NCBI RefSeq assembly: GCF_053078305.1 | Contig: NZ_CP166879.1 | Reading direction: 5' to 3' (one strand) | Length of the DNA: 64,000 nt | Shown here: piece after piece, positions 1-64,000 of the stretch | Layout: each line of letters begins with the position of its first letter | How positions within the stretch are numbered: position 1 is the stretch's first letter | Program-made: the position numbers and the translations under genes | The notes under the pieces: model-generated | What the model saw: the letters and a program-made list of their open reading frames with translations, nothing else | What the model was told of the DNA's origin: nothing | Database searches by the model: none

Positions 1-590
1 ATCACAGATCTAACCCGACAGGCATCGTGAATTAACAGACTGGAATACTCCGGTTTTACTTGGAAGTAAGGTGCCCGTTCAAAATGCGCCGGACGAACAA
101 CAGGCTCACGTACCAACAGGGCTCTTCGTGATTTCCTACCGGAGCGCTCAAATGCCTTTTCAGTATAGAGATCTGTAAGTAAAACCGCCCGAACCCGCAC
201 AGCACTATAAGGTAATATTTGAGCCAGTACTTCTCCCCACAAAGCCTCATATATTGCATGAACAGCGCCGAGTGCACCATTAGAATGACGTTCGTCAGTA
301 CCTTCGCCAACCAACGGATTACTTCCTATTCCTTTAACCTGGTAGTTACCATCAAACCCACAACGTGCACCACCTCCATTACGCTGAATACCACTGCCAC
401 CATAGCGCTCTGCATGGAACACTTTGGCAGAAGCTGTACTGCCAGGATCGATAATATAACTGCAGGCATTTTGCAGCTCGTCTGGATTTCTGACATCCTC
501 TGCACACCAGATTAATGAGGCCTTGATCTGCCTGGCAGTGAAAGGCACCAGGTTTTCATTCAGTTCAGAAAGTGAACACTGATGACTCAT
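1..590 (-). CDS. mchC: Microcin H47 maturation protein MchC-like, N-terminal part (gene continues past window start)
   Basis: Open frame on minus strand from ATG at 590-588 (MSHQCSLSELNENLVPF...) with no stop to window edge; GGAG Shine-Dalgarno upstream; lies immediately downstream of mchI-mchB as in the H47 cluster. Absent from the ORF track because it is edge-truncated. Identity is by position only. Confidence 0.5.
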   Translation of the reverse strand, partial: MSHQCSLSELNENLVPFTARQIKASLIWCAEDVRNPDELQNACSYIIDPGSTASAKVFHAERYGGSGIQRNGGGARCGFDGNYQVKGIGSNPLVGEGTDERHSNGALGAVHAIYEALWGEVLAQILPYSAVRVRAVLLTDLYTEKAFERSGRKSRRALLVREPVVRPAHFERAPYFQVKPEYSSLLIHDACRVRSV

Positions 591-614
591 CTGGCAGTAT
601 TCTCCGTTTCAATT

Positions 615-640
615 TTCATAAAAGAGTGTTCATAAAAGAG
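615..640. repeat. Tandem direct repeat ttcataaaagag x2 (2-bp spacer) between mchB and mchC
   Basis: Read directly: ttcataaaagag tg ttcataaaagag. Confidence 0.7.
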
Positions 641-861
641 CAAGTAAGTGTCCTGACAGCTTCTTCCTTATTACAGTAAAACTCTATTAATTACACATAA
701 ATTAAAAAATTATTTATCAACGACTGTAAATCATATCTTCATCAGTAAAGTGTTGAACATAAAAACACACTTATAAATGGATCTTCTATCTGTTTTAAAC
801 AAAAAGGATATATTTTACAGGTACTACCGAAAAAGTGCCTGTAAAATAAATAAAAATATAA

Positions 862-1089
862 TTAGCTACCGCCACCAGCAGAAGAACTGGCACTACCACT
901 TCCCACGGTCGAGCCAATTGCTGTTGTCAAACCGGCAGATACGGCTCCAACTACAACCCCAAGTGGACCACCAGGTATTCCGGCGAGAGCTCCAACAATA
1001 GCTGCAGCACCTGCAGCATTAGCTGAAGTAGCTGGCGCACCTCCCGCCCCGGAAATATATCTTAACTGTGATTCTGTTATTTCTCGCAT
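862..1089 (-). CDS. mchB: Microcin H47 precursor (class IIb siderophore-microcin)
   Basis: 75 aa, MREITESQLRYISGAGGA double-glycine-type leader followed by Gly/Ala-rich core and Ser-rich C-terminus; matches my recollection of MchB. Confidence 0.9.
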   Translation of the reverse strand: MREITESQLRYISGAGGAPATSANAAGAAAIVGALAGIPGGPLGVVVGAVSAGLTTAIGSTVGSGSASSSAGGGS

Positions 1090-1116
1090 ATAAACTGCAT
1101 ATAAACTCCATCATAT

Positions 1117-1326
1117 TTAACTTCCGTTTTTCCAGCCTGACCAGACCAGAATCCTTCGAATCCCATGAATCAGCTCAATAAAACCAAGAAATATTATAAA
1201 GCTTAGAAAAACGTCAACATAAGAATTCCCTTCGCCAACAATCCGAAGGGATGAAAGTGAAACCAATAAGATAGTAATAGGTAAACTGAATATAGCCGTC
1301 AATTGGGACAGTTTTTTATAACTCAT
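1117..1326 (-). CDS. mchI: Microcin H47 immunity protein
   Basis: 69-aa hydrophobic membrane peptide immediately upstream of mchB on the same strand. Confidence 0.85.
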   Translation of the reverse strand: MSYKKLSQLTAIFSLPITILLVSLSSLRIVGEGNSYVDVFLSFIIFLGFIELIHGIRRILVWSGWKNGS

Positions 1327-1738
1327 TAATCCCTACCTGTTGCTTTATTTTCATTATGAAAAGTTACCAAATCTTAGCACCTCAGTCAGGAGAGTCAGGT
1401 CATCGATAAAGAATATTCCAGTAGAGTGGCGCTCATGATCAAAGATAACAGCAAAGTTGATGACAGCGCTGACCGACTGTCATTTACAGAAACCCTGTTT
1501 GTAGCACATTCCATCTTACCTGACCTCACCCAGACAAAGACAAAAGAGAATGATTGTTATTTACTTTTCAAAAAAAAGTGTCATATTGTCCATATAAAGT
1601 CAAGAGGTATTTTACGTTATGTCACTGATGCAATTGTTAGTCAGGATCTCATGGTTGTCGCTCATGTATAACCTGAGACTTGAACGCACACTAATAGCAC
1701 TGACGGTCATACATCGGGAAATGTGAGGAGGCATAAGA

Positions 1739-1984
1739 ATGAATTGTGATAATAATCACAGAAATGAAGAATTCATTGTTACCTTTGATAAAGGCAACAA
1801 GCAAGACAATTCAAGACGAAAACACGATAATTTTCCTATAGAGGTAGAATCCTCCGTAGAGCAGGAGACACACTGTATCACAAATAATAAGTCGGCTTCC
1901 GGTATAGTAACACATGACTATGATGCCGATTATATTTGTGGTTGTGGTGAAATTATGTGTCCTGGTTGCGGTCATGACCTATAA
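1739..1984 (+). CDS. Hypothetical small protein with C-terminal Cys cluster (CGCGEIMCPGCGH)
   Basis: 81-aa ORF preceded by AGGAGG Shine-Dalgarno; AT-rich like the neighbouring microcin genes; no double-glycine leader. Confidence 0.4.
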   Translation: MNCDNNHRNEEFIVTFDKGNKQDNSRRKHDNFPIEVESSVEQETHCITNNKSASGIVTHDYDADYICGCGEIMCPGCGHDL

Positions 1985-2139
1985 CAAACATTTTTGCAAA
2001 CTGATACCTGATCAGGTACAAGCCTGTTGATTATTATGCTGAATATTTCATGTTATAAAACCATCGATATAAACATTAACAAGAAAAAACATATATTGTT
2101 TATCTGAACATTTATCGATGGAAAACCAAAGGGGAAAGT

Positions 2140-2574
2140 ATGTATCTTACGAAAAAGATTATAATAAGTATGATGTTTATATTACCATCTGCTGCATTTT
2201 CATCAGATCCACCTCCCCTTCAACAATCGTTAGAAAAAACAACCTATTTTTCTATAGGTATGAATGGGTTTATAGGCTATCAGAGCGAAGGGGAAAAATT
2301 ATACACACACATTCTTACATTAGATAATCCCGAAGAGATATTTAAAAATATAATAAAAAATAGAAAGTCAACTAAGGAGTCTAAAATTTATGCTGCTTGT
2401 GGGCTATATTATTTAAACGTAGAAAATATAGAGTCATTGTTTAATGAAAATGATAAACAAGAATATGTGTCTGTCTTAAGAGGGGATATTTTAACAAAAA
2501 TAAAACTGAATGATATTCTGAATTCTGTGATAATAAATGGTTGCAACACCAAATTAATATCTGAACATAAATGA
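2140..2574 (+). CDS. mchS3: Putative microcin I47 immunity protein (MchS3-like)
   Basis: 144 aa with N-terminal hydrophobic segment; 16 bp upstream of the I47 precursor gene (immunity-before-structural gene arrangement). Confidence 0.55.
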   Translation: MYLTKKIIISMMFILPSAAFSSDPPPLQQSLEKTTYFSIGMNGFIGYQSEGEKLYTHILTLDNPEEIFKNIIKNRKSTKESKIYAACGLYYLNVENIESLFNENDKQEYVSVLRGDILTKIKLNDILNSVIINGCNTKLISEHK

Positions 2575-2590
2575 GCAGGAGGTCTTTAAA

Positions 2591-2824
2591 ATGAGAGAAA
2601 TATCAGATCACATGCTTGATTTCGTGAAAGGAGGGATGAATCTTAATGGATTACCTAGTTCTACTAATGTAATAGATCTACGAGGAAAAGATATGGGAAC
2701 ATATATTGATGCTAATGGAGCATGCTGGGCTCCGGGTACTCCATCCATCATCATGTATCCGGGGGGAAGTGGACCTTCTTATAGTATGAGTAGTTCCACA
2801 TCCAGTGCAAACAGCGGCAGTTAA
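2591..2824 (+). CDS. mchS2: Microcin I47 precursor (MchS2)
   Basis: 77 aa; MREISDHMLDFVKGG leader (GG cleavage motif), Ser-rich C-terminus SSSTSSANSGS typical of siderophore-microcins; GGAGG Shine-Dalgarno. Confidence 0.8.
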   Translation: MREISDHMLDFVKGGMNLNGLPSSTNVIDLRGKDMGTYIDANGACWAPGTPSIIMYPGGSGPSYSMSSSTSSANSGS

Positions 2825-2830
2825 ATAAAT

Positions 2831-2858
2831 ACCCTCCGGCATGGCCGGAGGGTATTTA
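2831..2858 (+). terminator. Rho-independent terminator after mchS2
   Basis: Stem accctccggc / gccggagggt with 3-nt loop followed by T-rich tract. Confidence 0.5.
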
Positions 2859-3112
2859 TGATGTGCCTGTAAGACTCTACTTCTGTCGTCTCTTTACAAA
2901 GGCATATGATCTGTCATTTTGTACCAGACATCTTAACGAGAGCCTTTTCATATATTACTTACATACGTGAAATCTACAGTATAAAGCAAAAATTTTATTA
3001 AACCTGTTTTATATTTATCATCAATACAACAGATTTAATTCCGGAAAGTCACTCATCATCCCTTGAATGAACGTCATTTGATGTATTATTCTTACACTTG
3101 GATTAATTTAAG

Positions 3113-4387
3113 ATGATACCTATGAAAAACTATCTTTTCCAGACACCCGAAGATATTTGTGTACAGTTAAAAAAAATGACACATCCTGTCACAATAAGAA
3201 CAACAGATATTGCTAATTTCTGGCACTATCTTGAGTCAGCAACACTTCCAGTGATCACAAAAAGCACCACTACAGAAAATCGGGAGGTTACATTTCTGTG
3301 GCGCTCAGAGAAAGCACTGCAAGGCGTATATCTTCGCCTGAATCGTGTAACAGATAAAAAAGACGTCAAAAAAGGACTAATGACTCATATCCCTTCGACA
3401 GATATCTGGATGCTGACACTGGTGTTACCAGCTTCATATCGGGGCTCATACTCATTTATAGAAATTCCCACAGATATGACACAAAAAGACATATTTCAAC
3501 TAGGAAGTCGCTTCTCTCCATTACCCGGTAAATCTGATCCATTTAACAAAACAGCAGAAATAAATATACGAGGATTCGGAGAATCAGTCCTTTCTCTTGA
3601 TATGGCTCCTGAACAAAAGGAATGGGATGATACTTCCCATAAATGTACAGGTATTCTTTCAACATTACATTCCTTTGTTGCAGGATATCAACGCCGGATT
3701 CGTTTATATTTTCCCCTGAATCCAACATCAGTACCTCTTGGATTACTTGTGTTACCTGATGCTGAAACATGGTTTGACCGGATAGATATTACCCGGGCAT
3801 TAGATATGGCCATCACCACTGGTCGTATCACGCCAATGGCAATTATGGGGATAGACAATATTAATGAATCTGATCGTATGAATATACTGGGAGGCAATAA
3901 AGAACTCATCTTTGATATAGCGGAAAATCTGATACCCCAGTTATACAGAGACTATCCGGATATCGTATGGGCTGGTCGCTCTAATACTGTACTGGCCGGG
4001 CAGAGCCTCGGTGGAGTGACAGCACTGATGGCAGCTATATATGCGTCGACAACATTTGGTACAATCATTAGTCACTCACCTTCAATGTGGTGGAACCCTG
4101 ACCAGGGCAGCCCGATCTTGTTTACTGAGAATAATACCTCCTGGGTAAGTGAGCAGATACTTTCAGCGCCTCCGAAAGATGTAAATATTCGACTTGGAGT
4201 CGGTTCTTTAGAAGGTACAACCGTCTCACATGTTCAGCGATTGCATCATTCGTTAATCGCAGCTGGTTTGGAAAGTAACCTCACTGTCTATACCGGTGGT
4301 CACGATTATGCTTGGTGGCGCGGAGCAATTATTGATGAATTAGCAAATTATAATTGCAGGAAGGTATCAAATAATAACTCTGTGTAA
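3113..4387 (+). CDS. mchS1: Enterobactin/salmochelin esterase (Fes/IroD-like), MchS1-type
   Basis: 424 aa with GQSLGG serine-hydrolase motif; sits between microcin genes and the IroB-like glycosyltransferase. Confidence 0.75.
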   Translation: MIPMKNYLFQTPEDICVQLKKMTHPVTIRTTDIANFWHYLESATLPVITKSTTTENREVTFLWRSEKALQGVYLRLNRVTDKKDVKKGLMTHIPSTDIWMLTLVLPASYRGSYSFIEIPTDMTQKDIFQLGSRFSPLPGKSDPFNKTAEINIRGFGESVLSLDMAPEQKEWDDTSHKCTGILSTLHSFVAGYQRRIRLYFPLNPTSVPLGLLVLPDAETWFDRIDITRALDMAITTGRITPMAIMGIDNINESDRMNILGGNKELIFDIAENLIPQLYRDYPDIVWAGRSNTVLAGQSLGGVTALMAAIYASTTFGTIISHSPSMWWNPDQGSPILFTENNTSWVSEQILSAPPKDVNIRLGVGSLEGTTVSHVQRLHHSLIAAGLESNLTVYTGGHDYAWWRGAIIDELANYNCRKVSNNNSV

Positions 4388-4456
4388 AATATCTTTTTAT
4401 CGTCCGATAACTCTTTCTGCAATATTATTATGGGAGACTATCTCATTTATTTAGTG

Positions 4457-4485
4457 ATGTCCTTCATTTATGTGATGAAGGACAT
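4457..4485. terminator. Hairpin between convergent mchS1 and mchA
   Basis: Inverted repeat atgtccttcat / atgaaggacat with 7-nt loop. Confidence 0.45.
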
Positions 4486-4528
4486 TATATTACTCATAAC
4501 ATTTCTCGTTGAAAATTTCAGCAATACG

Positions 4529-5653
4529 CTACAATTGTTTCCCGTTGTTTTTTAATTTTCTCATCAAAACCTCTGCAATCTCTGCAGGACTGGGTTGTTC
4601 AGCCATTTCAGCGGCTACCTGATCTGAACAGAAGCGTAGTGAATCATCATAAAGCAGGCGATTTACCAAATCACTAGTCAGTCCATGCTTGTCCGGAATA
4701 ATCCCACACCCACGCTTCGCAACAATTTCTGCATTAACAGAGCGATCTGCACCTTCGCCAAACACAATCTGTGGTATTCCACTATACAGCGCTGTCAGGG
4801 TATTACCTGCGCCACCGTGATGAATAAATCCATCAGCTCCATTAAGGAATACACCCATAGGTATCCAGTCAACCAGACGTACATTTGATGGTAGTTTTCG
4901 TAAACCAGTACGAGCATTTATTGCAAGTTGCAAAATGATATCAGCATCAACTTCATTTGCAGAATCCATAACCCATGAAATCAGCTCCAGACCATCAACC
5001 ATTGGTTTTACAGTGCCAAGGCTGATAAGTAAACGTTTCCGATCAGAATCCCTGTCCCACCATGTTTCCTTTACAGCACCTCCGTTATAAGGAATATATC
5101 TCATTGAGATAACCGGTTCTCCAGCATTTTTAAGAATGCTCATACTTGGGGGAGCAACATCAATCCATGCTAAATCACATAGTGGACCGCTGACTCCATG
5201 CCGCCTGTAAGCATTGCTTAAAGAACGGTTTAACATCTGAATATGGGCAGATGTATGCGCGAATCCAACAGCCAGCATCACTGAAGGAATTCTATATTTA
5301 GCAGCAACCAATGGGCCTGCCGGACCAAGAGGGGGATAGACTATTAAATCTGGCCTCCATTTTCCTGCAAAATTGATGAGGTTATCTGCCATTTCATCGC
5401 TAAAAAAAGAGAAATGACCAATAATATTACTTTTTTTCCTCAACTCTTCCTGATGGCGATATCCAGCCTCTGAATCTAAACCTGGAACTGCATCAAAAAC
5501 AACCAGTCCAGCTTCTGCTGCTTTATTCGCGAATTTGCCAGCGCTACTAATTACTACATCATGTCCAATTACACGAAAGGCCTGAGCCAGAGAAATCAAT
5601 GGGTATAACAAACCGTACAGCGGTGGGCCAATAAAAAGAATACGTTTTCGCAT
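4529..5653 (-). CDS. mchA: IroB-like glycosyltransferase (enterobactin C-glucosyltransferase), MchA
   Basis: 374 aa with GT1 glycosyltransferase-like features (N-terminal MRKRILFIGPP..., C-terminal HHGGAGNT motif). Confidence 0.8.
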   Translation of the reverse strand: MRKRILFIGPPLYGLLYPLISLAQAFRVIGHDVVISSAGKFANKAAEAGLVVFDAVPGLDSEAGYRHQEELRKKSNIIGHFSFFSDEMADNLINFAGKWRPDLIVYPPLGPAGPLVAAKYRIPSVMLAVGFAHTSAHIQMLNRSLSNAYRRHGVSGPLCDLAWIDVAPPSMSILKNAGEPVISMRYIPYNGGAVKETWWDRDSDRKRLLISLGTVKPMVDGLELISWVMDSANEVDADIILQLAINARTGLRKLPSNVRLVDWIPMGVFLNGADGFIHHGGAGNTLTALYSGIPQIVFGEGADRSVNAEIVAKRGCGIIPDKHGLTSDLVNRLLYDDSLRFCSDQVAAEMAEQPSPAEIAEVLMRKLKNNGKQL

Positions 5654-6367
5654 TAAAAAAGTCCGTCTTCTGCTTACCTGTTTATTTTTCTATCTCTAAG
5701 AAAACATAATTAATATTATTTTTATGTGAGCTTATGCACAAAAATAACCAAGTATATTATCTTCTGGTAGAGATACAGGATACAGTTTGTAGGAGCTTTC
5801 TTTTTTGAACAATGATTTGCAGGACAGTTATGCTAAACTAGCGGAATCAGTATCACAACAATAAATGACTGTTCATACCTGAAATTTGAATTAACAGGCA
5901 TCATGAATGTCAATAGTCTAAGCGGTGACTACTTATATCGCTTGCATAAATACTAAACACTGACTAGAAAAGTATTGGATAACCCCGTCACTAAAAGTAA
6001 CGCTTCGGTTATTTGCTCGGAATGTATTAACGCCAAGATTGTTAGCCGTTACGCCTTATATCACTGGCGCTGACAAATGTTTCTTTTCTAATTTACTGAA
6101 CCGGCGCAGACACGCAGGAAAGCACGCCGGCACCGGTGTAATGCCAGTTCTAATCAATAAGAATGGAATGACGAATCAGTCAGGAAGGGATAACAACCCG
6201 CTGCTGAACGGAAGGTATCAGCAGGAAGATGAACGGGAATATCGCCAGCACCAAGGGCAGGGCCGGGTTCCACAATACCAGCGCTGGCATTTTGCACATT
6301 GCCAGCGTACCGGCATTACAACACGTTTCATGCTGCTGCCCCCAGGATTCCTCGATTCGTTGCTACA

Positions 6368-6405
6368 TCCACTGCTCTACTTCACTTCCACTGCTCCACT
6401 TCACT
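6368..6405. repeat. Tandem 19-bp direct repeat (1 mismatch) spanning the alpA copy-1 stop codon
   Basis: tccactgctctacttcact / tccactgctccacttcact read directly. Confidence 0.75.
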
Positions 6406-6579
6406 TTTGTACCAGCGGCTGCTGCGCCCCAGTTTGATGGGTTTAGGGAAATGGCCTTCACTGATCAACTTGTAAAACCATTTGTCGGTCATACCGGTGA
6501 AACTGGTGATATAGTTCATGTCGATCAGGGAATTATCGGCACGCAGAAATACGCTGTCGTGGCTTGTTGTAGTCAACAT
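6382..6579 (-). CDS. alpA: AlpA-family (phage Vis/AlpA) transcriptional regulator, copy 1
   Basis: 65 aa; ...MTDKWFYKLISEGHFPKPIKLGRSSRWYKSEVEQWK matches the AlpA family signature. Confidence 0.8.
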   Translation of the reverse strand: MLTTTSHDSVFLRADNSLIDMNYITSFTGMTDKWFYKLISEGHFPKPIKLGRSSRWYKSEVEQWK

Positions 6580-6644
6580 GGTCAGAATGTCCTGTGAGAT
6601 TTATGAAGATTGTGCGAATGCGGGGAATCTGCTGAGCTGTGCTT

Positions 6645-6860
6645 TCAGAACTGGCCTGTTACGGGATACCAGGGATTACCGGCGGGGTAACGGGCTTCCG
6701 GATCATACACACCACGATTATCGCGGACAAAATCACTGAACGCCCATATCACCTCTTTAAGTATGTCTTCGCAGTCCGGTAAATGACGATCCAGCGCCAC
6801 ATCCCGGGTGGTACAGCTTTGATGCGCCCGGTGACACAAAGCCCGGATTGTTCCAGACAT
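6645..6860 (-). CDS. Hypothetical 71-aa protein between the Gp2-family gene and alpA
   Basis: ATG-initiated ORF co-oriented with flanking genes; weak ribosome-binding site. Confidence 0.3.
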   Translation of the reverse strand: MSGTIRALCHRAHQSCTTRDVALDRHLPDCEDILKEVIWAFSDFVRDNRGVYDPEARYPAGNPWYPVTGQF

Positions 6861-6964
6861 CCTGAATCAAACGCCCCAGATTAGGGGCGTCGAAATATGC
6901 CTCTCTGACCATTATATTCCGGCGTACAGGTAGCAGGTCTGAAGTGACAATGCGTCACCTGACG

Positions 6965-7531
6965 TTAAAAGTCACTACACCCAAGATGACGTTCAATGGC
7001 ACCATAGGATTCAATGTAAGCCCGGGCCGTCTGTTCCAGTACACCAGGCTCAGCGTTGTATGTGTTAGCTGCATCAAATACCAACGACAACACTTCAGGA
7101 TACACAACCAGATGTGTAATGGAGTTATCTTCACTCAATACTTTTCCCCACGCCTGCTCAATCAGATTTCTTAGAACCACCACCTCACGACTCTTACACC
7201 AGACATCGTTATTAAGTAGCAGCACCATAAGATAAGGAGTGGTATCGTTAGCCACAGCTTCCCTACTCCAGAGATAATATAAAGGGGTGGGCTCAACAGA
7301 TTGATCTTTACGTCGCTTACACTGCAAATATTCAGAAATGAGTCTATGCAGTTCACCAGTAAAATCAGCCATCAGAGAGGGAATGGCCTTATTAATACCC
7401 TGCCCTGGTATTAATTTAAATTGTAATAATTTAATTTCAGGATGTGTGGCTGCAGCCCGATACAGAGTTGCAAGGACACACTTTTGCCAGAGGGCGTTAC
7501 AGGAAAGCTTAACATTTGATTCTGTATACAT
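6965..7531 (-). CDS. Inovirus Gp2-like / YfjJ-YagK family protein, copy 1
   Basis: 188 aa with the hydrophobic core motif (YLMVLLLNNDVW) seen in YfjJ/YagK family; AAGGTG Shine-Dalgarno. Confidence 0.7.
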   Translation of the reverse strand: MYTESNVKLSCNALWQKCVLATLYRAAATHPEIKLLQFKLIPGQGINKAIPSLMADFTGELHRLISEYLQCKRRKDQSVEPTPLYYLWSREAVANDTTPYLMVLLLNNDVWCKSREVVVLRNLIEQAWGKVLSEDNSITHLVVYPEVLSLVFDAANTYNAEPGVLEQTARAYIESYGAIERHLGCSDF

Positions 7532-7598
7532 AATAAATCACCTTACAGTTACAACAGGTCAAAAACCGCTGTAGCCAGAGTTACGCTGGCCTGATGCT

Positions 7599-7808
7599 TT
7601 AGCATCGGGCTTCGTCAAATAATCCAGAATCCAGACGTGCCAATAAGCGCTGATACTGCTCAGGGAAATCAGGAGCATTAATATCCTGGATGTCACGTCC
7701 ATTAGCAGGGAAATGAACAATGCAGCCCCCTGGATTAACTATGCAGAAATCATCCTGAGGCACTGATAAATACGGAGAGGACTCTCGCGTATGGTTGATT
7801 GACACCAC
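7599..7808 (-). pseudogene. Possible gene remnant (ORF lacking an ATG start)
   Basis: 69-codon frame starting with GTG, no in-frame ATG; protein-like C-terminus (DFPEQYQRLLARLDSGLFDEA). Confidence 0.25.
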
Positions 7809-8009
7809 AGTGCGAATTCGGCGGATGCGAGATCACGGTACGATTCCGCACCACACTACCAATCAATACCCCGGGTTTTATTCAGGTAAGCAGGACTGCG
7901 GATATCCGGTGTCGCGCCGTTGTGTCACGAACGGGGTGGGTGCGAAACACCGGATAAAATACAGGTTGGCAATACCTCTGAACGCCCTGCGCAGAGCGGG
8001 GATTTCGGA

Positions 8010-8816
8010 TTAAGTACTCGCACCTCCGCAGTCCTCAAACAAGTCTGGCTGGTAGCTGTAAACAGACTTCGTACATACCGCTCTGCAATAAATCCCCGTA
8101 CCACAGGCCTCACAGAACTTCTTCCCATGAAAAAACTGCTCACACATCACACAATGCCACTCCAGCACGACCGATAATGGCGATAAAAACATCGCCATAT
8201 CCTCAATGTAAGGGTGGGACTTTTCCGGATTCAGCACCACACAGTCCGCCTTCTGTTGCTCACTCAGGGCATGTAAATCATGCTCAAACCATGCCCCCTG
8301 AGCATCTGTCTGCAGAATCAACCGGCCATGGCAGGAAAGGCAGAAACAATGCCGGATATTTCTGCTGAGCGCAGAGTCGGCACTGATAATGTGTTCACCC
8401 GGCGTGATCCCCAGCCCCGTTTTTATACCGTTCATTCTGCTACCCCCCTCCTCACTGAAGCGTCCGGTCTGGCAGTGTGTGCAGTACCGCTCCCCATAAT
8501 AATCGTGGTGACATTGTCTGCAGTGCCAGCTGGCTTTACGCACCACGGGTAAGGCATCCGGGACGAATTGCTGCAGACGTTTAATCAACTGTATTTCTCT
8601 GCGTTCCGGCCTGACATAAGGACATTGCTGCGCGTGCTCCGTCAGCCCTTCGTCAGCGTGTTCAAACCAGGGCCGTTCAGTGTCGTATTGCGGGTGGTAT
8701 CTGAGTGCACTGCCGCAAAGGTGGCAGGTGTAGCGGTCGTAAGGCGCAGTCTGTGCGGTACGGGCCCCCGTCAGACGTCCGTTGCCATCAAGAGCGAGAA
8801 AGGATTTTGCGTACAT
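8010..8816 (-). CDS. Cys/His-rich protein with internally duplicated zinc-ribbon-like motifs
   Basis: 268 aa; two halves each carrying CxxC ... WFEH ... WHCxxC ... CxxC patterns; GAGGAA Shine-Dalgarno. Confidence 0.65.
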   Translation of the reverse strand: MYAKSFLALDGNGRLTGARTAQTAPYDRYTCHLCGSALRYHPQYDTERPWFEHADEGLTEHAQQCPYVRPERREIQLIKRLQQFVPDALPVVRKASWHCRQCHHDYYGERYCTHCQTGRFSEEGGSRMNGIKTGLGITPGEHIISADSALSRNIRHCFCLSCHGRLILQTDAQGAWFEHDLHALSEQQKADCVVLNPEKSHPYIEDMAMFLSPLSVVLEWHCVMCEQFFHGKKFCEACGTGIYCRAVCTKSVYSYQPDLFEDCGGAST

Positions 8817-9075
8817 AGTATATATTCCTCAGCCGCCAGACGACACGCAGGCAACAGCCGTCCAGGTACGGGCAGCGTGGTCAGGTGTGAATGGCGGTTC
8901 AGTTAAAATCTGGACTGGAGTTTGGGTAAAGCAGGCTGGTTGCTGTTACAGCACTGTGGTTGTCACACAATGGCCCACTGACGTAAAAAACAGTCAGTGG
9001 GCGAGTGGATACATCGTTGCCGCCAGACAACAACCCATACTTTTGGTTTGCCGGGTATTGGTGCGCCTGTCGTGT

Positions 9076-9645
9076 TCAACTCCGGCTACAGCCAAAATTG
9101 CGCTCACCGGTGCCGCGAGCTTTGGTATGCTCCTTCGCCAGATAGCCAGAACGTTCCAGCACCTGCTGAAAGCCGGTTTCATCATCGCGTTCCAGCCACA
9201 CCGCTGGCTTGTCAGGAAAATGTGCCAGCGTGTCATAACGTCCGGCATCCACTCCCAGGGCACTGCACCAGGCCTGTTTAATAATCCCGGCCAGTGACCC
9301 CGGAGCGCGGTAATCGCCGGCACGACACCAGGTATCCCGGTTGACCAGCAGCAGCAGGTGATAGTGTTTTTTGCCTTTAAGCTCCCCGAACTCCCGGGCC
9401 CAGGCGTAATGCAGGGTCGAGGAATGCACGCGTTTACCTTCCCGATGCTTACGTTTCTGGTAAGCGTCGATTCGGGCTTTCAGGGCATTGATGAAGCGGG
9501 ATATCACAGCCGCGTCCGTTGCTGCCGGTACATCCGGGAGACGCAGATCAACCCGCAATGCCGTCAGACGGGGATGAACATCCAGTGCGTGCCGCACCGT
9601 CTCACGAATACGTTGCTGCCAGAAGGGGTTGTATTTGTAGGTCAT
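9076..9645 (-). CDS. Inovirus Gp2-like / YfjJ-YagK family protein, copy 2
   Basis: 189 aa; KKHYHLLLLVNRDTW motif; GGAGA Shine-Dalgarno. Confidence 0.7.
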   Translation of the reverse strand: MTYKYNPFWQQRIRETVRHALDVHPRLTALRVDLRLPDVPAATDAAVISRFINALKARIDAYQKRKHREGKRVHSSTLHYAWAREFGELKGKKHYHLLLLVNRDTWCRAGDYRAPGSLAGIIKQAWCSALGVDAGRYDTLAHFPDKPAVWLERDDETGFQQVLERSGYLAKEHTKARGTGERNFGCSRS

Positions 9646-9849
9646 GGTTAAATCTCCGTATGGTTTCGTTCATACGGATTAACCACGCCGTAAAAAATGC
9701 GCAGAGTCCCTGAAGTGATCTCCAACCAGGCAATATCTCAGGCACTCTGAGATAACCCGAACGGTCGTCTCCGGACTGACGGTTGAATTTTCAGCGTTGT
9801 TTTTTTAATGTAAAAAACCGATTACGGATAAGGCTGTGAGGAGGGAGTT

Positions 9850-10050
9850 ATGGTGATACGCAAAAAGAAGTGCTGGGACTGTGGAAACGCGATTACTCAT
9901 AATACTGTGTGTTGCCCGTATTGTGGTTCTGTCGACCCCTTCGGCTATTACCGGAATACAGACCGTATCGTTACTATACTGCTGGCACTGATTATTGTGG
10001 TCCTGCTGACTACTGTCAGCGTCAGTGTGTATATACTGTGTAGCTGGTGA
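9850..10050 (+). CDS. Small zinc-ribbon membrane protein
   Basis: 66 aa; CWDCG ... CCPYCG followed by one hydrophobic helix; strong GAGGAGGG Shine-Dalgarno. Confidence 0.5.
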   Translation: MVIRKKKCWDCGNAITHNTVCCPYCGSVDPFGYYRNTDRIVTILLALIIVVLLTTVSVSVYILCSW

Positions 10051-10464
10051 GATAACGGTTCATGTATCCCCTGAGCTGACAGTGTACCGGGTATATTAAG
10101 CGTAACCGACAGGTTCTCCTTCATACCATATTAAATTTTTCCAGGTATTGCCGCTGCCTTATTTCGTCTCATACAGGAAAACTCGTCTGGGTTTCTGACA
10201 AATACGTGAAACTCACAGCCCCTCAATATCAACCACACGCTGTAAGCCGGTAATACCTGAAAATCAGCCCATTACCGCCCACGCCTCCGGCACCATTCCC
10301 TTTAGATTTCGAATTCTTTGTTGTCGCTATACCGCTTAACGTTCCCGGTATTATCCTGGTTCCCGACAACAGGAACATATTCAGCTTTTAATAACCTGAG
10401 AAGAGCCAATAAGAATCACAAAGCGGATAACACCTGGCGCGATGCAGTTGTGATTACCGAACGC

Positions 10465-10662
10465 TCAGATGACATATTTCCAGACTGAAGCGGGAACACG
10501 ATCGTAAAGCTTGTTCATTGTCAGTTCTGCCAGCCAGTGATCAACCACAGAGTTGAAGGCTTCCAGTTCCGCAGAGGTAAGTTTATAACGCGTGTGGGAA
10601 ATCACTTTTTCCAGCGTCTCCCGGGATGAACAACGACGGAACTGCTTTGGTTTTAACTTCCA
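10465..10662 (-). pseudogene. Gene remnant (frame-disrupted small ORF)
   Basis: Protein-like 65-codon frame (...ETLEKVISHTRYKLTSAELEAFNSVVDHWLAELTMNKLYDRVPASVWKYVI) without a start codon; the nearby ATG is in another frame. Confidence 0.3.
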
Positions 10663-11372
10663 TTAGCCTCTCATCACTTTATGCTGCAATTAACGTGATA
10701 CTGTCAGCATACCGCCAGACTGGCATTCTGGTACCCACCCCAAACTCATTACTCCCGAGCCACCACTTAACCGGTCTCTCAGACTGTCACTCACCAGGTC
10801 GGATATGTTTACCGCTCAGACGGATGCTTAATGCACTCTGTTCACGTACATTGCAGATACGTTTTATATACGCGGGTTATACGCCAGCTATCAGGGATAG
10901 CGCAGTCTGTTGCTACTGCGTTCTCATCATGCCCACTGATCACACTCACCGTGTTTATTTCACATATATGAACTCATGTATTTGATCTCATGTGTTTGAT
11001 CTCTCTTATATATTTATAATACCAATCAGACAGTCTTATCCCATCGGTGATACCTGTCACCTGCCCACCGGACACGGTCTGCCCCATCGTAACCGCCCCG
11101 TAAATAACTCTGCAATTATCAGAACGCCAGTTTTCCCCTCTTCCTCACGAAAATCATCCCTTCTTTATCGCGCGCGCGTGCGGAAGCATCGTTTCGTAAC
11201 AACCACCCGGCATACCGGTACGGCTCAGCCACCGTAACCTCCCCGTTTATCTCCTGGCGGTCACATTCCCGATTATTTTTTACGTTTCTCCCCGGTTGTT
11301 ATGCCGGTGAAGGTGGTGCGTTGTTTTCATGACCACACCGGCTGGTTTAACAACATCCGGAGGAACATTCTC

Positions 11373-11579
11373 ATGATCACCCCAGTTTCACTGATGGATG
11401 ACCAGATGGTCGACATGGCATTTATCACTCAACTGACCGGCCTGACCGATAAGTGGTTTTACAAACTCATCAAGGATGGTGACTTTCCTGCGCCCATCAA
11501 AATGGGCCGCAGCTCCCGATGGCTGAAAAGCGAAGTGGAAGCCTGGCTGCAGGCGCGTATTGCACAGTCCCGTCCGTAA
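11373..11579 (+). CDS. alpA: AlpA-family transcriptional regulator, copy 2
   Basis: 68 aa from MITPVSLMDDQ...; TDKWFYKLIKDGDFPAPIKMGRSSRWLKSEVEAW; GGAGG Shine-Dalgarno. Confidence 0.8.
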   Translation: MITPVSLMDDQMVDMAFITQLTGLTDKWFYKLIKDGDFPAPIKMGRSSRWLKSEVEAWLQARIAQSRP

Positions 11580-11659
11580 TTCTTAACCGTTCATCTGCAG
11601 CAGACGCAGTCTCCGGCCTGCCGGCGGCGTTCTGCTGCCTGTTATCCCCCGTGAGGAAT

Positions 11660-12268
11660 ATGAAAATGAAACCACAGTATCAGACCCGTTACGAGCTGCT
11701 CCACGAAAGCTACCAGAAATGGCTGACCGGCTTCACCCGGCACGCCGTATCCTGGGGCGTGTGTCATCCGAATATCTACTACTTCCATAATCTGACGCCC
11801 GGGTGGGTGTCATTCAATGGTGAAAAACCGGAGATTGCCATCGTACCCCAGAGTCTGCACCGGCTGATGTATGGTCCGGACAAACGGACCACGCCGCCCC
11901 TGGATGATGATCTGATAGTGAATTTATGCACCAGTGAACATCTGCTGGTTCATCATCCGATGCTGGAAGGCATTCTCCTGTCTGAATGTGAACGTCTGAG
12001 GCAGCGTTCGCTGGCAAATAAACTGATCAGCCTCTTCCGTCAGTTTGGTGGCACGGAGTTGCGCCTCAAACTGGTCTGGCTTTGCTGGCTTGATTTAATG
12101 ACCGGAAACTGCCTTGACGACTGGACGGAGAATCTGAAACGGAAATCAGAAAAAGAGCTGGAGGAATGGATCATCAACCGTCAGAAGCAGAGCGCAGCAC
12201 TGACGGATCTGATGGATCAGTACGTGCTCCTGGCATACCGCACAACGGTTGACGATAAGCGCACCTGA
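11660..12268 (+). CDS. Hypothetical protein (about 203 aa) immediately downstream of alpA copy 2
   Basis: ORF with GAGGAA Shine-Dalgarno, start at ATG 11660 or 11666; no recognisable family. Confidence 0.6.
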   Translation: MKMKPQYQTRYELLHESYQKWLTGFTRHAVSWGVCHPNIYYFHNLTPGWVSFNGEKPEIAIVPQSLHRLMYGPDKRTTPPLDDDLIVNLCTSEHLLVHHPMLEGILLSECERLRQRSLANKLISLFRQFGGTELRLKLVWLCWLDLMTGNCLDDWTENLKRKSEKELEEWIINRQKQSAALTDLMDQYVLLAYRTTVDDKRT

Positions 12269-12491
12269 TGCCAGTTGTTTCAGGGAAGCTGGTATCCGGG
12301 CAGGGTGCCAGGGCTGACTGAACGGCCTGTCTGCCTGCCGTTTCGCTCTCCGTGCGTTCTGTCACACGCTGCACCTGAACGCCGGACTGCGGGCACGCAG
12401 ACAGGAAAGACGCAGGCTGGAACTTCTGACCGGCGGGTATCAGTTATATGCCTGTTGATTCATCACCACCACGCAGTTCCTGAGCTTTAGT

Positions 12492-12529
12492 TCATCACCG
12501 ATATTCATACATCTGAATATCGGTGATGA
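12492..12529. terminator. Perfect 16-bp inverted repeat (6-nt loop) between convergent genes
   Basis: tcatcaccgatattca tacatc tgaatatcggtgatga read directly. Confidence 0.6.
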
Positions 12530-12589
12530 AATCCCCATAATAATCAATCATCTAAGTCTGAAGCATAATAGAGAAAAACTGCTCACCGG

Positions 12590-14074
12590 TTACTTCGCTC
12601 TCAGCTTATTGTAGTGATAACCCGAGGTAAAAATACCAGAGACATCAGACAACTTTAAACTGGCTATCTGGGGAAGCAGAACATACATGGTTTTTCCTTC
12701 CGGCACGACAGAAAGCCTGAACTGAGATTCAAGAATGTTCAGCAATGCGTTCAGTTTTTTCCTGTTTCTGAACCGGCCCGGGCCACACTGGAGAATATAA
12801 TTTTTCCTGACACGGGGCGGGCATTCTCCGCGGCACTCCTCAATGAGCCAGTCGAACAGCTCCTCGGCGTCCTTCTGCTGCAGTTCAGATTCATTAGGTA
12901 ACGCAAATAATTTTTTATATTCATCTGTGTACCACGAACTTATTACGACAGCAGACGTCATGATATCGGCAGAGATTTTCCCTTCACCATAGCTGAAATA
13001 CTGAAATAACGCTGCAATTCTTGCAATGTTTTCTGTTTTTTTTGAAACATGTCCCCGAAACGGGCTTAAGGGTCCGGAAGGGGATAAATCCTGCTCCAGA
13101 ACATTATAGTGCTCAATAAATATTTTTTGCGCTTCAGGCGAAAAATGCAGACAATACCGTTCATCCTCACTGGATTTTTCAATACTGCCTCTGGCCAGTT
13201 CCATTAATCGTTCATGAAATGCCGTTAATGATCCTCCCGGAATCACAGCTCCATTAATAAAGCGTTTCCCCTGCGTGGTTGCAGGTTTACTGATAAGACA
13301 ACGGGCAAGAAAACCACTGTCCCTGGCAACAGAACCTTTTCGCTCCATATATCGGTCAAAAAGACCGGGTTGCACCATGAGGGATAACGTCATTCTGGCA
13401 TTTTCAATCATCTGTTCGGGTTCATTCTTTCTGTCCACAGACAATACAGAGCCATCCCACATTTTGTTAATAAAAGGCAACTCAGACAGGGTATATCCAT
13501 CAAATATAATACCGGCTTCATCTGACATAATACCCACTGAACGCCATTTACCACAAAGCTGATTCTTAATTGCCGCAGTCGTGGCATCATTAAAAATGAA
13601 TTTATACCTCACAGGTTCTTCCGCACTGTTTTTCTGAAGTACTTCCAGTTGTCTGAGGGTTTCTGACTCATCCGCGCCTTTGCGGAGTTCTTTATTCAGT
13701 TTTGACAACAATGCTTTTTTCTGAGCCTTTAAAAGCTCTTCCTTGTTTTTCCAGACAGCCAGTTCACTTTTGTATCTGGAATATAACTGCATCTCCTGCT
13801 GGTACAGGGGCTTCATTAATAATTTGTCCACTGCGGTTTTTCGTTCTCCGGACTCGGCAAGCGTCAGGAAAAAAAGAGAGACCGGCCCCCGCAGTGTATT
13901 CAGTCTGCAGACATCAATCAGATTCTGGCAGACAAGTGAAACAGCGCCCAGGGCAGACGCTGCCACAAGCCCAAGGGGAGCCTGCGTAATTTGCTGAGCT
14001 TCAATAACGGCATCACGAATGAGTGGAGGCAGCGAACTCAGGGGAAACTCATCACAAGGCTGACCGAATGACAT
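12590..14074 (-). CDS. YfjI-like protein (DUF3987-type, P4/CP4-like element protein)
   Basis: 494 aa from MSFGQPCDEF... (ATG 14074, GAGG Shine-Dalgarno); family assignment from recall of CP4-57 yfjI. Confidence 0.55.
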   Translation of the reverse strand: MSFGQPCDEFPLSSLPPLIRDAVIEAQQITQAPLGLVAASALGAVSLVCQNLIDVCRLNTLRGPVSLFFLTLAESGERKTAVDKLLMKPLYQQEMQLYSRYKSELAVWKNKEELLKAQKKALLSKLNKELRKGADESETLRQLEVLQKNSAEEPVRYKFIFNDATTAAIKNQLCGKWRSVGIMSDEAGIIFDGYTLSELPFINKMWDGSVLSVDRKNEPEQMIENARMTLSLMVQPGLFDRYMERKGSVARDSGFLARCLISKPATTQGKRFINGAVIPGGSLTAFHERLMELARGSIEKSSEDERYCLHFSPEAQKIFIEHYNVLEQDLSPSGPLSPFRGHVSKKTENIARIAALFQYFSYGEGKISADIMTSAVVISSWYTDEYKKLFALPNESELQQKDAEELFDWLIEECRGECPPRVRKNYILQCGPGRFRNRKKLNALLNILESQFRLSVVPEGKTMYVLLPQIASLKLSDVSGIFTSGYHYNKLRAK

Positions 14075-15303
14075 AGTAACCTCACTACACACAGATATAA
14101 AAGTACTGCAATTCTGGCTATTAATAGCAAAAATAGCAGTCAAATCAATATGAGGTAAAAATTTTTGTTGCTTTAATGGTTAAATAATAACCACAGTGTG
14201 TTTTGCTGCTGAAGAAAGACAAAATGAATCTGTGTGTCCCCTCCTTCCCTTCAGAGCACATCCACTATTCAAATTTTACACAACCACGTACGAACAAAAA
14301 GCATCATCCCGGGTATTGCAGATACCGGTTTCCTGCCGGGAAGAATCATAAACAGAACACCGGGAATAACGCCTTCAGGAATCCCCCCCTCCTGAAGAAG
14401 AATAAAATAAAGAAGACTACAGTTCCTGCACTGAATGCTGAGTACAATATTCTATGGACAGGATGACATATTTATAAATAACAAAAACCATTTAATACTG
14501 ATACATCAATAAAATACTTCCTCCCTGCTGACGCAGATAAAATGCACCATTTTTTCTTCAAATACTTCTGTATAATCGCCAGCCAATGATGAGAATGGAT
14601 TAAAATAACACTTCTTCGACAAACACAAAAACAGCCTTCATTTTACATCATCATCCAGTTTCAGTTAACCCCGGACGAGCGACAGCGTTTCAGTACAGGA
14701 ATTAAAAGCCAGCTTTTGCTCAGTAAAAACACACTCAACTAATAATATCTCAGCAGATATTATCCTGACCAGGACACCTCACATTACTGAATTCTCTTCC
14801 GACAGTATCACTGCACAAATAAAAAAGAACTGGATAAATATTCAGACCGGAAGAATGGTGTCACAAAAGCATTTAATCATTACGCATGACCAGGAAGGGA
14901 AACACTTAACCACATGGTATCAACAGATATCATTACGTGTGCACTCTTATAAAAAACACACAGAAGAAGTAAGATAATTATAAACGTAAATTTAATATCT
15001 CCCACTGACATCTCCCCCACAATACACTGAAAAATACTCACAGCAGTAAACACAGACACACCTGATAATCATGCAGCCGATAAATATTTTCCCCTTTACG
15101 GAGAAATCAGCCTGCTGTTTAACAATAACGGCGTATTTTCATGGAAGGAGATCACCCAGTAACGGATAAGTCCTGATCTCCTTCATGTTAATACGCAACA
15201 ATCCCATCGATTCAAAACAATTTCAGACAGATATTATCTCCGTGAATCCCCCGCCACCTTTCCGGTGCGCGGGGTTTTGTCTTTTTTCACCGGGAATACA
15301 TGT

Positions 15304-16176
15304 ATGAATCCGTCTGATGCCATTGAGGCAATTGAAAAACCGCTCTCCTCCCTGCCTTACTCGCTTTCCCGTCACATCCTGGAACATCTGCGCAAACTCA
15401 CCCGTCACGAACCAGTGATTGGCATTATGGGTAAAAGCGGGGCCGGTAAATCCTCACTCTGTAATGCACTGTTTCAGGGGGAGGTCACCCCGGTCAGTGA
15501 TGTTCACACCGGCACCCGGGAAGTACGGCGCTTCCGTCTGAGTGGCCACGGTCACAGCATGGTTATCACTGACCTGCCCGGGGTGGGCGAGAGCCGGGAC
15601 AGGGATGCAGAGTATGAGGCCCTGTACCGTGACATTCTGCCTGAACTGGACCTGGTACTGTGGCTGATTAAAGCCGATGACCGTGCCCTGTCTGTGGATG
15701 AGTATTTCTGGCGACACATCCTGCACCGGGGACATCAGCGGGTACTGTTTGTGGTGACGCAGGCCGACAAAACGGAGCCCTGCCATGAATGGGATATGGC
15801 CGGTATTCAGCCTTCTCCTGCACAGGCACAGAATATTCGCGAAAAAACGGAGGCGGTATTCCGTCTGTTCCGGCCCGTACATCCGGTTGTGGCCGTATCG
15901 GCCCGCACCGGCTGGGAACTGGATACGCTGGTCAGTGCGCTCATGACAGCGCTTCCCGACCATGCCGCCAGTCCCCTGATGACCCGACTGCAGGACGAGC
16001 TGCGCACGGAATCTGTCCGGTCTCAGGCCCGTGAACAGTTTACCGGTGCGGTGGACCGGATATTTGACACGGCGGAGAGCGTCTGTATTGCCTCTGTTGC
16101 ACGCACGGTTCTGCGTGCCGTCCGTGACTCGGTGGTCTCTGTTGCCCGCGCTGTATGGAACTGGATTTTCTTCTGA
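15304..16176 (+). CDS. yeeP: YeeP/YfjP/YkfA-family GTPase
   Basis: 290 aa; P-loop GIMGKSGAGKSS; directly upstream of flu as in CP4-44. Confidence 0.8.
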   Translation: MNPSDAIEAIEKPLSSLPYSLSRHILEHLRKLTRHEPVIGIMGKSGAGKSSLCNALFQGEVTPVSDVHTGTREVRRFRLSGHGHSMVITDLPGVGESRDRDAEYEALYRDILPELDLVLWLIKADDRALSVDEYFWRHILHRGHQRVLFVVTQADKTEPCHEWDMAGIQPSPAQAQNIREKTEAVFRLFRPVHPVVAVSARTGWELDTLVSALMTALPDHAASPLMTRLQDELRTESVRSQAREQFTGAVDRIFDTAESVCIASVARTVLRAVRDSVVSVARAVWNWIFF

Positions 16177-16295
16177 ACACTCTGCCAGGGGAAATGCCTG
16201 ATTACATTGCGTTAACCAACTGAAAACATGACACAAACCCCTCATCCCCCTCCTGTTTCTCTTGCGTGACCGCTCTGCTGTCAATAGAATAAAAC

Positions 16296-16331
16296 GATCG
16301 ATAAAACAGGTATCGATCGTTACTATCGATC
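16296..16331 (+). promoter_or_regulatory. Ag43 phase-variation switch: three closely spaced GATC (Dam) sites in the OxyR-binding region
   Basis: GATC at 16296, 16315 and 16328, about 220-250 bp upstream of the flu start. Confidence 0.7.
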
Positions 16332-16548
16332 GTTTATAGTGGTTAATGGTCTGCGAAAAGGCAGCTGAATCTCTTCATCATGCAGAACGGAATTGCACAC
16401 AACGGACTGATACTTCTCTGGCGGATGAGAGAGGGGAAGCATTTATGTCCGGGAAAAACCACTTTATCTGACCATGCTGTTTTGTACCTGCCGGTATCCA
16501 CATTTGTGGGTACCGGCTTTTTTATTCACCCTCTGTAAGGAAAAGCTG

Positions 16549-19500
16549 ATGAAACGACATCTGAACACCAGCTACAGGCTGGTATGGAATCACATTACGG
16601 GCACCCTGGTGGTGGCCTCCGAACTGGCCCGCTCACGGGGAAAACGCGCCGGTGTGGCGGTTGCGCTGTCTCTTGCTGCTGTCACATCAGTCCCGGCACT
16701 GGCTGCTGACACGGTTGTACAGGCGGGAGAAACCGTGAACGACGGAACACTGACAAATCATGACAACCAGATTGTCTTCGGTACGGCCAACGGAATGACC
16801 ATCAGTACCGGGCTGGAACTGGGGCCGGACAGTGAAGAAAACACCGGTGGGCAATGGATACAGAATGGCGGGATAGCCGGAAACACCACTGTCACCACAA
16901 ATGGTCGTCAGGTCGTGCTGGAGGGGGGAACAGCCAGTGATACGGTTATTCGTGACGGCGGGGGACAGAGCCTGAACGGGCTGGCGGTGAACACCACGCT
17001 GAATAACAGAGGCGAGCAGTGGGTTCATGAGGGCGGGGTTGCCACCGGTACAATTATCAACCGCGACGGTTACCAGAGCGTTAAAAGTGGCGGGCTGGCA
17101 ACAGGAACCATCATCAACACCGGCGCAGAAGGCGGCCCGGATTCTGACAACTCGTACACGGGTCAGAAGGTCCAGGGAACAGCAGAATCCACCACCATCA
17201 ACAAAAATGGACGGCAGATTATCTTATTTTCCGGGATAGCCCGTGACACTCTCATTTACGCAGGTGGTGACCAGTCGGTACACGGAAGGGCCCTGAATAC
17301 CACACTGAATGGCGGTTACCAGTATGTGCACAAGGACGGACTTGCGCTGAACACGGTAATTAACGAGGGGGGCTGGCAGGTTGTTAAGGCAGGTGGTGCT
17401 GTCGGTAACACCACCATAAATCAGAACGGTGAACTGAGGGTACATGCCGGCGGGGAAGCCACTGCAGTCACCCAGAACACGGGCGGTGCACTGGTTACCA
17501 GTACGGCTGCAACCGTTACCGGCATAAACCGCCTTGGAGCATTCTCGGTTGTGGAGGGTAAAGCTGATAATGTCGTACTGGAAAATGGCGGACGCCTGGA
17601 TGTGCTGACCGGACACACAGCCACTAATACCCGCGTGGATGATGGCGGAACGCTGGATGTCCGCAACGGTGGTACCGCCACCACCGTATCCATGGGAAAT
17701 GGCGGTGTACTGCTGGCCGATTCCGGTGCCGCTGTCAGTGGTACACGGAGCGACGGAAAGGCATTCAGTATCGGAGGCGGTCAGGCGGATGCCCTGATGC
17801 TGGAAAAAGGCAGTTCATTCACGCTGAACGTCGGTGATACGGCCACGGATACCACGGTAAATGGCGGACTGTTCACCGCCAGGGGCGGCACACTGGCGGG
17901 CACCACCACGCTGAATAACGGCGCCATACTTACCCTTTCCGGGAAGACGGTGAACAACAATACCCTGACCATCCGTGAAGGCGATGCACTCCTGCAGGGA
18001 GGCTCTCTCACCGGTAACGGCAGCGTGGAAAAATCAGGAAGTGGCACACTCACTGTCAGCAACACCACACTCACCCAGAAAGCCGTCAACCTGAATGAAG
18101 GCACGCTGACGCTGAACGACAGTACCGTCACCACGGATGTCATTGCTCAGCGCGGTACAGCCCTGAAGCTGACCGGCAGCACTGTGCTGAACGGTGCCAT
18201 TGACCCCACGAATGTCACTCTCGCCTCCGGTGCCACCTGGAATATCCCTGATAACGCCACGGTGCAGTCGGTGGTGGATGACCTCAGCCATGCCGGACAG
18301 ATTCATTTCACCTCCACCCGCACAGGGAAGTTCGTACCGGCAACCCTGAAAGTGAAAAACCTGAACGGGCAGAATGGCACCATCAGCCTGCGTGTACGCC
18401 CGGATATGGCACAGAGCAATGCTGACAGACTGGTCATTGACGGCGGCAGGGCAACCGGAAAAACCATCCTGAACCTGGTGAACGCCGGCAACAGTGCGTC
18501 GGGGCTGGCGACCAGCGGTAAGGGTATTCAGGTGGTGGAAGCCATTAACGGTGCCACCACGGAGGAAGGGGCCTTTGTCCAGGGGAACAGGCTGCAGGCC
18601 GGGGCCTTTAACTACTCCCTCAACCGGGACAGTGATGAGAGCTGGTATCTGCGCAGTGAAAATGCTTATCGTGCAGAAGTCCCCCTGTATGCCTCCATGC
18701 TGACACAGGCAATGGACTATGACCGGATTCTGGCAGGCTCCCGCAGCCATCAGACCGGTGTAAATGGTGAAAACAACAGCGTCCGTCTCAGCATTCAGGG
18801 CGGCCATCTCGGTCACGATAACAACGGCGGTATTGTCCGTGGGGCCACGCCGGAAAGCAGCGGCAGCTATGGCTTCGTCCGTCTTGAGGGTGACCTGCTC
18901 AGAACAGAGGTCGCCGGTATGTCTCTGACGACAGGGGTGTATGGTGCTGCAGGCCATTCTTCCGTTGATGTTAAGGATGATGACAGCTCCCGTGCCGGCA
19001 CGGTCCGGGATGATGCCGGCAGCCTGGGCGGATACCTGAATCTGATACACAACGCCTCCGGACTGTGGGCTGACATTGTGGCCCAGGGAACCCGCCACAG
19101 CATGAAAGCCTCATCGGACAATCACGACTTCCGCGCACGGGGCCGGGGCTGGCTGGGCTCACTGGAAACCGGTCTGCCCTTCAGTATCACTGACAACCTG
19201 ATGCTGGAGCCACAACTGCAGTACACCTGGCAGGGACTTTCCCTGGATGACGGTAAGGACAACGCCGGTTATGTGAAGTTCGGGCATGGCAGTGCACAAC
19301 ATGTGCGTGCCGGATTTCGTCTGGGCAGCCACAACGATATGAACTTTGGTAAAGGCACCTCATCCCGTGACACCCTGCGCGGCAGTGCCAAACACAGTGT
19401 GCGTGAACTGCCGGTGAACTGGTGGGTACAGCCTTCTGTTATCCGCACCTTCAGTTCCCGGGGGGACATGAGCATGGGTACAGCCGCAGCCGGCAGTAAC

Positions 19501-28913: not shown

Positions 28914-29236
28914 AACTGACTGTTTCACCATTAGCAGAACACGATCTTGAAGCTATAGGTGACTGGATCGCTCAGGATAATCCTGTCCGTGCAATCAGTT
29001 TTACCGAAGAGCTTTACCAACAATGTCTGTTGATAGCCGAATCGCCAGTACTCTACAGAGAAAGACCCGAATTAGGGGCTGGGATCAGAGGTTGTTCGTA
29101 TGGTCGTTACCTTCTGCTGTTCAGGGTACTGGATACTGAAGTTCGTATCGAACGTATCGTTCATGGTTCCCGGGATATCAACAGGGTACTTGCAGAGCCA
29201 GACGACAAACCATCAGATCATTTCTGGCAGCCATAA
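28910..29236 (+). CDS. parE: ParE/RelE-family type II toxin
   Basis: 108 aa; start overlaps parD stop by 4 nt (ATGA). Confidence 0.75.
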   Translation: MKLTVSPLAEHDLEAIGDWIAQDNPVRAISFTEELYQQCLLIAESPVLYRERPELGAGIRGCSYGRYLLLFRVLDTEVRIERIVHGSRDINRVLAEPDDKPSDHFWQP

Positions 29237-29483
29237 ACAAAATCTGTGCGTTAACGCTCCCTAACACAGGTAGCCAGGTATTTTATAAATCTCTGTATTT
29301 TGTTGTTACTTCGATTCCGCAATTCAGCATATCGAACCAGACAAAATGATTACAGCAAAGCACAAAAAAGAGGGATTATAGCGTCAAAAGAATTCGAATT
29401 GCACATGGGGGCCTCATTGGTGGCCTCGAAAACAACAAAGACAAAACAATCAATACAAAACAATTGGTTATATAACCAGTTTC

Positions 29484-29502
29484 ATTCCGAGTCCGGGCAC
29501 CA
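29484..29502 (+). repeat. tRNA-Phe 3'-end remnant (island att site / direct repeat)
   Basis: attccgagtccgggcacca equals the last 19 nt of E. coli tRNA-Phe including CCA; the upstream tRNA body is absent. Confidence 0.75.
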
Positions 29503-29512
29503 AATTCATATA

Positions 29513-29538
29513 AACGGACCTCCACGGAGGTCCGTTTT
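29513..29538 (+). terminator. Native pheU rho-independent terminator
   Basis: cggacctcc ... ggaggtccg stem followed by TTTTT. Confidence 0.6.
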
Positions 29539-30118
29539 TCGTTTCAGGACGCCACGATTTAAGCGTTCTGCCTCCAAATCAATTCTACCGATCTCAACCA
29601 GATTCTCCCCACATCACCAGTAATTTGCGGGCATATCCCAATTCGGGAAAATTAGTTCCTGAGCTATAGCACTGACTGACGTGAAATGTCGTGCGGCCCC
29701 GTGATGCTGTTGAACGTCAAATGACGTCATCAGGAGCGTAACGCATCCATAAAGCACAACACCGGTCTGAACGGCGACTGATGAGATTTTCTGAATGAGA
29801 ACAAAGAGAAATGTATCAGTCCGCTTGCTCATGCAAAGACTAACAATCCATTAAAATAGTAAGCGCTCCGGACAATTTTCCATGGATTATTTTCTGAACA
29901 TTTTTCTTTGGCAAAGATGATGAATTTTGATGGTAAGGAATATTACTTCTGGTTCTCAGTAAAATCCTTTCGTAATACCATGTAATCAAGAAGTTTATGG
30001 CTGGTAAAAATAACGTCTTGCATTCACCAATAATATGTAAATAAACCCATCTATAGATGGTAAAAATAGGTTGTGGCAATTATCATTGCATCATTCCCTT
30101 TTCGAATGAGTTTCTATT

Positions 30119-31657
30119 ATGCAACAACCTGTAGTTCGCGTTGGCGAATGGCTTGTTACTCCGTCCATAAACCAAATTAGCCGCAATGGGCGTCAACTTA
30201 CCCTTGAGCCGAGATTAATCGACCTTCTGGTTTTCTTTGCTCAACACAGTGGCGAAGTACTTAGCAGGGATGAACTTATCGATAATGTCTGGAAGAGAAG
30301 TATTGTCACCAATCACGTTGTGACACAGAGTATCTCAGAACTACGTAAGTCATTAAAAGATAATGATGAAGATAGTCCTGTCTATATCGCTACTGTACCA
30401 AAGCGCGGCTATAAATTAATGGTGCCGGTTATCTGGTACAGCGAAGAAGAGGGAGAGGAAATAATGCTATCTTCGCCTCCCCCTATACCAGAGGCGGTTC
30501 CTGCCACAGATTCTCCCTCCCACAGTCTTAACATTCAAAACACCGCAACGCCACCTGAACAATCCCCAGTTAAAAGCAAACGATTCACTACCTTTTGGGT
30601 ATGGTTTTTTTTCCTGTTGTCCTTAGGTATCTGTGTAGCACTGGTAGCGTTTTCAAGTCTTGATACACGTCTTCCGATGAGCAAATCGCGTATTTTGCTC
30701 AATCCACGCGATATTGACATTAATATGGTAAATAAAAGTTGTAACAGCTGGAGTTCCCCGTATCAGCTCTCTTACGCGATAGGCGTGGGTGATTTGGTGG
30801 CGACATCACTTAACACCTTCTCCACCTTTATGGTGCATGACAAAATCAACTACAACATTGATGAACCGAGCAGTTCCGGTAAAACATTATCTATTGCGTT
30901 TGTTAATCAGCGCCAATACCGTGCTCAACAATGCTTTATGTCGATAAAATTAGTAGACAATGCAGATGGTTCAACCATGCTGGATAAACGTTATGTCATC
31001 ACTAACGGTAATCAGCTGGCGATTCAAAATGATTTACTGGAGAGTTTATCAAAAGCGTTAAACCAACCGTGGCCACAACGAATGCAGGAGACGCTCCAGC
31101 AAATTTTGCCTCATCGTGGTGCGTTATTAACTAATTTTTATCAGGCACATGATTATTTACTGCATGGCGATGATAAATCATTGAACCGTGCCAGTGAATT
31201 ATTAGGTGAGATTGTTCAATCATCCCCAGAATTTACCTACGCGAGAGCAGAAAAAGCATTAGTTGATATCGTGCGCCATTCTCAACATCCTTTAGATGAA
31301 AAACAATTAGCAGCACTGAACACAGAAATAGATAACATTGTTACACTACCGGAATTGAATAACCTGTCCATTATATATCAAATAAAAGCGGTCAGTGCTC
31401 TGGTAAAAGGTAAAACAGATGAGTCTTACCAGGCGATAAATACTGGCATTGATCTTGAAATGTCCTGGCTAAATTATGTATTGCTTGGCAAGGTTTATGA
31501 AATGAAGGGGATGAACCGGGAAGCAGCTGATGCATATCTCACCGCCTTTAATTTACGCCCAGGGGCAAACACCCTTTACTGGATTGAAAATGGTATATTC
31601 CAGACTTCTGTTCCTTATGTTGTACCTTATCTCGACAAATTTCTCGCTTCAGAATAA
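30119..31657 (+). CDS. cadC: CadC, membrane-integrated transcriptional activator of cadBA
   Basis: 512 aa MQQPVVRVGEWLVTPSINQISRNGRQLTLEPRLIDLLVFF... Confidence 0.95.
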   Translation: MQQPVVRVGEWLVTPSINQISRNGRQLTLEPRLIDLLVFFAQHSGEVLSRDELIDNVWKRSIVTNHVVTQSISELRKSLKDNDEDSPVYIATVPKRGYKLMVPVIWYSEEEGEEIMLSSPPPIPEAVPATDSPSHSLNIQNTATPPEQSPVKSKRFTTFWVWFFFLLSLGICVALVAFSSLDTRLPMSKSRILLNPRDIDINMVNKSCNSWSSPYQLSYAIGVGDLVATSLNTFSTFMVHDKINYNIDEPSSSGKTLSIAFVNQRQYRAQQCFMSIKLVDNADGSTMLDKRYVITNGNQLAIQNDLLESLSKALNQPWPQRMQETLQQILPHRGALLTNFYQAHDYLLHGDDKSLNRASELLGEIVQSSPEFTYARAEKALVDIVRHSQHPLDEKQLAALNTEIDNIVTLPELNNLSIIYQIKAVSALVKGKTDESYQAINTGIDLEMSWLNYVLLGKVYEMKGMNREAADAYLTAFNLRPGANTLYWIENGIFQTSVPYVVPYLDKFLASE

Positions 31658-31789
31658 GTAACTCCCGGGTTGATTCATGCTAGGGAATATTTGTTGTTGA
31701 GTTTTTGTATGTTCCTGTTGGTATAATATGTTGCGGCAATTTATTTGCCGCATAATTTTTATTACATAAATTTAACCAGAAGACGTCAC

Positions 31790-31960
31790 GCAATCTATTG
31801 TAAACATTGAATGTTTATCTTTTCATGATATCAACTTGCGATCCTGATGTGTTAATAAAAAACCTCAAGTTCTCACTTACAGAAACTTTTGTGTTATTTC
31901 ACCTAATCTTTAGGATTAATCCTTTTTTCGTGAGTAATCTTATCGCCAGTTTGGTCTGGT
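31790..31960 (+). promoter_or_regulatory. cadBA promoter region with CadC-binding palindrome
   Basis: Perfect palindrome aaacatt g aatgttt at 31802-31816 upstream of cadB; AT-rich region. Confidence 0.5.
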
Positions 31961-32022
31961 CAGGAAATAGTTATACATCATGACCCGGACTCCAAATTCA
32001 AAAATGAAATTAGGAGAAGAGC

Positions 32023-33357
32023 ATGAGTTCTGCCAAGAAGATCGGGCTATTTGCCTGTACCGGTGTTGTTGCCGGTAATATGATGGGGAGCGGTATTGCA
32101 TTATTACCTGCGAACCTAGCAAGTATCGGTGGTATTGCTATCTGGGGTTGGATTATCTCTATTATTGGTGCAATGTCGCTGGCGTATGTATATGCCCGAC
32201 TGGCAACAAAAAACCCGCAACAAGGTGGCCCAATTGCTTATGCCGGAGAAATTTCTCCTGCATTTGGTTTTCAGACAGGTGTTCTTTATTACCATGCTAA
32301 CTGGATTGGTAACCTGGCGATTGGTATTACCGCTGTATCTTATCTTTCCACCTTCTTCCCAGTATTAAATGATCCTGTTCCGGCGGGTATCGCCTGTATT
32401 GCTATCGTCTGGGTATTTACCTTTGTAAATATGCTCGGCGGTACTTGGGTAAGCCGTTTAACCACTATTGGTCTGGTGCTGGTTCTTATTCCTGTGGTGA
32501 TGACTGCTATTGTTGGCTGGCATTGGTTTGATGCGGCAACTTATGCAGCTAACTGGAATACTGCGGATACCACTGATGGTCATGCGATCATTAAAAGTAT
32601 TCTGCTCTGCCTGTGGGCCTTCGTGGGTGTTGAATCCGCAGCAGTAAGTACTGGTATGGTTAAAAACCCGAAACGTACCGTTCCGCTGGCAACCATGCTG
32701 GGTACTGGTTTAGCAGGTATTGTTTATATCGCTGCGACTCAGGTGCTTTCCGGTATGTATCCGTCTTCTGTAATGGCAGCTTCCGGTGCTCCGTTTGCAA
32801 TCAGTGCTTCAACTATCCTCGGTAACTGGGCTGCGCCGCTGGTTTCTGCATTCACCGCCTTTGCGTGCCTGACTTCTCTGGGCTCCTGGATGATGTTGGT
32901 AGGCCAGGCAGGTGTACGTGCCGCTAACGACGGTAACTTCCCGAAAGTTTATGGTGAAGTCGACAGCAACGGTATTCCGAAAAAAGGTCTGCTGCTGGCT
33001 GCAGTGAAAATGACTGCCCTGATGATCCTCATCACTCTGATGAACTCTGCCGGTGGTAAAGCATCTGACCTGTTCGGTGAACTGACCGGTATCGCAGTAC
33101 TGCTGACTATGCTGCCGTACTTCTACTCTTGCGTTGACCTGATTCGTTTTGAAGGCGTTAACATCCGCAACTTTGTCAGCCTGATCTGCTCTGTACTGGG
33201 TTGCGTGTTCTGCTTCATCGCGCTGATGGGCGCAAGCTCCTTCGAGCTGGCAGGTACCTTCATCGTCAGCCTGATTATCCTGATGTTCTACGCTCGCAAA
33301 ATGCACGAGCGCCAGAGCCACTCAATGGATAACCACACCGCGTCTAACGCACATTAA
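32023..33357 (+). CDS. cadB: Lysine:cadaverine antiporter
   Basis: 444 aa MSSAKKIGLFACTGVVAGNMMGSGIALLPANLA... Confidence 0.95.
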   Translation: MSSAKKIGLFACTGVVAGNMMGSGIALLPANLASIGGIAIWGWIISIIGAMSLAYVYARLATKNPQQGGPIAYAGEISPAFGFQTGVLYYHANWIGNLAIGITAVSYLSTFFPVLNDPVPAGIACIAIVWVFTFVNMLGGTWVSRLTTIGLVLVLIPVVMTAIVGWHWFDAATYAANWNTADTTDGHAIIKSILLCLWAFVGVESAAVSTGMVKNPKRTVPLATMLGTGLAGIVYIAATQVLSGMYPSSVMAASGAPFAISASTILGNWAAPLVSAFTAFACLTSLGSWMMLVGQAGVRAANDGNFPKVYGEVDSNGIPKKGLLLAAVKMTALMILITLMNSAGGKASDLFGELTGIAVLLTMLPYFYSCVDLIRFEGVNIRNFVSLICSVLGCVFCFIALMGASSFELAGTFIVSLIILMFYARKMHERQSHSMDNHTASNAH

Positions 33358-33436
33358 TTAAAAGTATTTTCCGAGGCTCCTCCTTTCATTTTGTCCCATG
33401 TGTTGGGAGGGGCCTTTTTTACCTGGAGATATGACT

Positions 33437-35584
33437 ATGAACGTTATTGCAATATTGAATCACATGGGGGTTTATTTTAAAGAAGAACCCATCCGTGAAC
33501 TTCATCGCGCGCTTGAACGTCTGAACTTCCAGATTGTTTACCCGAACGACCGTGACGACTTATTAAAACTGATCGAAAACAATGCGCGTCTGTGCGGCGT
33601 TATTTTTGACTGGGATAAATATAATCTCGAGCTGTGCGAAGAAATTAGCAAAATGAACGAGAACCTGCCGTTGTACGCGTTCGCTAATACGTATTCCACT
33701 CTCGATGTAAGCCTGAATGACCTGCGTTTACAGATTAGCTTCTTTGAATATGCGCTGGGTGCTGCTGAAGATATTGCTAACAAGATCAAGCAGACCACTG
33801 ACGAATATATCAACACTATTCTGCCTCCGCTGACTAAAGCACTGTTTAAATATGTTCGTGAAGGTAAATATACTTTCTGTACTCCTGGTCACATGGGCGG
33901 TACTGCATTCCAGAAAAGCCCGGTAGGTAGCCTGTTCTATGATTTCTTTGGTCCGAATACCATGAAATCTGATATTTCCATTTCAGTATCTGAACTGGGT
34001 TCTCTGCTGGATCACAGTGGTCCACACAAAGAAGCAGAACAGTATATCGCTCGCGTCTTTAACGCAGACCGCAGCTACATGGTGACCAACGGTACTTCCA
34101 CTGCGAACAAAATTGTTGGTATGTACTCTGCTCCGGCAGGCAGCACCATTCTGATTGACCGTAACTGCCACAAATCGCTGACCCACCTGATGATGATGAG
34201 CGATGTTACGCCAATCTATTTCCGCCCGACCCGTAACGCTTACGGTATTCTTGGTGGTATCCCACAGAGTGAATTCCAGCACGCTACCATTGCTAAGCGC
34301 GTGAAAGAAACACCAAACGCAACCTGGCCGGTACATGCTGTAATTACCAACTCTACCTATGATGGTCTGCTGTACAACACCGACTTCATCAAGAAAACAC
34401 TGGATGTGAAATCCATCCACTTTGACTCCGCGTGGGTGCCTTACACCAACTTCTCACCGATTTACGAAGGTAAATGCGGTATGAGCGGTGGCCGTGTCGA
34501 AGGGAAAGTGATTTACGAAACCCAGTCCACTCACAAACTGCTGGCGGCGTTCTCTCAGGCTTCCATGATCCACGTTAAAGGTGACGTAAACGAAGAAACC
34601 TTTAACGAAGCCTACATGATGCACACCACCACTTCTCCGCACTACGGTATCGTGGCGTCCACTGAAACCGCTGCGGCGATGATGAAAGGCAATGCAGGTA
34701 AGCGTCTGATCAACGGTTCCATTGAACGTGCGATCAAATTCCGTAAAGAGATCAAACGTCTGAGAACGGAATCTGATGGCTGGTTCTTTGATGTATGGCA
34801 GCCGGATCATATCGATACGACTGAATGCTGGCCGCTGCGTTCTGACAGCACCTGGCACGGCTTCAAAAACATCGATAACGAGCACATGTATCTTGACCCG
34901 ATCAAAGTCACCCTGCTGACTCCGGGGATGGAAAAAGACGGCACCATGAGCGACTTTGGTATTCCGGCCAGCATCGTGGCGAAATACCTCGACGAACATG
35001 GCATCGTTGTTGAGAAAACCGGTCCGTATAACCTGCTGTTCCTGTTCAGCATCGGTATCGATAAGACCAAAGCACTGAGCCTGCTGCGTGCTCTGACTGA
35101 CTTCAAACGTGCGTTCGACCTGAACCTGCGTGTGAAAAACATGCTGCCGTCTCTGTATCGTGAAGATCCTGAATTCTATGAAAACATGCGTATTCAGGAA
35201 CTGGCTCAGAATATCCACAAACTGATTGTTCACCACAATCTGCCGGATCTGATGTATCGCGCATTTGAAGTGCTGCCGACGATGGTAATGACTCCGTATG
35301 CTGCGTTCCAGAAAGAGCTGCACGGTATGACCGAAGAAGTTTACCTCGACGAAATGGTAGGTCGTATTAACGCCAATATGATCCTTCCATATCCGCCGGG
35401 AGTTCCTCTGGTAATGCCGGGTGAAATGATCACCGAAGAAAGCCGTCCGGTTCTGGAGTTCCTGCAGATGCTGTGTGAAATCGGCGCTCACTATCCGGGC
35501 TTTGAAACCGATATTCACGGTGCATACCGTCAGGCTGATGGCCGCTATACCGTTAAGGTATTGAAAGAAGAAAGCAAAAAATAA
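33437..35584 (+). CDS. cadA: Inducible lysine decarboxylase
   Basis: 715 aa MNVIAILNHMGVYFKEEPIRELHRALERLNFQIVYPNDRDD... Confidence 0.95.
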   Translation: MNVIAILNHMGVYFKEEPIRELHRALERLNFQIVYPNDRDDLLKLIENNARLCGVIFDWDKYNLELCEEISKMNENLPLYAFANTYSTLDVSLNDLRLQISFFEYALGAAEDIANKIKQTTDEYINTILPPLTKALFKYVREGKYTFCTPGHMGGTAFQKSPVGSLFYDFFGPNTMKSDISISVSELGSLLDHSGPHKEAEQYIARVFNADRSYMVTNGTSTANKIVGMYSAPAGSTILIDRNCHKSLTHLMMMSDVTPIYFRPTRNAYGILGGIPQSEFQHATIAKRVKETPNATWPVHAVITNSTYDGLLYNTDFIKKTLDVKSIHFDSAWVPYTNFSPIYEGKCGMSGGRVEGKVIYETQSTHKLLAAFSQASMIHVKGDVNEETFNEAYMMHTTTSPHYGIVASTETAAAMMKGNAGKRLINGSIERAIKFRKEIKRLRTESDGWFFDVWQPDHIDTTECWPLRSDSTWHGFKNIDNEHMYLDPIKVTLLTPGMEKDGTMSDFGIPASIVAKYLDEHGIVVEKTGPYNLLFLFSIGIDKTKALSLLRALTDFKRAFDLNLRVKNMLPSLYREDPEFYENMRIQELAQNIHKLIVHHNLPDLMYRAFEVLPTMVMTPYAAFQKELHGMTEEVYLDEMVGRINANMILPYPPGVPLVMPGEMITEESRPVLEFLQMLCEIGAHYPGFETDIHGAYRQADGRYTVKVLKEESKK

Positions 35585-35597
35585 TTAGCTCGTACAA

Positions 35598-35626
35598 GGG
35601 AAGTGGCTTGCCACTTCCCTTTTTTG
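35598..35626 (+). terminator. cadA terminator
   Basis: gggaagtggc ... gccacttccc stem followed by TTTTTT. Confidence 0.55.
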
Positions 35627-35642
35627 CTCATAAGGAGAACAC

Positions 35643-37100
35643 ATGAAAACACCCTCACAGCCGCGCGCGATATACTATATCGTGGCGATCCAAATCTGGG
35701 AGTACTTCAGTTTTTACGGCATGCGTGCCTTACTCATTCTCTATCTCACCCATCAGCTTGGTTTTGATGATAACCATGCCATCAGCCTGTTCAGCGCATA
35801 TGCTTCTCTGGTTTACGTTACCCCTATTCTCGGCGGCTGGCTTGCCGACCGCCTGCTCGGCAACCGCACTGCAGTGATTGCCGGCGCGCTGTTAATGACT
35901 CTTGGCCATGTGGTGCTGGGCATTGATACAAATTCAACCTTTAGCCTGTATCTGGCGCTGGCAATCATTATTTGTGGCTACGGTTTATTCAAATCAAACA
36001 TCAGCTGTTTGCTTGGCGAGCTCTACGACGAGAACGATCATCGACGTGATGGCGGTTTTTCGCTGCTGTATGCTGCGGGCAATATCGGTTCTATCGCCGC
36101 CCCAATCGCCTGCGGCCTGGCTGCTCAGTGGTATGGATGGCATGTTGGCTTTGCCCTTGCGGGTGGCGGCATGTTTATCGGTTTGTTGATTTTCTTAAGC
36201 GGTCATCGTCATTTCCAGTCCACGCGTAGTATGGATAAAAAAGCGCTCACTAGTGTCAAATTTGCCTTACCAGTATGGAGCTGGTTAGTGGTGATGCTCT
36301 GTTTAGCCCCAGTATTTTTTACTCTGCTGCTGGAGAACGACTGGTCCGGATATTTGCTGGCGATCGTTTGCCTTATCGCCGCACAAATCATTGCCCGCAT
36401 GATGATCAAATTCCCCGAACACCGCCGTGCTCTTTGGCAAATTGTATTGTTGATGTTTGTCGGGACATTGTTCTGGGTACTGGCACAACAGGGCGGCAGT
36501 ACCATCAGTCTGTTTATCGATCGCTTTGTGAATCGTCAGGCATTCAATATTGAAGTACCTACTGCACTATTCCAGTCGGTGAATGCAATTGCGGTGATGC
36601 TCGCTGGGGTTGTTCTAGCCTGGCTGGCGTCGCCAGAAAGCCACGGCAACTCAACATTGCGCGTCTGGCTGAAGTTTGCCTTTGGCTTACTACTGATGGC
36701 TTGTGGCTTTATGTTGCTGGCATTTGATGCCCGACATGCAGCAGCTGACGGTCAAGCGTCAATGGGCGTGATGGTATCCGGGCTGGCGCTAATGGGCTTT
36801 GCCGAACTCTTTATTGACCCGGTGGCGATTGCGCAAATCACGCGTCTGAAAATGTCTGGCGTATTAACCGGGATTTATATGCTGGCAACAGGCGCGGTCG
36901 CCAACTGGCTGGCAGGCGTAGTGGCACAGCAGACGACAGAGTCGCAAATTAGCGGTATGGCAATTGCAGCTTACCAGCGATTCTTTTCTCAGATGGGAGA
37001 GTGGACGTTGGCTTGTGTCGCGATCATCGTCGTATTGGCCTTTGCTACCCGTTTCCTGTTTAGCACGCCGACGAATATGGTACAGGAGAGCAACGATTAA
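35643..37100 (+). CDS. dtpC: Dipeptide/tripeptide:H+ symporter DtpC (YjdL)
   Basis: 485 aa [36 protein letters not shown]... Confidence 0.9.
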
Positions 37101-37336
37101 CTGTCGTAAAAACAATTGGTTATGAATAAATTAACTTTCAGTTTATCACACTAGTAAATCGAGATTAATAAGTCATTTAAACCATTTTGATGGTTATTTA
37201 TTAGTGATATCAACTTGAGGTAAGCGTTAGTTTCGATAAGATAAACTGAGTTATTAATAGTCGAGGCAGATAATACAGTGTACCGATCTGTCTCTTTATC
37301 TACGCTAAATTGAAAGCTGGATTTAGAGGAACCAAA

Positions 37337-38854
37337 ATGTCTGAACAAGAAACACGGGGAGCCAATGAGGCTATTGATTTTAACGATGAACTGAGAAATC
37401 GCCGCGAAAAACTGGCGGCACTACGTCAGCAAGGTGTGGCGTTTCCCAATGATTTTCGCCGCGACCATACCTCTGACCAGTTGCACGAAGAGTTTGATGC
37501 GAAGGATAACCAGGAACTGGAATCCTTAAACATTGAAGTCTCGGTTGCTGGCCGAATGATGACCCGTCGTATCATGGGGAAAGCCTCCTTTGTAACGTTG
37601 CAGGATGTCGGTGGCCGTATTCAACTGTACGTCGCACGAGATAGCCTGCCAGAAGGTGTTTATAACGATCAGTTTAAAAAATGGGATCTGGGTGACATTA
37701 TCGGTGCCCGCGGTACGCTGTTTAAGACGCAAACGGGTGAGCTTTCCATTCACTGTACTGAGCTGCGCCTGCTGACTAAAGCACTACGTCCTTTACCAGA
37801 TAAATTCCATGGTCTGCAGGATCAGGAAGTTCGTTATCGTCAACGTTATCTGGACCTCATCGCTAACGATAAATCCCGTCAAACGTTTGTTGTCCGTTCA
37901 AAAATTCTGGCCGCTATCCGTCAGTTCATGGTCGCGCGCGGCTTTATGGAAGTAGAAACCCCGATGATGCAGGTAATTCCAGGTGGGGCATCTGCTCGCC
38001 CGTTTATTACCCATCATAATGCTCTGGATTTAGATATGTATCTGCGTATCGCGCCGGAGCTGTATCTGAAACGTCTGGTTGTAGGCGGTTTTGAACGGGT
38101 ATTCGAAATCAACCGTAACTTCCGTAATGAAGGTATTTCTGTTCGCCATAATCCTGAGTTCACAATGATGGAACTCTACATGGCGTATGCGGATTACCAC
38201 GATTTGATTGAACTGACAGAGTCACTGTTCCGCACCCTGGCACAAGAGGTTCTGGGTACCACTAAAGTCACTTATGGCGAGCATGTGTTTGATTTCGGCA
38301 AACCGTTTGAAAAACTCACCATGCGCGAAGCAATCAAAAAATATCGTCCAGAAACCGATATGGCCGACCTGGATAATTTTGATGCTGCTAAAGCATTAGC
38401 TGAATCTATCGGAATTACGGTAGAGAAAAGCTGGGGGCTGGGACGTATTGTCACGGAGATCTTTGATGAAGTGGCAGAAGCACATCTGATTCAGCCAACC
38501 TTTATTACGGAATATCCGGCAGAAGTGTCACCGCTGGCACGCCGTAATGATGTTAACCCGGAAATCACCGACCGTTTTGAATTCTTCATCGGTGGTCGTG
38601 AAATCGGTAATGGTTTTAGCGAATTAAACGACGCAGAAGATCAGGCTGAACGTTTCCAGGAACAGGTTAATGCTAAAGCTGCAGGTGACGACGAAGCCAT
38701 GTTCTATGACGAAGATTACGTGACTGCGCTGGAATATGGTCTGCCGCCAACCGCTGGTCTGGGTATTGGTATCGACCGAATGATTATGCTGTTCACAAAC
38801 AGTCATACTATTCGCGACGTTATTCTCTTCCCGGCGATGCGCCCACAGAAATAA
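37337..38854 (+). CDS. lysU: Lysyl-tRNA synthetase, heat-inducible
   Basis: 505 aa [44 protein letters not shown]...; lysU (not lysS) by position next to cadA-dtpC. Confidence 0.95.
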
Positions 38855-38972
38855 ATTTCACTTTAATGAACGAAGCAGTCAGGCGACTGCTTCGTTCGTC
38901 GTTCCGCAAATCCAGTTTTGAGGAGAGACGCTTCGTTTCACGATAACCAGCGGGTCCACTCAACTACAGCTC

Positions 38973-39146
38973 CTAAAAGAGAGAAAAAAGTAATGCCACA
39001 GGCAGACTCATTGGCCAGGTTATTCCGACCAGGAATGCACTAAGTAAACGAATATGTGTTTTCTCATGTGAGATAAACCAGATAATGACAAAGGATATGT
39101 TCACACCAATCACATAAAAAATTAATATTTTAGAGAATAGTGCCAT
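38973..39146 (-). CDS. ghoT: GhoT membrane-lytic toxin (type V TA)
   Basis: 57 aa MALFSKILIFYVIGVNISFVIIWFISHEKTHIRLLSAFLVGITWPMSLPVALLFSLF; below the ORF-track size cutoff, found by manual translation. Confidence 0.85.
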   Translation of the reverse strand: MALFSKILIFYVIGVNISFVIIWFISHEKTHIRLLSAFLVGITWPMSLPVALLFSLF

Positions 39147-39173
39147 TTTTTATGTTCTTCTTATCCTTCCTGG

Positions 39174-39470
39174 CTACTTGTAAAACTGACGGAAATAGTC
39201 ATCAACTGTCATAATGTTGAGGTCAAAATCAATATCCGGTAAGTCTAAGCATTTAAGCCTGATTAAATCTTCGATTTCACTTACGGCTAACGATGTCGTT
39301 ATTGCGAAGGAATTTTCATTCAATTGTCGTGGTATCCCATATTCATCAGCCACGATAGAAGAGAAATTCATATCATACATCAATGATCTTAACCTTAAGA
39401 ACACTGAGGAATAAGATGATGGATAATCAAAAGAAACAACATAAGTATTGAACTTGTTTTTACCTTCCAT
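39174..39470 (-). CDS. ghoS: GhoS antitoxin (endoribonuclease, type V TA)
   Basis: 98 aa MEGKNKFNTYVVSFDYPSSYSSVFLRLRSLMYDMNF... Confidence 0.9.
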   Translation of the reverse strand: MEGKNKFNTYVVSFDYPSSYSSVFLRLRSLMYDMNFSSIVADEYGIPRQLNENSFAITTSLAVSEIEDLIRLKCLDLPDIDFDLNIMTVDDYFRQFYK

Positions 39471-39696
39471 AATATGACTCCTATCAATATTGAACGCTTT
39501 GGGGACGCAAAACTTATTAACCCCGATTGATGATTCTCATATAGGAGATATTCTTTTTTTTGCTCAGTAAAGGGGATGACTTGGGACAAAAAAACGCTCT
39601 CTCTGCCCATTCTTTGTGCATCCCCCTACCCTTCAGATGCTCTCCTGCATCACTCCGCGGAGAGCATGAAAAATATCGTGGCTCTGTACTCTTCCA

Positions 39697-39969
39697 TCAA
39701 CTGCGAATATCATCATACTCCCGCGTTTTATCAAATTCGTGTTTCGCAAATGGGCATAGTGGGATAATTTTTCGTTTTTCCCGACGCATTTTTTCCACGA
39801 CTTTCGCAACCAGCTGTTTACCAATCCCTTGCCCTTTCAGGCTTTCATCGACATCGGTATGTTCGATAATTGCTAAATTCTCTCCGGTCGGCACAAAGAC
39901 AATTTCAGCGATTTGCTTGCCTTGTTCGTCATTAATGTAAAATTTATTGTGGCCTTCGCGTATTTCCAT
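39697..39969 (-). CDS. yjdJ: GNAT-like small protein YjdJ
   Basis: 90 aa [54 protein letters not shown]... Confidence 0.8.
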
Positions 39970-39980
39970 TTTACCCTCGC

Positions 39981-40211
39981 TTATTTATGACGGTATTTCA
40001 GCGCACCACTCGGGCACGTATCAATCACTTTCACCACAGTGGCAACGTCGACTTCATCCGGCATGATCCACGGCTTTCGTTTGAGATTAAATAACTTGCC
40101 GTTGCCACGTACGCAATTGCCAGAATGCTGGCATATCGCAGTGTTGAAATAGACATCGATCTTTTCGCCGGTATAACAGCGATAACCCCCGTCCAGTAGC
40201 GCCTGATCCAT
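39981..40211 (-). CDS. yjdI: Small Cys-containing protein YjdI
   Basis: 76 aa [41 protein letters not shown]... Confidence 0.8.
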
Positions 40212-40391
40212 GACCTTCCCTCTCTCATCAGTATGATTATCGCTATAAGCATAGCCCTGGAATCTTCATACAGCACTGGCAGTTTCCGTTGCCAGAGTCT
40301 CTTCCCCTATATAGCCAATCATTCTTACTCCCTTTGAATTACCCGCCTCATCAGAGATAATGCTTAAGAAATTTGTCACACAAGGAAGCTG

Positions 40392-42023
40392 ATGAGACAT
40401 TCATTGCCCTACCGCATGTTACGCAAACGTCCGATGAAATTGAGTACCACAGTGATCTTAATGGTCAGCGCGGTACTGTTCTCGGTGCTATTGGTGGTGC
40501 ATCTGATTTACTTCTCGCAAATCAGTGATATGACGCGAGACGGGCTAGCCAACAAGGCACTGGCAGTGGCGCGTACCCTCGCCGACTCGCCGGAAATCCG
40601 TCAGGGCTTGCAGAAAAAACCGCAGGAGAGCGGCATCCAGGCCATCGCGGAAGCCGTACGCAAACGCAACGATCTGCTGTTTATTGTCGTTACCGATATG
40701 CAAAGTCTTCGCTACTCGCATCCTGAAGCCCAGCGTATTGGTCAGCCATTTAAAGGTGATGACATCCTTAAAGCGCTGAATGGCGAAGAAAATGTCGCTA
40801 TCAATCGCGGTTTTCTGGCGCAGGCTTTACGCGTATTTACCCCCATCTACGATGAAAATCATAAACAAATTGGCGTGGTGGCGATCGGCCTTGAGTTAAG
40901 CCGCGTGACCCAACAGATCAATGACAGTCGCTGGAGCATTATCTGGTCAGTATTATTTGGCATGCTGGTCGGACTGATTGGCACCTGCATTCTGGTTAAA
41001 GTACTGAAAAAAATCCTTTTCGGCCTGGAACCCTACGAAATCTCCACGCTGTTTGAGCAACGCCAGGCCATGTTGCAGTCTATCAAAGAAGGCGTCGTTG
41101 CCGTGGACGATCGCGGCGAGGTCACGCTGATCAACGATGCCGCACAAGAATTGCTGAATTACCGTAAGTCGCAGGACGATGAGAAACTGTCGACGCTCAG
41201 CCACTCGTGGTCACAGGTGGTAGATGTCTCGGAAGTGTTACGCGACGGTACCCCGCGCCGCGACGAAGAGATTACGATTAAAGATCGGCTATTACTGATC
41301 AACACCGTTCCGGTGCGCAGTAATGGCGTTATCATCGGTGCCATTTCAACCTTCAGGGACAAAACTGAAGTACGTAAACTGATGCAGCGACTCGATGGTC
41401 TGGTCAACTATGCTGACGCACTTCGTGAACGATCCCACGAATTTATGAATAAATTGCATGTGATTCTCGGATTATTGCATCTGAAGAGTTATAAGCAGTT
41501 GGAAGATTACATTCTCAAAACAGCCAATAACTATCAGGAAGAGATTGGCTCTCTGCTGGGTAAGATCAAATCTCCGGTTATCGCTGGTTTTTTAATCAGC
41601 AAGATTAACCGCGCGACCGATTTAGGCCATACGCTGATTTTAAACAGTGAAAGCCAGCTGCCAGACAGCGGCAGTGAGGACCAGGTCGCGACGCTGATTA
41701 CCACATTGGGAAATCTGATAGAAAACGCGCTGGAAGCATTAGGGCCGGAACCCGGTGGCGAAATTAGCGTAACATTGCACTACCGTCACGGCTGGCTGCA
41801 CTGCGAAGTTAACGATGATGGACCGGGGATCGCACCCGACAAAATCGATCACATTTTTGACAAAGGTGTCTCGACAAAAGGAAGCGAGCGAGGCGTCGGT
41901 TTAGCACTTGTCAAACAACAGGTAGAAAATCTCGGCGGCAGCATCGCCGTGGAATCGGAACCCGGGATTTTCACACAATTTTTTGTCCAGATACCCTGGG
42001 ACGGGGAGAGGTCGAACAGATGA
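40392..42023 (+). CDS. dcuS: C4-dicarboxylate sensor histidine kinase
   Basis: 543 aa MRHSLPYRMLRKRPMKLSTTVILMVSAVLFSVLLVVHLIYF... Confidence 0.95.
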   Translation: MRHSLPYRMLRKRPMKLSTTVILMVSAVLFSVLLVVHLIYFSQISDMTRDGLANKALAVARTLADSPEIRQGLQKKPQESGIQAIAEAVRKRNDLLFIVVTDMQSLRYSHPEAQRIGQPFKGDDILKALNGEENVAINRGFLAQALRVFTPIYDENHKQIGVVAIGLELSRVTQQINDSRWSIIWSVLFGMLVGLIGTCILVKVLKKILFGLEPYEISTLFEQRQAMLQSIKEGVVAVDDRGEVTLINDAAQELLNYRKSQDDEKLSTLSHSWSQVVDVSEVLRDGTPRRDEEITIKDRLLLINTVPVRSNGVIIGAISTFRDKTEVRKLMQRLDGLVNYADALRERSHEFMNKLHVILGLLHLKSYKQLEDYILKTANNYQEEIGSLLGKIKSPVIAGFLISKINRATDLGHTLILNSESQLPDSGSEDQVATLITTLGNLIENALEALGPEPGGEISVTLHYRHGWLHCEVNDDGPGIAPDKIDHIFDKGVSTKGSERGVGLALVKQQVENLGGSIAVESEPGIFTQFFVQIPWDGERSNR

Positions 42024-42739
42024 TCAATGTATTAATTATCGATGACGACGCAATGGTCGCGGAGCTGAATCGCCGATACGTAGCACAAATCCCAGGCTTT
42101 CAATGCTGTGGAACAGCCTCGACGCTGGAGAAAGCCAAAGAGATTATCTTCAATAGCGATACGCCTATCGACCTGATATTGCTCGATATCTATATGCAAA
42201 AAGAGAACGGGCTCGATTTACTGCCTGTCCTGCATAACGCGCGTTGCAAAAGTGATGTGATTGTCATCTCCTCCGCAGCCGATGCGGCAACCATTAAAGA
42301 TTCGCTGCATTACGGTGTCGTGGATTACCTGATCAAACCCTTCCAGGCTTCCCGCTTTGAAGAGGCGCTCACCGGCTGGCGGCAAAAGAAAATGGCGCTG
42401 GAAAAACATCAGTATTATGACCAGGCCGAGCTTGATCAGCTAATCCACGGCAGCAGCTCCAACGAGCAGGATCCTCGTCGCTTGCCAAAAGGCTTAACGC
42501 CGCAGACGTTACGCACGCTGTGCCAGTGGATTGACGCGCATCAGGACTATGAGTTTTCAACCGACGAGCTAGCCAACGAGGTTAACATTTCGCGTGTTTC
42601 CTGCCGTAAATACCTCATCTGGCTGGTCAACTGCCACATCTTGTTCACCAGTATCCATTATGGCGTCACGGGGCGTCCAGTTTACCGTTACCGTATTCAG
42701 GCAGAACACTACTCACTACTGAAACAATATTGCCAATAA
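42020..42739 (+). CDS. dcuR: C4-dicarboxylate response regulator
   Basis: 239 aa MINVLIIDDDAMVAELNRRYVAQIPGF...; overlaps dcuS stop. Confidence 0.95.
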   Translation: MINVLIIDDDAMVAELNRRYVAQIPGFQCCGTASTLEKAKEIIFNSDTPIDLILLDIYMQKENGLDLLPVLHNARCKSDVIVISSAADAATIKDSLHYGVVDYLIKPFQASRFEEALTGWRQKKMALEKHQYYDQAELDQLIHGSSSNEQDPRRLPKGLTPQTLRTLCQWIDAHQDYEFSTDELANEVNISRVSCRKYLIWLVNCHILFTSIHYGVTGRPVYRYRIQAEHYSLLKQYCQ

Positions 42740-43309
42740 CGGATCGCTGGTTATCTGTAAGTAATAATTATTACCGTAATGCAAAATACCCCTGGCACAA
42801 GTTACATCCTTCATCAGTAAAACTTGTGCCAGATCAAATATAATTATCCCTCCATCATCGCTAAAAATTAATATCTCTTCAGGTGAACGGTGTTTTTAAT
42901 TTCAAAACGCTAACAAAAGTTAATTAACTATTATGTCACCCGCATTATGTGTATTTTTACCCACAAATGGGTAGATCAGATTAATCTATAAACCTAATGA
43001 TATCTGCCCTGAGAACAAAAAATAGACCGATAAATATCAATAAGATAACAGCAAACAAAACATTAACATCTGCGCAGTACAAACTTTAAACCCATCGCCA
43101 GAGAGTTTTTCTCTCTGAAAAAGCCGCTTATCACAGTGCATAAATTTGCCGCTGCTTTAATCAGCCAATATTCACTGTGAGGTATTTGCTAAAGCCGGTA
43201 ACGACCAAACGGATATTTAGTCAGGCTCTGAAAACAGTTCATACAAAACAGAACGTGACTGTGATCTATTCAGCAAAAATTTAAATAGGATTATCGCGAG
43301 GGTTCACAC

Positions 43310-44650
43310 ATGTTATTTACTATCCAACTTATCATAATACTGATATGTCTGTTTTATGGTGCCAGAAAGGGTGGTATCGCGCTGGGTTTATTAGGCGGTA
43401 TCGGTCTGGTCATTCTGGTCTTCGTCTTCCACCTTCAGCCAGGTAAACCACCGGTTGATGTCATGCTGGTTATCATTGCGGTGGTGGCGGCATCGGCGAC
43501 CTTGCAAGCTTCGGGCGGTCTTGATGTCATGCTGCAAATTGCCGAGAAGCTGCTGCGCCGCAACCCGAAATATGTCTCAATTGTCGCGCCGTTTGTGACC
43601 TGTACACTGACCATTCTTTGCGGTACGGGTCATGTGGTTTACACCATTCTGCCGATCATCTACGACGTCGCCATTAAGAACAACATCCGTCCGGAACGTC
43701 CGATGGCGGCAAGTTCTATCGGTGCACAGATGGGGATTATCGCCAGTCCGGTGTCGGTTGCGGTCGTGTCTCTGGTTGCAATGCTGGGTAATGTCACCTT
43801 TGATGGTCGCCATCTTGAGTTCCTCGACCTGCTGGCAATCACCATTCCATCGACGTTAATCGGTATCCTGGCGATCGGTATCTTCAGCTGGTTCCGCGGT
43901 AAAGATCTGGATAAAGACGAAGAGTTCCAGAAATTCATCTCAGTACCGGAAAACCGTGAGTATGTTTACGGTGATACCGCGACGCTGCTCGATAAAAAAC
44001 TGCCGAAAAGCAACTGGCTGGCAATGTGGATTTTCCTCGGTGCAATCGCTGTAGTCGCACTTCTTGGTGCTGATTCGGACCTGCGTCCATCCTTCGGCGG
44101 CAAACCGCTGTCGATGGTACTGGTTATTCAGATGTTTATGCTGCTGACCGGGGCGCTGATTATTATCCTGACCAAAACCAATCCCGCGTCTATCTCAAAA
44201 AACGAAGTCTTCCGTTCCGGTATGATCGCCATCGTGGCGGTGTACGGTATCGCATGGATGGCAGAAACCATGTTCGGTGCGCATATGTCTGAAATTCAGG
44301 GCGTACTGGGTGAAATGGTGAAAGAGTATCCGTGGGCCTATGCCATTGTTCTGCTGCTGGTTTCCAAGTTTGTAAACTCTCAGGCTGCGGCGCTGGCGGC
44401 GATTGTTCCGGTCGCGCTAGCGATCGGCGTTGATCCGGCATACATCGTGGCTTCAGCACCGGCTTGCTACGGTTATTACATCCTGCCGACTTATCCGAGC
44501 GATCTGGCAGCGATTCAGTTTGACCGTTCCGGCACCACCCACATCGGTCGCTTCGTCATCAACCACAGCTTTATTCTGCCGGGGTTGATTGGTGTGAGCG
44601 TATCGTGCGTCTTCGGCTGGATCTTCGCCGCGATGTACGGGTTCTTATAA
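43310..44650 (+). CDS. dcuB: Anaerobic C4-dicarboxylate transporter
   Basis: 446 aa [37 protein letters not shown]... Confidence 0.95.
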
Positions 44651-44727
44651 ATGCACTTTGCGTGCCGCCCGTGACTACGCGGCACGCCATTTTCGAATAA
44701 CAAATACAGAGTTACAGGCTGGAAGCT

Positions 44728-46374
44728 ATGTCAAACAAACCCTTTATCTACCAGGCACCTTTCCCGATGGGGAAAGACAATACCGAATACTATCTACTCA
44801 CTTCCGATTACGTTAGCGTTGCCGACTTCGACGGCGAAACCATCCTGAAAGTGGAACCAGAAGCCCTGACCCTGCTGGCGCAGCAAGCCTTTCACGACGC
44901 TTCTTTCATGCTCCGTCCGGCACACCAGAAACAGGTTGCGGCTATTCTTCACGATCCAGAAGCCAGCGAAAACGACAAGTACGTGGCACTGCAATTCTTA
45001 AGAAACTCCGAAATCGCCGCCAAAGGCGTGCTGCCGACCTGCCAGGATACCGGCACCGCGATCATCGTCGGTAAAAAAGGCCAGCGCGTGTGGACCGGTG
45101 GCGGTGATGAAGAAGCGCTGTCGAAAGGCGTCTATAACACCTATATCGAAGATAACCTGCGCTACTCGCAAAACGCGGCGCTGGACATGTACAAAGAGGT
45201 CAACACCGGCACTAACCTGCCTGCGCAAATCGACCTGTACGCGGTAGATGGCGATGAGTACAAATTCCTTTGCGTTGCGAAAGGCGGCGGCTCTGCCAAC
45301 AAAACCTATCTCTACCAGGAAACCAAAGCCCTGCTGACTCCCGGCAAACTGAAAAACTTCCTCGTCGAGAAAATGCGTACCCTCGGTACTGCAGCCTGCC
45401 CGCCGTACCATATCGCGTTTGTAATTGGCGGTACGTCTGCGGAAACCAACCTGAAAACCGTTAAGTTAGCAAGCGCTCACTATTACGATGAACTGCCGAC
45501 GGAAGGGAACGAACATGGTCAGGCGTTCCGCGATGTCCAGCTGGAACAGGAACTGCTGGAAGAGGCCCAGAAACTCGGTCTTGGCGCGCAGTTTGGCGGT
45601 AAATACTTCGCGCACGACATTCGCGTTATCCGTCTGCCACGTCACGGCGCATCCTGCCCGGTAGGCATGGGCGTCTCCTGCTCCGCTGACCGTAACATTA
45701 AAGCGAAAATCAACCGCGAAGGTATCTGGATCGAAAAACTGGAACACAATCCAGGTCAGTACATTCCACAAGAACTGCGCCAGGCCGGTGAAGGCGAAGC
45801 GGTGAAGGTCGACCTTAACCGCCCGATGAAAGAGATCCTCGCCCAGCTTTCGCAATATCCGGTTTCCACTCGTTTGTCGCTCACCGGCACCATTATCGTG
45901 GGCCGAGATATTGCACACGCCAAGCTGAAAGAGCTGATTGACGCCGGTAAAGAACTTCCGCAGTACATCAAAGATCACCCGATCTACTACGCGGGTCCGG
46001 CGAAAACCCCTGCCGGTTATCCATCAGGTTCACTTGGCCCAACCACCGCAGGTCGTATGGACTCCTATGTGGATCTGCTGCAATCCCACGGCGGCAGCAT
46101 GATCATGCTAGCGAAAGGTAACCGCAGTCAGCAGGTTACCGACGCGTGTCATAAACACGGCGGCTTCTACCTCGGTAGCATCGGCGGTCCGGCGGCGGTA
46201 CTGGCGCAGCAGAGCATCAAGCATCTGGAATGCGTCGCTTATCCGGAGCTGGGTATGGAAGCTATCTGGAAAATCGAAGTAGAAGATTTCCCGGCGTTTA
46301 TCCTGGTCGATGACAAAGGTAACGACTTCTTCCAGCAAATCGTCAACAAACAGTGCGCGAACTGCACTAAGTAA
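44728..46374 (+). CDS. fumB: Fumarate hydratase class I, anaerobic
   Basis: 548 aa [44 protein letters not shown]...; fumB rather than fumA by position after dcuB. Confidence 0.95.
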
Positions 46375-46496
46375 CCTCTTCGGCCCAGCGCCTGGCAGCA
46401 TGCTGCCAGGTGATCCCCCTGGGCCACCTCTTTTGCGATTGTAATTTCACGCTTGCTGGTGAATAGTCAGTATTTTCCCTGACTTGCGAACTCACC

Positions 46497-47126
46497 ATGA
46501 CCCGCACACTCAAGCCGTTAATTCTTAACACCGGCGCACTGGCGCTAACGTTAATCCTCATTTATACCGGCATTTCGGCCCATGACAAACTCACCTGGCT
46601 GATGGAAGTGACACCGGTGATTATTGTCATGCCGCTACTGCTTGCCACCGCCAGACGTTATCCGTTAACGCCGCTGCTCTATACGCTCATTTTCTTTCAC
46701 GCCATCATCCTGATGGTCGGCGGGCAATACACCTACGCGAAAGTCCCCGTTGGTTTTGAGGTGCAGGAATGGCTGGGGTTGAGCCGTAATCCGTATGACA
46801 AGCTGGGGCATTTTTTCCAGGGGCTGGTGCCTGCACTGGTGGCACGAGAGATCCTTGTGCGCGGGATGTACGTTCGCGGACGTAAAATGGTGGCGTTTCT
46901 GGTCTGTTGCGTGGCGCTGGCGATAAGCGCGATGTATGAATTAATCGAGTGGTGGGCGGCGCTGGCAATGGGCCAGGGAGCGGATGATTTTCTCGGCACC
47001 CAGGGCGACCAGTGGGACACGCAATCCGATATGTTCTGCGCGCTGCTTGGCGCATTAACGACGGTGATATTCCTCGCTCGCTTTCATTGCCGCCAGCTAC
47101 GGCGCTTTGGCTTGATAACCGGATAA
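46497..47126 (+). CDS. yjdF: Inner membrane protein YjdF
   Basis: 209 aa MTRTLKPLILNTGALALTLILIYTGISAHDKL... Confidence 0.8.
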   Translation: MTRTLKPLILNTGALALTLILIYTGISAHDKLTWLMEVTPVIIVMPLLLATARRYPLTPLLYTLIFFHAIILMVGGQYTYAKVPVGFEVQEWLGLSRNPYDKLGHFFQGLVPALVAREILVRGMYVRGRKMVAFLVCCVALAISAMYELIEWWAALAMGQGADDFLGTQGDQWDTQSDMFCALLGALTTVIFLARFHCRQLRRFGLITG

Positions 47127-47264
47127 CAACGTGCACTTTGTTGATGCCGGATGCGGCGTGAATTCCTTATCCGGTCTACAAAATTTGCAAATCCAAAGCA
47201 TTCCATTAAGACGTGGCCTGATAAACATATCGCATCAGGCCATTTTCGTTAGCTATTGTCCACG

Positions 47265-48686
47265 TCAGGCTTTCACATCACTCACTGCACCGACCGGAAT
47301 ATCAGCATGAACAGGCTCGTGCGGTACTTTGCGATATTTATCCAGCAGATGAATCTGGATCCTGCGCAGCGTGTCGCCATTGAGGCGATAGAAACGGAAG
47401 TAGAGAATCAGCGTTACCATGAAAAACAGAGTCGGTAGAGCAATCATAATAAACTGCATACCTAATAGGGCTTGCGTAGACTGTTCAACATTCGGTACAT
47501 AGCCAATCATCCCTAACACAACCGCAATGAAAAAAGCCGCAAAGGCTGAACCGCCCTTCACCACCATAGTCTGCACGGAGTAAGCGATGCTTTCACAGCG
47601 TACGTGCAGTTTATATTCACCGTAATCAACGGTATCTGCCACCATGATGACCTGTAATACCCAGAAAAGCGCCGTTCCCACATTCAGCAAGATACCCGCA
47701 ATCACAATGAGGACGACGTTGTGATAGCTCATTAATGCCATTAACAGGAGAACACCACAGCTTAACACCGGAAGAATAGATGCTCCGGCCCATAAAATGC
47801 GTCGGGATAATGATTTAACTAAGCGTGGGAAGAATACTAACGTCACCAGGTTAGCAGCTCCCGCATACGACAGATAATAGGGGAACAAATCCGCATCACC
47901 GATAACATATGAGAAATAATAGATAGCAAAGCCGGTAATAATGTTGCTGGCTACATTATAAGCAAGAGCCATACCCAAGAGGCATGAAAGCTGATCGTTT
48001 TTATAAATAAGCGCAACGATGGCTTTAAGTGTCAGATGGCTTCCTTCAGCAGACGGTTGATTGTCTGACGAAAAGACTTCATGCACATTGCGCAGAGTGA
48101 TGATGGTTGAAACAATAAAAAAGGCGATCAGTACCAGTGTGAACATCTGAAAGCCAAATCCCCGATCGCCACCGCCGACATAATTAACAAATGGTAGCGT
48201 CACACCTGCCGTAACAAAGCCCGCCAGACTGGCAAAAAAACGCGGATAAGGAACCAGTTGTTCACGCTCACGTTTATCGAGCGTGATGGTTGGAACCAGC
48301 GACCAGAAGGGAATATCCATAATGGTGTAAGTCATGCCCCAGAGGATGTAGGTCACGCAAACAAAGACAATCTGAGTAGTACCTTCAAACAGATGCGCAC
48401 TAAAGAGGAGAAATAAGATTACAGAGTTTGCCAACGTACCGATCAGGATCCAGGGTTTGAACTTACCCCATCGCGATCGCGTAGCATTTACAATCCATCC
48501 CATAATCGGATCGTTAATAGCATCCCAGATCCTCGCCACCAGAAACAAAGTACCGACCAAACCCACAGACAGCCCGACGACATCGGTGTAGTAATACATG
48601 AGGTACATATACACAATGCCGATCGCAAAATCCTTCCCGAACGCTCCAAATCCATAACTGAGTTTTGTAGTCATTGAAATGCTCAT
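47265..48686 (-). CDS. melB: Melibiose:cation symporter
   Basis: 473 aa from [40 protein letters not shown]... Confidence 0.9.
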
Positions 48687-48788
48687 AGGGTATCGGGTCG
48701 CTGTTACCAACGCCCGCCTTCTGTTATTGGTATCGTCAGAGGTGTGCGCCGGAATAAATCCCCCGGCGCAGTAGCGTTTAGTCGCGTT

Positions 48789-50144
48789 TTAACGGTGCAA
48801 CCAGCCTGGCAGCCAGTCGCCGTGGGCGGCAATCAGGTCGTCAACAAGAGCATATATTTCATCAATGCCCAGCACGGCGGCAGTATGCGGGTCCATCATC
48901 GCAGCGTGGTAAACACGGTCGCGATTTTCCGTAAGAATAGCTTCAGTCAGCAGCGTCTGTACGTTGATGTTGGTTTGCATCAGGGCGGCCAGATGCGAAG
49001 GTAGCGTACCGACTTTGGTCGGCTGAATGCCATTAGCATCAACCAGACAGGCCACTTCCACGCAACATCCTTGTGGCAGGTTATCAATCAAACCATCGTT
49101 ACGGACGTTGCCGTAAATCACACTCGGCTCGCCCGTCCAGATAGCGTTCATGATTGTGCTGGCATATTCCCGTGACGGTTTAATATCAATCCGGGAGGCG
49201 TTTTTATACTCCTCCAGCTCTTTATGCCAGTTCGCCAGCTGCTCGACGCAGCGTTTCGGGTACTCATCCAGCGGTACTTTATAACGCTCAATCAAATCCT
49301 CACGACCTGGCTTAATAAACCACGGTGTGTACTCAGCAAAATGTTCTGACGATTCCGTGACGAAATAGCCCAGCTTTTTGAACATTTCATAGCGCACAAT
49401 ATTCTGGCAGCGAGTATTGCCGTGAATATTCGGCTTCGGTGCCTGCCCTGCGTCATAAGCCGCCAGCAGTTCCGGGTAGAGATTCACGTAACTGCCGTCA
49501 GCGGTTTTGCGCTCCAGCTCCAGGTAAAACGCCATATGGTTGATACCTGCGCAACGGTAACGCAGCGTAGCCGGGTCGATATTGAGGTCACGCGCCAGCT
49601 CTTCCGCCGTTCCCTGCACCGAATGGCACAGCCCGACCTGTTTGATATGCGGATAGCGGGCATACATCGCCCAGGTATTCATCGCCATTGGGTTAACATA
49701 GTTGAGCATGGTGGCATCGGGGCAGACTTCCGTCATGTCCTCGCAAATTTGCCACAGATGCGGAATGGTACGTAGCGCGCGCATAATACCGCCCGGCCCC
49801 AACGTATCGGCAATGGTTTGTTCCAGACCATGCCGCTTACAGACCTCGAAATCAGTCACCGTGCAAGGTTCATAACCGCCAATCTGAAATGCCACCACGA
49901 CAAAATCGGCATCCTCTAAGGCTTCTTTCTGTTGGGTGTGGCAGGTGATTTTGCCGCTGGCCCCTGCTGAATCCATCAGCTTACGCACCACAATATGCGA
50001 CTCTTCCAGGCGGGTGGGGTCAATGTCCATCAGGGCAATATGCGCCGTTTTCAGCGCCTCGCGATGGAACACATCACCAAGAATATTTTTAACGAAAATC
50101 GTCGAACCAGCGCCGATAAATGTAATTTTGGGTGCAGACATCAT
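48789..50144 (-). CDS. melA: Alpha-galactosidase (NAD/Mn-dependent, GH4)
   Basis: 451 aa MMSAPKITFIGAGSTIFVKNILGDVFHREALK... Confidence 0.95.
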   Translation of the reverse strand: MMSAPKITFIGAGSTIFVKNILGDVFHREALKTAHIALMDIDPTRLEESHIVVRKLMDSAGASGKITCHTQQKEALEDADFVVVAFQIGGYEPCTVTDFEVCKRHGLEQTIADTLGPGGIMRALRTIPHLWQICEDMTEVCPDATMLNYVNPMAMNTWAMYARYPHIKQVGLCHSVQGTAEELARDLNIDPATLRYRCAGINHMAFYLELERKTADGSYVNLYPELLAAYDAGQAPKPNIHGNTRCQNIVRYEMFKKLGYFVTESSEHFAEYTPWFIKPGREDLIERYKVPLDEYPKRCVEQLANWHKELEEYKNASRIDIKPSREYASTIMNAIWTGEPSVIYGNVRNDGLIDNLPQGCCVEVACLVDANGIQPTKVGTLPSHLAALMQTNINVQTLLTEAILTENRDRVYHAAMMDPHTAAVLGIDEIYALVDDLIAAHGDWLPGWLHR

Positions 50145-50426
50145 GCAGATCTCCTGGCTTGCTTGAATAACTTCATCATGGCAGGCGAATCTGCAGAAAA
50201 CCTCCGGCTTCCAGGTTGAGCATTCCCATAAACTCAGATCCTGCGTGAAGCAGCAGTAAATCTGAGTTTATGGGAATAATTTACCTGAAAAGCAGAGTTT
50301 TCGGCCTCATGATGCTCGGACACTCCCCTCGCCTCTCTGAGAAGAGGGTGAAAACCGTGCTCCCACTCGCAGTCATCCTCCCTCACTCCTGCCATAATTC
50401 TGATATTCCAGGAAAGAGAGCCATCC
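50145..50426. promoter_or_regulatory. Divergent melR / melAB promoter region
   Basis: Intergenic region between divergently transcribed melA and melR; MelR/CRP sites expected from K-12 biology, not individually mapped here. Confidence 0.5.
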
Positions 50427-51335
50427 ATGAATACAGATACGTTTATGTGCAGCAGCGACGAAAAACAGACCCGCAGCCCGCTGTCGCTGTATTCGGAATA
50501 CCAGCGGATGGAGATTGAGTTTCGCGCACCGCATATCATGCCCACCAGCCACTGGCATGGTCAGGTCGAAGTGAATGTGCCTTTCGATGGCGATGTGGAA
50601 TACCTGATCAACAATGAAAAAGTGAATATCAATCAGGGTCATATCACGCTGTTCTGGGCCTGTACACCGCACCAACTAACAGATACCGGAACCTGTCAGA
50701 GCATGGCGATTTTTAATCTGCCGATGCATCTGTTTCTCTCCTGGCCGCTGGATAAGGACCTGATTAACCACGTCACTCACGGCATGGTGATCAAATCACT
50801 GGCTACACAGCAACTTAGCCCGTTTGAAGTGCGCCGCTGGCAGCAGGAATTGAACAGTCCGAATGAGCAAATTCGCCAGCTCGCCATTGATGAAATTGGC
50901 CTGATGCTCAAGCGATTTAGCCTCTCTGGCTGGGAACCGATTCTGGTCAATAAAACCTCGCGCACACACAAAAACAGCGTCTCGCGCCATGCGCAATTTT
51001 ATGTTAGCCAGATGCTGGGCTTTATTGCCGAAAACTATGATCAGGCGCTGACCATCAACGATGTGGCTGAGCACGTCAAACTTAACGCCAACTATGCAAT
51101 GGGGATATTCCAGCGGGTCATGCAATTGACGATGAAACAGTACATTACCGCGATGCGCATCAACCACGTTCGCGCGTTACTGAGCGATACCGATAAAAGT
51201 ATTCTCGATATTGCCCTGACGGCAGGCTTTCGTTCAAGTAGTCGTTTTTACAGCACGTTCGGCAAATATGTCGGCATGTCGCCGCAACAATACCGCAAAC
51301 TTAGCCAACAGCGCCGCCAGACGTTTCCCGGCTAA
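50427..51335 (+). CDS. melR: AraC-family melibiose operon activator
   Basis: 302 aa MNTDTFMCSSDEKQTRSPLSLYSEYQRMEIEFRAPHIMPTSHWHGQVEVNVPF... Confidence 0.9.
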   Translation: MNTDTFMCSSDEKQTRSPLSLYSEYQRMEIEFRAPHIMPTSHWHGQVEVNVPFDGDVEYLINNEKVNINQGHITLFWACTPHQLTDTGTCQSMAIFNLPMHLFLSWPLDKDLINHVTHGMVIKSLATQQLSPFEVRRWQQELNSPNEQIRQLAIDEIGLMLKRFSLSGWEPILVNKTSRTHKNSVSRHAQFYVSQMLGFIAENYDQALTINDVAEHVKLNANYAMGIFQRVMQLTMKQYITAMRINHVRALLSDTDKSILDIALTAGFRSSSRFYSTFGKYVGMSPQQYRKLSQQRRQTFPG

Positions 51336-51533
51336 AGACGATATCAGTATCAGCCAAAAAAATAGTTTAGCCGTCGATAATAAGCAGTGAAAATAATTTA
51401 AAATAATCACATAAAGCATTGTTTATAAAAACAAATATTTGAAAAATGTTTGTTTTTCACGCGCTTTACAGCCCGAAAAGGCCGGAAGATACTTGCCCGC
51501 AACGAAGATTCCTTCATAACCGGGTAAGCAATG

Positions 51534-53801
51534 ATGAAAGTATTAATTGTTGAAAGCGAGTTTCTCCATCAAGACACCTGGGTCGGTAACGCCGTTGAGC
51601 GTCTGGCAGATGCTTTAAGCCAGCAAAATGTTACCGTGATTAAATCCACCTCCTTTGATGATGGTTTTGCCATTCTCTCTTCAAACGAAGCCATTGACTG
51701 CCTGATGTTCAGCTATCAAATGGAACATCCGGACGAACATCAAAACGTCAGACAATTGATCGGTAAGCTTCATGAGCGCCAACAAAACGTGCCGGTCTTC
51801 CTGTTGGGCGATCGGGAAAAAGCCCTCGCCGCAATGGACCGGGATCTGCTGGAGCTTGTCGATGAATTCGCCTGGATTCTGGAAGATACCGCCGACTTTA
51901 TCGCCGGACGCGCCGTTGCCGCGATGACCCGCTACCGCCAGCAGCTGTTGCCGCCACTGTTCAGCGCGCTGATGAAATATAGCGACATCCATGAATATTC
52001 CTGGGCAGCGCCAGGCCACCAGGGCGGCGTTGGTTTTACCAAAACACCCGCCGGACGTTTCTACCATGACTACTATGGTGAAAATCTGTTCCGCACCGAC
52101 ATGGGCATCGAACGAACTTCCCTCGGTTCTTTGCTTGACCATACTGGCGCATTTGGCGAAAGCGAAAAATATGCCGCACGCGTATTTGGTGCCGATCGCT
52201 CCTGGTCGGTAGTCGTCGGTACTTCCGGCTCTAACCGCACCATCATGCAGGCTTGCATGACCGATAACGATGTCGTGGTTGTTGACCGTAACTGCCATAA
52301 ATCCATCGAACAAGGTTTGATGCTGACAGGCGCGAAACCGGTCTATATGGTGCCAAGCCGCAACCGCTACGGCATTATCGGGCCAATCTATCCGCAGGAA
52401 ATGCAACCTGAAACCTTGCAGAAGAAAATCAGTGAAAGCCCGCTGACCAAAGACAAAGCCGGGCAAAAACCGTCTTACTGCGTGGTGACCAACTGCACCT
52501 ATGACGGCGTGTGTTATAACGCTAAAGAAGCGCAGGATCTGCTGGAAAAAACCTCCGATCGTCTGCACTTTGACGAAGCCTGGTACGGCTATGCACGTTT
52601 CAACCCGATCTATGCCGATCACTATGCCATGCGCGGCGAACCTGGCGATCACAACGGTCCTACCGTTTTCGCCACCCACTCCACCCACAAACTGCTGAAT
52701 GCGCTTTCACAGGCTTCTTATATTCATGTACGTGAAGGTCGTGGGGCGATTAACTTCTCCCGCTTCAACCAGGCCTACATGATGCATGCCACCACCTCCC
52801 CGCTGTATGCCATCTGCGCATCCAACGACGTGGCGGTGTCGATGATGGACGGCAACAGCGGCCTGTCACTGACGCAGGAAGTGATCGACGAAGCGGTTGA
52901 TTTCCGTCAGGCGATGGCGCGGCTGTATAAAGAGTTCACCGCTGACGGTAGCTGGTTCTTCAAACCGTGGAACAAAGAAGTCGTCACCGACCCACAAACC
53001 GGCAAAACCTATGACTTTGCTGACGCACCAACCAAACTGCTGACCACCGTTCAGGACTGCTGGGTAATGCATCCGGGCGAAAGCTGGCACGGCTTCAAAG
53101 ATATTCCGGATAACTGGAGTATGCTCGACCCGATTAAAGTCAGCATCCTTGCTCCGGGAATGGGTGAAGATGGTGAACTGGAAGAAACCGGTGTTCCGGC
53201 GGCACTGGTCACTGCCTGGCTTGGTCGCCACGGCATTGTGCCTACCCGCACCACTGACTTCCAAATTATGTTCCTGTTCTCTATGGGCGTAACCCGTGGG
53301 AAATGGGGGACTCTGGTTAACACCCTTTGCTCCTTCAAACGCCACTATGACGCCAACACACCGCTGGCGCAGGTGATGCCGGAACTTGTTGAACAATATC
53401 CTGACACTTACGCGAACATGGGGATTCACGATCTGGGTGACACCATGTTTTCCTGGCTGAAAGAAAACAATCCTGGCGCACGGTTGAACGAAGCCTATTC
53501 CGGCCTACCGGTGGCGGAAATCACCCCGCGTGAAGCGTACAACGCGATTGTCGACAACAATGTCGAACTGGTATCCATTGAAAATCTACCAGGACGCATC
53601 GCGGCAAACTCAGTTATCCCGTATCCGCCAGGAATCCCGATGCTGCTGTCTGGTGAAAACTTCGGCGATAAAAACAGTCCGCAAGTAAGTTATTTACGCT
53701 CGCTGCAATCCTGGGACCATCATTTCCCTGGATTTGAACACGAAACTGAAGGAACTGAAATTATTGACGGTATTTACCACGTTATGTGTGTGAAAGCGTA
53801 A
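51534..53801 (+). CDS. adiA: Biodegradative arginine decarboxylase
   Basis: 755 aa MKVLIVESEFLHQDTWVGNAVERLADALSQQNVTVIKSTSFDDG... Confidence 0.95.
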   Translation: MKVLIVESEFLHQDTWVGNAVERLADALSQQNVTVIKSTSFDDGFAILSSNEAIDCLMFSYQMEHPDEHQNVRQLIGKLHERQQNVPVFLLGDREKALAAMDRDLLELVDEFAWILEDTADFIAGRAVAAMTRYRQQLLPPLFSALMKYSDIHEYSWAAPGHQGGVGFTKTPAGRFYHDYYGENLFRTDMGIERTSLGSLLDHTGAFGESEKYAARVFGADRSWSVVVGTSGSNRTIMQACMTDNDVVVVDRNCHKSIEQGLMLTGAKPVYMVPSRNRYGIIGPIYPQEMQPETLQKKISESPLTKDKAGQKPSYCVVTNCTYDGVCYNAKEAQDLLEKTSDRLHFDEAWYGYARFNPIYADHYAMRGEPGDHNGPTVFATHSTHKLLNALSQASYIHVREGRGAINFSRFNQAYMMHATTSPLYAICASNDVAVSMMDGNSGLSLTQEVIDEAVDFRQAMARLYKEFTADGSWFFKPWNKEVVTDPQTGKTYDFADAPTKLLTTVQDCWVMHPGESWHGFKDIPDNWSMLDPIKVSILAPGMGEDGELEETGVPAALVTAWLGRHGIVPTRTTDFQIMFLFSMGVTRGKWGTLVNTLCSFKRHYDANTPLAQVMPELVEQYPDTYANMGIHDLGDTMFSWLKENNPGARLNEAYSGLPVAEITPREAYNAIVDNNVELVSIENLPGRIAANSVIPYPPGIPMLLSGENFGDKNSPQVSYLRSLQSWDHHFPGFEHETEGTEIIDGIYHVMCVKA

Positions 53802-54125
53802 CCACTATTCCGCTGAAGGCGTAATTGTTTAAATAACATTACGCCGCCTGGCCTTAGGCCTTTTGAGTATGGCAACGTTTTCATAAAAATTGCTGCAAAC
53901 AAAAATGTCATACTTTTTGCGCGGCCCCACCCCGCGCTTTTTTTTGCCTGTTATTTACCCTGTAAAAAAATATGTACATGAGAAATTTTTATAAAAATTT
54001 GTAATATTAGTAAAACTCGTTATTTTTATGCATGTTTATATTCATCATACAATTATATAACCATTTCCCGGTATCGCTTTGCTTTAGCGAGAACTGGTCT
54101 TTTATTCGCACTCAGGAGTACATGT

Positions 54126-54887
54126 ATGAGGATTTGCAGCGACCAACCTTGTATTGTTTTATTGACTGAAAAAGATGTCTGGATAAGGGTGAATGGGAAA
54201 GAACCTATTAGCCTTAAAGCTAACCATATGGCGTTATTAAATTGTGAAAATAATATTATCGACGTCTCCTCTCTTAACAACACTTTGGTTGCTCATATTA
54301 GTCACGACATCATCAAAGATTACCTCCGGTTTCTGAATAAAGATCTCTCGCAAATACCAGTATGGCAACGTAGCGCTACGCCCATTCTCACCCTGCCATG
54401 CCTGACACCAGACGTCTTTCGCGTTGCCGCGCAACACAGCATGATGCCCGCAGAAACTGAGTCAGAAAAGGAACGAACACGCGCATTATTATTCACGGTG
54501 CTATCCCGTTTTCTCGACAGTAAAAAATTCCTTTCATTAATGATGTATATGTTACGTAATTGTGTAAGTGACAGCGTTTATCAAATTATTGAAAGCGATA
54601 TTCACAAAGACTGGAATCTTAGTATGGTAGCCAGTTGTTTATGTCTTAGCCCAAGTCTGTTAAAGAAAAAGCTGAAAAGCGAAAACACCAGTTATAGCCA
54701 AATAATCACCACCTGCCGCATGCGTTATGCCGTAAATGAATTAATGATGGACGGTAAAAATATCTCTCAGGTATCACAGTCCTGCGGCTACAACAGTACG
54801 TCGTACTTTATTTCTGTCTTTAAAGACTTCTACGGTATGACGCCGCTGCATTATGTTAGTCAGCACAGAGAACGCACTGTCGCCTGA
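54126..54887 (+). CDS. adiY: AraC-family regulator of the adi system
   Basis: 253 aa MRICSDQPCIVLLTEKDVWIRVNGKEPISLKANHMALLNCENNIID... Confidence 0.9.
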   Translation: MRICSDQPCIVLLTEKDVWIRVNGKEPISLKANHMALLNCENNIIDVSSLNNTLVAHISHDIIKDYLRFLNKDLSQIPVWQRSATPILTLPCLTPDVFRVAAQHSMMPAETESEKERTRALLFTVLSRFLDSKKFLSLMMYMLRNCVSDSVYQIIESDIHKDWNLSMVASCLCLSPSLLKKKLKSENTSYSQIITTCRMRYAVNELMMDGKNISQVSQSCGYNSTSYFISVFKDFYGMTPLHYVSQHRERTVA

Positions 54888-55023
54888 TTTTTAACCTTAA
54901 CGAAGAGCTATATTAATAACGGCATCAGCGATAACCCGGTCGATAATAATTCAACTATCGAATGCAGGCGTATGATATGACGTAATTTATTGTCACGAAG
55001 CTCGCCTTCGCAGGAGTTTAATT

Positions 55024-56361
55024 ATGTCTTCGGATGCTGATGCTCACAAAGTGGGCTTAATCCCCGTCACCCTGATGGTGTCGGGGAATATTATGGGGTC
55101 AGGTGTTTTTCTGTTACCTGCAAACCTGGCCTCCACCGGCGGGATTGCCATTTATGGATGGTTGGTGACGATTATCGGTGCGCTGGGGCTCTCGATGGTA
55201 TACGCCAAAATGTCGTTCCTCGACCCAAGTCCTGGTGGTTCTTACGCTTACGCCCGCCGCTGCTTTGGCCCGTTTCTCGGTTATCAAACCAACGTCCTCT
55301 ACTGGCTGGCCTGCTGGATCGGCAATATCGCCATGGTGGTCATTGGCGTAGGATATTTAAGTTACTTCTTCCCGATTCTGAAAGATCCATTGGTATTAAC
55401 CATCACCTGCGTCGTGGTGCTGTGGATCTTCGTCCTGCTGAACATTGTCGGTCCGAAAATGATCACCCGTGTGCAGGCCGTTGCCACCGTGCTGGCGCTG
55501 ATCCCCATCGTCGGGATTGCCGTATTTGGCTGGTTCTGGTTCCGTGGTGAAACCTATATGGCGGCATGGAACGTCAGCGGCCTGGGCACCTTCGGTGCAA
55601 TTCAAAGTACCCTTAACGTTACGCTGTGGTCGTTCATCGGTGTGGAAAGTGCCTCCGTTGCCGCAGGTGTGGTGAAAAACCCGAAACGCAATGTCCCTAT
55701 CGCCACCATCGGTGGGGTATTGATTGCCGCCGTTTGCTATGTGCTCTCCACCACCGCGATTATGGGGATGATCCCTAATGCCGCACTGCGCGTTTCTGCC
55801 TCGCCATTCGGTGATGCCGCACGGATGGCGTTGGGTGACACCGCCGGGGCCATTGTTTCCTTCTGCGCAGCTGCGGGTTGCTTAGGTTCACTGGGCGGCT
55901 GGACATTGCTGGCGGGTCAAACGGCGAAAGCCGCTGCCGATGACGGACTGTTCCCACCGATTTTTGCCCGTGTAAATAAAGCGGGTACGCCAGTGGCGGG
56001 GCTGATTATCGTCGGTATTTTGATGACCATCTTCCAGCTCAGCAGCATTTCACCAAACGCGACCAAAGAATTCGGTCTGGTGTCTTCCGTTTCGGTCATC
56101 TTTACACTGGTGCCATATCTTTACACCTGTGCGGCGTTACTGCTGCTCGGCCACGGTCACTTTGGTAAAGCACGCCCGGCATATCTGGCAGTTACTACCA
56201 TTGCCTTCCTCTACTGCATCTGGGCCGTGGTGGGGTCCGGGGCGAAAGAGGTTATGTGGTCATTTGTCACCCTGATGGTCATCACCGCCATGTATGCGCT
56301 GAATTACAACCGGCTGCATAAAAACCCGTATCCCTTAGATGCACCAATAAGCAAAGATTAA
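55024..56361 (+). CDS. adiC: Arginine:agmatine antiporter
   Basis: 445 aa [40 protein letters not shown]... Confidence 0.95.
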
Positions 56362-56464
56362 TTCCCCTTAATCCAGCAAAGATAAAAGCCAACCTTAAGA
56401 ACTTAAGGTTGGCTTAATTTTGCTTTGCGAGCATATGCGCACTTTGTTCGATGGAAACACCGTG

Positions 56465-58108
56465 ATGTTGAAGCGCCTACTAAAAAGACCCTCTTTGAAT
56501 TTACTCGCCTGGCTATTGTTGGCCGCTTTTTATATCTCTATCTGCCTGAATATTGCCTTTTTTAAACAGGTGTTGCAGGCGCTGCCGCTGGACTCGCTGC
56601 ATAACGTACTGGTTTTCTTGTCGATGCCGGTCGTCGCCTTCAGCGTGATTAATATTGTCCTGACACTAAGCTCTTTCTTATGGCTTAATCGACCGCTGGC
56701 CTGCCTGTTTATTCTGGTTGGCGCGGCTGCACAATATTTCATAATGACTTACGGCATCGTCATCGACCGCTCGATGATTGCCAATATTATTGATACCACT
56801 CCGGCAGAAAGCTATGCGCTGATGACACCGCAAATGTTATTAACGCTGGGATTCAGCGGTGTGCTTGCTGCGCTGATTGCCTGCTGGATTAAAATCAAAC
56901 CTGCCACCTCGCGTCTGCGCAGTGTTCTTTTCCGTGGAGCCAATATTCTGGTTTCTGTACTGCTGATTTTGCTGGTCGCCGCACTATTTTATAAAGACTA
57001 CGCCTCGTTGTTCCGCAACAACAAAGAGCTGGTGAAGTCCTTAAGCCCCTCTAACAGCATTGTTGCCAGCTGGTCATGGTACTCCCATCAGCGACTGGCA
57101 AATCTGCCGCTGGTGCGAATTGGTGAAGACGCGCACCGCAACCCATTAATGCAGAACGAAAAACGTAAAAATTTGACCATCCTGATTGTCGGCGAAACCT
57201 CGCGGGCGGAGAACTTCTCCCTCAACGGCTACCCGCGTGAAACTAACCCGCGGCTGGCGAAAGATAACGTGGTCTATTTCCCTAATACCGCATCTTGCGG
57301 CACGGCAACGGCAGTTTCAGTACCGTGCATGTTCTCGGATATGCCGCGAGAGCACTACAAAGAAGAGCTGGCACAGCACCAGGAAGGCGTGCTGGATATC
57401 ATTCAGCGAGCGGGCATCAACGTGCTGTGGAATGACAACGATGGCGGCTGTAAAGGTGCCTGCGACCGCGTGCCTCACCAGAATGTCACCGCGCTGAATC
57501 TGCCTGATCAGTGCATCAACGGCGAATGCTATGACGAAGTGCTGTTCCACGGGCTGGAAGAGTACATCAATAACCTGCAGGGTGATGGCGTGATTGTCTT
57601 ACACACCATCGGCAGCCACGGTCCGACCTATTACAACCGCTATCCGCCGCAGTTCAGGAAATTTACCCCAACCTGCGACACCAATGAGATCCAGACCTGT
57701 ACCAAAGAGCAACTGGTGAACACTTACGACAACACGCTGGTTTACGTCGACTATATTGTTGATAAAGCGATTAATCTGCTGAAAGAACATCAGGATAAAT
57801 TTACCACCAGCCTGGTTTATCTTTCTGACCACGGTGAATCGTTAGGTGAAAATGGCATCTATCTGCACGGTCTGCCTTATGCCATCGCCCCGGATAGCCA
57901 AAAACAGGTGCCGATGCTGCTGTGGCTGTCGGAGGATTATCAAAAACGGTATCAGGTTGACCAGAACTGCCTGCAAAAACAGGCGCAAACGCAACACTAT
58001 TCACAAGACAATTTATTCTCCACGCTATTGGGATTAACTGGCGTTGAGACGAAGTATTACCAGGCTGCGGATGATATTCTGCAAACTTGCAGGAGAGTGA
58101 GTGAATGA
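56465..58108 (+). CDS. eptA: Lipid A phosphoethanolamine transferase EptA (PmrC)
   Basis: 547 aa from [43 protein letters not shown]... Confidence 0.9.
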
Positions 58109-58773
58109 AAATTCTGATTGTTGAAGACGATACGCTGTTATTGCAGGGACTGATTCTGGCGGCGCAAACCGAAGGCTACGCGTGCGATGGCGTGACAACC
58201 GCGCGGATGGCGGAACAAAGCCTTGAGGCAGGTCATTACAGCCTGGTGGTACTGGATTTAGGGTTACCCGACGAAGATGGACTGCATTTTCTCGCCCGTA
58301 TCCGGCAGAAAAAATATACCCTGCCGGTACTGATCCTCACCGCTCGCGATACGCTGACCGACAAAATCGCCGGGCTGGATGTCGGTGCCGATGACTATCT
58401 GGTGAAGCCTTTTGCGCTGGAAGAGTTACACGCCCGTATCCGCGCCCTGCTACGACGCCATAATAATCAGGGCGAAAGTGAGCTGATTGTTGGCAATCTG
58501 ACGCTGAATATGGGTCGCCGTCAGGTATGGATGGGCGGTGAAGAGTTGATTCTGACGCCCAAAGAATATGCTCTGCTGTCACGGTTAATGCTCAAAGCAG
58601 GCAGTCCGGTGCATCGGGAAATTCTCTACAACGACATCTATAACTGGGACAATGAACCCTCGACCAACACCCTGGAAGTGCATATCCACAATCTGCGCGA
58701 CAAAGTGGGCAAAGCCCGTATCCGCACCGTGCGCGGCTTTGGCTATATGCTTGTCGCGAATGAGGAAAACTAA
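58105..58773 (+). CDS. basR: Response regulator BasR (PmrA)
   Basis: 222 aa [43 protein letters not shown]...; overlaps eptA stop. Confidence 0.95.
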
Positions 58774-58782
58774 TTGAATCTG

Positions 58783-59874
58783 ATGCGTTTTCTGCGCCGA
58801 CCAATATCGCTGCGCCAACGGCTGATATTGACCATCGGGGCCATTTTGTTGGTGTTTGAGCTGATCAGCGTCTTCTGGCTATGGCATGAAAGTACCGAGC
58901 AGATTCAGCTGTTTGAGCAGGCGCTACGCGACAATCGCAACAACGATCGCCACATCATGCGTGAGATCCGCGAGGCGGTCGCCAGCCTGATTGTCCCCGG
59001 CGTCTTTATGGTCAGCCTGACGCTATTTATCTGCTATCAGGCGGTACGCCGCATCACCCGCCCGCTGGCGGAGCTGCAAAAAGAGCTGGAAGCGCGCACC
59101 GCCGACAACTTAACGCCCATTGCCATTCACAGCGCCACCCTCGAAATCGAAGCGGTGGTTTCGGCGTTGAACGATCTGGTCAGTCGCCTGACCAGCACGC
59201 TGGATAACGAAAGGTTGTTTACCGCTGACGTCGCGCACGAACTGCGAACGCCACTGGCGGGGGTGCGTTTGCATCTGGAACTGCTGGAGAAAACGCATCA
59301 CATTGATGTAGCACCGTTAGTGGCACGGCTTGATCAGATGATGGAGAGCGTCTCCCAGCTGCTGCAACTGGCGCGTGCCGGACAGTCATTTTCTTCCGGT
59401 AATTATCAACATGTAAAACTGCTGGAAGATGTCATTCTCCCCTCGTATGACGAACTCAGTACCATGCTCGACCAGCGCCAGCAAACCCTGCTATTGCCAG
59501 AGAGCGCCGCCGACATCACCGTTCAGGGTGATGCAACCCTGCTGCGGATGTTATTGCGAAACCTGGTAGAAAACGCCCATCGTTACAGCCCGCAAGGCAG
59601 CAACATTATGATTAAGCTGCAAGAAGATGGCGGAGCGGTCATGGCAGTTGAAGATGAAGGACCAGGTATTGATGAGAGTAAATGCGGGGAGTTGAGTAAA
59701 GCGTTTGTACGAATGGACAGCCGTTATGGCGGGATTGGTCTGGGGTTAAGTATTGTCAGCCGCATTACACAGTTGCATCACGGGCAGTTTTTCCTGCAAA
59801 ACCGGCAAGAGACTTCTGGCACGCGCGCCTGGATACGGCTGAAGAAAGATCAGTACGTGGCAAACCAGATATAA
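58783..59874 (+). CDS. basS: Sensor kinase BasS (PmrB)
   Basis: 363 aa from MRFLRRPISLRQRLILTIGAILLVFELISVFWLWHES... (TTG at 58774 is an alternative start). Confidence 0.9.
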   Translation: MRFLRRPISLRQRLILTIGAILLVFELISVFWLWHESTEQIQLFEQALRDNRNNDRHIMREIREAVASLIVPGVFMVSLTLFICYQAVRRITRPLAELQKELEARTADNLTPIAIHSATLEIEAVVSALNDLVSRLTSTLDNERLFTADVAHELRTPLAGVRLHLELLEKTHHIDVAPLVARLDQMMESVSQLLQLARAGQSFSSGNYQHVKLLEDVILPSYDELSTMLDQRQQTLLLPESAADITVQGDATLLRMLLRNLVENAHRYSPQGSNIMIKLQEDGGAVMAVEDEGPGIDESKCGELSKAFVRMDSRYGGIGLGLSIVSRITQLHHGQFFLQNRQETSGTRAWIRLKKDQYVANQI

Positions 59875-59939
59875 AGAAAGCTGCTGACCACCAGCACGCT
59901 GAACACGGTAGTTAAACTTTCATAAACACGGTTTTTCAT
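59850..59939 (-). CDS. pmrR: Small membrane peptide PmrR
   Basis: 29 aa MKNRVYESLTTVFSVLVVSSFLYIWFATY with GGAGGAGAG Shine-Dalgarno; 3' end overlaps the basS 3' end antisense; found by manual translation. Confidence 0.8.
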   Translation of the reverse strand: MKNRVYESLTTVFSVLVVSSFLYIWFATY

Positions 59940-59941
59940 TG

Positions 59942-59968
59942 CACTCTCCTCCGTTAACCTGGAGGAGA
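59942..59968. terminator. Hairpin between basS and proP (also contains the pmrR Shine-Dalgarno)
   Basis: ctctcctcc gttaacc tggaggagag inverted repeat. Confidence 0.5.
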
Positions 59969-60053
59969 GTATGCGCGTCAGAGATTAAGTGAACCTTAAG
60001 AGTTCAATTGTTGGTCTGATAAGACAGCGTCACATCAGGCCATCCGTTTCAGC

Positions 60054-61556
60054 TTATTCATCAATTCGCGGATGTTGCTGCACCAGGCGGGTACGTTTCG
60101 CCTGCAAATCGGCAATCTCGTGGTCAATATCATCGATTTTCTGCTCGATATTATCGTAATGCTCGACGAGAATTTCCTTCGCTTCCTGTATATCTGACGC
60201 CGCCGGTGTTGCACCTTTCAACGGACGATTTGCCGTCTCTTTCATGGTTATGCCGGTGATTAAACCAACCACCGCCACTACCATCAGGTAATAGGCTGGC
60301 ATCATCAGATTCTGCGAGCTTTCGACCAGCCAGGCCGCCAGTGTTGGCGTCAGACCGGCAACCAGCACCGAAATATTAAATGCCGCCGCCAGCGCGCTGT
60401 AACGGATATGCGTCGGGAACATCGCTGGCAAGGTAGAAGCCATAACGCCCGTAAAGCAGTTAAGGATCACCGCCAGCATCAGTAACCCGGCAAAAATCAG
60501 ACCGATGACGTTACTGTTAATCAGAATAAACGCCGGGATCGCCAACACAAACAGGGCAACACTACCAAGTAGCACAAACGGACGACGGCCAAAACGGTCA
60601 CTCAGCAAGCCCATCACCGGCTGGACAAACAGCATACCGATCATAATGGCGATAATAATCAGCACCCCGTGGTCTTCGGAGTAATGCAGGTTATGCGACA
60701 AATAACTCGGCATATAGGTCAGCAACATGTAGTAAGTCACGTTGGTGGCAATTACCAGACCAATACATGTCAACAGGCTGCGCCAGTATTTAGTGGCAAT
60801 CTCTTTAAACGAGACTTTCGGGCCATCCTGCAAACCTTCGCGGTCGCCCTGTTCCAGTTTATCGACATGCTGCTGGAACGCCGGAGTCTCTTCCAGCGCA
60901 TGGCGCAGGTAAAGCCCGATAATCCCTAACGGCAGAGCGATAAAGAACGGAATACGCCAGCCCCAGTCGAGGAAGTTCTCTTCGCCGACAATGGTCGAAA
61001 TTAACACCACTACGCCAGCTCCCAGCACAAACCCGGCAATAGAACCGAAGTCCAGCCAGCTGCCCATAAAGCCACGTTTACGGTCAGGGGAGTATTCCGC
61101 AACAAATATCGACGCCCCGGTATATTCACCGCCGACCGAGAAACCTTGTGCCATCTTACAGATCAACAGCAGAATCGGTGCCCAAATACCAATCGTGTCG
61201 TAGGACGGTATTAAGCCAATACAGAACGTACTGATCGACATAATCACAATAGTGATAGCGAGGATCTTCTGGCGACCATATTTATCGCCCAACATACCAA
61301 AGAAGAGTCCGCCAAGCGGTCGAATCAGAAAGGGAACGGAGAACGTGGCAAGTGCAGCAACCATCTGCACGCTGGGGTCAGCCCCCGGGAAAAAAACTTT
61401 ACCTAATGCGTAAGCAACAAAACCATAAACACCAAAATCGAACCATTCCATTGCATTACCCAGTGATGCTGCGGTAATGGCTTTCCGCAGTTTACCGTCA
61501 TCAATAATGGTGACATCACGAAGGGTAATTGGTTTTACTTTTTTCCTTTTCAGCAT
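60054..61556 (-). CDS. proP: Proline/glycine-betaine:H+ symporter (osmosensory MFS transporter)
   Basis: 500 aa from MLKRKKVKPITLRDVTIIDDGKLRKAITAASLGNAMEWFDFGVYGF... to C-terminal coiled coil ...LQAKRTRLVQQHPRIDE. Confidence 0.95.
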   Translation of the reverse strand: MLKRKKVKPITLRDVTIIDDGKLRKAITAASLGNAMEWFDFGVYGFVAYALGKVFFPGADPSVQMVAALATFSVPFLIRPLGGLFFGMLGDKYGRQKILAITIVIMSISTFCIGLIPSYDTIGIWAPILLLICKMAQGFSVGGEYTGASIFVAEYSPDRKRGFMGSWLDFGSIAGFVLGAGVVVLISTIVGEENFLDWGWRIPFFIALPLGIIGLYLRHALEETPAFQQHVDKLEQGDREGLQDGPKVSFKEIATKYWRSLLTCIGLVIATNVTYYMLLTYMPSYLSHNLHYSEDHGVLIIIAIMIGMLFVQPVMGLLSDRFGRRPFVLLGSVALFVLAIPAFILINSNVIGLIFAGLLMLAVILNCFTGVMASTLPAMFPTHIRYSALAAAFNISVLVAGLTPTLAAWLVESSQNLMMPAYYLMVVAVVGLITGITMKETANRPLKGATPAASDIQEAKEILVEHYDNIEQKIDDIDHEIADLQAKRTRLVQQHPRIDE

Positions 61557-61819
61557 AGCTTTCCTCGCAGAGTTGGCCCATTTCCGCAAACGCCAGAAAA
61601 ATCAGCGCGACGGCCGCAAAAGGGGAGCGGGAATTGCAGGATGCAATCTCTGTAACAAGCGTAGCGGGTTTGCTTACACCCTCCGGTTAAGGAATGTACA
61701 ATCAAACCAGTTGACGCCTGAATTGGGCAGTTAATGACCTTTTTACCCTACCAGCGTTTAAATTTGTGATCAACTTCACACATGGATTTCGTTTAGGACT
61801 CATTGATGTAACTGATTAT

Positions 61820-62698
61820 TTACACCAAATTTACAGAGAAGATTTCCTCGAGCATTGCCCCCGCCAGACGCTGCGCTGAACAGAGTCGTGGCATCCCCAG
61901 CGCGACAGTTTGCCAGCGTTGGGTCACTGACCAGCAAACGGGTTGTTTATCTGCCGTGGTCCACTTTCCCAGCCAACTTAAAAAATCAGCATGATCCCCG
62001 CCCGTCGGAACGGTCGAAGAGGCAAACCACTGATGGTAATAGTGACGCGTGGTCGGGGCCGCATTGATACTCTCTGCCAGATGTTGTGTCGCTTTCACGC
62101 GCAAATCACCCAGCAACAACGCCACCGCTTGCGGGCCTCCCAGACGGCAGGCATCGCCAAATGCCCCCCAACGCAACTCTTCGAGAACGATAAAACAGCG
62201 CCCAGGCAACGACCAGGCGTTATACGCCCCAGCACGCCAGCGGGTAAAAATTTGCTCGCTCTGTTCACCCGCCTGCACCAGTAGGCCTCGTTGCGTTAAC
62301 GCCTTTTCCTTCCAGCGACAACGGGCTGAAAACCACTCATACAAGGCGGCAATTTGCTGAGGGAGCTCCGGGAAAGCAGAGTGCTGGCGGTGATCCATTT
62401 TTTGCAGCAGCGCCAGATGCTGCGCGATCTGCGTCAGCGCCAGATGACCGGGATCCAGCATCGACGCCAGTTTTTCCACCAATGTCAGACGCAGGCTAAG
62501 CGGCGCATTTAACATCCCGCCGTTCGTCCATGTCTGAAGCTGCACGCGCGCAAGAAGTTCCTGCATCAGTCGTTCACGAAACTGCTGCTGATGGGCTTGT
62601 GGAAGGCGGGCATCATCGCCCTGCGCCAGATCCACTAAAAAGCGCGGATGAACCGACTCCAGCACGCGACCGGGGCCGTCCAGTAACGTCTTGGTCAA
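61820..62698 (-). CDS. yjcZ: Uncharacterised protein YjcZ
   Basis: 292 aa MTKTLLDGPGRVLESVHPRFLVDLAQGDDARLPQAHQQQ...; start overlaps the upstream gene stop. Confidence 0.85.
   Translation of the reverse strand: MTKTLLDGPGRVLESVHPRFLVDLAQGDDARLPQAHQQQFRERLMQELLARVQLQTWTNGGMLNAPLSLRLTLVEKLASMLDPGHLALTQIAQHLALLQKMDHRQHSAFPELPQQIAALYEWFSARCRWKEKALTQRGLLVQAGEQSEQIFTRWRAGAYNAWSLPGRCFIVLEELRWGAFGDACRLGGPQAVALLLGDLRVKATQHLAESINAAPTTRHYYHQWFASSTVPTGGDHADFLSWLGKWTTADKQPVCWSVTQRWQTVALGMPRLCSAQRLAGAMLEEIFSVNLV

Positions 62699-64000: not shown

What the first reader, a model, noticed from the sequence alone, without database searches (positions are those of the whole stretch)
1..5653. Siderophore-microcin H47 / I47 cluster with two precursor-immunity pairs and enterobactin-modifying enzymes
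mchB (H47) and mchS2 (I47) both have GG-type leaders and Ser-rich C-termini, and each is preceded by a small membrane immunity gene. mchA (IroB-like glycosyltransferase) and mchS1 (esterase) supply the salmochelin-type moiety; mchC starts at 590 and runs out of the window. The export genes (mchDEF) are presumably beyond the window. This is a known system but functionally notable as a competition weapon.
Basis: partly seen in the sequence, partly recalled or inferred. Interest (0 to 1): 0.45.

Follow-up and report, generated by a model that had tools for sequence, protein, structure and literature searches.

The report
Known microcin H47/I47 gene cluster

Summary
Confirmed. Window 1-5653 holds the mchA-proximal half of the published E. 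coli microcin H47 genomic island. The genes are: the first 196 codons of mchC (590..1, minus strand, open to the window edge), mchB, mchI, mchX, mchS4, mchS3, mchS2, mchS1 and mchA.

The DNA is 99.9% identical to a complete E. coli chromosome. In that genome mchC (full length), mchD, mchE and mchF follow just beyond the window edge. MchB is 100% identical to RefSeq "microcin H47". MchA is 70% identical to IroB and MchS1 is 57-58% identical to IroD. MchS3 passes the NCBIfam MchS3 cut-off. A published island primer (in1) matches exactly at 5785-5807.

- mchD is a maturation gene that works with mchC, not an exporter.
- MchS3 (144 aa) looks like an exported soluble protein with a signal-like N-terminus, not a small membrane peptide like MchI.
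- mchX, mchS4, a Fur-box-like site, the mchS2 terminator hairpin and the attL boundary (5808-6214) were not mentioned.

About 155 of 5426 complete E. coli genomes carry at least 80% of this segment. Novelty: already known. Interest: low. Production cannot be judged from the window, because the exporter genes and the ent genes lie outside it.

The parts
1..590 (-). mchC, the first 196 codons, cut off by the window edge. It is the MceJ homologue and works with MchD to attach the glucosylated enterobactin derivative to the C-terminal Ser of the precursors.
   Evidence: Open frame from the ATG at 590 to base 1. The nucleotides are identical to the 5' end of the 516-aa gene next to mchB in strain 04-00955. 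The 271-bp gap to mchB matches the published ~270 bp (PMC6071977). No Pfam or NCBIfam hit; the function is taken from the literature (PMC7472721).
862..1089 (-). mchB, the microcin H47 precursor (75 aa). It has a 15-aa GA-type leader, a hydrophobic Gly/Ala-rich core and a Ser/Gly-rich tail ending in Ser.
   Evidence: 100% identical to RefSeq WP_001375214.1 'microcin H47'. Weak hits, below the family cut-offs, to the E492-group microcin model and the MccV model. The 75-aa length matches the review.
1117..1326 (-). mchI, the MccH47 immunity peptide (69 aa, two hydrophobic spans). It ends 27 nt upstream of mchB.
   Evidence: The exact sequence is named 'microcin H47 immunity protein MchI' in public sources. 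Hydropathy windows lie at about residues 6-26 and 39-62.
1395..1514 (-). mchX, a 39-aa regulatory ORF and the first gene of the mchX-mchI-mchB operon.
   Evidence: The exact sequence is named 'MchX protein'. It differs at 2 residues from UniProt O86199. Its role and Fur control come from PMC6071977.
1546..1564 (.). Fur-box-like site, 32-50 nt upstream of the mchX start, in the divergent mchX/mchS4 promoter region.
   Evidence: It matches 14 of 19 positions of GATAATGATAATCATTATC and is the best site in 1-6400, where shuffles give 0.48 sites of that quality. The literature places a functional Fur box upstream of mchX. Binding was not tested here.
1739..1984 (+). mchS4, 81 aa with a Cys-rich C-terminus (CGCGEIMCPGCG). 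It is reported to promote enterobactin production.
   Evidence: The exact sequence belongs to a cluster containing 'MchS4 protein Q712P8'. The function comes from Azpiroz & Lavina 2004 as quoted in PMC6071977. No family hit.
2140..2574 (+). mchS3 (= mciI), the MccI47 immunity protein, 144 aa. It has a signal-like N-terminus followed by a soluble helical domain.
   Evidence: NCBIfam NF041432 'MchS3 family', 139 bits against a cut-off of 100. AlphaFold model with pLDDT 88.6. No transmembrane span after the N-terminus in 61 homologues, and two near-invariant Cys.
2591..2824 (+). mchS2 (= mciA), the microcin I47 precursor (77 aa). It has a GG leader, starts 16 nt after mchS3 and follows an AGGAGG ribosome-binding site.
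   Evidence: The 77-aa length and the position downstream of mchS3 match the reviews. The exact sequence is found on more than 1000 public contigs, always labelled 'hypothetical'. It is 58% identical to a Serratia peptide that is likewise preceded by an MchS3 homologue. It is not annotated in the RefSeq records.
2825..2859 (+). Perfect 16-bp hairpin directly after the mchS2 stop codon; a likely terminator of the mchS3-mchS2 operon.
   Evidence: Folding energy -27.5 kcal/mol, z = -5.85, with 0 of 200 shuffles folding as well.
3113..4387 (+). mchS1, an IroD-type catecholate siderophore esterase (424 aa). It linearises the glucosylated enterobactin.
   Evidence: 57-58% identical to annotated IroD over 90% of its length. 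Pfam Enterochelin_N and Esterase domains. Related to the enterochelin esterase structures 3mga and 2b20. A GQSLG nucleophile motif is visible in the sequence.
4529..5653 (-). mchA, an IroB-type C-glycosyltransferase (374 aa). It glucosylates enterobactin.
   Evidence: 70.2% identical to annotated IroB over residues 23-368. Pfam EryCIII-like N and C domains. Related to GT-B antibiotic glycosyltransferase structures.
5785..6236 (.). The mchA-side end of the H47 genomic island. The attL repeat lies between the published primers in1 and out1.
   Evidence: Primer in1 of PMC3191183 matches exactly at 5785-5807 (+), and out1 matches with 3 mismatches at 6215-6236 (-). In strain 04-00955 a 43-nt stretch (window 5982-6024) recurs at 84% identity 13.7 kb away, beyond mchF.

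Best explanation
The segment is the mchA-proximal half of the E. coli microcin H47 genomic island, a class IIb (siderophore-) microcin system that encodes two toxins.

Shown here: the gene identities, their order and intactness, and homology to IroB, IroD and the MchS3 family.

Taken from the literature on this same system:
- Under iron limitation, Fur repression of the mchX-mchI-mchB operon is lifted.
- MchB (MccH47) and MchS2 (MccI47) are made as precursors with 15-residue double-glycine-type leaders.
- MchA C-glucosylates host-made enterobactin, and MchS1 hydrolyses it to the linear DHBS trimer.
- MchC and MchD ester-link this moiety to the C-terminal serine of the Ser-rich tail.
- The MchF peptidase/ABC transporter, with MchE and TolC, removes the leader and exports the peptide.
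- Target cells import the peptide as if it were a ferric catecholate, through FepA, Cir, Fiu or IroN with TonB.
- MchI protects the producer from MccH47 and MchS3 protects it from MccI47.
- MchS4 boosts enterobactin supply.

Inferred here: MchS3 acts as an exported soluble protein, probably in the periplasm, rather than as an integral membrane peptide.
For: - The segment is 99.9% identical over 5.9 kb to E. coli chromosomes annotated with mchB, mchI and mchS3. 155 of 5426 complete genomes hold at least 80% of it.
- In the closest genome, mchC, mchD, mchE and mchF directly flank the part seen in the window.
- MchB is 100% identical to RefSeq microcin H47.
- The exact MchI, MchX, MchS4 and MchS3 sequences belong to public clusters that carry those names.
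- MchS3 passes the curated NCBIfam cut-off.
- MchA is 70% identical to IroB. MchS1 is 57-58% identical to IroD and has enterochelin esterase domains.
- Gene lengths of 75 and 77 aa and the 271-bp mchB-mchC gap match published values.
- A Fur-box-like site lies where the literature puts one.
- Island primer in1 matches exactly.
- MccI47 activity and its immunity gene have been shown experimentally for this gene pair (PMC9542533).
Against: - Nothing contradicts the identification.
- The limits concern function. The window ends inside mchC, so mchD, mchE and mchF cannot be seen for this strain, and neither can the ent genes.
- The Fur-box match (14/19) is not by itself beyond chance, since 0.48 such sites are expected in 6.4 kb.
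- The MchS2 allele here differs at four residues from a second circulating allele. Its activity has not been shown separately.
- No public source names the mchS2 product, and I could not retrieve the reference sequence AJ009631. Its identity as MccI47 therefore rests on position, length, its partner gene and the literature description.
Confidence: 0.96

Rival explanations
1. The locus is a non-producing remnant of the microcin island. The genes in the window look intact, but the strain lacks a working maturation or export half, or lacks enterobactin synthesis, so no active microcin is released. Such decay is common in E. coli.
For: - 785 genomes match part of the segment, but only 155 hold at least 80% of it.
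- O104:H4-type and FORC strains carry IS insertions within the segment.
- Truncated MchS2 variants that lack the Ser-rich tail circulate (P0056 and P0058).
- The literature describes degraded clusters in CA58, 536 and CFT073.
- The window ends inside mchC.
Against: - Every gene visible in the window is full length, with no IS element or frameshift.
- The first 5.9 kb differ from strain 04-00955 by one synonymous SNP and one intergenic 1-nt indel. That strain has full-length mchC, mchD, mchE and mchF.
Confidence: 0.15
2. The glycosyltransferase and the esterase belong to a salmochelin (iroA) siderophore locus, and the small ORFs nearby are incidental.
For: MchA and MchS1 are clear homologues of IroB and IroD.
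Against: - They are only 70% and 57-58% identical to IroB and IroD.
- No iroC, iroE or iroN lies nearby.
- The small ORFs are exact matches to named microcin, immunity and regulator proteins.
- The whole arrangement equals the published H47 island.
Confidence: 0.01

Closest known systems
Microcin H47 genomic island of E. coli H47 (AJ009631), also in EAEC 042 GI-2; Azpiroz et al. 2011, Poey et al. 2006
   Same: It has the same genes in the same order and orientation: mchA, mchS1, mchS2, mchS3, mchS4, mchX, mchI, mchB, mchC. Product lengths are the same. Primer in1 matches exactly next to attL. The mchB-mchC spacing is the same.
   Different: - There are allelic differences: four residues in MchS2 relative to a second circulating allele, two in MchX, and one each in MchS4 and MchI relative to named entries.
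- Primer out1 has 3 mismatches.
- In the closest complete genomes the far (mchF) side lacks the published in2 and out2 primer sites and carries an intact CPBP-family gene, so that flank is not of the H47-strain type.
- Here the island sits in a larger island that ends next to cadC.
MccH47/MccM cluster of E. coli Nissle 1917, CA46 and CA58
   Same: It shares mchX-mchI-mchB-mchC-mchD-mchE-mchF, and homologous glycosyltransferase and esterase genes (mcmL, mcmK).
   Different: The window shows no mcmA or mcmI. It carries the MccI47 pair mchS3-mchS2 intact, whereas CA58 has transposases inserted between the two genes.
Microcin E492 cluster of Klebsiella pneumoniae RYC492
   Same: The logic is the same: a GG-leader precursor with a Ser-rich tail, an IroB-like MceC, an IroD-like MceD, MceI/J (= MchD/C), MceX (= MchX) with a Fur box, and the MceGH exporter.
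   Different: The toxin and immunity sequences differ. There mceX is in the maturation operon, whereas here mchX heads the immunity-toxin operon.
iroA (salmochelin) locus
   Same: MchA is about 70% identical to IroB and MchS1 is about 57-58% identical to IroD. The chemistry on enterobactin is the same.
   Different: There is no iroC, iroE or iroN, and the product is attached to a peptide rather than used as a free siderophore.

Membership tests
Class IIb (siderophore-) microcin system | Ribosomal precursor of about 75-105 aa with an N-terminal double-glycine-type (GG or GA) leader of about 15 residues | tested here: met
   The MchB leader is MREITESQLRYISGA, followed by GGAP. The MchS2 leader is MREISDHMLDFVKGG, followed by MNLNG. 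The cleavage positions themselves come from the literature, not from a test here.
Class IIb (siderophore-) microcin system | Ser/Gly-rich C-terminal tail ending in Ser, the site of siderophore attachment | tested here: met
   MchB ends ...GSGSASSSAGGGS and MchS2 ends ...SMSSSTSSANSGS. The feature is defined in PMC11634061.
Class IIb (siderophore-) microcin system | Dedicated immunity gene directly upstream of each precursor on the same strand | tested here: met
   mchI ends 27 nt before mchB, and mchS3 ends 16 nt before mchS2. MchI is named as such in public sources. MchS3 passes NF041432.
Class IIb (siderophore-) microcin system | IroB-type enterobactin C-glycosyltransferase in the cluster | tested here: met
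   MchA is 70.2% identical to annotated IroB over 93% of its length and has GT-B EryCIII-like domains. Catalysis was not tested.
Class IIb (siderophore-) microcin system | IroD-type enterobactin esterase in the cluster | tested here: met
   MchS1 is 57-58% identical to annotated IroD and has Enterochelin_N and Esterase domains. The NCBIfam enterochelin esterase model scores 193 bits, below its equivalog cut-off of 222. It is therefore a paralogue of Fes, not Fes itself.
Class IIb (siderophore-) microcin system | MceJ/MceI-type pair (MchC/MchD) that links siderophore and peptide | tested here: inconclusive
   Only the first 196 codons of mchC are in the window. mchD is outside it. Both are present in the 99.9%-identical genome.
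Class IIb (siderophore-) microcin system | Peptidase-containing ABC exporter plus HlyD-family partner (MchF/MchE) | not testable with these tools
   These genes lie beyond window base 1. They are present in strains 04-00955 and EC2 directly after mchD, but the rest of this strain's contig is not available.
Class IIb (siderophore-) microcin system | Iron/Fur-responsive expression | tested here: inconclusive
   A 14/19 Fur-box-like site lies at 1546-1564, upstream of mchX where the literature places a functional box. The match is not significant on its own.
Class IIb (siderophore-) microcin system | Antibacterial activity and the siderophore adduct on the mature peptide | not testable with these tools
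   This needs an overlay assay and mass spectrometry. Both have been shown for the reference genes in PMC9542533 and in work cited in PMC7472721.
H47 genomic island (Azpiroz et al. 2011) | The mch cluster is bounded by imperfect ~145-bp direct repeats, attL and attR | tested here: inconclusive
   The attL side is bracketed by primer in1 (exact) and out1 (3 mismatches) at 5785-6236. A 43-nt 84% repeat partner lies beyond mchF in strain 04-00955. The full 148-bp alignment at 76% identity was not reproduced, and attR is outside the window.
H47 genomic island (Azpiroz et al. 2011) | No integrase or excisionase gene inside the island | tested here: met
   No such ORF lies in 1-5800. An AlpA-family gene lies just outside, at 6382-6579.

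The most novel reading that the evidence does not exclude
The MccI47 immunity protein MchS3 is usually described as an inner-membrane peptide. It may instead be an exported, probably disulfide-bonded, soluble helical protein. It would then neutralise its microcin in the periplasm, for example by sequestering it. It would also define a broad family: at least 96 clusters at 50% identity. These genes form two-gene modules with MccI47-like GG-leader peptides, and many of those modules sit outside siderophore-microcin clusters and lack the Ser-rich tail. The MccI47 toxin core would therefore predate its siderophore 'Trojan horse' tail.
Probability: 0.4. Interest if true: 0.35.

Novelty: already known. 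Interest (0 to 1): 0.12.

Why it matters
Siderophore-microcins are real competition weapons in the inflamed gut. MccH47 and MccI47 are being engineered into probiotics against Salmonella and carbapenem-resistant Klebsiella (PMC9542533).

For this window the value is one of annotation:
- It flags a strain that probably makes two microcins.
- It shows that standard RefSeq annotation leaves out the mchS2 toxin gene and mchX.
- It places the island inside a larger mobile island next to cadC.

Nothing here changes what is known about the system.

Tried and rejected
- The exact-sequence look-up of MchB returned 'not in the collection', although the RefSeq protein is identical. I treat this as a database gap, not a finding.
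- No public source name for MchS2 came up in the cluster list or the homologue search.
- A full-text search for MccI47 peptide strings found no paper, and nothing was in the Mortzfeld supplement. Poey 2006 is not held. A residue-by-residue comparison with the reference MchS2 was therefore not possible.
- Primers in2 and out2 of the island paper were absent, at up to 5 mismatches, from the mchF-side flanks of strains 04-00955 and EC2. Alignment of the two putative att regions gave only a 43-nt convincing core.
- The promoter scan was not above shuffled expectation (15 found against 18.9 expected), and the terminator scan missed the strong hairpin after mchS2.
- There were no Rfam or tRNA hits inside 1-6400.
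- A Foldseek search of the MchS3 model against the PDB gave no significant match. The best E-value was 0.08, to the Prp38 N-terminal domain, which I take to be a generic helical resemblance.
- The reading as an iroA siderophore locus was rejected (see the rival explanations).


Full report

- An open frame starts at the ATG at 590 on the minus strand and runs 196 codons to base 1 (mchC).
- mchB is at 862-1089 (-), 75 aa.
- mchI is at 1117-1326 (-), 69 aa.
- mchS3 is at 2140-2574 (+), 144 aa.
- mchS2 is at 2591-2824 (+), 77 aa.
- mchS1 is at 3113-4387 (+), 424 aa.
- mchA is at 4529-5653 (-), 374 aa.

They are mchX (1395-1514, -, 39 aa) and mchS4 (1739-1984, +, 81 aa). The region has low G+C (34-43%) against about 50% for the rest of the window, as expected for island DNA.

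**Identity.**

- Window 1-5900 is 99.9% identical to the chromosome of E. coli 04-00955, and 99.7% or more to many others. 785 of 5426 complete genomes match part of it and 155 hold at least 80%.
- Over 1-5900 the only differences from 04-00955 are a synonymous SNP in mchB (position 1030) and an A8-versus-A7 tract at 1570-1577.
- In that genome the genes beyond the window edge are full-length mchC (516 aa), an acyltransferase-like gene (mchD), a HlyD-family gene (mchE) and 'microcin export peptidase/ABC transporter MchF'. Strain EC2 has the same arrangement.
- MchB is 100% identical to RefSeq 'microcin H47'.
- The exact MchI and MchX sequences carry those names in public sources. The exact MchS3 and MchS4 sequences sit in clusters containing Q712P9 (MchS3 family) and Q712P8 (MchS4).
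- MchS3 scores 139 bits against the NCBIfam MchS3 model, whose cut-off is 100.
- MchA is 70.2% identical to annotated IroB over 93% of its length. It has the two EryCIII-like GT-B domains and many glycosyltransferase structures as relatives.
- MchS1 is 57-58% identical to annotated IroD. It has Enterochelin_N plus Esterase domains and matches the enterochelin esterase structures 3mga and 2b20.
- The product lengths of 75 and 77 aa, the mchS3-mchS2 operon order and the ~270-bp mchB-mchC gap (271 bp here) match the literature.

**Island boundary.** The H47 system is a published 12.6-kb genomic island flanked by imperfect direct repeats of 148 and 144 bp (PMC3191183). Its primer in1 matches exactly at window 5785-5807, and out1 matches with three mismatches at 6215-6236. 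attL therefore lies between 5808 and 6214.

In 04-00955 a 43-nt stretch (window 5982-6024) recurs at 84% identity 13.7 kb away, beyond mchF. The full published repeat could not be reproduced, and primers in2 and out2 are absent from the mchF-side flanks of the two genomes examined. That side is outside the window.

**Regulatory signals.**

- The best Fur-box-like site in 1-6400 matches 14 of 19 positions and lies at 1546-1564, 32-50 nt upstream of mchX. The literature places a functional box there. The match alone is not beyond chance.
- A perfect 16-bp hairpin (-27.5 kcal/mol, z = -5.85) follows the mchS2 stop codon.
- mchS2 has an AGGAGG ribosome-binding site and begins 16 nt after mchS3.

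**How it works.** This account comes from the literature on this same system. Only homology was tested here.

1. Low iron relieves Fur repression of mchX-mchI-mchB.
2. MchA glucosylates enterobactin and MchS1 linearises it.
3. MchC and MchD attach it to the C-terminal Ser of MchB and MchS2.
4. MchF, MchE and TolC cleave the leader and export the peptide.
5. Catecholate receptors and TonB import it into competitors.
6. MchI and MchS3 give specific immunity, and MchS4 promotes enterobactin supply.

MccI47 itself was purified and shown to be active, including against carbapenem-resistant Klebsiella, in 2022. Relatives of MccI47 were described in 2024.

- mchD is a maturation gene, not an exporter.
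- The MchB leader ends in Gly-Ala.
- MchS3 is not a small membrane peptide. MchI has two hydrophobic spans. MchS3 has only an N-terminal hydrophobic stretch (best 12-residue Kyte-Doolittle mean 2.25, starting at residue 7) and no later span.
- An AlphaFold model built from 61 homologues is confident (pLDDT 88.6, pTM 0.79). It shows a compact, mostly helical soluble domain after a low-confidence N-terminus.
- Of the 61 homologues, 57 keep the N-terminal hydrophobic stretch, none has a later transmembrane span, and 50 have exactly two Cys after residue 25. Cys87 and Cys135 are nearly invariant across the alignment.
- The fold has no significant match in the PDB.
- I infer an exported, probably periplasmic, immunity protein. 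This is an inference, not a demonstration.

**Alleles.** The MchS2 allele here has H7, F11, S23 and G49. It is the commoner public allele, seen on more than 1000 contigs. A second allele has N7, S11, G23 or A23, and D49. Variants with frameshifted tails also occur, for example in the O104:H4 lineage. The Serratia relative has Gly at the position equivalent to 49.

**Context.** The window is collinear with 04-00955 up to about 25.4 kb. This stretch holds AlpA-, YfjJ- and YfjI-type genes, Ag43 and CbtA/CbeA-type modules. The window then follows other strains into the core genes cadCBA, dtpC, lysS (as annotated), dcuSR, dcuB, fumB, melAB, adiA, adiY, adiC, eptA, basR-pmrB and proP. The island therefore ends at about 29.9 kb, next to cadC. 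In 04-00955 the same island abuts the kps and gsp clusters instead.

**Verdict.** The finding is real and correctly interpreted, and the system is well known. Whether this strain is a producer cannot be settled from the window, because the maturation and export half and the ent genes are not visible. The only mildly new points are the soluble-exported reading of MchS3 and the orphan MchS3-like/MccI47-like gene pairs seen elsewhere.

Noticed in passing
L004 7571-7984 and 8001-8222 (Serratia); L007 4001-4420 and 4456-4734; L009 1334-1780 and 1815-2045: MchS3-like genes are followed within 16-35 nt by MccI47-like GG/GA-leader peptides. They occur as isolated two-gene modules in housekeeping neighbourhoods, with no mchA, mchC, mchD, mchE or mchF nearby. 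The Serratia pair is 37% and 58% identical to MchS3 and MchS2. The peptides keep the YIDANGACWAPGTPS core but lack the Ser-rich siderophore-attachment tail. One further MchS3 homologue that I checked (L010) has no such small ORF after it.
   Followed up: partly
window 2140-2574: The MchS3 family is larger than its annotation suggests: 96 clusters at 50% identity with E <= 0.001. The query has no Pfam domain and no solved-structure relative.
   Followed up: partly
window 2591-2824 and 1395-1514: The RefSeq (PGAP) records of near-identical genomes do not annotate the MccI47 toxin gene mchS2 or mchX. One of them also omits mchS4. Public protein entries for MchS2 are all labelled 'hypothetical'.
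   Followed up: yes
window 6382-6579 (-): An AlpA-family (Phage_AlpA, PF05930) helix-turn-helix gene lies about 170-360 bp outside the attL region of an island that is reported to carry no recombination genes of its own (PMC3191183).
   Followed up: no
window 1570-1577: A homopolymer length difference (A8 here, A7 in two close genomes) lies 6 nt from the Fur-box-like site in the divergent mchX/mchS4 promoter region. It could be real variation or a sequencing error.
   Followed up: partly
window ~28650-30119: This is the end of the large island. From the coordinates of a collinear genome, ParD/ParE-type toxin-antitoxin genes and an integrase fragment (about 29703-29862) precede cadC, which starts at 30119. 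After that the window is core genome through to proP. No tRNA gene is found anywhere in the window.
   Followed up: partly
window 16294-16530 (+) and 16474-19671 (+): An Rfam IS102 RNA match (74.6 bits) overlaps the start of an Ag43-type autotransporter gene of 1065 aa, which has AIDA, autochaperone and autotransporter domains.
   Followed up: no
window 59843-60008 (-): Full-length Rfam match to the enterobacterial sRNA STnc630 (181.8 bits), in the core-genome part of the window.
   Followed up: no
window 862-1089 (-): The exact MchB sequence is reported as absent from the 15-billion-protein collection. Yet it is identical to a RefSeq protein that is present in many genomes. This is probably a gap in gene calling or indexing for this short, low-complexity peptide.
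   Followed up: partly

Follow-up and report, generated by a model that had tools for sequence, protein, structure and literature searches.

What is encoded by the short frame that lies between the microcin H47 and microcin I47 gene pairs of E. coli, and how might its product serve the microcin system? The question was addressed in a 64,000-nucleotide (64-kb) stretch of DNA, referred to throughout as the window, in which the frame was taken from the ORF list as 1739–1984 on the plus strand (ATG start, with the TAA stop included), encoding an 81-amino acid protein, MNCDNNHRNEEFIVTFDKGNKQDNSRRKHDNFPIEVESSVEQETHCITNNKSASGIVTHDYDADYICGCGEIMCPGCGHDL. Direct reading of the sequence placed a Shine–Dalgarno element, AGGAGG, at 1726–1731 (+), 7 nt 5′ of the ATG. 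The ORF has a G+C content of 37%, against 49% for the window, and the encoded protein has an acidic pI (4.8) and is strongly hydrophilic (GRAVY −0.90), with no apolar segment along its length. It closes with a Cys-rich motif, CGCGEIMCPGCGHDL (residues 67–81; 1937–1981 (+)), of which residues 67–79 (nt 1937–1975) read CGCGEIMCPGCGH and the C-terminal end reads ...YICGCGEIMCPGCGHDL. A first-pass annotation of the window had described a small AT-rich gene with an AGGAGG Shine–Dalgarno and a C-terminal motif, and every one of these elements was present in the sequence. Its further statement that the product is not a GG-leader peptide also held: G[GAS] is absent from the first 30 residues, so that a double-glycine leader was not found, and the MREI-type leader of MchB and MccI47, both encoded in the window, is likewise absent. 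The protein has neither a signal peptide nor a leader.

Three further sequence features at the frame were considered. A perfect CRP-type palindrome, TGTGA-N6-TCACA, lies at 1745–1760 within codons 3–8 and is one of only two perfect CRP-type sites in the 64-kb window, the other being at 61765–61780. The palindrome is partly retained in the Salmonella homologue (AGTGA-N6-TCACA) and not in those of Klebsiella or Cedecea; it was not adopted as a regulatory site, as the conserved N-terminal residues (C/S)DNNH may explain it. A weak terminator-like hairpin with a 5-bp stem, found by consensus scan at 2013–2026 (+), 29 nt 3′ of the stop codon, scored no better than shuffled controls. Finally, Rfam returned no RNA family at this locus; the matches above gathering score in the window were the sRNA STnc630 (59843–60008 (−), 182 bits) and IS102 RNA (16294–16530 (+), 75 bits), the latter just 5′ of agn43.

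The protein was found to be identical at 80 of 81 residues to the UniRef/UniProt entry Q712P8, "MchS4 protein", and to belong to the same 90% cluster, the sole difference being Q42 in the window protein and L42 in the reference. An exact protein look-up returned a 221-member cluster with Q712P8 included, and the exact protein is present on at least 1000 contigs. Relative to MchS4 of the E. coli H47 system (Q712P8; GenBank AJ009631 cluster), the window protein has the same length, is encoded at the same site between mchX and mchS3, and carries one substitution only; it is the same gene. From this match, together with the position expected for mchS4, it is practically certain that the 81-codon ORF is mchS4, an accessory gene of the E. 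coli microcin H47/I47 island. The first-pass annotation had proposed an accessory gene of the microcin system, perhaps regulatory or metal-binding, located between the H47 and I47 pairs, and had suggested comparison with mchS4 and mchX: the ORF proved to be the former, its flanks are mchX–mchI–mchB (H47) and mchS3–mchS2 (I47), and the conservation that was to be looked for was found, with homologues placed in the same way in clusters of Klebsiella, Salmonella, Cedecea, Hafnia, Raoultella and Tenebrionibacter. The gene is described as the cause of enterobactin overproduction by the H47 system, and is named in the literature as the single gene of that system behind it, enterobactin being the siderophore used in microcin modification (PMC10380612; PMC6071977). 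Since the gene, its name and the enterobactin phenotype are all published, mchS4 is counted here as already known. The additions made by the present analysis are modest and consist of a family-wide definition of the motif, a prediction of disorder, the recognition of an X/Fur box/S4 cassette and of its occurrence beside a non-microcin cluster, and the documentation of a gap in RefSeq annotation.

On the H47 side of mchS4, the window contains the end of mchC (1–590, −), mchB, the microcin H47 structural gene (862–1089, −), mchI, the H47 immunity gene (1117–1326, −), and mchX (1395–1514, −). The coordinates of mchB and mchI were taken from the RefSeq annotation of an identical record and those of mchX from the ORF list; mchX encodes 39 amino acids (MECATN...LIMSATLLEYSLSMT) and is the divergent partner of mchS4. 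On the I47 side follow mchS3, the MccI47 immunity gene (2140–2574, +; NCBIfam NF041432 MchS3, E = 5e-41), mchS2, the MccI47 precursor gene (2591–2824, +; an ORF with a double-glycine leader), mchS1, encoding the esterase (3113–4387), and mchA, encoding the glycosyltransferase (4529–5653, −). In the identical record, mchA carries a PGAP "frameshifted" flag (4529–5655, −); the ORF in the window is uninterrupted, with 374 codons, and the product in other strains has 372 amino acids. The H47 island forms part of a larger island with Ag43, a CbtA/YeeU toxin–antitoxin pair and CP4-like genes, which adjoins the gsp–sslE type II secretion locus and the glc operon. Some E. coli strains carry IS3-family insertions immediately 3′ of mchS4, as at about 3683–5001 of locus L003 (just after window position 2012) and at 3503–4652 of locus L006; in strain XB2, an IS insertion lies 28 bp after the mchS4 stop codon. 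CFT073 has an IS where mchS3 would be and lacks the I47/esterase/glycosyltransferase part, with mchS4 intact.

Current RefSeq annotation often omits several of these genes. In the identical record, NZ_CM167683.1, mchX, mchS4 and mchS2, the structural gene of MccI47, are all unannotated; in CFT073 the mchS4 ORF is intact yet unannotated; and across RefSeq genomes mchS4 is entered as a "hypothetical protein" in some and not annotated in others. Automated surveys of microcin islands will therefore miss mchS4, mchX and even the MccI47 structural gene. PGAP does place a 78-amino acid "hypothetical protein" at 1435–1671 (+), antisense to mchX and covering the Fur box described below. This ORF was rejected as a real gene: it needs an 8-A run (1570–1577), which is 8 A in the window and 7 A in six non-identical E. 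coli copies, where the frame is broken, and it is probably a spurious call.

For mchS4 itself, the length of the ORF alone would not be decisive in AT-rich DNA, and evidence for translation was sought in its variation. The 811-bp region around the gene is present in 291 of 5426 complete E. coli genomes, in every case on the chromosome and at 95–100% identity. Among seven E. coli copies, variable sites numbered 3 of 246 nt in the ORF and 22 of 565 nt in the flanking DNA, a weak difference (Fisher p = 0.047). Conservation between genera is stronger evidence for a real gene than these site counts. Between genera, the codons for the invariant Cys and Gly residues show synonymous changes (TGT/TGC and GGT/GGA/GGC/GGG), on which ground the frame is taken to be translated, this being the pattern expected from selection on a translated peptide. 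Homologues in other genera likewise have G-rich, Shine–Dalgarno-like sequences in front of them (mostly GGAG; TAGGAGG in the metagenomic locus L016), and for Klebsiella mceE a transcription start has been mapped experimentally and the gene is monocistronic (PMC6071977). A natural allele with I72S and C74F, in which one invariant Cys is lost, was found on about 60 contigs (the cluster of P0013), and several frameshifted alleles are known (P0002, P0003, P0004 and P0006). Given these copies, mchS4 is dispensable in some lineages, and the C74F and frameshifted alleles could act as natural loss-of-function controls.

Sequence comparison places MchS4 and Klebsiella MceE in one family. Profile searches assembled about 35 clusters of proteins, drawn from seven or more genera of enterobacteria and including "protein MceE [Klebsiella pneumoniae]", recovered by the family profile at E = 1e-42, and clusters from Salmonella, Raoultella and another enterobacterium. 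A scan of the genome collection with MchC led to loci in Cedecea, Hafnia and Tenebrionibacter, in which a small ORF in the mchS4 position, divergent from the mchX homologue, ends in YVCGCGCDCCCGCGHDL or YICGCGCESCSGCGHDL. The Tenebrionibacter homologue (L009 925–1245, −) is split into an N-terminal piece (1105–1245) and a Cys-rich piece (925–1083) in different frames, the split reflecting either a frameshift in a pseudogene or an error of assembly. MceE of the K. pneumoniae microcin E492 cluster, the function of which has been described as "undefined" (PMC7680869), resembles MchS4 in genetic setting as well as in sequence. Like mchS4, its gene is divergent from an X gene (mceX), lies upstream of an immunity/microcin pair, an esterase gene and a glycosyltransferase gene, and has a Fur box in the shared intergenic region; the proteins share the C-terminal ICGCG...C.GCGHDL. 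MceE is the longer protein (114 amino acids versus 81) and has six Cys in its cluster (CGCGCESCCGCGH) versus four in MchS4, and the N-terminal two thirds of the two cannot be aligned save for an MNxxK/NxH start.

An alignment of 27 family members was used to define the conserved region. The N-terminal two thirds were barely alignable, whereas C67, G68, C69, G70, C74, G76 and C77 were invariant and G78, H79 and L81 were conserved in at least 90% of members. The family thus has a near-invariant C-terminus, ICGCG-x3-C-x-GCGHDL, and MchS4 matches the family pattern [IV]CGCG-x3-C-x-GCGHDL at its very end; the only conserved part of MchS4 is this C-terminal Cys4(His) cluster, C-G-C-G-x3-C-x-G-C-G-H-D-L. 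The number of Cys residues in the cluster varies from 4 to 7 within the family, with E. coli MchS4 at the minimum of 4 and other members at 5–7, a variability more in keeping with a loose chelator than with one defined site.

Searches for a known fold or domain gave no support for a more specific assignment. Pfam and NCBIfam scans of MchS4 and all 27 family members returned nothing significant; in Pfam, metal-binding profiles included, none of the 27 reached the E = 0.01 cut-off, and one matched Zn_Ribbon_Topo at E = 0.042, far below cut-off. A profile search of PDB sequences gave a chance match only (E = 1.8). An exhaustive phmmer search of 1.84 billion representatives yielded, apart from E. 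coli copies, no true distant homologue; two large repeat proteins in its output were rejected as homologues, their E-values being inflated by repetition (P0038, apparently an out-of-frame translation of a repeat, and P0039, a HYR-like repeat protein). AlphaFold2, run with the family alignment, gave MchS4 a pLDDT of 52 and no secondary structure, and the protein is accordingly predicted to be disordered. The picture that fits MchS4 best is of a small cytoplasmic peptide that is disordered and whose function would reside in the terminal thiolate cluster, C-x-C-x4-C-x2-C-x-H.

Short resemblances to characterized metal sites were nevertheless apparent in the cluster. CGCG(E/S) occurs in the iron/Fe–S-binding C-terminus of IscA/SufA (…CGCGES…) and, as CGCG(E), in the high-affinity Ni site of E. 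coli HypB (CTTCGCGEG), and CPxCG is the rubredoxin knuckle. These likenesses are leads and not indications of membership. With the A-type Fe–S carriers IscA/SufA/ErpA (HesB family) and the N-terminal Ni site of HypB, the likeness is confined to the few residues of CGCG(E/S); MchS4 gave no match to PF01521 or, for HesB/IscA, in the PDB, and is predicted to lack a folded domain around the motif. With rubredoxins and zinc ribbons, MchS4 shares four Cys in all and a CPGCG that matches the second rubredoxin knuckle, but its first knuckle is CxC rather than CxxC, the knuckles are 4 residues apart, and the knuckle Pro gives way to C, S or F elsewhere in the family; no significant Pfam or PDB match to rubredoxins, zinc ribbons or metallothioneins was obtained.

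The control region between mchX and mchS4 was examined for iron-responsive signals. At three or fewer mismatches to the Fur consensus, no match was found in the window; when the scan was relaxed to 5–7 mismatches, a conserved Fur-box-like site was detected at 1546–1564 (GAGAATGATTGTTATTTAC; no strand assigned), which matches the E. coli Fur consensus at 14 of 19 positions and lies in the divergent intergenic region, 175 bp upstream of mchS4. It falls within the most conserved block of that region, 1541–1612 (no strand assigned), which takes in the Fur box and the putative shared promoter region and corresponds to columns ∼70–141 of the five-genus DNA alignment A2, nearly invariant across the five genera. 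The site is conserved in the Klebsiella, Salmonella-plasmid, Raoultella, Cedecea, Hafnia and Tenebrionibacter loci and has a looser counterpart between the X/S4 pair of the NRPS-like locus L018; a Fur-box-like site was seen between the X and S4/E genes in nine of the ten loci examined. In Klebsiella, fragments with the mceX box or the mceE box both titrate Fur in vivo on multicopy plasmids, and the mceX box, the equivalent of the window site, binds Fur in vivo (PMC6071977). The promoter-proximal box that mceE has for itself is not conserved 5′ of E. coli mchS4 (5/19 match by manual count on the alignment), and a promoter scan upstream of mchS4 gave no convincing sigma-70 promoter.

The pairing of the two genes was constant. 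An X-like ORF ending LLEYSL[SL]MF/T is divergent from the S4/E homologue in all ten loci examined, two of which are plasmid-like metagenomic contigs (L016 and L018) without microcin maturation genes. On these contigs the X/S4 pair (L016 5192–5792; L018 7753–8405) stands next to NRPS-like operons (L016 2–4490; L018 1–6570) that follow the X-like gene and encode an AMP-binding enzyme, a PLP-dependent decarboxylase of the Orn/DAP type, an unknown protein and an ABC exporter, with a condensation-domain protein in addition in L018. Because the pair also fronts such NRPS-like, non-microcin clusters, mchX and mchS4, with the Fur box between them, appear to act as a portable two-gene cassette that is set ahead of biosynthetic operons.

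From the invariant Cys4(His) motif we infer that MchS4 binds metal, an assignment that no Pfam, NCBIfam or PDB family supports. The mechanism that we consider best, with a probability of roughly 35–40%, is that MchS4 is a cytoplasmic Cys4(His) peptide under Fur control that binds metal and reduces repression by Fur–Fe. Under iron limitation, Fur would leave the shared mchX–mchS4 control region and MchS4 would be made; its thiolate cluster might then bind Fe(II), an Fe–S cluster or Zn, or engage the metal sites of Fur itself. Less metal-bound Fur would in turn mean further derepression of the ent genes. MchS4 would in this way amplify, by feed-forward, the siderophore supply on which microcin maturation draws, enterobactin being the source of the catecholate that is attached to the microcins by MchA/S1/C/D.

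Among the alternatives, MchS4 could work in regulation with MchX or against it, for instance as a metal-dependent partner or antagonist of that small regulator, the pair controlling the operon downstream of X and the enterobactin effect being indirect. This we regard as unlikely but worth serious consideration, since the X and S4/E genes are adjacent and divergent in every one of the ten loci, the two non-microcin clusters included, both proteins combine a variable N-terminus with a conserved C-terminus, and MceX regulates mceBA negatively in trans (PMC6071977). A pair of this kind would, however, leave the response of the ent genes, which lie outside the island, unexplained, and direct DNA binding by MchS4 is improbable, given its acidity and predicted disorder.

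It is less probable that the enterobactin phenotype arises mainly from the cloned Fur box, with the MchS4 protein real and serving another role. A multicopy mchX–mchS4 Fur box would then soak up Fur, and the ent genes would be derepressed. The phenotype was reportedly seen when the clones were multicopy, and such clones bring the Fur box along. Such titration is favored by the position of the Fur-box-like site, 175 bp 5′ of mchS4, and by the behavior of the homologous Klebsiella fragments, which were positive in multicopy titration assays (PMC6071977). The secondary literature, on the other hand, assigns the effect to the mchS4 gene, and the strong conservation at the protein level shows that the peptide has some function.

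We give still less credence to a direct action of MchS4 on enzymes, either as a metallochaperone or activator of enterobactin synthetase, in the manner of MbtH, or on MchA/S1/C/D. The reported phenotype is enterobactin output, as direct action would have it, and in microcin clusters the gene always adjoins MceJ/MceI-type and esterase/glycosyltransferase genes. MchS4 nonetheless shows no similarity to MbtH or to any enzyme-partner family; with respect to the MbtH-like NRPS partner YbdZ, it gave no Pfam or NCBIfam match, and there is no Trp in its sequence. The same cassette is moreover attached to a different, NRPS-like cluster, and the modification of MccE492 could reportedly be reconstituted in vitro with MceC, D, I and J alone.

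Highly improbable is a role of MchS4 as the precursor of a modified Cys-derived peptide, be it a metallophore of the RiPP type or another bacteriocin, whose "leader" would be variable and whose C-terminal "core" would be conserved. Its variable N-terminus and invariant Gly/Cys-rich C-terminus do resemble RiPP precursors, and the gene lies within a bacteriocin island; yet cyclodehydratase, radical-SAM and MNIO-type enzymes are absent from all clusters examined, and MchS4 differs from class IIb (siderophore) microcin precursors in having no double-glycine leader and in ending ...CGHDL, without the Ser-rich tail required for siderophore attachment. Last, the view that mchS4 is a chance ORF in AT-rich intergenic DNA, to which its omission by PGAP from many RefSeq genomes (one identical to the window included) and its lack of Pfam and NCBIfam family matches might lend color, is disfavoured and hardly credible in light of the perfect Shine–Dalgarno, the protein named in UniProt, the cross-genus homologues with synonymous changes at invariant residues and the mapped transcription start of the Klebsiella homologue.

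Siderophore-microcins (H47, M, I47 and E492) aid probiotic and pathogenic enterobacteria competing in the inflamed gut, and work is under way to engineer them into narrow-spectrum therapeutics. To be active they need a supply of enterobactin, and mchS4 is the only gene of the cluster to which an increase in that supply has been credited. The mechanism is a niche question, and one made directly testable by the terminal Cys4(His) cluster, by the constant presence of mchX and the usual presence of a Fur box, and by the occurrence outside microcin clusters. A broader reading, possible but doubtful at present, is that a portable iron-responsive cassette travels on enterobacterial mobile elements ahead of secondary-metabolite operons of different kinds, be they siderophore-microcin genes or an NRPS-like cluster, with S4/E as a small-protein Fur antagonist or iron sink. 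If this is true, the Cys-rich S4/E peptide would represent a new kind of Fur antagonist or intracellular iron sink, one that locks the producer into the iron-starvation response.

Follow-up and report, generated by a model that had tools for sequence, protein, structure and literature searches.

A Gp2-family gene, AlpA and paired zinc-ribbon genes in the backbone of Escherichia coli genomic islands

Introduction

In a 64,000-nucleotide stretch of Escherichia coli DNA (contig NZ_CP166879.1 of NCBI RefSeq assembly GCF_053078305.1; hereafter the window), two Gp2-family genes lie on either side of a Cys/His-rich open reading frame (ORF) of 268 aa, close to an alpA gene. Is this array a self-contained cargo module of a P4/CP4-like element, or does it belong to the element itself? 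The original prediction described an uncharacterised unit of two Gp2 paralogues flanking an internally duplicated protein, placed in a variable slot, and all the ORFs that it named are present on the minus strand at the positions it gave (Table 1). The region is, however, part of the backbone of a composite E. coli genomic island and spans a junction within it. On the right (8010-9645), Gp2 copy 2 and the zinc-ribbon genes ZnR-A and ZnR-B that follow it make up a unit that is intact and widely conserved; the left part (6221-7808) consists of the remains of a second backbone copy. What had been read as a three-gene unit framed by two Gp2 paralogues is an intact backbone segment that abuts these remnants, not a designed unit.

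Table 1. Features of the array and of the adjoining backbone genes, numbered from the first nucleotide of the window.
Feature	Position	Strand	Description
zinc-ribbon remnant	6221-6376	minus	just downstream of alpA copy 1; translation MKRVVMPVRWQCAKCQRWYCGTRPCPWC
alpA copy 1	6382-6579	minus	65 aa, AlpA-family HTH regulator/excisionase-like
pseudogene fragment	6645-6917	minus	holds the 71-aa ORF (6645-6860) and an overlapping 51-aa frame (6757-6912)
Gp2 copy 1	6965-7531	minus	188 aa, divergent YagK/YfjJ-family paralogue
third Gp2-family (YagK-like) gene remnant	7559-7808	minus	5'-truncated, frameshifted; frames 7599-7808 and 7559-7720
268-aa ORF	8010-8816	minus	ZnR-A and ZnR-B fused
ZnR-B	8010-8435	minus	downstream zinc-ribbon gene, 141 aa, intact; own ATG at 8435-8433
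ZnR-A	8436-8816	minus	upstream zinc-ribbon gene, DUF7828 and Zn_ribbon_11; stop codon lost, reads into ZnR-B
G6 run with +1 insertion	8443-8448	minus	GGGAG in relatives; 8 nt before the ZnR-B ATG
Gp2 copy 2	9076-9645	minus	189 aa, YagK/YfjJ-family, HUH endonuclease-like protein
alpA copy 2	11301-11579	plus	outside the array; part of the intact backbone; PHROG excisionase/regulator matches
conserved ~200-aa protein	11666-12268		intact backbone, with alpA copy 2
YfjI/DUF3987	12590-14143	minus	intact backbone, with alpA copy 2; DUF3987 at 1.8e-95

Results

The 268-aa ORF is a fusion of two genes

The 268-aa ORF is a lineage-specific frameshift fusion of two adjacent genes. Its halves are indeed homologous (29% identity, E 6e-12), as the original prediction had recognised, but they are not an internal duplication within one gene, a reading ruled out by the DNA alignment, the RefSeq annotation of relatives and the lengths of the DNA matches. 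When the window was aligned with three related loci (L001, L002 and L003), a +1 insertion in the G-run was found to put ZnR-A into the frame of ZnR-B. In relatives the same DNA carries two overlapping paralogous genes of 127 and 141 aa with an ATGA overlap. Nearly all full-length DNA matches elsewhere span 806 bp and hold two genes, versus 807 bp here, and only three complete-genome records match the fused form at ≥99%. The exact 268-aa sequence occurs in 114 contigs, the separate 141-aa protein in at least 1000 and the 127-aa protein in 651. RefSeq annotates ZnR-A as a pseudogene "missing C-terminus" in a 99.8%-identical genome; in L002 and L003 it is listed as intact, with 127 aa. A GAGGAGG Shine-Dalgarno sequence precedes the internal ATG (8435), and the fusion retains both halves in frame together with all zinc ligands.

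Shine-Dalgarno-like sequences could also be read off upstream of Gp2 copy 2 (GGAG), the 268-aa ORF (GAGGA), Gp2 copy 1 (AAGGTG) and alpA (AGGA). The proposal of a tight co-oriented array with good ribosome-binding sites holds for these four; the 71-aa ORF lacks a spaced Shine-Dalgarno sequence, and an operon is unsupported because promoter and terminator scans of the array scored at chance level.

The ZnR family

Pfam matches to DUF7828 and Zn_ribbon_11 were obtained in both halves of the 268-aa ORF (4e-30 and 2.3e-8, then 1.3e-21 and 2.1e-14), those in ZnR-A covering residues 2-87 and 94-123, and both domains were present in all 34 aligned members of this "putative zinc ribbon protein" family. 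The repeated Cys/His motifs noticed earlier correspond to family columns that are invariant or nearly so, and the residues are present in both halves: C32, C35, H52 and C65 (C2HC), and C95, C98, C108 and C111 (C4). Each ZnR protein is thus predicted to hold one C2HC and one C4 zinc site. The structure model matched no solved fold.

The isoelectric points are near neutral (median 7.6), so the suggestion that ZnR proteins bind nucleic acids is drawn from their zinc-ribbon motifs and from a sub-threshold resemblance to the N-terminal zinc-finger domain of CoiA (CoiA_N, PF25164). This domain has a similar CxxC ... (W/H)F.H ... C pattern. It was matched at E ≤0.1 by 8 of the 34 members (best 1.3e-3) and by none at E ≤0.001, and one family member in AFDB carries the name "Competence protein". 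Unlike CoiA, ZnR proteins have no nuclease domain and carry an extra C4 ribbon. We treat the possible relationship as a lead, not a result.

ZnR DNA was found in 3820 of 5426 complete E. coli genomes (70%), at a median of two and up to seven places per genome. Three CP4 islands of K-12 were scanned and differ in that a ZnR gene was found in none of them at E ≤0.1, which may be why the family has neither a y-gene name nor a literature. A tblastn search with ZnR-B against 50,697 phage records gave no match.

Gp2 copy 2 is a predicted HUH endonuclease

The assignment of the two larger proteins to the Gp2 family was borne out by matches to Pfam PF11726 (YagK_YfjJ_C, "inovirus Gp2 family" in RefSeq) at 2.8e-45 for copy 2 and 8.3e-10 for copy 1; copy 2 also matched REP_ORF2-G2P. 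Its putative metal motif, H94-Y-H96, is followed by LLLL, and both histidines are present in 104 of 106 homologues. A Tyr motif, Y168-L-A-K171, is nearly invariant in full-length homologues. In the AlphaFold2 model (pLDDT 89.2), HYH lies on strand 92-102 and Y168 in helix 167-170, as expected of the HUH/Rep nuclease fold. Both the motifs and the model suggest that Gp2 copy 2 is a Rep-like HUH endonuclease.

The His-hydrophobic-His motif on a central strand and the single Tyr in a YxxK-type helix motif are shared with the Rep/nickase domains of SIRV1 ORF119, parvovirus NS1, AAV Rep, RepB of pMV158 and CRESS-DNA virus Reps, and like SIRV1 ORF119 the protein is small and single-domain. Viral Reps pair an HUH domain with an SF3 helicase, and Gp2 genes often have a helicase-like gene (DUF3987) nearby. 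However, identity to these proteins is only 10-17%, and no PDB relative was found by sequence. Moreover, unlike viral and plasmid Reps, Gp2 copy 2 is chromosomal, lies in tyrosine-integrase islands and is accompanied by dedicated zinc-ribbon proteins and AlpA.

Closer relatives are YagK (CP4-6) and YfjJ (CP4-57) of K-12, which belong to PF11726 and keep HYH and Y(L/M)TK, with 37-38% identity to Gp2 copy 2. CP4-57 is an island of the same kind, in which alpA, yfjI and yfjJ adjoin the defence genes abpAB and rnlAB. To our knowledge, nicking, replication or transfer has been shown for no YagK/YfjJ protein. In K-12, both YagK and YfjJ are still classed as uncharacterised (PMC11551758), and the description of the group as uncharacterised holds for all these families. 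A search near Gp2 genes for a conserved nick site or origin gave no candidate: 9-mers were shared no more often than in shuffled controls, and the only hairpin between Gp2 and ZnR-A is not conserved in L003.

Remains of a second backbone copy

Gp2 copy 1 is a distant paralogue of copy 2 (27% identity, E 1e-18) with a GC content of 0.43 versus 0.58, and its close relatives occur almost only in E. coli. The alignment and motif scan place TPYLMVLLL where copy 2 has HYH, and its Tyr-motif region has been lost or altered. Since both the histidines and the Tyr motif are absent, copy 1 is predicted to be catalytically inactive. Selection appears to act on it: dN/dS was 0.12-0.35 over copy 2, ZnR-A, ZnR-B and copy 1, with 0.13 for ZnR-A and 0.23-0.26, at low divergence, for copy 1.

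The frame without an ATG upstream of copy 1 had been tentatively taken for a C-terminal remnant, and this proved correct: it belongs to a third Gp2-family gene and continues in another frame. The two frames translate as IVHFPANG...QRLLARLD and LDYLTKPDAKASGQRNSGYSGF, both of which align with the C-terminal portion of the family. RefSeq names the remnant "YagK/YfjJ domain-containing protein", and the equivalent ORF in L002 and L003 has a family HMM match. The 71-aa ORF was rejected as a gene; it is a fragment of a pseudogene that RefSeq labels "frameshifted; incomplete; missing N-terminus" in three relatives, and the joined translation had no PHROG match.

The AlpA assignment was confirmed for copy 1 by PF05930 (6.9e-10 over residues 22-64) and by the PHROG family "excisionase and transcriptional regulator" (2.1e-8). 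Its stop codon falls inside a 19-bp tandem duplication (direct repeat D2, 6365-6402), where the C-terminus is shortened. The zinc-ribbon remnant that follows matches the ZnR family HMM at 2e-5; with it ends a second AlpA-then-ZnR unit, which microcin/glycosyltransferase DNA has truncated.

The gene group is conserved across islands

Co-occurrence of these genes in other genomes had been set beforehand as a check on their linkage, and the linkage is conserved. For all eight distant ZnR homologues with enough flanking DNA (24-34% identity), AlpA and a PF11726 gene are encoded on the same strand at most ~3 kb away, and at two Pectobacterium loci alpA is directly upstream of ZnR. The distant loci come from Serratia, Pectobacterium and metagenomes. 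In each of six E. coli loci examined, a Gp2 gene is directly upstream of the ZnR genes. Five have the ZnR-A/ZnR-B pair, and at the sixth (L018) an IS110 insertion splits two ZnR genes.

The neighbouring DNA differs between islands and includes BREX (L017), an ars operon, SMC-like and Mrr-like genes and insertion sequences; in E. coli, Hha-family regulators also adjoin the module. Because its position relative to AlpA is fixed while neighbour genes change, we regard the Gp2/AlpA/ZnR group as backbone and not, as first proposed, as cargo of a variable slot. Across Enterobacterales, AlpA and at least one ZnR form a conserved co-oriented group with a Gp2-family gene, whose HUH motif is intact at most loci; the group adjoins the variable cargo slot in islands that bear an integrase. 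By eye, relatives of the ~200-aa protein could be placed between AlpA and ZnR in L022 and L013. YfjI matches a PHROG "DNA helicase" family, and in CP4-57 it sits between alpA and yfjJ; at several distant loci, the flanks that were read held no DUF3987.

A comparable organisation is found in the Pseudomonas tmRNA-site islands I23, I44 and I55, which are transduced by a jumbo phage. In the part of that report available to us, a tyrosine integrase (intY), AlpA, an inovirus Gp2-like protein and RadC are given as likely core functions, with variable, defence-rich cargo between core genes (10.1101/2024.08.29.610337). In the window's island, too, there is a JAB/RadC-like gene, along with DUF932, an antirestriction gene and CbtA/CbeA; the Gp2-like proteins are likened here by description. 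The Pseudomonas islands differ in genus and integration site, and the same part of the report mentions no DUF7828/Zn_ribbon_11 partner (10.1101/2024.08.29.610337).

Discussion

Taken as a whole, the locus is best explained as a backbone segment with an HUH/ZnR/AlpA role in excision-linked DNA nicking, to which we give about an even chance. A different use of the same parts would be regulation: ZnR proteins and HUH-less Gp2 paralogues could be DNA-binding regulators of excision (with AlpA) or of adjacent cargo expression, the HUH fold serving sequence-specific binding. At most distant loci ZnR directly follows AlpA, which belongs to a family of excisionases/activators; the genes border variable cargo and adjoin Hha-family regulators in E. 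coli; and catalytically dead Gp2 paralogues, which had a separate origin in L023, are kept (dN/dS about 0.25 here). The persistence of such paralogues hints at a non-catalytic, perhaps regulatory, role for some members. For the module in general we consider regulation unlikely, as the HUH histidines and Tyr are almost invariant in the main family, which argues for retained catalysis, and a search near Gp2 genes gave no operator sites.

The anti-phage or accessory cargo favoured by the original prediction is improbable, given that in many unrelated islands the genes keep their place with respect to AlpA while the neighbours change, and that 70% of the complete E. coli genomes carry them, frequently in several copies. 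It would suit proteins that have no assigned function, whose nuclease and zinc-ribbon domains are frequent in defence systems and which are adjoined by defence genes in some genomes (BREX in L017; AbpAB and RnlAB beside yfjJ in K-12), but seven proteins searched against PADLOC-DB 2.0 gave no match except a weak one for alpA (E 0.0087). Could the whole array instead be non-functional debris of old inter-island recombination, with ORFs persisting only through youth? The left part is debris, with its truncated and frameshifted Gp2, its pseudogene, its truncated zinc-ribbon gene and the 19-bp duplication at the alpA end; ZnR-A has lost its stop codon and Gp2 copy 1 its catalytic motifs. Yet the dN/dS values of the four genes, a gene order conserved across genera at 24-34% protein identity, and a fusion that stays in frame with all zinc ligands leave us with strong doubts about extending this to the entire array. 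An integrated filamentous phage (inovirus) remnant is suggested by the RefSeq product name "inovirus Gp2 family protein" and by the match to REP_ORF2-G2P, whose name refers to phage replication proteins. It is very improbable: a tblastn search of the 50,697 phage records with copy 2 gave a single match, to an unannotated E. coli record of 4.5 kb, and none to an inovirus; the annotation nearby includes no coat, assembly or Zot-like gene; and the matched PHROG families have no assigned function.

Returning to excision-linked nicking, Gp2 and ZnR likely act in nicking the DNA of the excised island, in its replication or in its mobilisation. AlpA would first drive island induction or excision. The HUH protein may then nick a specific site in the island DNA through its His-hydrophobic-His metal site and Tyr168, and from this nick the excised circle would be replicated in rolling-circle mode or transferred as a single strand. 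ZnR proteins, probably as an A/B pair, would be small nucleic-acid-binding accessory or specificity factors for nicking or its regulation, and the nearby helicase-like YfjI may provide unwinding. A bolder version, which we advance tentatively as possible rather than probable, is that the HUH protein, ZnR-A/ZnR-B and AlpA form an undescribed DNA-processing machine. It would carry out an autonomous replication or single-strand mobilisation step after excision in the commonest E. coli island family (CP4-like, Ag43/CbtA-bearing, in most strains), with the ZnR pair, which has no solved relative, as the site-specificity or sensing subunit. If true, this would explain both the spread of supposedly defective "cryptic prophages" and the gathering of defence genes beside the module.

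The lesson of the window itself is smaller: the 268-aa protein is a two-gene fusion and half of the array is debris. More broadly, the Gp2/ZnR/AlpA segment is a common, conserved and functionally unstudied part of E. coli island backbones, and ZnR genes, often in several copies, are among the most frequent unstudied genes of the species. The Gp2/ZnR module would mark the edge of a cargo slot for BREX and other defence genes, which is useful for annotating islands and defence hotspots. Should the HUH protein prove to be an active nickase, islands long held to be immobile relics would own a replication or mobilisation function.

An intact unit beside the remains of a second backbone copy

The window is of E. 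coli origin, and its positions 6000-10200 share 99.8% identity with the strain 04-00955 chromosome. More widely, it forms a composite island with a microcin H47/glycosyltransferase cluster on one side and a CP4-like backbone on the other (AlpA, YfjI, GTPase, Ag43, DUF932, antirestriction, JAB/RadC-like and CbeA/CbtA genes, followed by kps and gsp). No tRNA genes were found within the window and no Rfam matches in 5000-15000, whilst promoter and terminator counts in the scans were at chance level only.

All ORFs of the original prediction were present on the minus strand at the positions listed in the table, and their family assignments held. The arrangement, described there as two Gp2 paralogues flanking a Cys/His-rich protein, proved to be recombination debris. 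Gp2 copy 2, ZnR-A and ZnR-B (ZnR, a protein with DUF7828 and Zn_ribbon_11 domains) form an intact unit (8010-9645), which lies beside the remains of another backbone copy (6221-7808), truncated by the microcin-region cargo. These remains comprise a truncated Gp2 gene, a Gp2-like gene (copy 1), a pseudogene, alpA and a truncated ZnR gene. The GC content was 0.58 in copy 2, 0.57 in ZnR-A, 0.51 in ZnR-B and 0.43 in copy 1.

Features of the array and its surroundings
Feature	Coordinates	Strand	Remarks
Alpha/beta-hydrolase ORF (424 aa) and glycosyltransferase-like ORF (374 aa)	3113-5653		left of the array; beside mchB, mchI, mchF (microcin H47) in a near-identical genome
Zinc-ribbon remnant RWQCAKCQRWYCGTRPCPWC	6221-6376		directly after alpA; family HMM match
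19-bp tandem duplication	6365-6402		copies 89% identical; at the alpA 3' end, holds the alpA stop codon
alpA copy 1	6382-6579	-	PF05930 AlpA, 6.9e-10
71-aa ORF	6645-6860	-	
Gp2 copy 1	6965-7531	-	188 aa; PF11726, 8.3e-10
Third Gp2 gene	7559-7808	-	remnant
ZnR-B	8010-8435	-	downstream half of the 268-aa ORF (8010-8816)
G-run	8443-8448		8 nt ahead of the downstream ATG at 8435
ZnR-A	8436-8816	-	upstream half of the 268-aa ORF
Inverted repeat	8968-9007		between Gp2 copy 2 and ZnR-A; 10-bp stem, T-rich 10-nt loop
Gp2 copy 2	9076-9645	-	189 aa; PF11726 YagK_YfjJ_C, 2.8e-45; REP_ORF2-G2P, 3.4e-5
66-aa ORF	9850-10050	+	divergent from Gp2 copy 2
Hha/YmoA-family gene	10465-10605	-	truncated, 46 aa (49 aa annotated in a near-identical genome)
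alpA copy 2	11301-11579		
Conserved ~200-aa protein	11666-12268	+	after alpA copy 2

The frame 7599-7808 had been taken for a C-terminal gene remnant, and indeed it ran on in a second frame (7559-7720) with LDYLTKPDAKASGQRNSGYSGF, which aligned to the C-terminal YL(A/T)K...RNFGCS end of the Gp2 family. This is a third Gp2 gene, 5'-truncated and frameshifted; RefSeq also names this remnant as Gp2 family. The 71-aa ORF was present but belongs, according to the RefSeq annotation of relatives, to a frameshifted pseudogene without an N-terminus. The product of alpA copy 1 has 65 residues, compared with 92 for alpA copy 2, and its orthologue is annotated as frameshifted in two E. coli loci (L002, L003).

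Further genes lie beyond the intact unit. The 66-aa ORF encodes CxxC...CxxC followed by a hydrophobic segment, is conserved at the same place in relatives as a "hypothetical protein", and weakly matched unknown-function PHROGs and a rubrerythrin-like zinc motif. The place of the truncated Hha/YmoA-family gene is occupied in relatives by a full-length hha (70 aa). The ~200-aa protein, with no Pfam or PHROG match on record, has clear relatives in two distant loci, where they lie between AlpA and ZnR (L022, 4458-4991 and 6537-7067; L013, 5174-5779); the relatedness was assessed by visual comparison of common motifs, HHPMLEGxLLSEC among them. It may be a fourth backbone component.

HUH endonuclease features of Gp2 copy 2

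Gp2 copy 2 bears the hallmarks of an HUH endonuclease, and nuclease activity is predicted from its sequence and model. The KKHYHxxLLLN and YLAK motifs were retained across the Gp2 family alignment and are shared by YagK and YfjJ of K-12. His94 and His96 were present in 104 of the 106 homologues, and Tyr168 in all those without a C-terminal frameshift. The AlphaFold2 model (pLDDT 89.2, pTM 0.87) placed HYH on strand 92-102 and Tyr168 in a helix. A PDB sequence search with the Gp2 family profile gave no match. We also observed purifying selection on all four intact genes (copy 2, ZnR-A, ZnR-B and copy 1), with dN/dS of 0.12-0.35.

In copy 1, TPYLMVLLL replaces HYH and the Tyr motif is lost, and hence the protein is predicted to be inactive; nearly all its close relatives are from E. 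coli. A distant metagenomic locus (L023) carries a second Gp2 paralogue (5559-6359, 266 aa), independently devoid of both the HUH and Tyr motifs, directly downstream of ZnR. This parallel with copy 1 suggests that inactive Gp2 paralogues recur and are not a one-off decay product.

The zinc-ribbon pair and its fusion

Two zinc sites are predicted for the ZnR unit from the family alignment, Cys32/Cys35/His52/Cys65 and Cys95/Cys98/Cys108/Cys111, and these ligand columns were conserved in both halves of the 268-aa ORF, which bears out the repeated zinc-site motifs proposed earlier. Pfam found DUF7828 and Zn_ribbon_11 twice in this ORF, whose halves share 29% identity (E 6e-12). The supposed internal duplication is, however, a frameshift fusion of two genes. 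In L002, L003 and L017 (all E. coli), the RefSeq annotation has separate genes for proteins of 127 and 141 aa with an ATGA overlap, and DNA alignment revealed an extra base in the window, where the G-run reads GGGGGG compared with GGGAG in relatives; this one-base insertion places the upstream ZnR gene in the same frame as the downstream one. The 807-bp sequence recurs unchanged in a 99.8%-identical genome, where the RefSeq annotation treats its upstream part as a pseudogene ("missing C-terminus") and its downstream part as an intact gene of 141 aa. In the set of 5,426 complete E. coli genomes, only 3 records matched at ≥99%, and nearly all remaining full-length matches were 806 bp. In public assemblies, the exact 268-aa sequence occurred on 114 contigs, the separate 141-aa protein on at least 1000 and the 127-aa protein on 651. 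The fusion is likely tolerated rather than destructive, because both halves retain all conserved Cys/His columns and ZnR-B retains its own Shine-Dalgarno sequence and ATG. A single 279-aa E. coli protein (P0057) combines PF11726, DUF7828 and Zn_ribbon_11, and is 87% identical to copy 2; a deletion or frameshift in one assembly has probably joined Gp2 to ZnR-A, and the protein was not counted as evidence of Gp2-ZnR interaction.

With 94 representatives among 1.84 billion clustered proteins, the ZnR family is small; ZnR-A-like and ZnR-B-like proteins form old, distinct subfamilies. Matches in AFDB were family members only, all from Enterobacterales. The N-terminal zinc finger of CoiA resembled ZnR at a sub-threshold level (8 of 34 members, best 1.3e-3), a lead only. 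The PDB search with the ZnR family profile gave only a borderline match to RPB9 (E 0.017), driven by spaced Cys pairs, which we did not accept as a sign of homology. Two long proteins among the ZnR matches, P0225 (1827 aa) and P0248 (648 aa), were excluded as well, since from their sequences we considered them repeat proteins outside the family. The isoelectric point (median 7.6) was uninformative as a proxy for nucleic-acid binding. A six-frame HMM scan of K-12 CP4-6, CP4-57 and CP4-44 found no homologue of ZnR with E ≤0.1; the K-12 CP4 islands scanned (L004, L015, L028, L029) carry YagK and YfjJ. The absence of ZnR there may explain why the zinc-ribbon family is not known to have been studied.

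Conserved linkage at the edge of a cargo slot

ZnR neighbourhoods were taken from exact-protein look-ups; a reduced alignment against GTDB genomes yielded only 3 loci. Eight distant homologues (24-34% identity), from metagenome or other public assemblies, had enough flanking DNA, and in all eight AlpA and PF11726 genes were co-oriented with ZnR within ~3 kb, in the order Gp2-AlpA-ZnR or AlpA-Gp2-ZnR. In two Pectobacterium loci, alpA was immediately upstream of ZnR, and four loci (L005, L014, L022, L025) had ZnR in tandem or multiple copies. A Gp2 gene directly preceded the ZnR genes in each of the six E. coli loci examined, five of which had the ZnR-A/ZnR-B pair; in the sixth (L018), an IS110 insertion separates two ZnR genes. 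The linkage between ZnR and Gp2 genes is thus conserved.

Beyond ZnR, the DNA varied: insertion sequences in E. coli loci L018 and L019, and, in distant loci, an ars operon, SMC-like, Mrr/SNF2-like or SMEK/CTD10-type genes, then a P4-type integrase. In L017 (1-3736; E. coli strain 300490), BREX pglZ and brxL come to within 265 bp of the ZnR pair, which shows that the site just beyond ZnR-B is a cargo/defence insertion slot. ZnR DNA was present in 3820 of the 5426 complete E. coli genomes (median 2, up to 7 places per genome) and was nearly always chromosomal. With its constant linkage, varied DNA beyond ZnR and wide occurrence, the Gp2/ZnR module behaves as island backbone beside a cargo slot, not as cargo.

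Proposed function

Most plausibly, the HUH protein would nick the excised island at a specific site and so start rolling-circle replication or single-strand transfer, with the ZnR pair as small nucleic-acid-binding accessory or specificity factors. The DUF3987 helicase-like YfjI is often adjacent, as in the K-12 order alpA-yfjI-yfjJ. It is established that proteins of the AlpA family switch on integrase expression and excision in CP4-57 (cited in 10.1101/2024.08.29.610337). Built on the established anatomy, HUH motifs and fold, zinc-ligand conservation, conserved synteny and purifying selection, this explanation has, in our judgement, about an even chance of being right. Three points count against it: the search near Gp2 genes yielded no nick site or origin, no activity is known for any Gp2 (YagK/YfjJ) family member (PMC11551758), and catalytically dead Gp2 paralogues persist. 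In the upstream and downstream flanks of ten Gp2 genes, shared 9-mers did not exceed shuffled controls. The inverted repeat 8968-9007 folded better than shuffles as single-stranded DNA (z -2.7); its loop, TTTTTTACGT, was retained in relatives, and its stem was not retained in L003. The repeat may be a nick-site hairpin or have no significance.

The main rival, a purely regulatory, DNA-binding role, seems rather unlikely to us. Defence cargo, suggested originally because variable slots often carry such genes, is improbable: the module keeps its position as the neighbouring DNA changes, and no component of the array matched a PADLOC defence model. Scans of all seven products against NCBIfam, PADLOC and PHROGs were uninformative, apart from AlpA/excisionase matches and unknown-function PHROGs. 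We hold it just as improbable that the whole array is debris. An inovirus remnant is very hard to credit and the name "inovirus Gp2" misleading here, since among 50,697 phage records copy 2 matched one unannotated 4.5-kb record and ZnR-B none.

The objects themselves are known, because Pfam lists the families, RefSeq names them and the locus is near-identical to annotated genomes. Mentions of YfjJ, YagK, DUF3296, DUF7828, Zn_ribbon_11 and inovirus Gp2 in the searched literature were at annotation level only, and a Gp2-family HUH nuclease conserved with AlpA and dedicated zinc-ribbon proteins at a cargo-slot edge was not found there. One preprint (10.1101/2024.08.29.610337) counts a Gp2-like protein among the likely core functions of Pseudomonas islands. 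We class the locus as an HUH Rep-like module of integrative elements, and it is a reasonable lead on how CP4-like islands move.

Follow-up and report, generated by a model that had tools for sequence, protein, structure and literature searches.

Two opposed alpA genes in an Escherichia coli tRNA-Phe island: a probable in-place inversion of an alpA2–orf200 cassette

Introduction

Why does one genomic island carry two genes for AlpA-family proteins that point in opposite directions? The window (the whole 64-kb stretch of DNA analysed) has alpA1 on the minus strand and alpA2 on the plus strand, together with minus-strand genes for Gp2-like and YfjI-like proteins (Table 1). A preliminary description of this DNA saw two AlpA-headed modules in inverted arrangement and proposed a rearrangement, or a fusion of two P4/CP4-like elements. 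Pfam bears out the gene families on which that proposal was built, every element lies at its described coordinates or within a few bases of them, and orf200, which follows alpA2, is indeed on the plus strand. The region is probably the conserved regulatory/replication-like arm of a CP4-like E. coli island in which alpA2–orf200 was inverted in place, with later changes layered on.

Table 1. Features of the window, in order of position
Feature	Position	Strand	Basis
19-bp tandem duplication, alpA1 3′ end	6365..6402	.	Repeat search and alignment with the L007/L008 alleles
alpA1	6382..6579	−	Pfam Phage_AlpA PF05930, E=5e-10, 39.4 bits; truncated to 65 aa
hyp573 pseudogene, C-terminal remnant	6645..6915	−	RefSeq on identical DNA: frameshifted, incomplete
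Gp2a, YagK/YfjJ (inovirus Gp2-like), 188 aa	6965..7531	−	Pfam PF11726, E=7e-10; PHROG 32179/25019
YagK/YfjJ gene fragment	7599..7808	−	Weak PF11726 match; annotated as YagK/YfjJ domain protein in relatives
Zinc-ribbon protein, 268 aa	8010..8816	−	Pfam, E=2e-52, two stretches
Gp2b, inovirus Gp2/YfjJ-like, 189 aa	9076..9645	−	Pfam PF11726, E=2e-45
Small zinc-ribbon/membrane ORF, 66 aa	9850..10050	+	ORF list; weak Zn_ribbon_3 match; annotated in relatives
Hha/YmoA-family remnant, N-terminally truncated	10471..10644	−	tblastn, 95% identity; residues 12–69 of a 70-aa homologue
hyp88 (88-aa hypothetical gene), frameshifted remnant	11010..11232	−	tblastn with L017 protein, matches in three frames
alpA2, intact, 68 aa	11373..11579	+	Pfam PF05930 Phage_AlpA, E=2e-8, 34.5 bits
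Minimal inverted segment, alpA2–orf200	11383..12225	+	blastn of L044 against the window; at least 0.84 kb
orf200	11666..12268	+	Uncharacterised; directly downstream of alpA2
Perfect hairpin	12491..12530	.	Between convergent orf200 and yfjI
YfjI-family gene (DUF3987, helicase-like)	12590..14074	−	Pfam, E=1.5e-95; PHROG 'DNA helicase'
GTPase gene (YeeP/YfjP-like)	15265..16176	+	Pfam MMR_HSR1; relatives' annotation; heads conserved arm
attR	29480..29502	+	Copy of the tRNA-Phe 3′ end; marks the island end

Results

The island and its ends

The window covers the distal portion of a tRNA-Phe island. A search of its DNA found one copy only of the tRNA-Phe 3′ end, matching at 21 of 23 bases (two mismatches; 0 such matches expected by chance), and the core gene cadC starts at 30119, just past this site. 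The island is integrated at a tRNA-Phe gene, on the pheU side, beside cadC, and the microcin H47 genes are cargo. One relative strain has the island adjoining kps and gsp genes instead of cadC. The island's left end and its integrase lie beyond the window limits. There is no tRNA gene in the 64 kb, and neither alpA is accompanied by an integrase in the window, as had been described (tblastn with K-12 IntA, nothing at E≤0.01). The sole trace of an integrase comes from a relative, in which a short remnant is annotated at the equivalent of window positions of approximately 29.7–29.9 kb, beyond the island end.

CP4-57-like islands of the P4-integrase type insert into the 3′ end of a tRNA or tmRNA gene and have that end directly repeated at their far boundary, the pattern seen here. 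The GTPase–DUF932–antirestriction–RadC–CbeA/CbtA arm of such islands is present as well, as judged from annotation of 99%-identical DNA, a Pfam match for the GTPase and collinearity to 25.4 kb. The full order of this conserved arm is GTPase–Ag43–DUF932–antirestriction–RadC–CbeA/CbtA, and its GTPase gene served as the orientation anchor for comparisons. The combination that defines satellite P4 and phage-inducible islands, a primase–helicase module with capsid-redirecting or packaging genes, was not found: the YfjI protein has the DUF3987 helicase-like domain alone (Pfam, PHROG), and Sid, Psu, Delta or equivalents are not annotated in near-identical relatives.

Two alpA genes of different descent

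Both alpA products score above the curated Phage_AlpA cut-off of 21 bits and match the PHROG family 'excisionase and transcriptional regulator'; family membership suggests that AlpA2 is an excisionase-like DNA-binding regulator. The start of alpA2 is the same in the RefSeq annotation of a 99.8%-identical genome. The two proteins share 60% amino-acid identity, and each is only 24–25% identical to K-12 AlpA, too little for orthology with the CP4-57 protein. Comparison of the window with itself returned the alpA pair as the only internal repeat (133 bp, 72% identity, inverted, E=3e-13). A neighbor-joining tree of this approximately 65-residue protein, drawn without support values and with K-12 AlpA as outgroup, places alpA1 in a separate clade, outside alpA2 and every AlpA from other genera. 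We take alpA1 to be the older paralogue, and the presence of genes from different clades makes the backbone a mosaic, of the kind that ordinary evolution of a genomic island produces.

The view of two AlpA-headed modules stands for the presence of both genes but fails for alpA1, which forms part of a co-directional series of Gp2-like genes and lies downstream of them. Relative to the L007 and L008 alleles, alpA1 carries a 19-bp insertion that copies the adjoining bases and brings in a premature stop (65 aa vs. 78 aa in intact alleles). The L007 allele and alpA1 share 91% identity, and window positions 6106–6810 match L007 10001–10693 at 87%. The intact module of L007 and L008 comprises hyp573, alpA and a YfjJ-like gene, all co-directional. 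Intact hyp573 encodes 190 aa and, in other E. coli islands, comes before genes of the alpA1 type; its database homologues are all from E. coli. Signs of decay around alpA1 and in the spacer described below include the duplication and what remains of hyp573, hha and hyp88; alpA1 is probably no longer functional.

The genes that bracket the alpA1 segment are contiguous elsewhere. A DUF4222–hyp77–hyp207 block abuts the zinc-ribbon gene directly in L042 and L047, and the segment is an internal indel difference within a single island arm. The zinc-ribbon reading frame itself contains two DUF7828+Zn_ribbon_11 units; L003, L004 and L042 have two overlapping genes instead. Gp2b, at the far side of this gene, is 35% identical to K-12 YfjJ (blastp).

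The alpA2–orf200 cassette and its surroundings

The Gp2b–alpA2 spacer had been described as about 1.3 kb of noncoding DNA with a gene remnant. That figure fits positions 10051–11372, which hold two remnants; the spacer in full is 1.73 kb and includes the 66-aa reading frame. At the equivalent position L042 has a full-length hha.

In 27 of 29 related loci an orf200 homologue comes immediately after AlpA. The orf200 product has no match in Pfam, PHROG, NCBIfam or PDB sequences, and a search with its predicted structure (AlphaFold2, pLDDT 86.7) was likewise without a match. A confident fold prediction for which no relative is known makes orf200 the sole mild novelty of the locus.

Convergent to orf200 is the yfjI gene, the product of which is 53% identical to K-12 YfjI (blastp). 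The hairpin between them had been reported as a perfect 16-bp inverted repeat at 12492–12529; it is perfect and does lie between the convergent genes, but its arms are 17 bp (12491–12507 and 12514–12530, loop of 6 nt), one base longer on each side. The RNA folding energy is −25.5 kcal/mol (z=−5.7; 0 of 200 shuffles as good). Its sequence is restricted to this locus, in 1175 genomes, and the diverged alleles L042 and L043 have hairpins of other sequence at the same convergent position; the position is kept while the sequence turns over. The stem is very stable, but neither strand has after it the T-run of an intrinsic (Rho-independent) terminator, and promoter and terminator scans of the region were at chance level. 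The hairpin may stop or stabilize both convergent transcripts.

A shared gene order within E. coli

At least 80% of positions 5800–15000 is present on one strand in 93 complete E. coli genomes, and at least 80% of 9000–14250 in 1072. The cargo beside this arrangement varies (microcin/T6SS, haemagglutinin, or a fatty-acid-type gene cluster). The two opposite alpA genes belong to a backbone that many E. coli genomes have in common in this island. By the standard that the preliminary description itself had set, related islands with the same gene order, this distribution refutes a local or recent event. The same order, fixed in more than 1000 E. coli genomes beside different cargo, means that the inversion is old.

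The standard layout and the inverted segment

Related islands (type C: loci L011–L041 and L044–L046) show a standard layout in which the GTPase gene points one way and AlpA, orf200, Gp2/zinc-ribbon genes and cargo follow one another in the other direction. It occurs in at least 13 other Enterobacterales genera, among them Yersinia, Serratia, Hafnia, Salmonella, Klebsiella, Pantoea, Mixta, Kluyvera, Lelliottia, Photorhabdus, Providencia, Pectobacterium, Edaphovirga and Enterobacter. Rare islands of E. coli (11 of 5426 genomes) have it too. GTPase and AlpA–orf200 are divergent in all 21 other-genera loci in which both are visible, and Gp2b and zinc-ribbon homologues, where seen, are co-directional with AlpA. 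Even around very distant orf200 homologues (28–33% identity), Gp2, AlpA, zinc-ribbon and orf200-like genes are again co-directional.

The alignment of L044 with the window (blastn) locates the difference. L044 7307–8279, the GTPase block, corresponds to window 16177–15210 in reverse; L044 9707–10554, AlpA–orf200, corresponds to 11383–12225 in forward orientation; and L044 11357–11551, the Gp2-end/zinc-ribbon block, corresponds to 8997–8801, again in reverse. Both flanks of 11383–12225 are collinear with the standard layout, with order and orientation kept. As read from these alignments, alpA2–orf200 is an old inversion in place, so far seen only in E. coli. The preliminary description was right that a rearrangement had occurred, but what was inverted is a small cassette, 0.84 kb or more in length, rather than two entire AlpA-headed modules. 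Its breakpoints are bounded within 8997–11383 and 12225–15210, with no flanking inverted repeats remaining, and the search for inverted repeats at 6.3 and 14.1 kb that had been suggested found none.

Gene order in the AlpA arm varies by lineage. Gp2 precedes AlpA in three other-genera loci and in L051 and L052, and in the latter two orf200 does not directly follow AlpA. More than one event is therefore possible.

Alternative explanations

Two complete CP4/P4-like elements that had each brought an alpA, had fused end to end (in tandem) and had then lost one of their integrases would account for paralogues of different clades, for the five Gp2-family genes or fragments and several pseudogenes in the region, and for a yfjI related to that of CP4-57. 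It is nonetheless improbable. The window has its single att copy at the island end and none between the two alpA modules, tblastn with K-12 IntA detects no integrase remnant between them, only one GTPase/toxin–antitoxin arm is present, and the alpA1 segment is internal to a single arm. The fusion proposed in the preliminary description is disfavored on these grounds.

The direction of the inversion rests on parsimony (standard layout in many genera, inverted layout only in E. coli), not on a dated tree. Were the E. coli order ancestral, the AlpA–orf200–Gp2 layout of other genera would be the derived, inverted form, and the window order is by far the commoner among complete E. coli genomes (1072 vs. 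11). Against this, the other layout spreads over the genera named above, from Yersinia to Enterobacter, and the genes around very distant orf200 homologues are again co-directional; we regard an ancestral E. coli order as very unlikely. A small cassette opposite to its neighbors and beside a perfect palindrome also calls to mind a DNA switch that a site-specific recombinase actively inverts; this is hardly credible, as the cassette lacks flanking inverted repeats, annotation shows no invertase gene in its vicinity, the near-identical copies (more than 1000) all have one orientation, and both orientations are seen only between lineages approximately 68% identical in DNA.

Discussion

An in-place inversion of alpA2–orf200 in an E. 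coli island lineage suggests the following history. The wider island family has two arms that diverge from a central point, one starting with the GTPase gene and ending with the CbeA/CbtA toxin–antitoxin pair and attR, the other with AlpA, usually orf200 directly next, then Gp2-like and zinc-ribbon genes, cargo and, last, the integrase. In the lineage of the window, alpA2–orf200 would have flipped in place to face the GTPase arm, away from the Gp2b and zinc-ribbon genes that it once preceded, and this may have uncoupled it from the Gp2b/zinc-ribbon/cargo transcription unit. Small genes, hha among them, would later have inserted into the new Gp2b–alpA2 spacer and decayed, and the gene upstream of the GTPase would have been replaced by a CP4-57-like yfjI that converges on orf200, with the hairpin between. 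The island also carries the segment with the older paralogue alpA1, and the microcin H47 mini-island downstream of it.

It is tempting to speculate that AlpA and orf200 make up a two-gene control cassette conserved among Enterobacterales defence/virulence islands, in which orf200 is a partner of AlpA with a fold absent from solved structures, and that the E. coli inversion rewired the island. We consider this doubtful. If true, the cassette would have been cut off from the Gp2/zinc-ribbon/cargo unit and set against yfjI by convergent transcription, and the inversion could help explain why islands of this Ag43 type endure in a largely immobile and decaying state.

Relation to known islands

CP4-57 of E. 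coli K-12 (intA-yfjH-alpA-yfjI-yfjJ ... yfjP ... yfjZ/ypjF) occupies, like the island in the window, the 3′ end of a small RNA gene, and the two share AlpA, YfjI/DUF3987, YfjJ/Gp2, GTPase, DUF932, antirestriction, RadC/JAB and CbeA/CbtA-type toxin–antitoxin genes. CP4-57 has alpA, yfjI and yfjJ adjacent and co-directional, a block not found in the window, where yfjI converges on alpA2–orf200 and Gp2b diverges from alpA2. Unlike the window, CP4-57 has neither orf200 nor the zinc-ribbon gene.

Type C islands, whose cargo is often of the Dnd, BREX or restriction kind, follow the same two-arm plan as the window with orthologous genes: identities are 66–78% for the orf200-linked AlpA (compared with AlpA2), 46–64% for orf200, 42–60% for the GTPase and 69–76% for DUF932 (94% in one locus). 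In three loci the AlpA arm ends in a gene for a P4-type, IntA-like integrase (34–36% identity). Type C islands differ from the window in that AlpA–orf200 points away from the GTPase arm and in the same direction as Gp2 and the zinc-ribbon gene, the cassette of the window being flipped. No type C locus has a second alpA, and yfjI was not detected within approximately 10 kb in any.

We know of no jumbo-phage transduction of the island in the window. Such transduction moves the tmRNA-integrated islands of Pseudomonas, which have intY at one end and, in a conserved region at the other, alpA beside an inovirus Gp2-like gene, with RadC present and defence cargo between the ends (PMC12595487). These islands, likened here by that paper's description, differ in genus, integration site and gene set (PMC12595487).

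The window also contains the right-hand part of the 13-kb microcin H47 mini-island (mchB, mchI and following genes; Azpiroz et al. 2011, PMC3191183), which is reported to encode no recombination proteins of its own (PMC3191183). The right boundary of the mini-island is a few hundred bases downstream of alpA1, which lies outside it.

Gene map of the region

The gene map of the region (see table) is consistent across the ORF list, Pfam, PHROG and the RefSeq annotation of strain 04-00955, a 99.8%-identical genome. The opposed alpA genes and the hairpin reported in a preliminary description are borne out with small corrections. The inverted repeat is perfect, with arms of 17 bp and not 16 bp; the spacer, described as noncoding with a single gene remnant, contains two remnants and one small ORF; and alpA1, described as heading its module, comes last in the minus-strand series. 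The alpA pair (133 bp, 72% identity, inverted) is the sole internal repeat detected in a self-comparison of the 64-kb window.

Features of the region, and blocks shared with the rare E. coli island L044
Feature	Position in window	Strand	Position in L044	Orientation relative to L044
alpA1	6382–6579	-
hyp573' pseudogene remnant	6645–6915	-
Gp2a, YagK/YfjJ (inovirus Gp2-like) gene	6965–7531	-
Fragment of another YagK/YfjJ gene	7599–7808	-
Double zinc-ribbon gene	8010–8816	-
Gp2b, second Gp2-like gene	9076–9645	-
Zinc-ribbon ORF, 66 aa	9850–10050	+
Hha-family gene, N-terminally truncated	10471–10644	-
Remnant of 88-aa gene, frameshifted	11010–11232	-
alpA2	11373–11579	+
orf200, unannotatable gene, 200 aa	11666–12268	+
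Perfect hairpin	12491–12530	none
yfjI (DUF3987, helicase-like)	12590–14074	-
GTPase gene, first of Ag43-DUF932-antirestriction-RadC-CbeA/CbtA series	15265–16176	+
GTPase block	16177–15210		7307–8279	reversed
AlpA-orf200 block	11383–12225		9707–10554	forward
Gp2 end/zinc-ribbon block	8997–8801		11357–11551	reversed

The double zinc-ribbon gene is one 268-aa ORF with two DUF7828 + Zn_ribbon_11 units; relatives instead have two genes, overlapping and about 127 and 141 residues long, and in the 99.8%-identical strain one of the halves carries a pseudogene annotation. An Rfam search of 4000–17000 (E ≤ 1) matched IS102 RNA alone (16294–16530, 74.6 bits, E = 3e-11), between the GTPase gene and Ag43 and outside the alpA1–yfjI region. 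Promoter and terminator pattern scans of 9500–15400 gave counts not above those of shuffled sequence.

Inversion of the alpA2-orf200 cassette

Many Enterobacterales have orf200 homologs at about 60% identity. Across 29 loci from other genera compared by tblastn, the GTPase arm is divergent from AlpA-orf200 in all 21 in which that arm is visible, and Gp2b-like and zinc-ribbon genes, where present, run in the same direction as AlpA, mostly right after orf200 and in three loci right before AlpA. Three loci have a P4-type integrase at the far end, and the cargo directly downstream is often a defense system, e.g. Dnd or BREX. Distant orf200 homologs (28–33% identity) again have Gp2, AlpA, two zinc-ribbon genes and an orf200-like gene co-directional. 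A handful of E. coli also have this standard layout, namely 11 of the 5426 complete genomes at ≥80% coverage. Dnd, BREX or helicase/methylase clusters often come right after AlpA-orf200-(Gp2) in islands of other genera and one rare E. coli island (L011, L013, L014, L045), a position that looks like a cargo hot spot in standard islands.

Direct DNA comparison of the window with L044, an E. coli island of standard layout, yielded three blocks in conserved order, of which the middle, AlpA-orf200 block alone is flipped against both its neighbors. One in-place inversion would account for this. Given that the standard layout occurs in at least 13 genera and the flipped layout so far in E. coli only, we take the flipped form to be the derived one. 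The breakpoints are bounded to 8997–11383 and 12225–15210, and both intervals have since been remodeled: the left is filled here by hha, the 88-aa gene and the small zinc-ribbon ORF, and in other islands by a different 263-aa gene, while the right is filled by yfjI or by a 305–335-aa gene. The preliminary description suggested a search for flanking inverted repeats at 6.3 kb and at 14.1 kb; none was found there, or flanking the cassette, in the whole-window self-comparison. A 20-nt pair (90% complementary, 9130–9149 and 12660–12679) lies inside Gp2b and yfjI and was judged to be chance. Our literature searches gave no description of the alpA2-orf200 inversion.

About 170 bp past the orf200 stop, at 12434–12465, the 3' end of the shorter (190-aa) orf200 allele occurs a second time, which suggests that recombination formed the orf200–yfjI junction of this island type.

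Distribution within E. coli

The opposed-alpA arrangement is not peculiar to this genome, and the event is not recent. At least 80% of 5800–15000 is present as one collinear place in 93 complete E. coli genomes, and at least 80% of 9000–14250 (Gp2b, spacer, alpA2, orf200, hairpin, yfjI) in 1072. The left-hand cargo varies, comprising a microcin and T6SS in 04-00955 (whose island adjoins kps and gsp genes, not cadC), a haemagglutinin system in STEC1588 and a fatty-acid-type gene cluster in OkiPb01681. Diverged copies (86–93% DNA identity) keep Gp2b(-)...alpA2(+)-orf200(+), and have the 305–335-aa gene instead of yfjI ahead of the GTPase gene. What looks suspicious in a single genome is thus a fixed, widely shared backbone feature of E. 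coli pathogenicity islands. The result carries little weight for biology at large; for island specialists it provides a clear two-arm reference layout and an inversion, dated by its distribution, that sets the common Ag43-type islands of E. coli apart from related islands in other genera.

Origin of alpA1 and the question of fusion

The two AlpA proteins are 60% identical. In a neighbor-joining tree, alpA1 and the alleles of two compared loci (L007, L008) form a clade outside alpA2 and all AlpA genes of other genera; this separation is only indicative, given so short a protein and a tree lacking support values. Database homologs of the 190-aa partner gene upstream of alpA1 (hyp573) all come from E. 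coli. Elsewhere the intact module comprises hyp573, alpA, a small ORF and a YfjJ-like gene, co-directional throughout; in the window the partner gene is a remnant, and a 19-bp tandem duplication at 6365–6402, exactly at the alpA1 end, leaves 65 instead of 78 residues. Two further loci (L003, L004) have since lost alpA1 in whole or in part. The truncated allele, WP_000958487.1, is also annotated in O157:H7 and O104:H4 genomes.

The preliminary description attributed the opposed modules to a rearrangement or a fusion of two P4/CP4-like elements. Rearrangement holds, as the old and fixed inversion of a small cassette in place. An end-to-end fusion of two elements is not supported: att is present as a single copy, no integrase remnant was found between the modules, and there is only one GTPase/toxin-antitoxin arm. 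Moreover, in L042 and L047 a DUF4222-hyp77-hyp207 block lies directly against the zinc-ribbon gene, which argues that the whole alpA1-bearing segment is an internal insertion/deletion difference in one arm rather than an end of another element.

Even so, the backbone is a mosaic of at least three lineages. That of alpA2-orf200 is found across Enterobacterales, that of alpA1-hyp573 is seen in E. coli only, and yfjI is 53% identical to CP4-57 yfjI, with no yfjI detected within ~10 kb in any of the other-genera loci. The history is one of inversion, then ordinary mosaic evolution and decay.

The hairpin and orf200

The hairpin between orf200 and yfjI (-25.5 kcal/mol, z = -5.7) is confined to this locus, in 1175 genomes; a dispersed repeat was ruled out, since each genome has 1–3 copies, as many as it has islands. 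At the same place, two diverged alleles of the junction (L042, L043) have hairpins of other sequence, with the outer TCACC...GGTGA bases in common, a pattern indicative of selection for structure. There is no T-run after the hairpin on either strand, and it is therefore not a textbook intrinsic terminator. It may act as a stop or 3'-end stabilizer for two convergent transcripts. No similar hairpin lies downstream of K-12 yfjI.

Neither family libraries nor solved-structure sequences matched orf200, an exhaustive profile search returned only 123 clusters, and the literature searches gave no description of it. The AlphaFold2 model (22 sequences) is confident and mostly helical (pLDDT 86.7, pTM 0.86), with no significant structural match. 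In 27 of 29 related loci the gene is the next one downstream of AlpA, an adjacency which suggests that the two work together. For island specialists, orf200 would be the obvious gene to study next to understand how the islands are regulated.

Island setting

No tRNA genes were found in the window. It contains one copy of the tRNA-Phe 3' end (29480–29502), followed by cadC, cadBA, lysU, dcuSR and fumB. The window thus covers the distal ~29.5 kb of an island at tRNA-Phe (pheU side) together with core genome. As described previously, no integrase accompanies either alpA (tblastn of K-12 IntA against the window gave no match), and remnants of IntA, YfjH, K-12-type AlpA and hyp305/hyp335 were likewise not detected in the window at E ≤ 0.01; the island integrase must lie upstream. 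The spacer downstream of alpA1 is occupied by the microcin H47 mini-island, a 13-kb element (Azpiroz et al. 2011, PMC3191183) whose right-hand part is in the window at 1–6240 (right boundary about 6155–6236; microcin genes at 1–5.6 kb), with alpA1 just beyond its right repeat. Genomes with an "empty" spacer (L003) match on either side of the insertion.

Between attR and cadC, at the equivalent of about 29739–29898, the annotation of a 97.7%-identical relative (L009) includes a short remnant of a tyrosine integrase. It falls beyond the end of the present island and may have been left by an earlier occupant of this site. Of 24000–48000, about a quarter belongs to the island and the remainder is core genes (cadCBA, lysU, dcuSR, fumB). 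Among 5426 complete E. coli genomes, none exceeds 97.7% identity to this segment, a value that seems low for core genes, and the source strain may thus belong to a divergent lineage.

What the first reader, a model, noticed from the sequence alone, without database searches (positions are those of the whole stretch)
6368..6405. 19-bp tandem duplication spanning the alpA copy-1 stop codon
Two adjacent copies (one mismatch) of tccactgctctacttcact on the plus strand. On the coding strand this duplicates the ...EVEQW codons, consistent with replication slippage that may have altered the AlpA C-terminus.
Basis: seen in the sequence. Interest (0 to 1): 0.25.

Follow-up and report, generated by a model that had tools for sequence, protein, structure and literature searches.

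The report
Shared 19-bp duplication in alpA
A real 19-base tandem duplication sits at the end of a small genomic-island regulator gene (alpA), but it is an old mutation scar shared by roughly 800 E. coli genomes and occasionally lost again, not a recent event or a working element, so it is ordinary.

Summary
Two head-to-tail 19-bp copies lie at 6368-6386 and 6387-6405, with one mismatch. They cover the last six codons (SEVEQW) and the stop codon of a 65-aa AlpA-family gene (6382-6579, minus strand).

The duplication is not recent or private. The same two-copy array, with the same GTG/GTA marker and the same relic TAG codon 3 nt downstream, occurs in about 800 of 5,426 complete E. coli genomes and in 34 metagenome contigs. 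It sits in at least five alpA 5' backgrounds and three downstream contexts.

Single-copy relatives in E. coli and 9 or more other genera encode 71-82 aa, with a conserved tail W-MQQRIxDSRG that this allele lacks. So single-copy alleles do encode a longer C-terminus.

Either the +19 frameshift or the linked CAG-to-TAG nonsense codon is enough to truncate the protein, and their order is unresolved. At least three lineages lost one copy precisely, including O157:H7 sublineage Ic. Because of the TAG they still make a 65-aa protein, differing only at the last residue (M instead of K).

I found no sign of a binding site, structured RNA or phase switch. Verdict: an ordinary, reversible tandem-duplication polymorphism. 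Interest is low.

The parts
6387..6405 (-). 5' copy in coding sense of the 19-bp unit, AGTGAAGTGGAGCAGTGGA. It encodes S59-E-V-E-Q-W64 plus the first base of K65, and carries the GTG marker (6397 = c on the plus strand).
   Evidence: GTG is shared by all 43 two-copy arrays examined
6368..6386 (-). 3' copy of the unit, AGTGAAGTAGAGCAGTGGA. It supplies the last two bases of K65 and the stop codon, and carries the GTA marker (6378 = t on the plus strand).
6382..6384 (-). Current alpA stop codon TGA, created by the +19 frameshift inside the 3' copy.
6363..6365 (-). Relic nonsense codon TAG in the original frame (CAG in intact alleles), 3 nt after the repeat. It is completely linked to the duplication.
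6328..6367 (-). Relic of the former C-terminal tail coding region (M-Q-Q-R-I-E-E-S-R-G-A-A-A-stop in intact alleles), now untranslated. It also carries CGG to TGG and a G-run one base shorter (plus-strand C-run 6339-6343).
6382..6579 (-). alpA copy 1: a 65-aa AlpA-family winged-helix protein (RefSeq WP_000958487.1) that lacks the conserved tail.
   Evidence: Pfam PF05930 39.4 bits against a cut-off of 21, residues 22-64; annotation; family alignment
6645..6915 (-). Remnant of the upstream co-oriented 191-aa gene. Only residues ~97-185 remain, in two frames. This shows the module in this window is decayed, but the remnant is not obligatorily linked to the duplication.
   Evidence: the upstream gene is intact beside duplication alleles in L061-L066

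Best explanation
The repeat is a mutational scar with no function of its own. It is a single, old 19-bp tandem duplication of the last six codons of an AlpA-family gene; AlpA-type proteins are small island/prophage excisionase-regulators.

Because 19 is not a multiple of 3, the ribosome leaves the 5' copy out of frame, reads one Lys codon across the junction and stops at a TGA inside the 3' copy. This gives a 65-aa protein that keeps the Pfam AlpA domain. It lacks the conserved tail MQQRIxDSRG, which forms the second half of the predicted C-terminal helix.

A nonsense codon (CAG to TAG) in the old frame 3 nt after the repeat is completely linked to the duplication. Either lesion alone gives a 65-aa product, so one of the two is redundant. 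I lean slightly (about 55:45) to the nonsense codon having come first and the duplication being a near-neutral passenger (M65K). The order is inferred, not shown.

The duplication+TAG core arose once. Homologous recombination then shuffled it among alpA alleles and islands. Like any tandem duplication it is unstable: slippage or unequal exchange between the copies has precisely removed one unit at least three times.

Shown: the anatomy, single origin, wide distribution, collapses, and tail conservation. Inferred: the mutational mechanism, the order of lesions, and that the tail-less protein is functionally impaired or altered.
For: Anatomy.

Single origin and spread:
- All 43 two-copy arrays examined have GTG in the 5' copy, GTA in the 3' copy and TAG after the repeat. 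These are the window, E. coli loci, 1 GTDB contig and 34 metagenome contigs.
- No duplication+CAG allele exists among 5,426 complete E. coli genomes.
- 828 records cover at least 80% of a 120-nt probe across the array. Of these, 32 are collapsed alleles. About 1,600 records match only from the start of the 5' copy (single-copy alleles).
- The core occurs with five different N-terminal variants (P0137, P0151, P0168, P0184, P0186, P0187) and with mch, rpiB and pap downstream contexts.

Tail is ancestral and conserved:
- In 22 full-length homologs, drawn from E. coli (including the window's second alpA copy) and 9 or more other genera, the counts are W 22/22, M 19/22, R 21/22, I 20/22, S 22/22, R 22/22 and G 20/22.
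- The second alpA copy in the window (11373-11579) keeps the tail LQARIAQSRP.
- AlphaFold places K59-G75 in one helix, so the truncation removes 10 of 17 helix residues.
- The closest intact allele is 77 aa and identical over the 177 nt upstream of the repeat. It is single-copy with GTG and CAG.

Collapses:
- O157:H7 Z1812 is identical to EDL933 over about 6.58 kb except for the 19-bp unit, and the outgroup O55:H7 has two copies.
- All 32 such complete genomes are strain 9000 or Z-named O157:H7 isolates deposited in one accession series; strain 9000 and the Z isolates named in PMC8743559 are sub-lineage Ic PT21/28 (PMC8743559).
- L049 (AGA...GTA, a chimera of the two Nissle-type copies) and L050 (AGA...GTG) are two further collapses with different registers.

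No function: no Rfam match, RNA fold z = +0.47, and no excess of promoter or terminator motifs at the repeat.
Against: The order of the duplication and the TAG is not resolved. No pre-duplication GTA+TAG allele was found that cannot be explained as a collapse, and no duplication+CAG allele was found.

The two copies differ (GTG versus GTA). Simple slippage therefore needs an extra point mutation. Alternatively the array arose by out-of-register exchange between two diverged alleles; both marker states exist in single-copy alleles.

Microhomology at the unit boundaries is only 1 nt, which is weak support for classical slipped-strand mispairing.

The 65-aa ORF is intact in every background sampled, so the truncated protein may still work. 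'Scar' describes the repeat, not necessarily the gene.
Confidence: 0.85

Rival explanations
1. Recent, private replication slippage in this genome.
For: Adjacent near-identical copies look young.
Against: The identical array, with the same internal mismatch and the same linked TAG, is present in about 800 complete E. coli genomes of many serotypes and in 34 metagenome contigs. The O55:H7 outgroup of O157:H7 already has it.
Confidence: 0.02
2. The duplication came first. The +19 frameshift was the original lesion that removed the tail. The TAG arose later in untranslated DNA, either by chance or selected as a second lock because the duplication can collapse.
For: The duplication alone gives ...EQWK-stop. 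No GTA+TAG single-copy allele was found that is not a collapse product. Collapses are recurrent, so a second lesion would stabilise the truncation.
Against: No duplication+CAG allele was found anywhere. Between KOr021 and its nearest single-copy relative EA13, TAG is the only substitution in the tail. Only about 5 of 117 possible single-base changes there create a stop in the old frame, so this would be a coincidence of roughly 4-5% without selection. An independent TAG-only allele (P0183; L058-L060) shows that a nonsense codon at this position arises and persists without any duplication.
Confidence: 0.4
3. The array arose by out-of-register (unequal) recombination between two diverged alpA alleles or paralogues, rather than by intramolecular slippage. 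The GTG and GTA copies would then be the ends of the two parents.
For: Both markers exist in single-copy alleles: GTG in PA45B and L051-L056, GTA in EA13. The window allele is a mosaic around the repeat: 0/177 differences from L054 upstream but 8/75 downstream, against 18/177 and 3/75 for PA45B. Genomes carry up to 6 related copies.
Against: The duplication core has since been recombined into at least five 5' backgrounds, so the mosaic could be secondary. The informative interval is about 75-90 nt wide, so the breakpoint is not pinned to the repeat.
Confidence: 0.35
4. The loss of the AlpA tail is adaptive, for example by locking the island in the chromosome or changing regulator activity. The duplication+TAG allele would then have spread by selection.
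For: The tail was lost by at least two routes. One is the duplication+TAG core. The other is an independent single-copy GTG+TAG allele in a different tail background (P0183, on 65 or more contigs). The 65-aa ORF is kept intact in about 800 genomes and five backgrounds. No integrase lies within about 42 kb on one side or 57 kb on the other in the nearest genome.
Against: There are no functional data. The pattern is equally expected from neutral decay of a redundant regulator in a degraded island: here the upstream gene is a remnant. The second TAG could be a short gene-conversion tract rather than an independent mutation.
Confidence: 0.15
5. The direct repeats are a functional DNA or RNA element: a binding site, iteron, att core, structured RNA, or a phase-variation switch.
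For: Direct repeats can be binding sites. Copy number does vary between 2 and 1 among strains.
Against: There are only two copies, inside a coding sequence, and none elsewhere in the window. The repeat is absent from most homologous loci. There is no Rfam hit or stable fold. A collapse changes only one residue because of the TAG, so there is no ON/OFF output. No 3-copy array was seen among 43. Collapses are rare and lineage-fixed, not high-frequency.
Confidence: 0.02

Closest known systems
AlpA of E. coli K-12 prophage CP4-57 and of Shewanella CP4So (Pfam PF05930, Phage_AlpA; excisionase or activator of the island integrase)
   Same: A small winged-helix protein of the same Pfam family. It sits in a CP4-57-like island backbone with YfjI, YagK/YfjJ, Ag43 and CbtA/CbeA neighbours. 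In CP4So, AlpA is required for excision and its overproduction induces excision (PMC5148205).
   Different: This allele is truncated to 65 aa and lacks the conserved C-terminal helix half. No integrase is nearby in the closest genome. Its activity is untested.
Intact 77-82-aa alleles of the same alpA subfamily (e.g. WP_096913055.1/P0166, PA45B WP_000958091.1, EA13 WP_039023560.1)
   Same: P0166 is identical over the first 64 residues, and the DNA upstream of the repeat is 0/177 different in L054. Island position and neighbours are the same.
   Different: They have a single copy of the 19-bp unit and CAG instead of TAG. They keep the tail MQQRIEESRGAAA, and their stop codon overlaps (ATGA) the start of a small downstream ORF.
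Frameshifting tandem duplications that revert by precise loss of one unit (the classical behaviour of slipped-strand or unequal-exchange mutations; own knowledge, e.g. the lacI tandem-repeat hotspot)
   Same: Head-to-tail copies, a unit length that is not a multiple of three, and 2-to-1 copy collapses with different crossover registers in independent lineages.
   Different: Collapse does not restore the full-length protein here, because a linked nonsense codon sits 3 nt downstream.
Phase-variable simple-sequence contingency loci
   Same: Repeat copy number differs between strains and lies in a reading frame.
   Different: The unit is 19 bp with only two copies, variation is rare and lineage-fixed, and copy number has no ON/OFF consequence.
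Solved relatives: PDB 8c3t_A (AlpA family phage regulatory protein) and 1z4h TorI
   Same: Weak but collinear sequence matches (E = 1e-3 and 0.016). The 8c3t alignment runs through the tail (WMQQRIEE against WIEARKSS).
   Different: These are distant relatives. No structure or function is known for this subfamily's tail.

Membership tests
AlpA / Phage_AlpA (PF05930) family, applied to the gene | Significant match to the Pfam Phage_AlpA domain above the gathering score | tested here: met
   39.4 bits against a cut-off of 21; residues 22-64 match model positions 7-50 of 51
AlpA / Phage_AlpA (PF05930) family, applied to the gene | Complete C-terminal helix and tail (W-MQQRIxDSRG) as in the closest subfamily | tested here: not met
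   The protein ends at W64-K65. The tail is present in 22/22 full-length homologs, with S and R invariant. The model places the helix at K59-G75.
AlpA / Phage_AlpA (PF05930) family, applied to the gene | Location in an integrative island or prophage backbone with a cognate integrase | tested here: inconclusive
   A CP4-57-like backbone is present (YfjI, YagK/YfjJ, Ag43, CbtA/CbeA). No integrase is annotated within about 42 kb to the left or 57 kb to the right in the nearest genome.
AlpA / Phage_AlpA (PF05930) family, applied to the gene | Excisionase or transcription-activator activity | not testable with these tools
   Needs excision, reporter or EMSA assays
Tandem duplication polymorphism (slippage or unequal exchange) | Head-to-tail copies with no spacer, far beyond chance | tested here: met
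   TRF score 71; expected 1.4e-5 per window
Tandem duplication polymorphism (slippage or unequal exchange) | Single-copy state in related alleles, with precise gain or loss of exactly one unit | tested here: met
   Single-copy alleles; three precise collapses
Tandem duplication polymorphism (slippage or unequal exchange) | Flanking microhomology that would favour slipped-strand mispairing | tested here: inconclusive
   Periodicity extends only 1 nt beyond two units (2.1 copies)
Phase-variable contingency repeat | Frequent copy-number change that switches the reading frame ON and OFF | tested here: not met
   Only 2-to-1 changes were seen, fixed in lineages. The product is 65 aa in both states because of the TAG. 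No 3-copy arrays were seen in 43.
Functional direct repeats (iterons, att core, operator) or structured RNA | Conservation of the repeat across homologous loci, further copies nearby, or a stable or known RNA structure | tested here: not met
   Absent from about two thirds of E. coli alleles and from other genera. No other copy in the window. No Rfam hit; fold z = +0.47.

The most novel reading that the evidence does not exclude
Loss of the conserved C-terminal helix half of this AlpA subfamily may be a selected, convergent event. It happened at least twice, once through the duplication+TAG core and once through an independent TAG in another tail background. It could immobilise or re-wire islands that carry cargo such as microcin H47, and the two redundant lesions would keep the truncation stable despite frequent collapse of the duplication.
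Probability: 0.12. Interest if true: 0.35.

Novelty: already known. Interest (0 to 1): 0.1.

Why it matters
It matters little.

The allele is catalogued in RefSeq (WP_000958487.1), and both the gene family and the type of mutation are well known.

Practical value:
- The 2-versus-1-copy state is a clean indel marker. Loss of one unit marks O157:H7 sub-lineage Ic PT21/28.
- It warns annotators that many 65-aa 'AlpA' proteins are truncated alleles lacking a conserved tail.
- If the tail is needed for excisionase or activator function, about 15% of sequenced E. coli carry an island module with a crippled recombination-directionality factor. This bears on island stability.

Tried and rejected
1. 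A 3-copy probe against E. coli genomes returned 'No match'. BLAST's low-complexity filter probably masked it, so the result is uninformative. I used a local regex on 48 arrays instead and found no 3-copy array.

2. Relaxed selection after truncation. The window allele has N16 and S17 where 22/22 and 21/22 full-length homologs have D and P. I rejected this as evidence of decay because an intact 77-aa allele with the same N-terminus exists (P0166).

3. The idea that the duplication is always linked to the decayed upstream gene. This held for the first loci. It was rejected once duplication alleles with an intact 190/191-aa upstream gene were found (L061-L066).

4. Mosaic structure as proof of an unequal-crossover origin. 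This is weakened because the core has been recombined into many backgrounds.

5. Structured RNA, terminator or promoter at the repeat: nothing found.

6. The small Cys-rich ORF downstream as a conserved, translationally coupled gene. Only 16 homologues were found, all of those with a source name from E. coli, and no Pfam family reached its curated cut-off. The evidence is weak and I left it as a side note.

7. Literature. No paper mentions a 19-bp alpA duplication, and no paper was found for PDB 8c3t.

8. The first attempt to map protein ids to my query order was wrong. I corrected it by fetching the sequences.

Full report
**Observation**

The finding is real and sits exactly where it was reported. 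Tandem Repeats Finder gives 6368-6406, period 19, 2.1 copies, 95% matches and score 71. This is the strongest of only three arrays in the window.

The two plus-strand copies are 6368-6386 and 6387-6405, and they differ at one position (6378 t versus 6397 c). No further copy exists in the window with up to three mismatches. Chance expectation for such a pair is about 1e-5 per window.

On the minus strand the copies read AGTGAAGTGGAGCAGTGGA | AGTGAAGTAGAGCAGTGGA. They cover the last codons of ORF 6382-6579, a 65-aa protein ending ...RWYKSEVEQWK. The K codon straddles the junction (6387-6385) and the stop TGA (6384-6382) lies in the 3' copy.

**The gene and its setting**

The protein matches Pfam Phage_AlpA (PF05930) at 39.4 bits against a cut-off of 21, over residues 22-64. 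RefSeq annotates it as WP_000958487.1, a helix-turn-helix transcriptional regulator.

The setting is a genomic island of the kind found next to the kps capsule genes:
- Microcin H47 genes (mchB, mchI, mchS3), an esterase and an IroB/MchA-like glycosyltransferase lie on one side.
- A CP4-57-like backbone lies on the other: YagK/YfjJ, zinc-ribbon and Gp2-like genes, Hha, a second alpA, YfjI, Ag43 and CbtA/CbeA.
- The kps capsule and gsp type II secretion genes follow.

In the closest genome (strain 04-00955, 99.3% identical over 25 kb) no integrase is annotated within about 42 kb on the microcin side or about 57 kb on the other side.

**What single-copy alleles look like**

Alignment with related E. 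coli loci shows alleles with one copy of the unit. These read on as ...EQW-MQQRIEESRGAAA (77-78 aa) or ...MQQRIEGSRGGCSIVQD (82 aa).

In a set of 22 full-length homologs the tail is strongly conserved: W 22/22, M 19/22, R 21/22, I 20/22, S 22/22, R 22/22 and G 20/22. The set comes from E. coli and from Citrobacter, Serratia, Klebsiella, Enterobacter, Arsenophonus, Edwardsiella, Providencia, Yersinia, Kluyvera and others. The second alpA in this window (11373-11579) also keeps the tail, as LQARIAQSRP.

An AlphaFold model of the 78-aa form (mean pLDDT 75.5) puts K59-G75 in one C-terminal helix. The 65-aa allele therefore loses 10 of its 17 helix residues, including the invariant S-R.

The nearest solved relative by sequence is PDB 8c3t, an AlpA family protein, and the alignment runs through the tail.

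**The duplication is not the only truncating lesion**

Every allele with two copies also has ATG-TAG immediately after the repeat (6363-6365), where intact alleles have ATG-CAG. The +19 frameshift alone gives ...EQWK-stop. The nonsense codon alone gives ...EQWM-stop. Both products are 65 aa.

- A probe for duplication+CAG found none in 5,426 complete E. coli genomes.
- A pattern spanning the junction, with N at the three variable sites, was scanned over 100,044 species-representative genomes and the metagenome collection. It returned 1 and 34 contigs, all with G/A/T at those sites.

In this window the relic tail carries two further changes: CGG to TGG, and a G-run one base shorter (plus-strand C-run 6339-6343). 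Restoring the tail here would therefore need more than one reversion.

**Distribution**

A 120-nt probe across the array matched 2,427 records, and 828 of them at 80% coverage or more. Of those 828, 32 are collapsed alleles joined from two pieces. The other roughly 1,600 records match only from the start of the 5' copy, meaning they are single-copy alleles with other tails.

Carriers include O157:H7 (EDL933, TW14588, 86-24), O55:H7, O26, O103, O111, O145, O104:H4, Nissle 1917 and UPEC strains.

The duplication+TAG core is found:
- with at least five N-terminal variants of the protein (P0137/P0151, P0184, P0168, P0186, P0187);
- with either a decayed or an intact upstream 190/191-aa gene;
- with mch, rpiB/ogl or pap genes downstream.

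Identical internal markers across all these backgrounds indicate one origin followed by shuffling through homologous recombination. The window allele itself is a mosaic. It has 0/177 differences from the intact allele L054 upstream of the repeat but 8/75 downstream. For PA45B the pattern is reversed, 18/177 and 3/75.

**Collapse of the duplication**

Thirty-two complete genomes have one copy (GTA) followed by TAG in the window-type flank. These are strain 9000 and the UK O157:H7 'Z' isolates deposited in one accession series; strain 9000 and the Z isolates named in PMC8743559 belong to sub-lineage Ic PT21/28.

Over about 6.58 kb, Z1812 is identical to EDL933 except for the 19-bp unit. The outgroup O55:H7 differs at 10 SNPs and still has two copies. 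This is therefore a secondary, precise loss of one unit.

Two more collapses occurred in the Nissle-type background, where the 5' copy carries AGA:
- L049 keeps AGA...GTA, a chimera of the two copies.
- L050 keeps AGA...GTG.

These three registers are what slippage or unequal exchange between tandem copies predicts. No 3-copy array was seen among 43.

**A second route to the same truncation**

A single-copy GTG+TAG allele (P0183; L058-L060; 65 or more contigs) has the nonsense codon in an otherwise L051-type tail (CAG CGA ATT ... TCA CGA GGA). It also has an intact upstream gene. This is either an independent CAG-to-TAG mutation or a very short conversion tract.

It shows that tail-less alleles arise and persist without the duplication. 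That is part of why I lean slightly to 'nonsense first, duplication second' for the main haplotype.

The other part is a probability argument. Under 'duplication first', the only substitution in the relic tail between KOr021 and EA13 would have to be, by chance, one of the roughly 4-5% that create a stop in the old frame.

The order remains unresolved. Neither intermediate was found outside the collapse clades.

**Origin mechanism**

Intramolecular slippage needs an extra point change to explain GTG versus GTA, and boundary microhomology is only 1 nt. Out-of-register exchange between two diverged alleles explains the two markers directly, because both states exist in single-copy alleles. The later recombination blurs the evidence, however. 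I rate unequal exchange at about 0.35 as the sub-mechanism.

**Functional readings rejected**

There is no Rfam family, no unusual RNA fold (z = +0.47) and no promoter or terminator signal at the repeat. The repeat is not conserved across homologous loci, and copy number has no ON/OFF consequence.

**Comparison with known systems**

The gene is a truncated member of the AlpA/Phage_AlpA family. Better-studied members act as excisionases or activators of island integrases: in Shewanella CP4So, AlpA is required for excision and sufficient to induce it (PMC5148205).

The repeat behaves like any frameshifting tandem duplication that can revert by loss of one unit. It is not a contingency locus.

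**Verdict**

The feature is an ordinary, old, widely shared and reversible duplication polymorphism in a catalogued allele. Interest is 0.1.

The only mildly novel reading that remains open is that loss of the AlpA tail is selected, and reached by more than one route. I put this at probability about 0.12.

Noticed in passing
window 6218-6331 (-): A small Cys-rich ORF (37 aa here, MKRVVMPVRWQCAKCQRWYCGTRPCPWCW...; 41-52 aa in other loci). Its ATG overlaps, as ATGA, the stop codon of full-length alpA alleles, which suggests translational coupling that the truncated allele would lose. Gene callers call it in L051-L053 and L058-L060. Only 16 homologues were found, all of those with a source name from E. 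coli, and no Pfam family reached its curated cut-off.
   Followed up: partly
window 6339-6343: A homopolymer (plus-strand C-run, G-run in coding sense) in the relic tail is 5 long here. It is 6 long in most mch-type alleles and 7-9 long in rpiB-type alleles. This is length variation in DNA that is no longer translated.
   Followed up: partly
window 6645-6915 (-): The gene upstream of alpA is a remnant. Only residues ~97-185 of a 191-aa protein survive, split over two frames. The same gene is intact beside other alpA alleles, including some that carry the duplication.
   Followed up: yes
L058-L060 (E. coli draft genomes; alpA at 1501-1698): An independent single-copy alpA allele with the same CAG-to-TAG nonsense codon in a different tail background. 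This is parallel loss of the conserved AlpA tail or a very short gene-conversion tract.
   Followed up: partly
L011 (JAIJJM010000258.1, 'Collinsella sp.' MAG), 340-381: A GTDB species-representative MAG labelled Collinsella holds a 4.3-kb contig that matches the E. coli mch-type duplication allele over the 341 bases read around alpA. It is almost certainly a mis-binned E. coli contig.
   Followed up: no
window 11373-11579 (+): A second alpA paralogue, 68% identical over 50 aa, in the opposite orientation about 5 kb away. It keeps the conserved tail (LQARIAQSRP) and is followed by a YfjI-family gene, so the window holds one truncated and one intact AlpA.
   Followed up: partly
window 10965-11003 and 29429-29464: Two short 14-bp tandem arrays (2.8 and 2.6 copies, scores 57 and 51). 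Apart from the alpA array these are the only tandem repeats in the window.
   Followed up: no

What the first reader, a model, noticed from the sequence alone, without database searches (positions are those of the whole stretch)
9850..10050. Stand-alone zinc-ribbon membrane mini-protein with strong translation signals
A 66-aa protein with CWDCG ... CCPYCG followed by one hydrophobic helix, preceded by GAGGAGGG. It sits alone between the Gp2-like gene and the noncoding region. Small zinc-ribbon membrane proteins can act as toxins or regulators.
Basis: seen in the sequence. Interest (0 to 1): 0.35.

Follow-up and report, generated by a model that had tools for sequence, protein, structure and literature searches.

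The report
Small membrane-anchored zinc-ribbon island protein
The 66-codon reading frame is a real, conserved but uncharacterised gene of E. coli genomic islands that encodes a tiny zinc-binding head held on the inner membrane by a tail anchor; its function is untested and nothing here shows a new mechanism.

Summary
Window 9850-10050 (+) encodes a 66-aa protein with CxxC-x9-CCxxC, one C-terminal hydrophobic helix and a GAGGAGGG ribosome-binding site.

It is a real gene, not a chance ORF:
- The window is an E. coli chromosomal island, and the SD+ORF is found in 2891 of 5426 complete E. coli genomes. PGAP calls a CDS in 55 of 60 sampled copies.
- The zinc-ribbon half is under purifying selection (dN/dS 0.11-0.26).
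- The tail has diverged (31-60% identity between subfamilies) but stays uncharged and equally hydrophobic.
- DNA similarity collapses just after the stop codon.

The gene always lies divergent from a YagK/YfjJ ("inovirus Gp2 family") gene and convergent with an hha2/hha3-type gene. By my mapping of published strain 042 data, its transcript is H-NS/Hha-repressed.

It belongs to an unnamed wider family (hhalign 98.3%) on conjugative plasmids and integrative conjugative elements (ICEs). In the four distant-relative contexts examined, it pairs with a TYW3-fold protein that is absent from this window.

My best reading is a membrane-tethered cytoplasmic zinc-ribbon adaptor or regulator rather than a pore-forming toxin. 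That reading is inferred, not shown. Interest is modest.

The parts
9850..10050 (+). Coding sequence of the 66-aa zinc-ribbon/tail-anchor protein, stop codon included. Codon 2 (GTG) is a possible alternative start.
   Evidence: ORF list. RefSeq CDS WP_001336481.1 at the matching place of NZ_CP035498.1. Homolog clusters. dN/dS. In subfamily 3 the codon aligned with the ATG is ATC, so GTG at codon 2 probably starts translation there.
9838..9845 (+). Shine-Dalgarno sequence GAGGAGGG, 4 nt upstream of the ATG
   Evidence: Read from the sequence. Kept as GTGAGGAGGGAG or GTGGAGAGGGAG in all four alleles aligned.
9871..9924 (+). Zinc ribbon: the two cysteine knuckles C8-W-D-C11 and C21-C22-P-Y-C25
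   Evidence: C8, C21, C22 and C25 are invariant and C11 nearly invariant in the alignment of intact members. C8, C11, C22 and C25 are invariant when distant relatives are included. Sub-threshold Pfam Zn_ribbon_3 match at residues 5-28, E 6e-4. Only non-significant Foldseek matches to zinc-knuckle domains.
9928..9966 (+). Conserved juxtamembrane motif S27-V-D-P-F-G-Y-Y-R-N-T-D-R39
   Evidence: Y33 is invariant and V28, D29, F31, G32, Y34, R35, T37, D38 and R39 nearly invariant in A1. D29 and P30 are nearly invariant and R35 invariant across distant relatives. The distant family has the matching motif S-x-DPFG-x2-R.
9967..10047 (+). C-terminal hydrophobic membrane anchor, I40-W66 (27 residues, none charged)
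   Evidence: Mean hydropathy 2.52, and 2.45-2.54 in the other subfamilies despite 31-60% identity. AlphaFold2 helix 34-65 with pLDDT about 90.
9646..9849 (.). 204-bp divergent intergenic region shared with the YagK/YfjJ gene. It is highly conserved and holds inverted repeats at 9655-9662/9671-9678, 9734-9741/9747-9754 and 9799-9805/9812-9818.
   Evidence: DNA identity 0.85-0.95 between island subfamilies. Inverted repeats. No sigma-70-like site found on the + strand by the simple scan.
9076..9645 (-). Context: divergent 189-aa YagK/YfjJ ('inovirus Gp2 family') gene. It is the invariable upstream neighbour of the mini-gene in every related island locus examined.
   Evidence: Annotation. PF11726 YagK_YfjJ_C in all related loci.
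10465..10614 (-). Context: convergent, truncated Hha/YmoA-family gene (49 aa here, 74 aa where intact)
   Evidence: Annotation WP_052318419.1. Intact 74-aa PF05321 genes at the same position in L009, L011 and L013. This is the hha2/hha3 type of PMC4864382.

Best explanation
Window 9850-10050 is a genuine protein-coding gene of the conserved backbone of E. coli 'CP4-44/CP4-57-like' integrative islands. The backbone order is YagK/YfjJ, mini-gene, Hha2/3, AlpA, YfjI, YeeP-like GTPase, Ag43, CbtA/CbeA.

The product is a tail-anchored inner-membrane protein. Residues 1-39 face the cytoplasm: a basic N-terminus, a C4 zinc ribbon and the motif SVDPFGYYRNTDR. Residues 40-66 are a single membrane helix, with almost nothing exposed to the periplasm.

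Transcription is normally held down by H-NS/Hha, as for the rest of the island.

Most likely mode of action (inferred, not shown): the membrane helix serves mainly as an anchor. The zinc-ribbon head, held within about ten residues of the membrane surface, binds a cytoplasmic or membrane-proximal partner and keeps or regulates it at the membrane. On this reading it is a small adaptor or regulator, not a pore-forming toxin. Candidate partners are products of the island's own YagK/zinc-ribbon (DUF7828) module or a host membrane complex.

The confidence given (0.45) is for the whole statement, mode of action included. That the ORF is a real, selected gene encoding a zinc-ribbon head on a membrane helix I hold at about 0.9.
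For: Real gene:
- Annotated CDS in RefSeq.
- The SD+ORF is found in 2891 of 5426 complete E. coli genomes, almost always on chromosomes, and PGAP calls a CDS under 55 of 60 evenly sampled matches.
- The exact protein occurs on at least 1000 contigs.
- dN/dS of codons 2-39 is 0.11-0.26 between four alleles, with a synonymous excess at P 0.001-0.04.
- DNA identity is 0.85-0.97 through yagK, the intergenic region and the 5' half of the ORF. It falls to 0.65 in the tail and to 0.16-0.44 after the stop.

Architecture and topology:
- The cysteines are invariant.
- The N-domain has net charge +3 to +5, while the tail has no charge and constant hydropathy.
- AlphaFold2 gives a helix at 34-65 with pLDDT about 90.

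Anchor-plus-head logic:
- The N-domain is 85-92% identical between subfamilies, against 31-60% for the tail.
- The family-wide invariants lie in the head and juxtamembrane motif.

Constant context:
- The divergent YagK/YfjJ gene is present in every island locus examined.

Expression and silencing:
- In strain 042, gene order and duplicate-group sizes identify the gene as EC042_2238/EC042_4795.
- PMC6480617 Table 1 reports EC042_2238 up 5.6-fold in an hha-null mutant and 4.2-fold in an hns mutant.

Against a toxin-antitoxin layout:
- The only antisense promoter-like site (10019-9991) is not conserved.
- No Rfam family matches and no PADLOC model hits.
Against: - No experiment or interaction data bear on the function, and the partner is unknown.
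- The locus-tag mapping in strain 042 is my inference. It was not read from the original record.
- RNA-seq shows a transcript, not a protein.
- No + strand promoter was identified.
- The zinc-ribbon part of the model has low confidence (pLDDT 51-60), and zinc binding is untested.
- The dN/dS values rest on four alleles and 9-16 substitutions per pair.
- A rapidly diverging membrane helix (dN/dS up to 2.1 in one pair) could also mean diversifying selection on a membrane interaction rather than a passive anchor.
- About 8% of sampled copies are disrupted and decayed copies exist, so the gene is dispensable in at least some genomes.
Confidence: 0.45

Rival explanations
1. It is a small membrane toxin, either type I-like or an abortive-infection or exclusion effector. 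When de-repressed, its helix inserts into the inner membrane and dissipates membrane potential. H-NS/Hha silencing takes the place of an antitoxin.
For: - Small size, a single very hydrophobic helix, a strong SD and residence on a mobile element.
- Silenced by H-NS/Hha according to my mapping of PMC6480617.
- The four distant relatives examined lie convergent to, and 3'-overlapping with, another gene. This geometry is used by some type I toxin-antitoxin systems (own knowledge).
- Frameshifted and decayed copies occur.
Against: - Selection is strongest on the cytoplasmic zinc ribbon, not on the helix.
- There is no conserved antisense promoter, no Rfam family and no terminator-bounded small RNA.
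- There is no adjacent antitoxin-like gene in the window, and the partner of the distant relatives is absent.
- No PADLOC hit.
- About 90% of copies are intact, and genomes hold up to four places, with a median of one.
- Known type I toxins have no zinc ribbon (own knowledge).
Confidence: 0.2
2. It is a conjugation- or transfer-related accessory factor inherited from plasmids or ICEs, for example one that modulates a type IV secretion system, entry exclusion or mobilisation of the island.
For: - A profile-profile match (98.3%, E 1.3e-14) links it to a family that sits inside F-type tra operons, a Dot/Icm-type element and a PAPI-1-like ICE.
- Relatives occur in 121 plasmid records, 116 of them predicted conjugative. 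One lies between traN and trbC of an IncFIA/FIC plasmid.
Against: - The window shows no type IV secretion genes near the gene.
- The position of the relatives within tra operons varies, as expected for cargo rather than a core component.
- The partner gene occurs in tra operons without the mini-gene.
Confidence: 0.12
3. It is a decaying remnant: the solitary survivor of a former two-gene cassette, still open by recent descent but with no present function.
For: - The partner found next to distant relatives is missing.
- The neighbouring Hha gene is truncated in the window.
- Decayed and frameshifted copies exist.
- The gene is absent from all GTDB species-representative genomes by pattern scan.
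Against: - dN/dS of the N-domain is 0.11-0.26 across alleles whose synonymous divergence is 0.28-0.56.
- The tail keeps its length and hydropathy through 40-69% sequence change.
- The SD is conserved.
- About 90% of sampled copies are intact.
Confidence: 0.1
4. It is a chance ORF inside a conserved regulatory or origin-like DNA segment next to the YagK/YfjJ gene. The DNA, not a protein, is what is conserved.
For: - The adjacent intergenic DNA is as conserved as the 5' half of the ORF and is rich in inverted repeats.
- There is no protein-level evidence.
Against: - Substitutions in codons 2-39 are biased to synonymous sites.
- The 3' half diverges in sequence but keeps frame, length and hydrophobicity.
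- Distant relatives at 31-42% identity keep the same motifs in unrelated DNA contexts.
Confidence: 0.03

Closest known systems
Generic C4 zinc-ribbon domains (Pfam Zn_ribbon_3 PF13248, Zn_Ribbon_1 PF13240, DZR PF12773)
   Same: Two CxxC knuckles 9-10 residues apart, and the best Pfam match covers residues 5-28. Many such domains are followed by a membrane helix (own knowledge).
   Different: The score is below Pfam's cut-off (19.6 against 27 bits). These families say nothing about function. The conserved SxDPFGxxR juxtamembrane motif is not part of them.
DUF2116 (PF09889, 'probable treble clef'): roughly 60-aa zinc-ribbon proteins with a hydrophobic C-terminus
   Same: Same size and order of parts. 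The weak match spans residues 6-56 against profile positions 4-53 of 59. Seven of 15 distant relatives match, best E 3.7e-5. NCBI names a Raoultella relative 'DUF2116 family Zn-ribbon domain-containing protein'.
   Different: The window protein scores 11.2 bits against a cut-off of 26.8. DUF2116 itself has no known function.
Unnamed family of 70-85-aa proteins 'L-x2-CVDCGK-x-LS-x-TA-x2-C-x2-CNSTDPFGKKR + membrane helix' on conjugative plasmids and ICEs (alignment A5)
   Same: Homologous by profile-profile comparison (98.3%, E 1.3e-14, 55 columns). Same cysteines, the same DPFG-x2-R motif, a membrane helix at the same place and residence on mobile elements.
   Different: Those proteins carry a 10-25-residue tail beyond the helix. 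In the four contexts examined they are paired with a convergent, 3'-overlapping 126-148-aa 'ASCQGHG' protein of TYW3-like fold. The window protein ends at the helix, and no such partner is in the window or in related island loci.
Type I toxin-antitoxin toxins and other small membrane toxins of E. coli (Hok, TisB, Ibs, Ldr, ShoB, GhoT)
   Same: Small, with one hydrophobic helix, and often on prophages or islands.
   Different: There is no conserved antisense RNA, promoter or Rfam family here. A zinc ribbon makes up more than half of the protein. Selection falls on the soluble head.
Small inner-membrane regulatory proteins of E. coli (AcrZ-AcrB, MgrB-PhoQ, MgtS-MgtA) and C-tail-anchored proteins (TssL, ElaB/YqjD)
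   Same: A single-helix small protein, expected to act by binding a larger partner at the membrane. Its tail-anchor topology resembles that of TssL (PMC3426401, listed). AcrZ and MgrB papers are listed.
   Different: No sequence relationship. In those regulators the helix itself usually carries the specificity, whereas here the helix is the least conserved part. No partner is known.

Membership tests
Pfam Zn_ribbon_3 (PF13248), generic zinc ribbon | Profile score at or above the gathering cut-off (27 bits) | tested here: not met
   19.6 bits, E 6.3e-4, residues 5-28
Pfam Zn_ribbon_3 (PF13248), generic zinc ribbon | Two CxxC knuckles with a short spacer, conserved across homologs | tested here: met
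   C8-x2-C11 and C22-x2-C25. These are invariant or nearly invariant in A2 and invariant in A4.
Pfam Zn_ribbon_3 (PF13248), generic zinc ribbon | Binds one zinc ion through the four cysteines | not testable with these tools
   Needs metal analysis of purified protein. The AlphaFold2 model of this part has low confidence (pLDDT 51-60).
DUF2116 (PF09889) | Profile score at or above the gathering cut-off (26.8 bits) | tested here: not met
   11.2 bits, E 0.37 for the window protein. The best distant relative reaches E 3.7e-5, and the members whose scores were printed score 17.4-23.7 bits, below the cut-off.
DUF2116 (PF09889) | Roughly 60-aa protein with an N-terminal zinc ribbon followed by a hydrophobic C-terminal segment | tested here: met
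   66 aa, ribbon at 8-25 and hydrophobic tail at 40-66
Unnamed mobile-element zinc-ribbon/membrane family (A5, defined here) | Significant profile-profile similarity covering the ribbon, the DPFG-x2-R motif and the start of the helix | tested here: met
   hhalign probability 98.3%, E 1.3e-14, 55 aligned columns. A profile of the island family alone reaches P0132, P0133 and P0141 at E 6e-5 to 3e-4 in 1.84 billion proteins.
Unnamed mobile-element zinc-ribbon/membrane family (A5, defined here) | Convergent, 3'-overlapping partner gene encoding the 'ASCQGHG' TYW3-fold protein | tested here: not met
   tblastn of four partner proteins against the window and six related island loci gave no hit at E <= 1.
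Type I toxin-antitoxin system | Cis-encoded antisense RNA overlapping the toxin mRNA | tested here: inconclusive
   One antisense promoter-like site (10019-9991) is not conserved in the other subfamilies. No Rfam match. No transcript maps were available.
Type I toxin-antitoxin system | Over-expression is toxic through membrane damage | not testable with these tools
   Requires an induction experiment.
C-tail-anchored inner-membrane proteins | A single membrane helix within the last ~30 residues, a cytoplasmic N-terminal domain (positive-inside) and a negligible periplasmic tail | tested here: met
   Hydrophobic 40-66 with no residues beyond it. N-domain net charge is +3 to +5, with R35 and R39 flanking the helix. 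Helix 34-65 in the model. Membrane insertion itself was not tested.

The most novel reading that the evidence does not exclude
The gene is the solitary, H-NS/Hha-silenced descendant of an undescribed two-gene cassette of mobile elements. The cassette pairs a membrane-anchored zinc-ribbon protein with a TYW3-fold, possibly SAM-dependent, enzyme and rides inside conjugative transfer operons. The zinc-ribbon protein would be the membrane-located effector or sensor of a new exclusion, defence or transfer-control function, present in more than half of E. coli genomes.
Probability: 0.15. Interest if true: 0.6.

Novelty: new member of a known kind. Interest (0 to 1): 0.35.

Why it matters
The gene is present in roughly half to two-thirds of complete E. 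coli genomes, including the strains 042, IHE3034 and representatives of O104:H4, O145:H28 and ST131. I did not find it next to either K-12 YagK/YfjJ gene, which may explain why nobody has studied it.

It adds one more conserved, silenced small membrane protein to the backbone of the Ag43/CbtA-type islands. Through its plasmid relatives, it also points to a mostly unannotated small gene inside the transfer operons of clinical IncF plasmids.

If its partner could be found, it would give a handle on the equally uncharacterised YagK/YfjJ-zinc-ribbon module. As it stands, it is a solid annotation and a testable lead, not a surprise.

Tried and rejected
- Known family assignment. Pfam, NCBIfam, PADLOC and PHROGs gave only sub-threshold generic zinc-ribbon hits or phage families of unknown function.
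- Fold search of the AlphaFold2 model against the PDB gave nothing significant, with a best E of 1.8.
- Antisense RNA or type I toxin-antitoxin layout. Rfam gathering and E-value scans were negative. The one antisense promoter-like site is not conserved. No terminator-like site was found.
- A 5'-UTR structure hiding the SD. RNAalifold pairs GTCTCC (about 9767-9772) with the SD, but with no covariation and an unknown transcription start. I did not pursue this.
- A + strand promoter. None was found by the scan. A TTGAAT-17-TAATGT candidate seen by eye loses its spacing in subfamily 2.
- K-12 homolog. None lies in CP4-57 or CP4-6. I did not scan the whole K-12 genome.
- Wider taxonomic spread. 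A peptide-pattern scan and a 21-mer scan of 100,044 species-representative genomes found no copy.
- Phage collection. Only a 20-residue fragment at the end of a 4.4-kb record.
- IMG/VR. 3 contigs.
- Plasmids. 8 records, several of chromosome size.
- Partner of the distant relatives. Absent from the window and from related island loci.
- Literature. No paper was found for the accession numbers, DUF7828, or YagK/YfjJ together with zinc ribbon. The supplement of PMC5861252 did not contain the 042 locus tags I searched for.

Full report
**1. The observation**

The + strand ORF 9850..10050 encodes MVIRKKKCWDCGNAITHNTVCCPYCGSVDPFGYYRNTDRIVTILLALIIVVLLTTVSVSVYILCSW.
- It has two cysteine knuckles, C8-x2-C11 and C21/C22-x2-C25.
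- GAGGAGGG lies at 9838-9845, four bases before the ATG.
- The last 27 residues are uncharged and strongly hydrophobic.
- The gene is divergent from a 189-aa YagK/YfjJ ("inovirus Gp2 family") gene at 9076..9645 (-). About 415 nt without an annotated gene follow it, then a truncated Hha-like gene.

ORFs of this length are common in the window: 68 ORFs of at least 30 aa overlap 7000-13000. The case for a gene therefore rests on conservation.

**2. Where the window comes from**

- The region is 100% identical to the chromosome of E. coli 04-00955 (NZ_CP035498.1). There the ORF is annotated as hypothetical protein WP_001336481.1.
- The window is a genomic island. It carries microcin H47 genes, an AlpA-like regulator, a YfjI (DUF3987) protein, a YeeP-like GTPase, Ag43, IrmA, CbtA/CbeA and group 2 capsule genes.

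**3. Distribution**

- The 651-bp segment around the gene occurs in 3535 of 5426 complete E. coli genomes, with a median of two places per genome.
- The SD+ORF alone occurs in 2891 genomes, at 3619 places on chromosomes and 3 on plasmids. In an even sample of 60 records PGAP calls a CDS under the match in 55. Four matches are unannotated, three of them one base short, and one is truncated.
- The exact protein is on at least 1000 contigs.
- Protein searches found 72 clusters, all from E. coli, Shigella, Salmonella or Klebsiella. The cluster look-up adds E. albertii.
- No copy lies next to either K-12 YagK/YfjJ gene.
- No species-representative genome of GTDB gave a confirmed match.
- Real phages lack it.
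- It is therefore an accessory, island-borne gene of Escherichia and close relatives.

**4. Evidence for selection on a protein**

Intact members fall into three subfamilies that share the N-terminal 39 residues but differ in the tail.

| Measure | N-terminal domain (codons 2-39) | Tail (codons 40-end) |
|---|---|---|
| Identity between subfamilies | 85-92% | 31-60%; 88% between subfamily 2 and its Salmonella variant |
| dN/dS, four alleles | 0.11-0.26 | 0.36-2.1 |
| Charge and hydropathy | net +3 to +5 | no charged residue, hydropathy 2.45-2.54 |

- The synonymous excess in the N-domain has P 0.001-0.04 per pair.
- The tail is 25-27 residues long in every subfamily.
- DNA identity is 0.85-0.97 through yagK, the intergenic region and the 5' half of the ORF. 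It drops to 0.73 and 0.65 in the tail, then to 0.44-0.16 right after the stop.
- The gene therefore ends a conserved block. The junction with variable DNA lies at the boundary between the two protein domains.
- In subfamily 3 the codon aligned with the ATG is ATC, so GTG (codon 2) probably starts translation there.

**5. Structure**

- AlphaFold2, with a shallow 14-sequence alignment, gives one confident helix at 34-65 (pLDDT about 90). The N-terminal part has low confidence (51-60) and only short strands.
- A Foldseek search of the PDB returned only non-significant matches to zinc-knuckle domains.
- Pfam gives sub-threshold hits to Zn_ribbon_3 (E 6e-4), DZR and, across residues 6-56, DUF2116.
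- The positive-inside rule places the zinc ribbon in the cytoplasm (net charge +3 to +5, with R35 and R39 next to the helix). Almost nothing lies beyond the membrane.
- The protein is therefore a tail-anchored inner-membrane protein. This is inferred from sequence and was not tested.

**6. Genomic context**

- Every related island locus I examined has the same order: two DUF7828/Zn_ribbon_11 genes and YagK/YfjJ on one strand, then the mini-gene divergent from them. These are the loci found with proteins of subfamilies 2 and 3 and a Salmonella variant, plus IHE3034 and three copies in strain 042.
- A convergent Hha-family gene follows where it is present, then AlpA, a 190-200-aa protein, YfjI and the GTPase-Ag43 block.
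- The 204-bp divergent intergenic region is almost as conserved as the coding DNA and holds several inverted repeats.
- The simple scan found no + strand sigma-70 site and no terminator.

**7. Expression**

- The Hha genes next to the mini-gene are the hha2/hha3 paralogues of EAEC 042, EC042_4516 and EC042_4796 (PMC4864382).
- Strain 042 has three copies of the module:
  - an intact mini-gene next to hha3;
  - a 64-aa variant in the CP4-44-like island;
  - a decayed copy next to hha2, which lacks the second knuckle.
- PMC6480617 lists duplicate groups in gene order. Groups 46 and 47 have three members each. Group 48 ("hypothetical protein", EC042_2238/EC042_4795) has two and sits immediately before hha3.
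- With that paper's cut-offs, YagK and the adjacent zinc-ribbon gene each have three qualifying copies, while the mini-protein has exactly two. I therefore identify group 48 as the mini-gene.
- Table 1 of the paper gives EC042_2238 as 5.6-fold up in an hha-null strain and 4.2-fold up in an hns mutant.
- The mapping is my inference. If it is right, the gene is transcribed and silenced by H-NS/Hha like the rest of the island.

**8. A wider family**

- A profile of the island family, searched against 1.84 billion representatives, reached small proteins with the same plan at E 6e-5 to 8e-4.
- A second search with a mixed profile found more, from E. coli plasmid-like contigs, Raoultella, Collimonas, Cellvibrio and others.
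- Their consensus is L-x2-CVDCGK-x-LS-x-TA-x2-C-x2-CNSTDPFGKKR, then a membrane helix and a short tail.
- Profile-profile comparison with the island family gives 98.3% probability and E 1.3e-14 over 55 columns.
- These relatives sit in F-type transfer operons on the opposite strand, in a Dot/Icm-type element and in a PAPI-1-like ICE.
- tblastn finds them in 121 plasmid records, 116 of them predicted conjugative and mostly unannotated. One lies between traN and trbC of an IncFIA/FIC NDM-5 plasmid.
- In all four contexts examined the small gene converges on, and overlaps the 3' end of, a 126-148-aa gene with an invariant T-x-ASCQGH core (G36 nearly invariant).
- The partner is absent from the window and from related islands. 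It also occurs without the small gene. The pairing is therefore frequent but not obligatory, and the island form is truly solitary.

**9. Interpretation**

Shown:
- a conserved, selected coding sequence;
- two-domain architecture;
- constant linkage to YagK/YfjJ;
- membership of a wider mobile-element family.

Inferred:
- cytoplasmic zinc-ribbon head on a tail anchor;
- H-NS/Hha-repressed transcription;
- action by binding a partner at the membrane.

I favour an adaptor or regulator over a toxin for three reasons. Selection bears on the head, while the helix behaves as a composition-constrained anchor. No antitoxin, conserved antisense promoter or RNA family is present. The solitary gene is intact in most of several thousand genomes.

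A toxin held in check by silencing, a transfer-related role inherited from plasmids, or a slowly decaying remnant all remain possible. None can be excluded without experiments.

**10. Verdict**

The finding is real and correctly described. It is already present in databases as a hypothetical protein, and I found no literature on its function. It is a new, somewhat better-defined member of a familiar kind, the small zinc-ribbon membrane proteins of mobile elements. Interest is modest at 0.35. The most novel reading still open is the two-gene cassette idea of section 8.

Noticed in passing
   Followed up: partly
L035 3501-3719 (+), which is NZ_CP095656.1 58339-58557: A small zinc-ribbon/membrane gene lies on the anti-tra strand between traN and a 126-aa hypothetical gene next to trbC, in an IncFIA/FIC NDM-5 plasmid. 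In 21 of the 25 listed records (of 121 plasmid records with a match, 116 predicted conjugative) no feature is annotated under the match.
   Followed up: partly
window 9645-9685: Nested inverted repeats, TGGTTAA/TTAACCA around TCCGTATG/CATACGGA, sit directly upstream of the YagK/YfjJ start codon. In the minus-strand mRNA they would fold over its GGAG ribosome-binding site. The inner stem is invariant in four alleles, with a 3- or 8-nt loop.
   Followed up: no
window 9734-9754 and 9799-9818: Two further palindromes lie in the divergent intergenic region: TATCTCAG-N5-CTGAGATA and GTTTTTT-N6-AAAAAAC. They could be operator or origin-like sites for the Gp2-like protein or a regulator. They are only partly conserved in the other subfamilies.
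   Followed up: no
window 10465-10614 (-): The Hha/YmoA-family gene convergent with the mini-gene is truncated to 49 aa here, against 74 aa at the same position in other islands. It corresponds to the hha2/hha3 paralogues described in pathogenic E. coli.
   Followed up: partly
window 8010-8816 (-): A single 268-aa ORF rich in CxxC motifs stands where related islands have two separate DUF7828/Zn_ribbon_11 genes of about 127-137 aa. RefSeq annotates it as a partial pseudogene plus a 141-aa gene.
   Followed up: no
window 6965-7531 (-): A second YagK/YfjJ-domain gene (188 aa) lies about 1.5 kb from the first. No copy of the mini-gene is beside it, and only one copy exists in the whole window by tblastn.
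   Followed up: partly
L037 34044-34130 (-), which is NC_017626.1 about 4849044-4849130: In strain 042 the copy next to hha2 is decayed. It has a ten-codon deletion that removes the second cysteine knuckle, and an altered tail. The CP4-44-like copy has a one-codon deletion (V20) and a 3' frameshift that still leaves a hydrophobic tail.
   Followed up: yes
window 59843-60008 (-) and 16294-16530 (+): Rfam matches above the gathering score: enterobacterial sRNA STnc630 (181.8 bits) and IS102 RNA (74.6 bits).
   Followed up: no
window 9967-10047 compared with L004, L009 and L014: Synonymous divergence is also higher in the tail-coding part than in the zinc-ribbon part, for example 0.92 against 0.28 for window vs L004. 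This suggests a mosaic history with a recombination junction at the domain boundary, not only relaxed constraint. The counts are small.
   Followed up: partly
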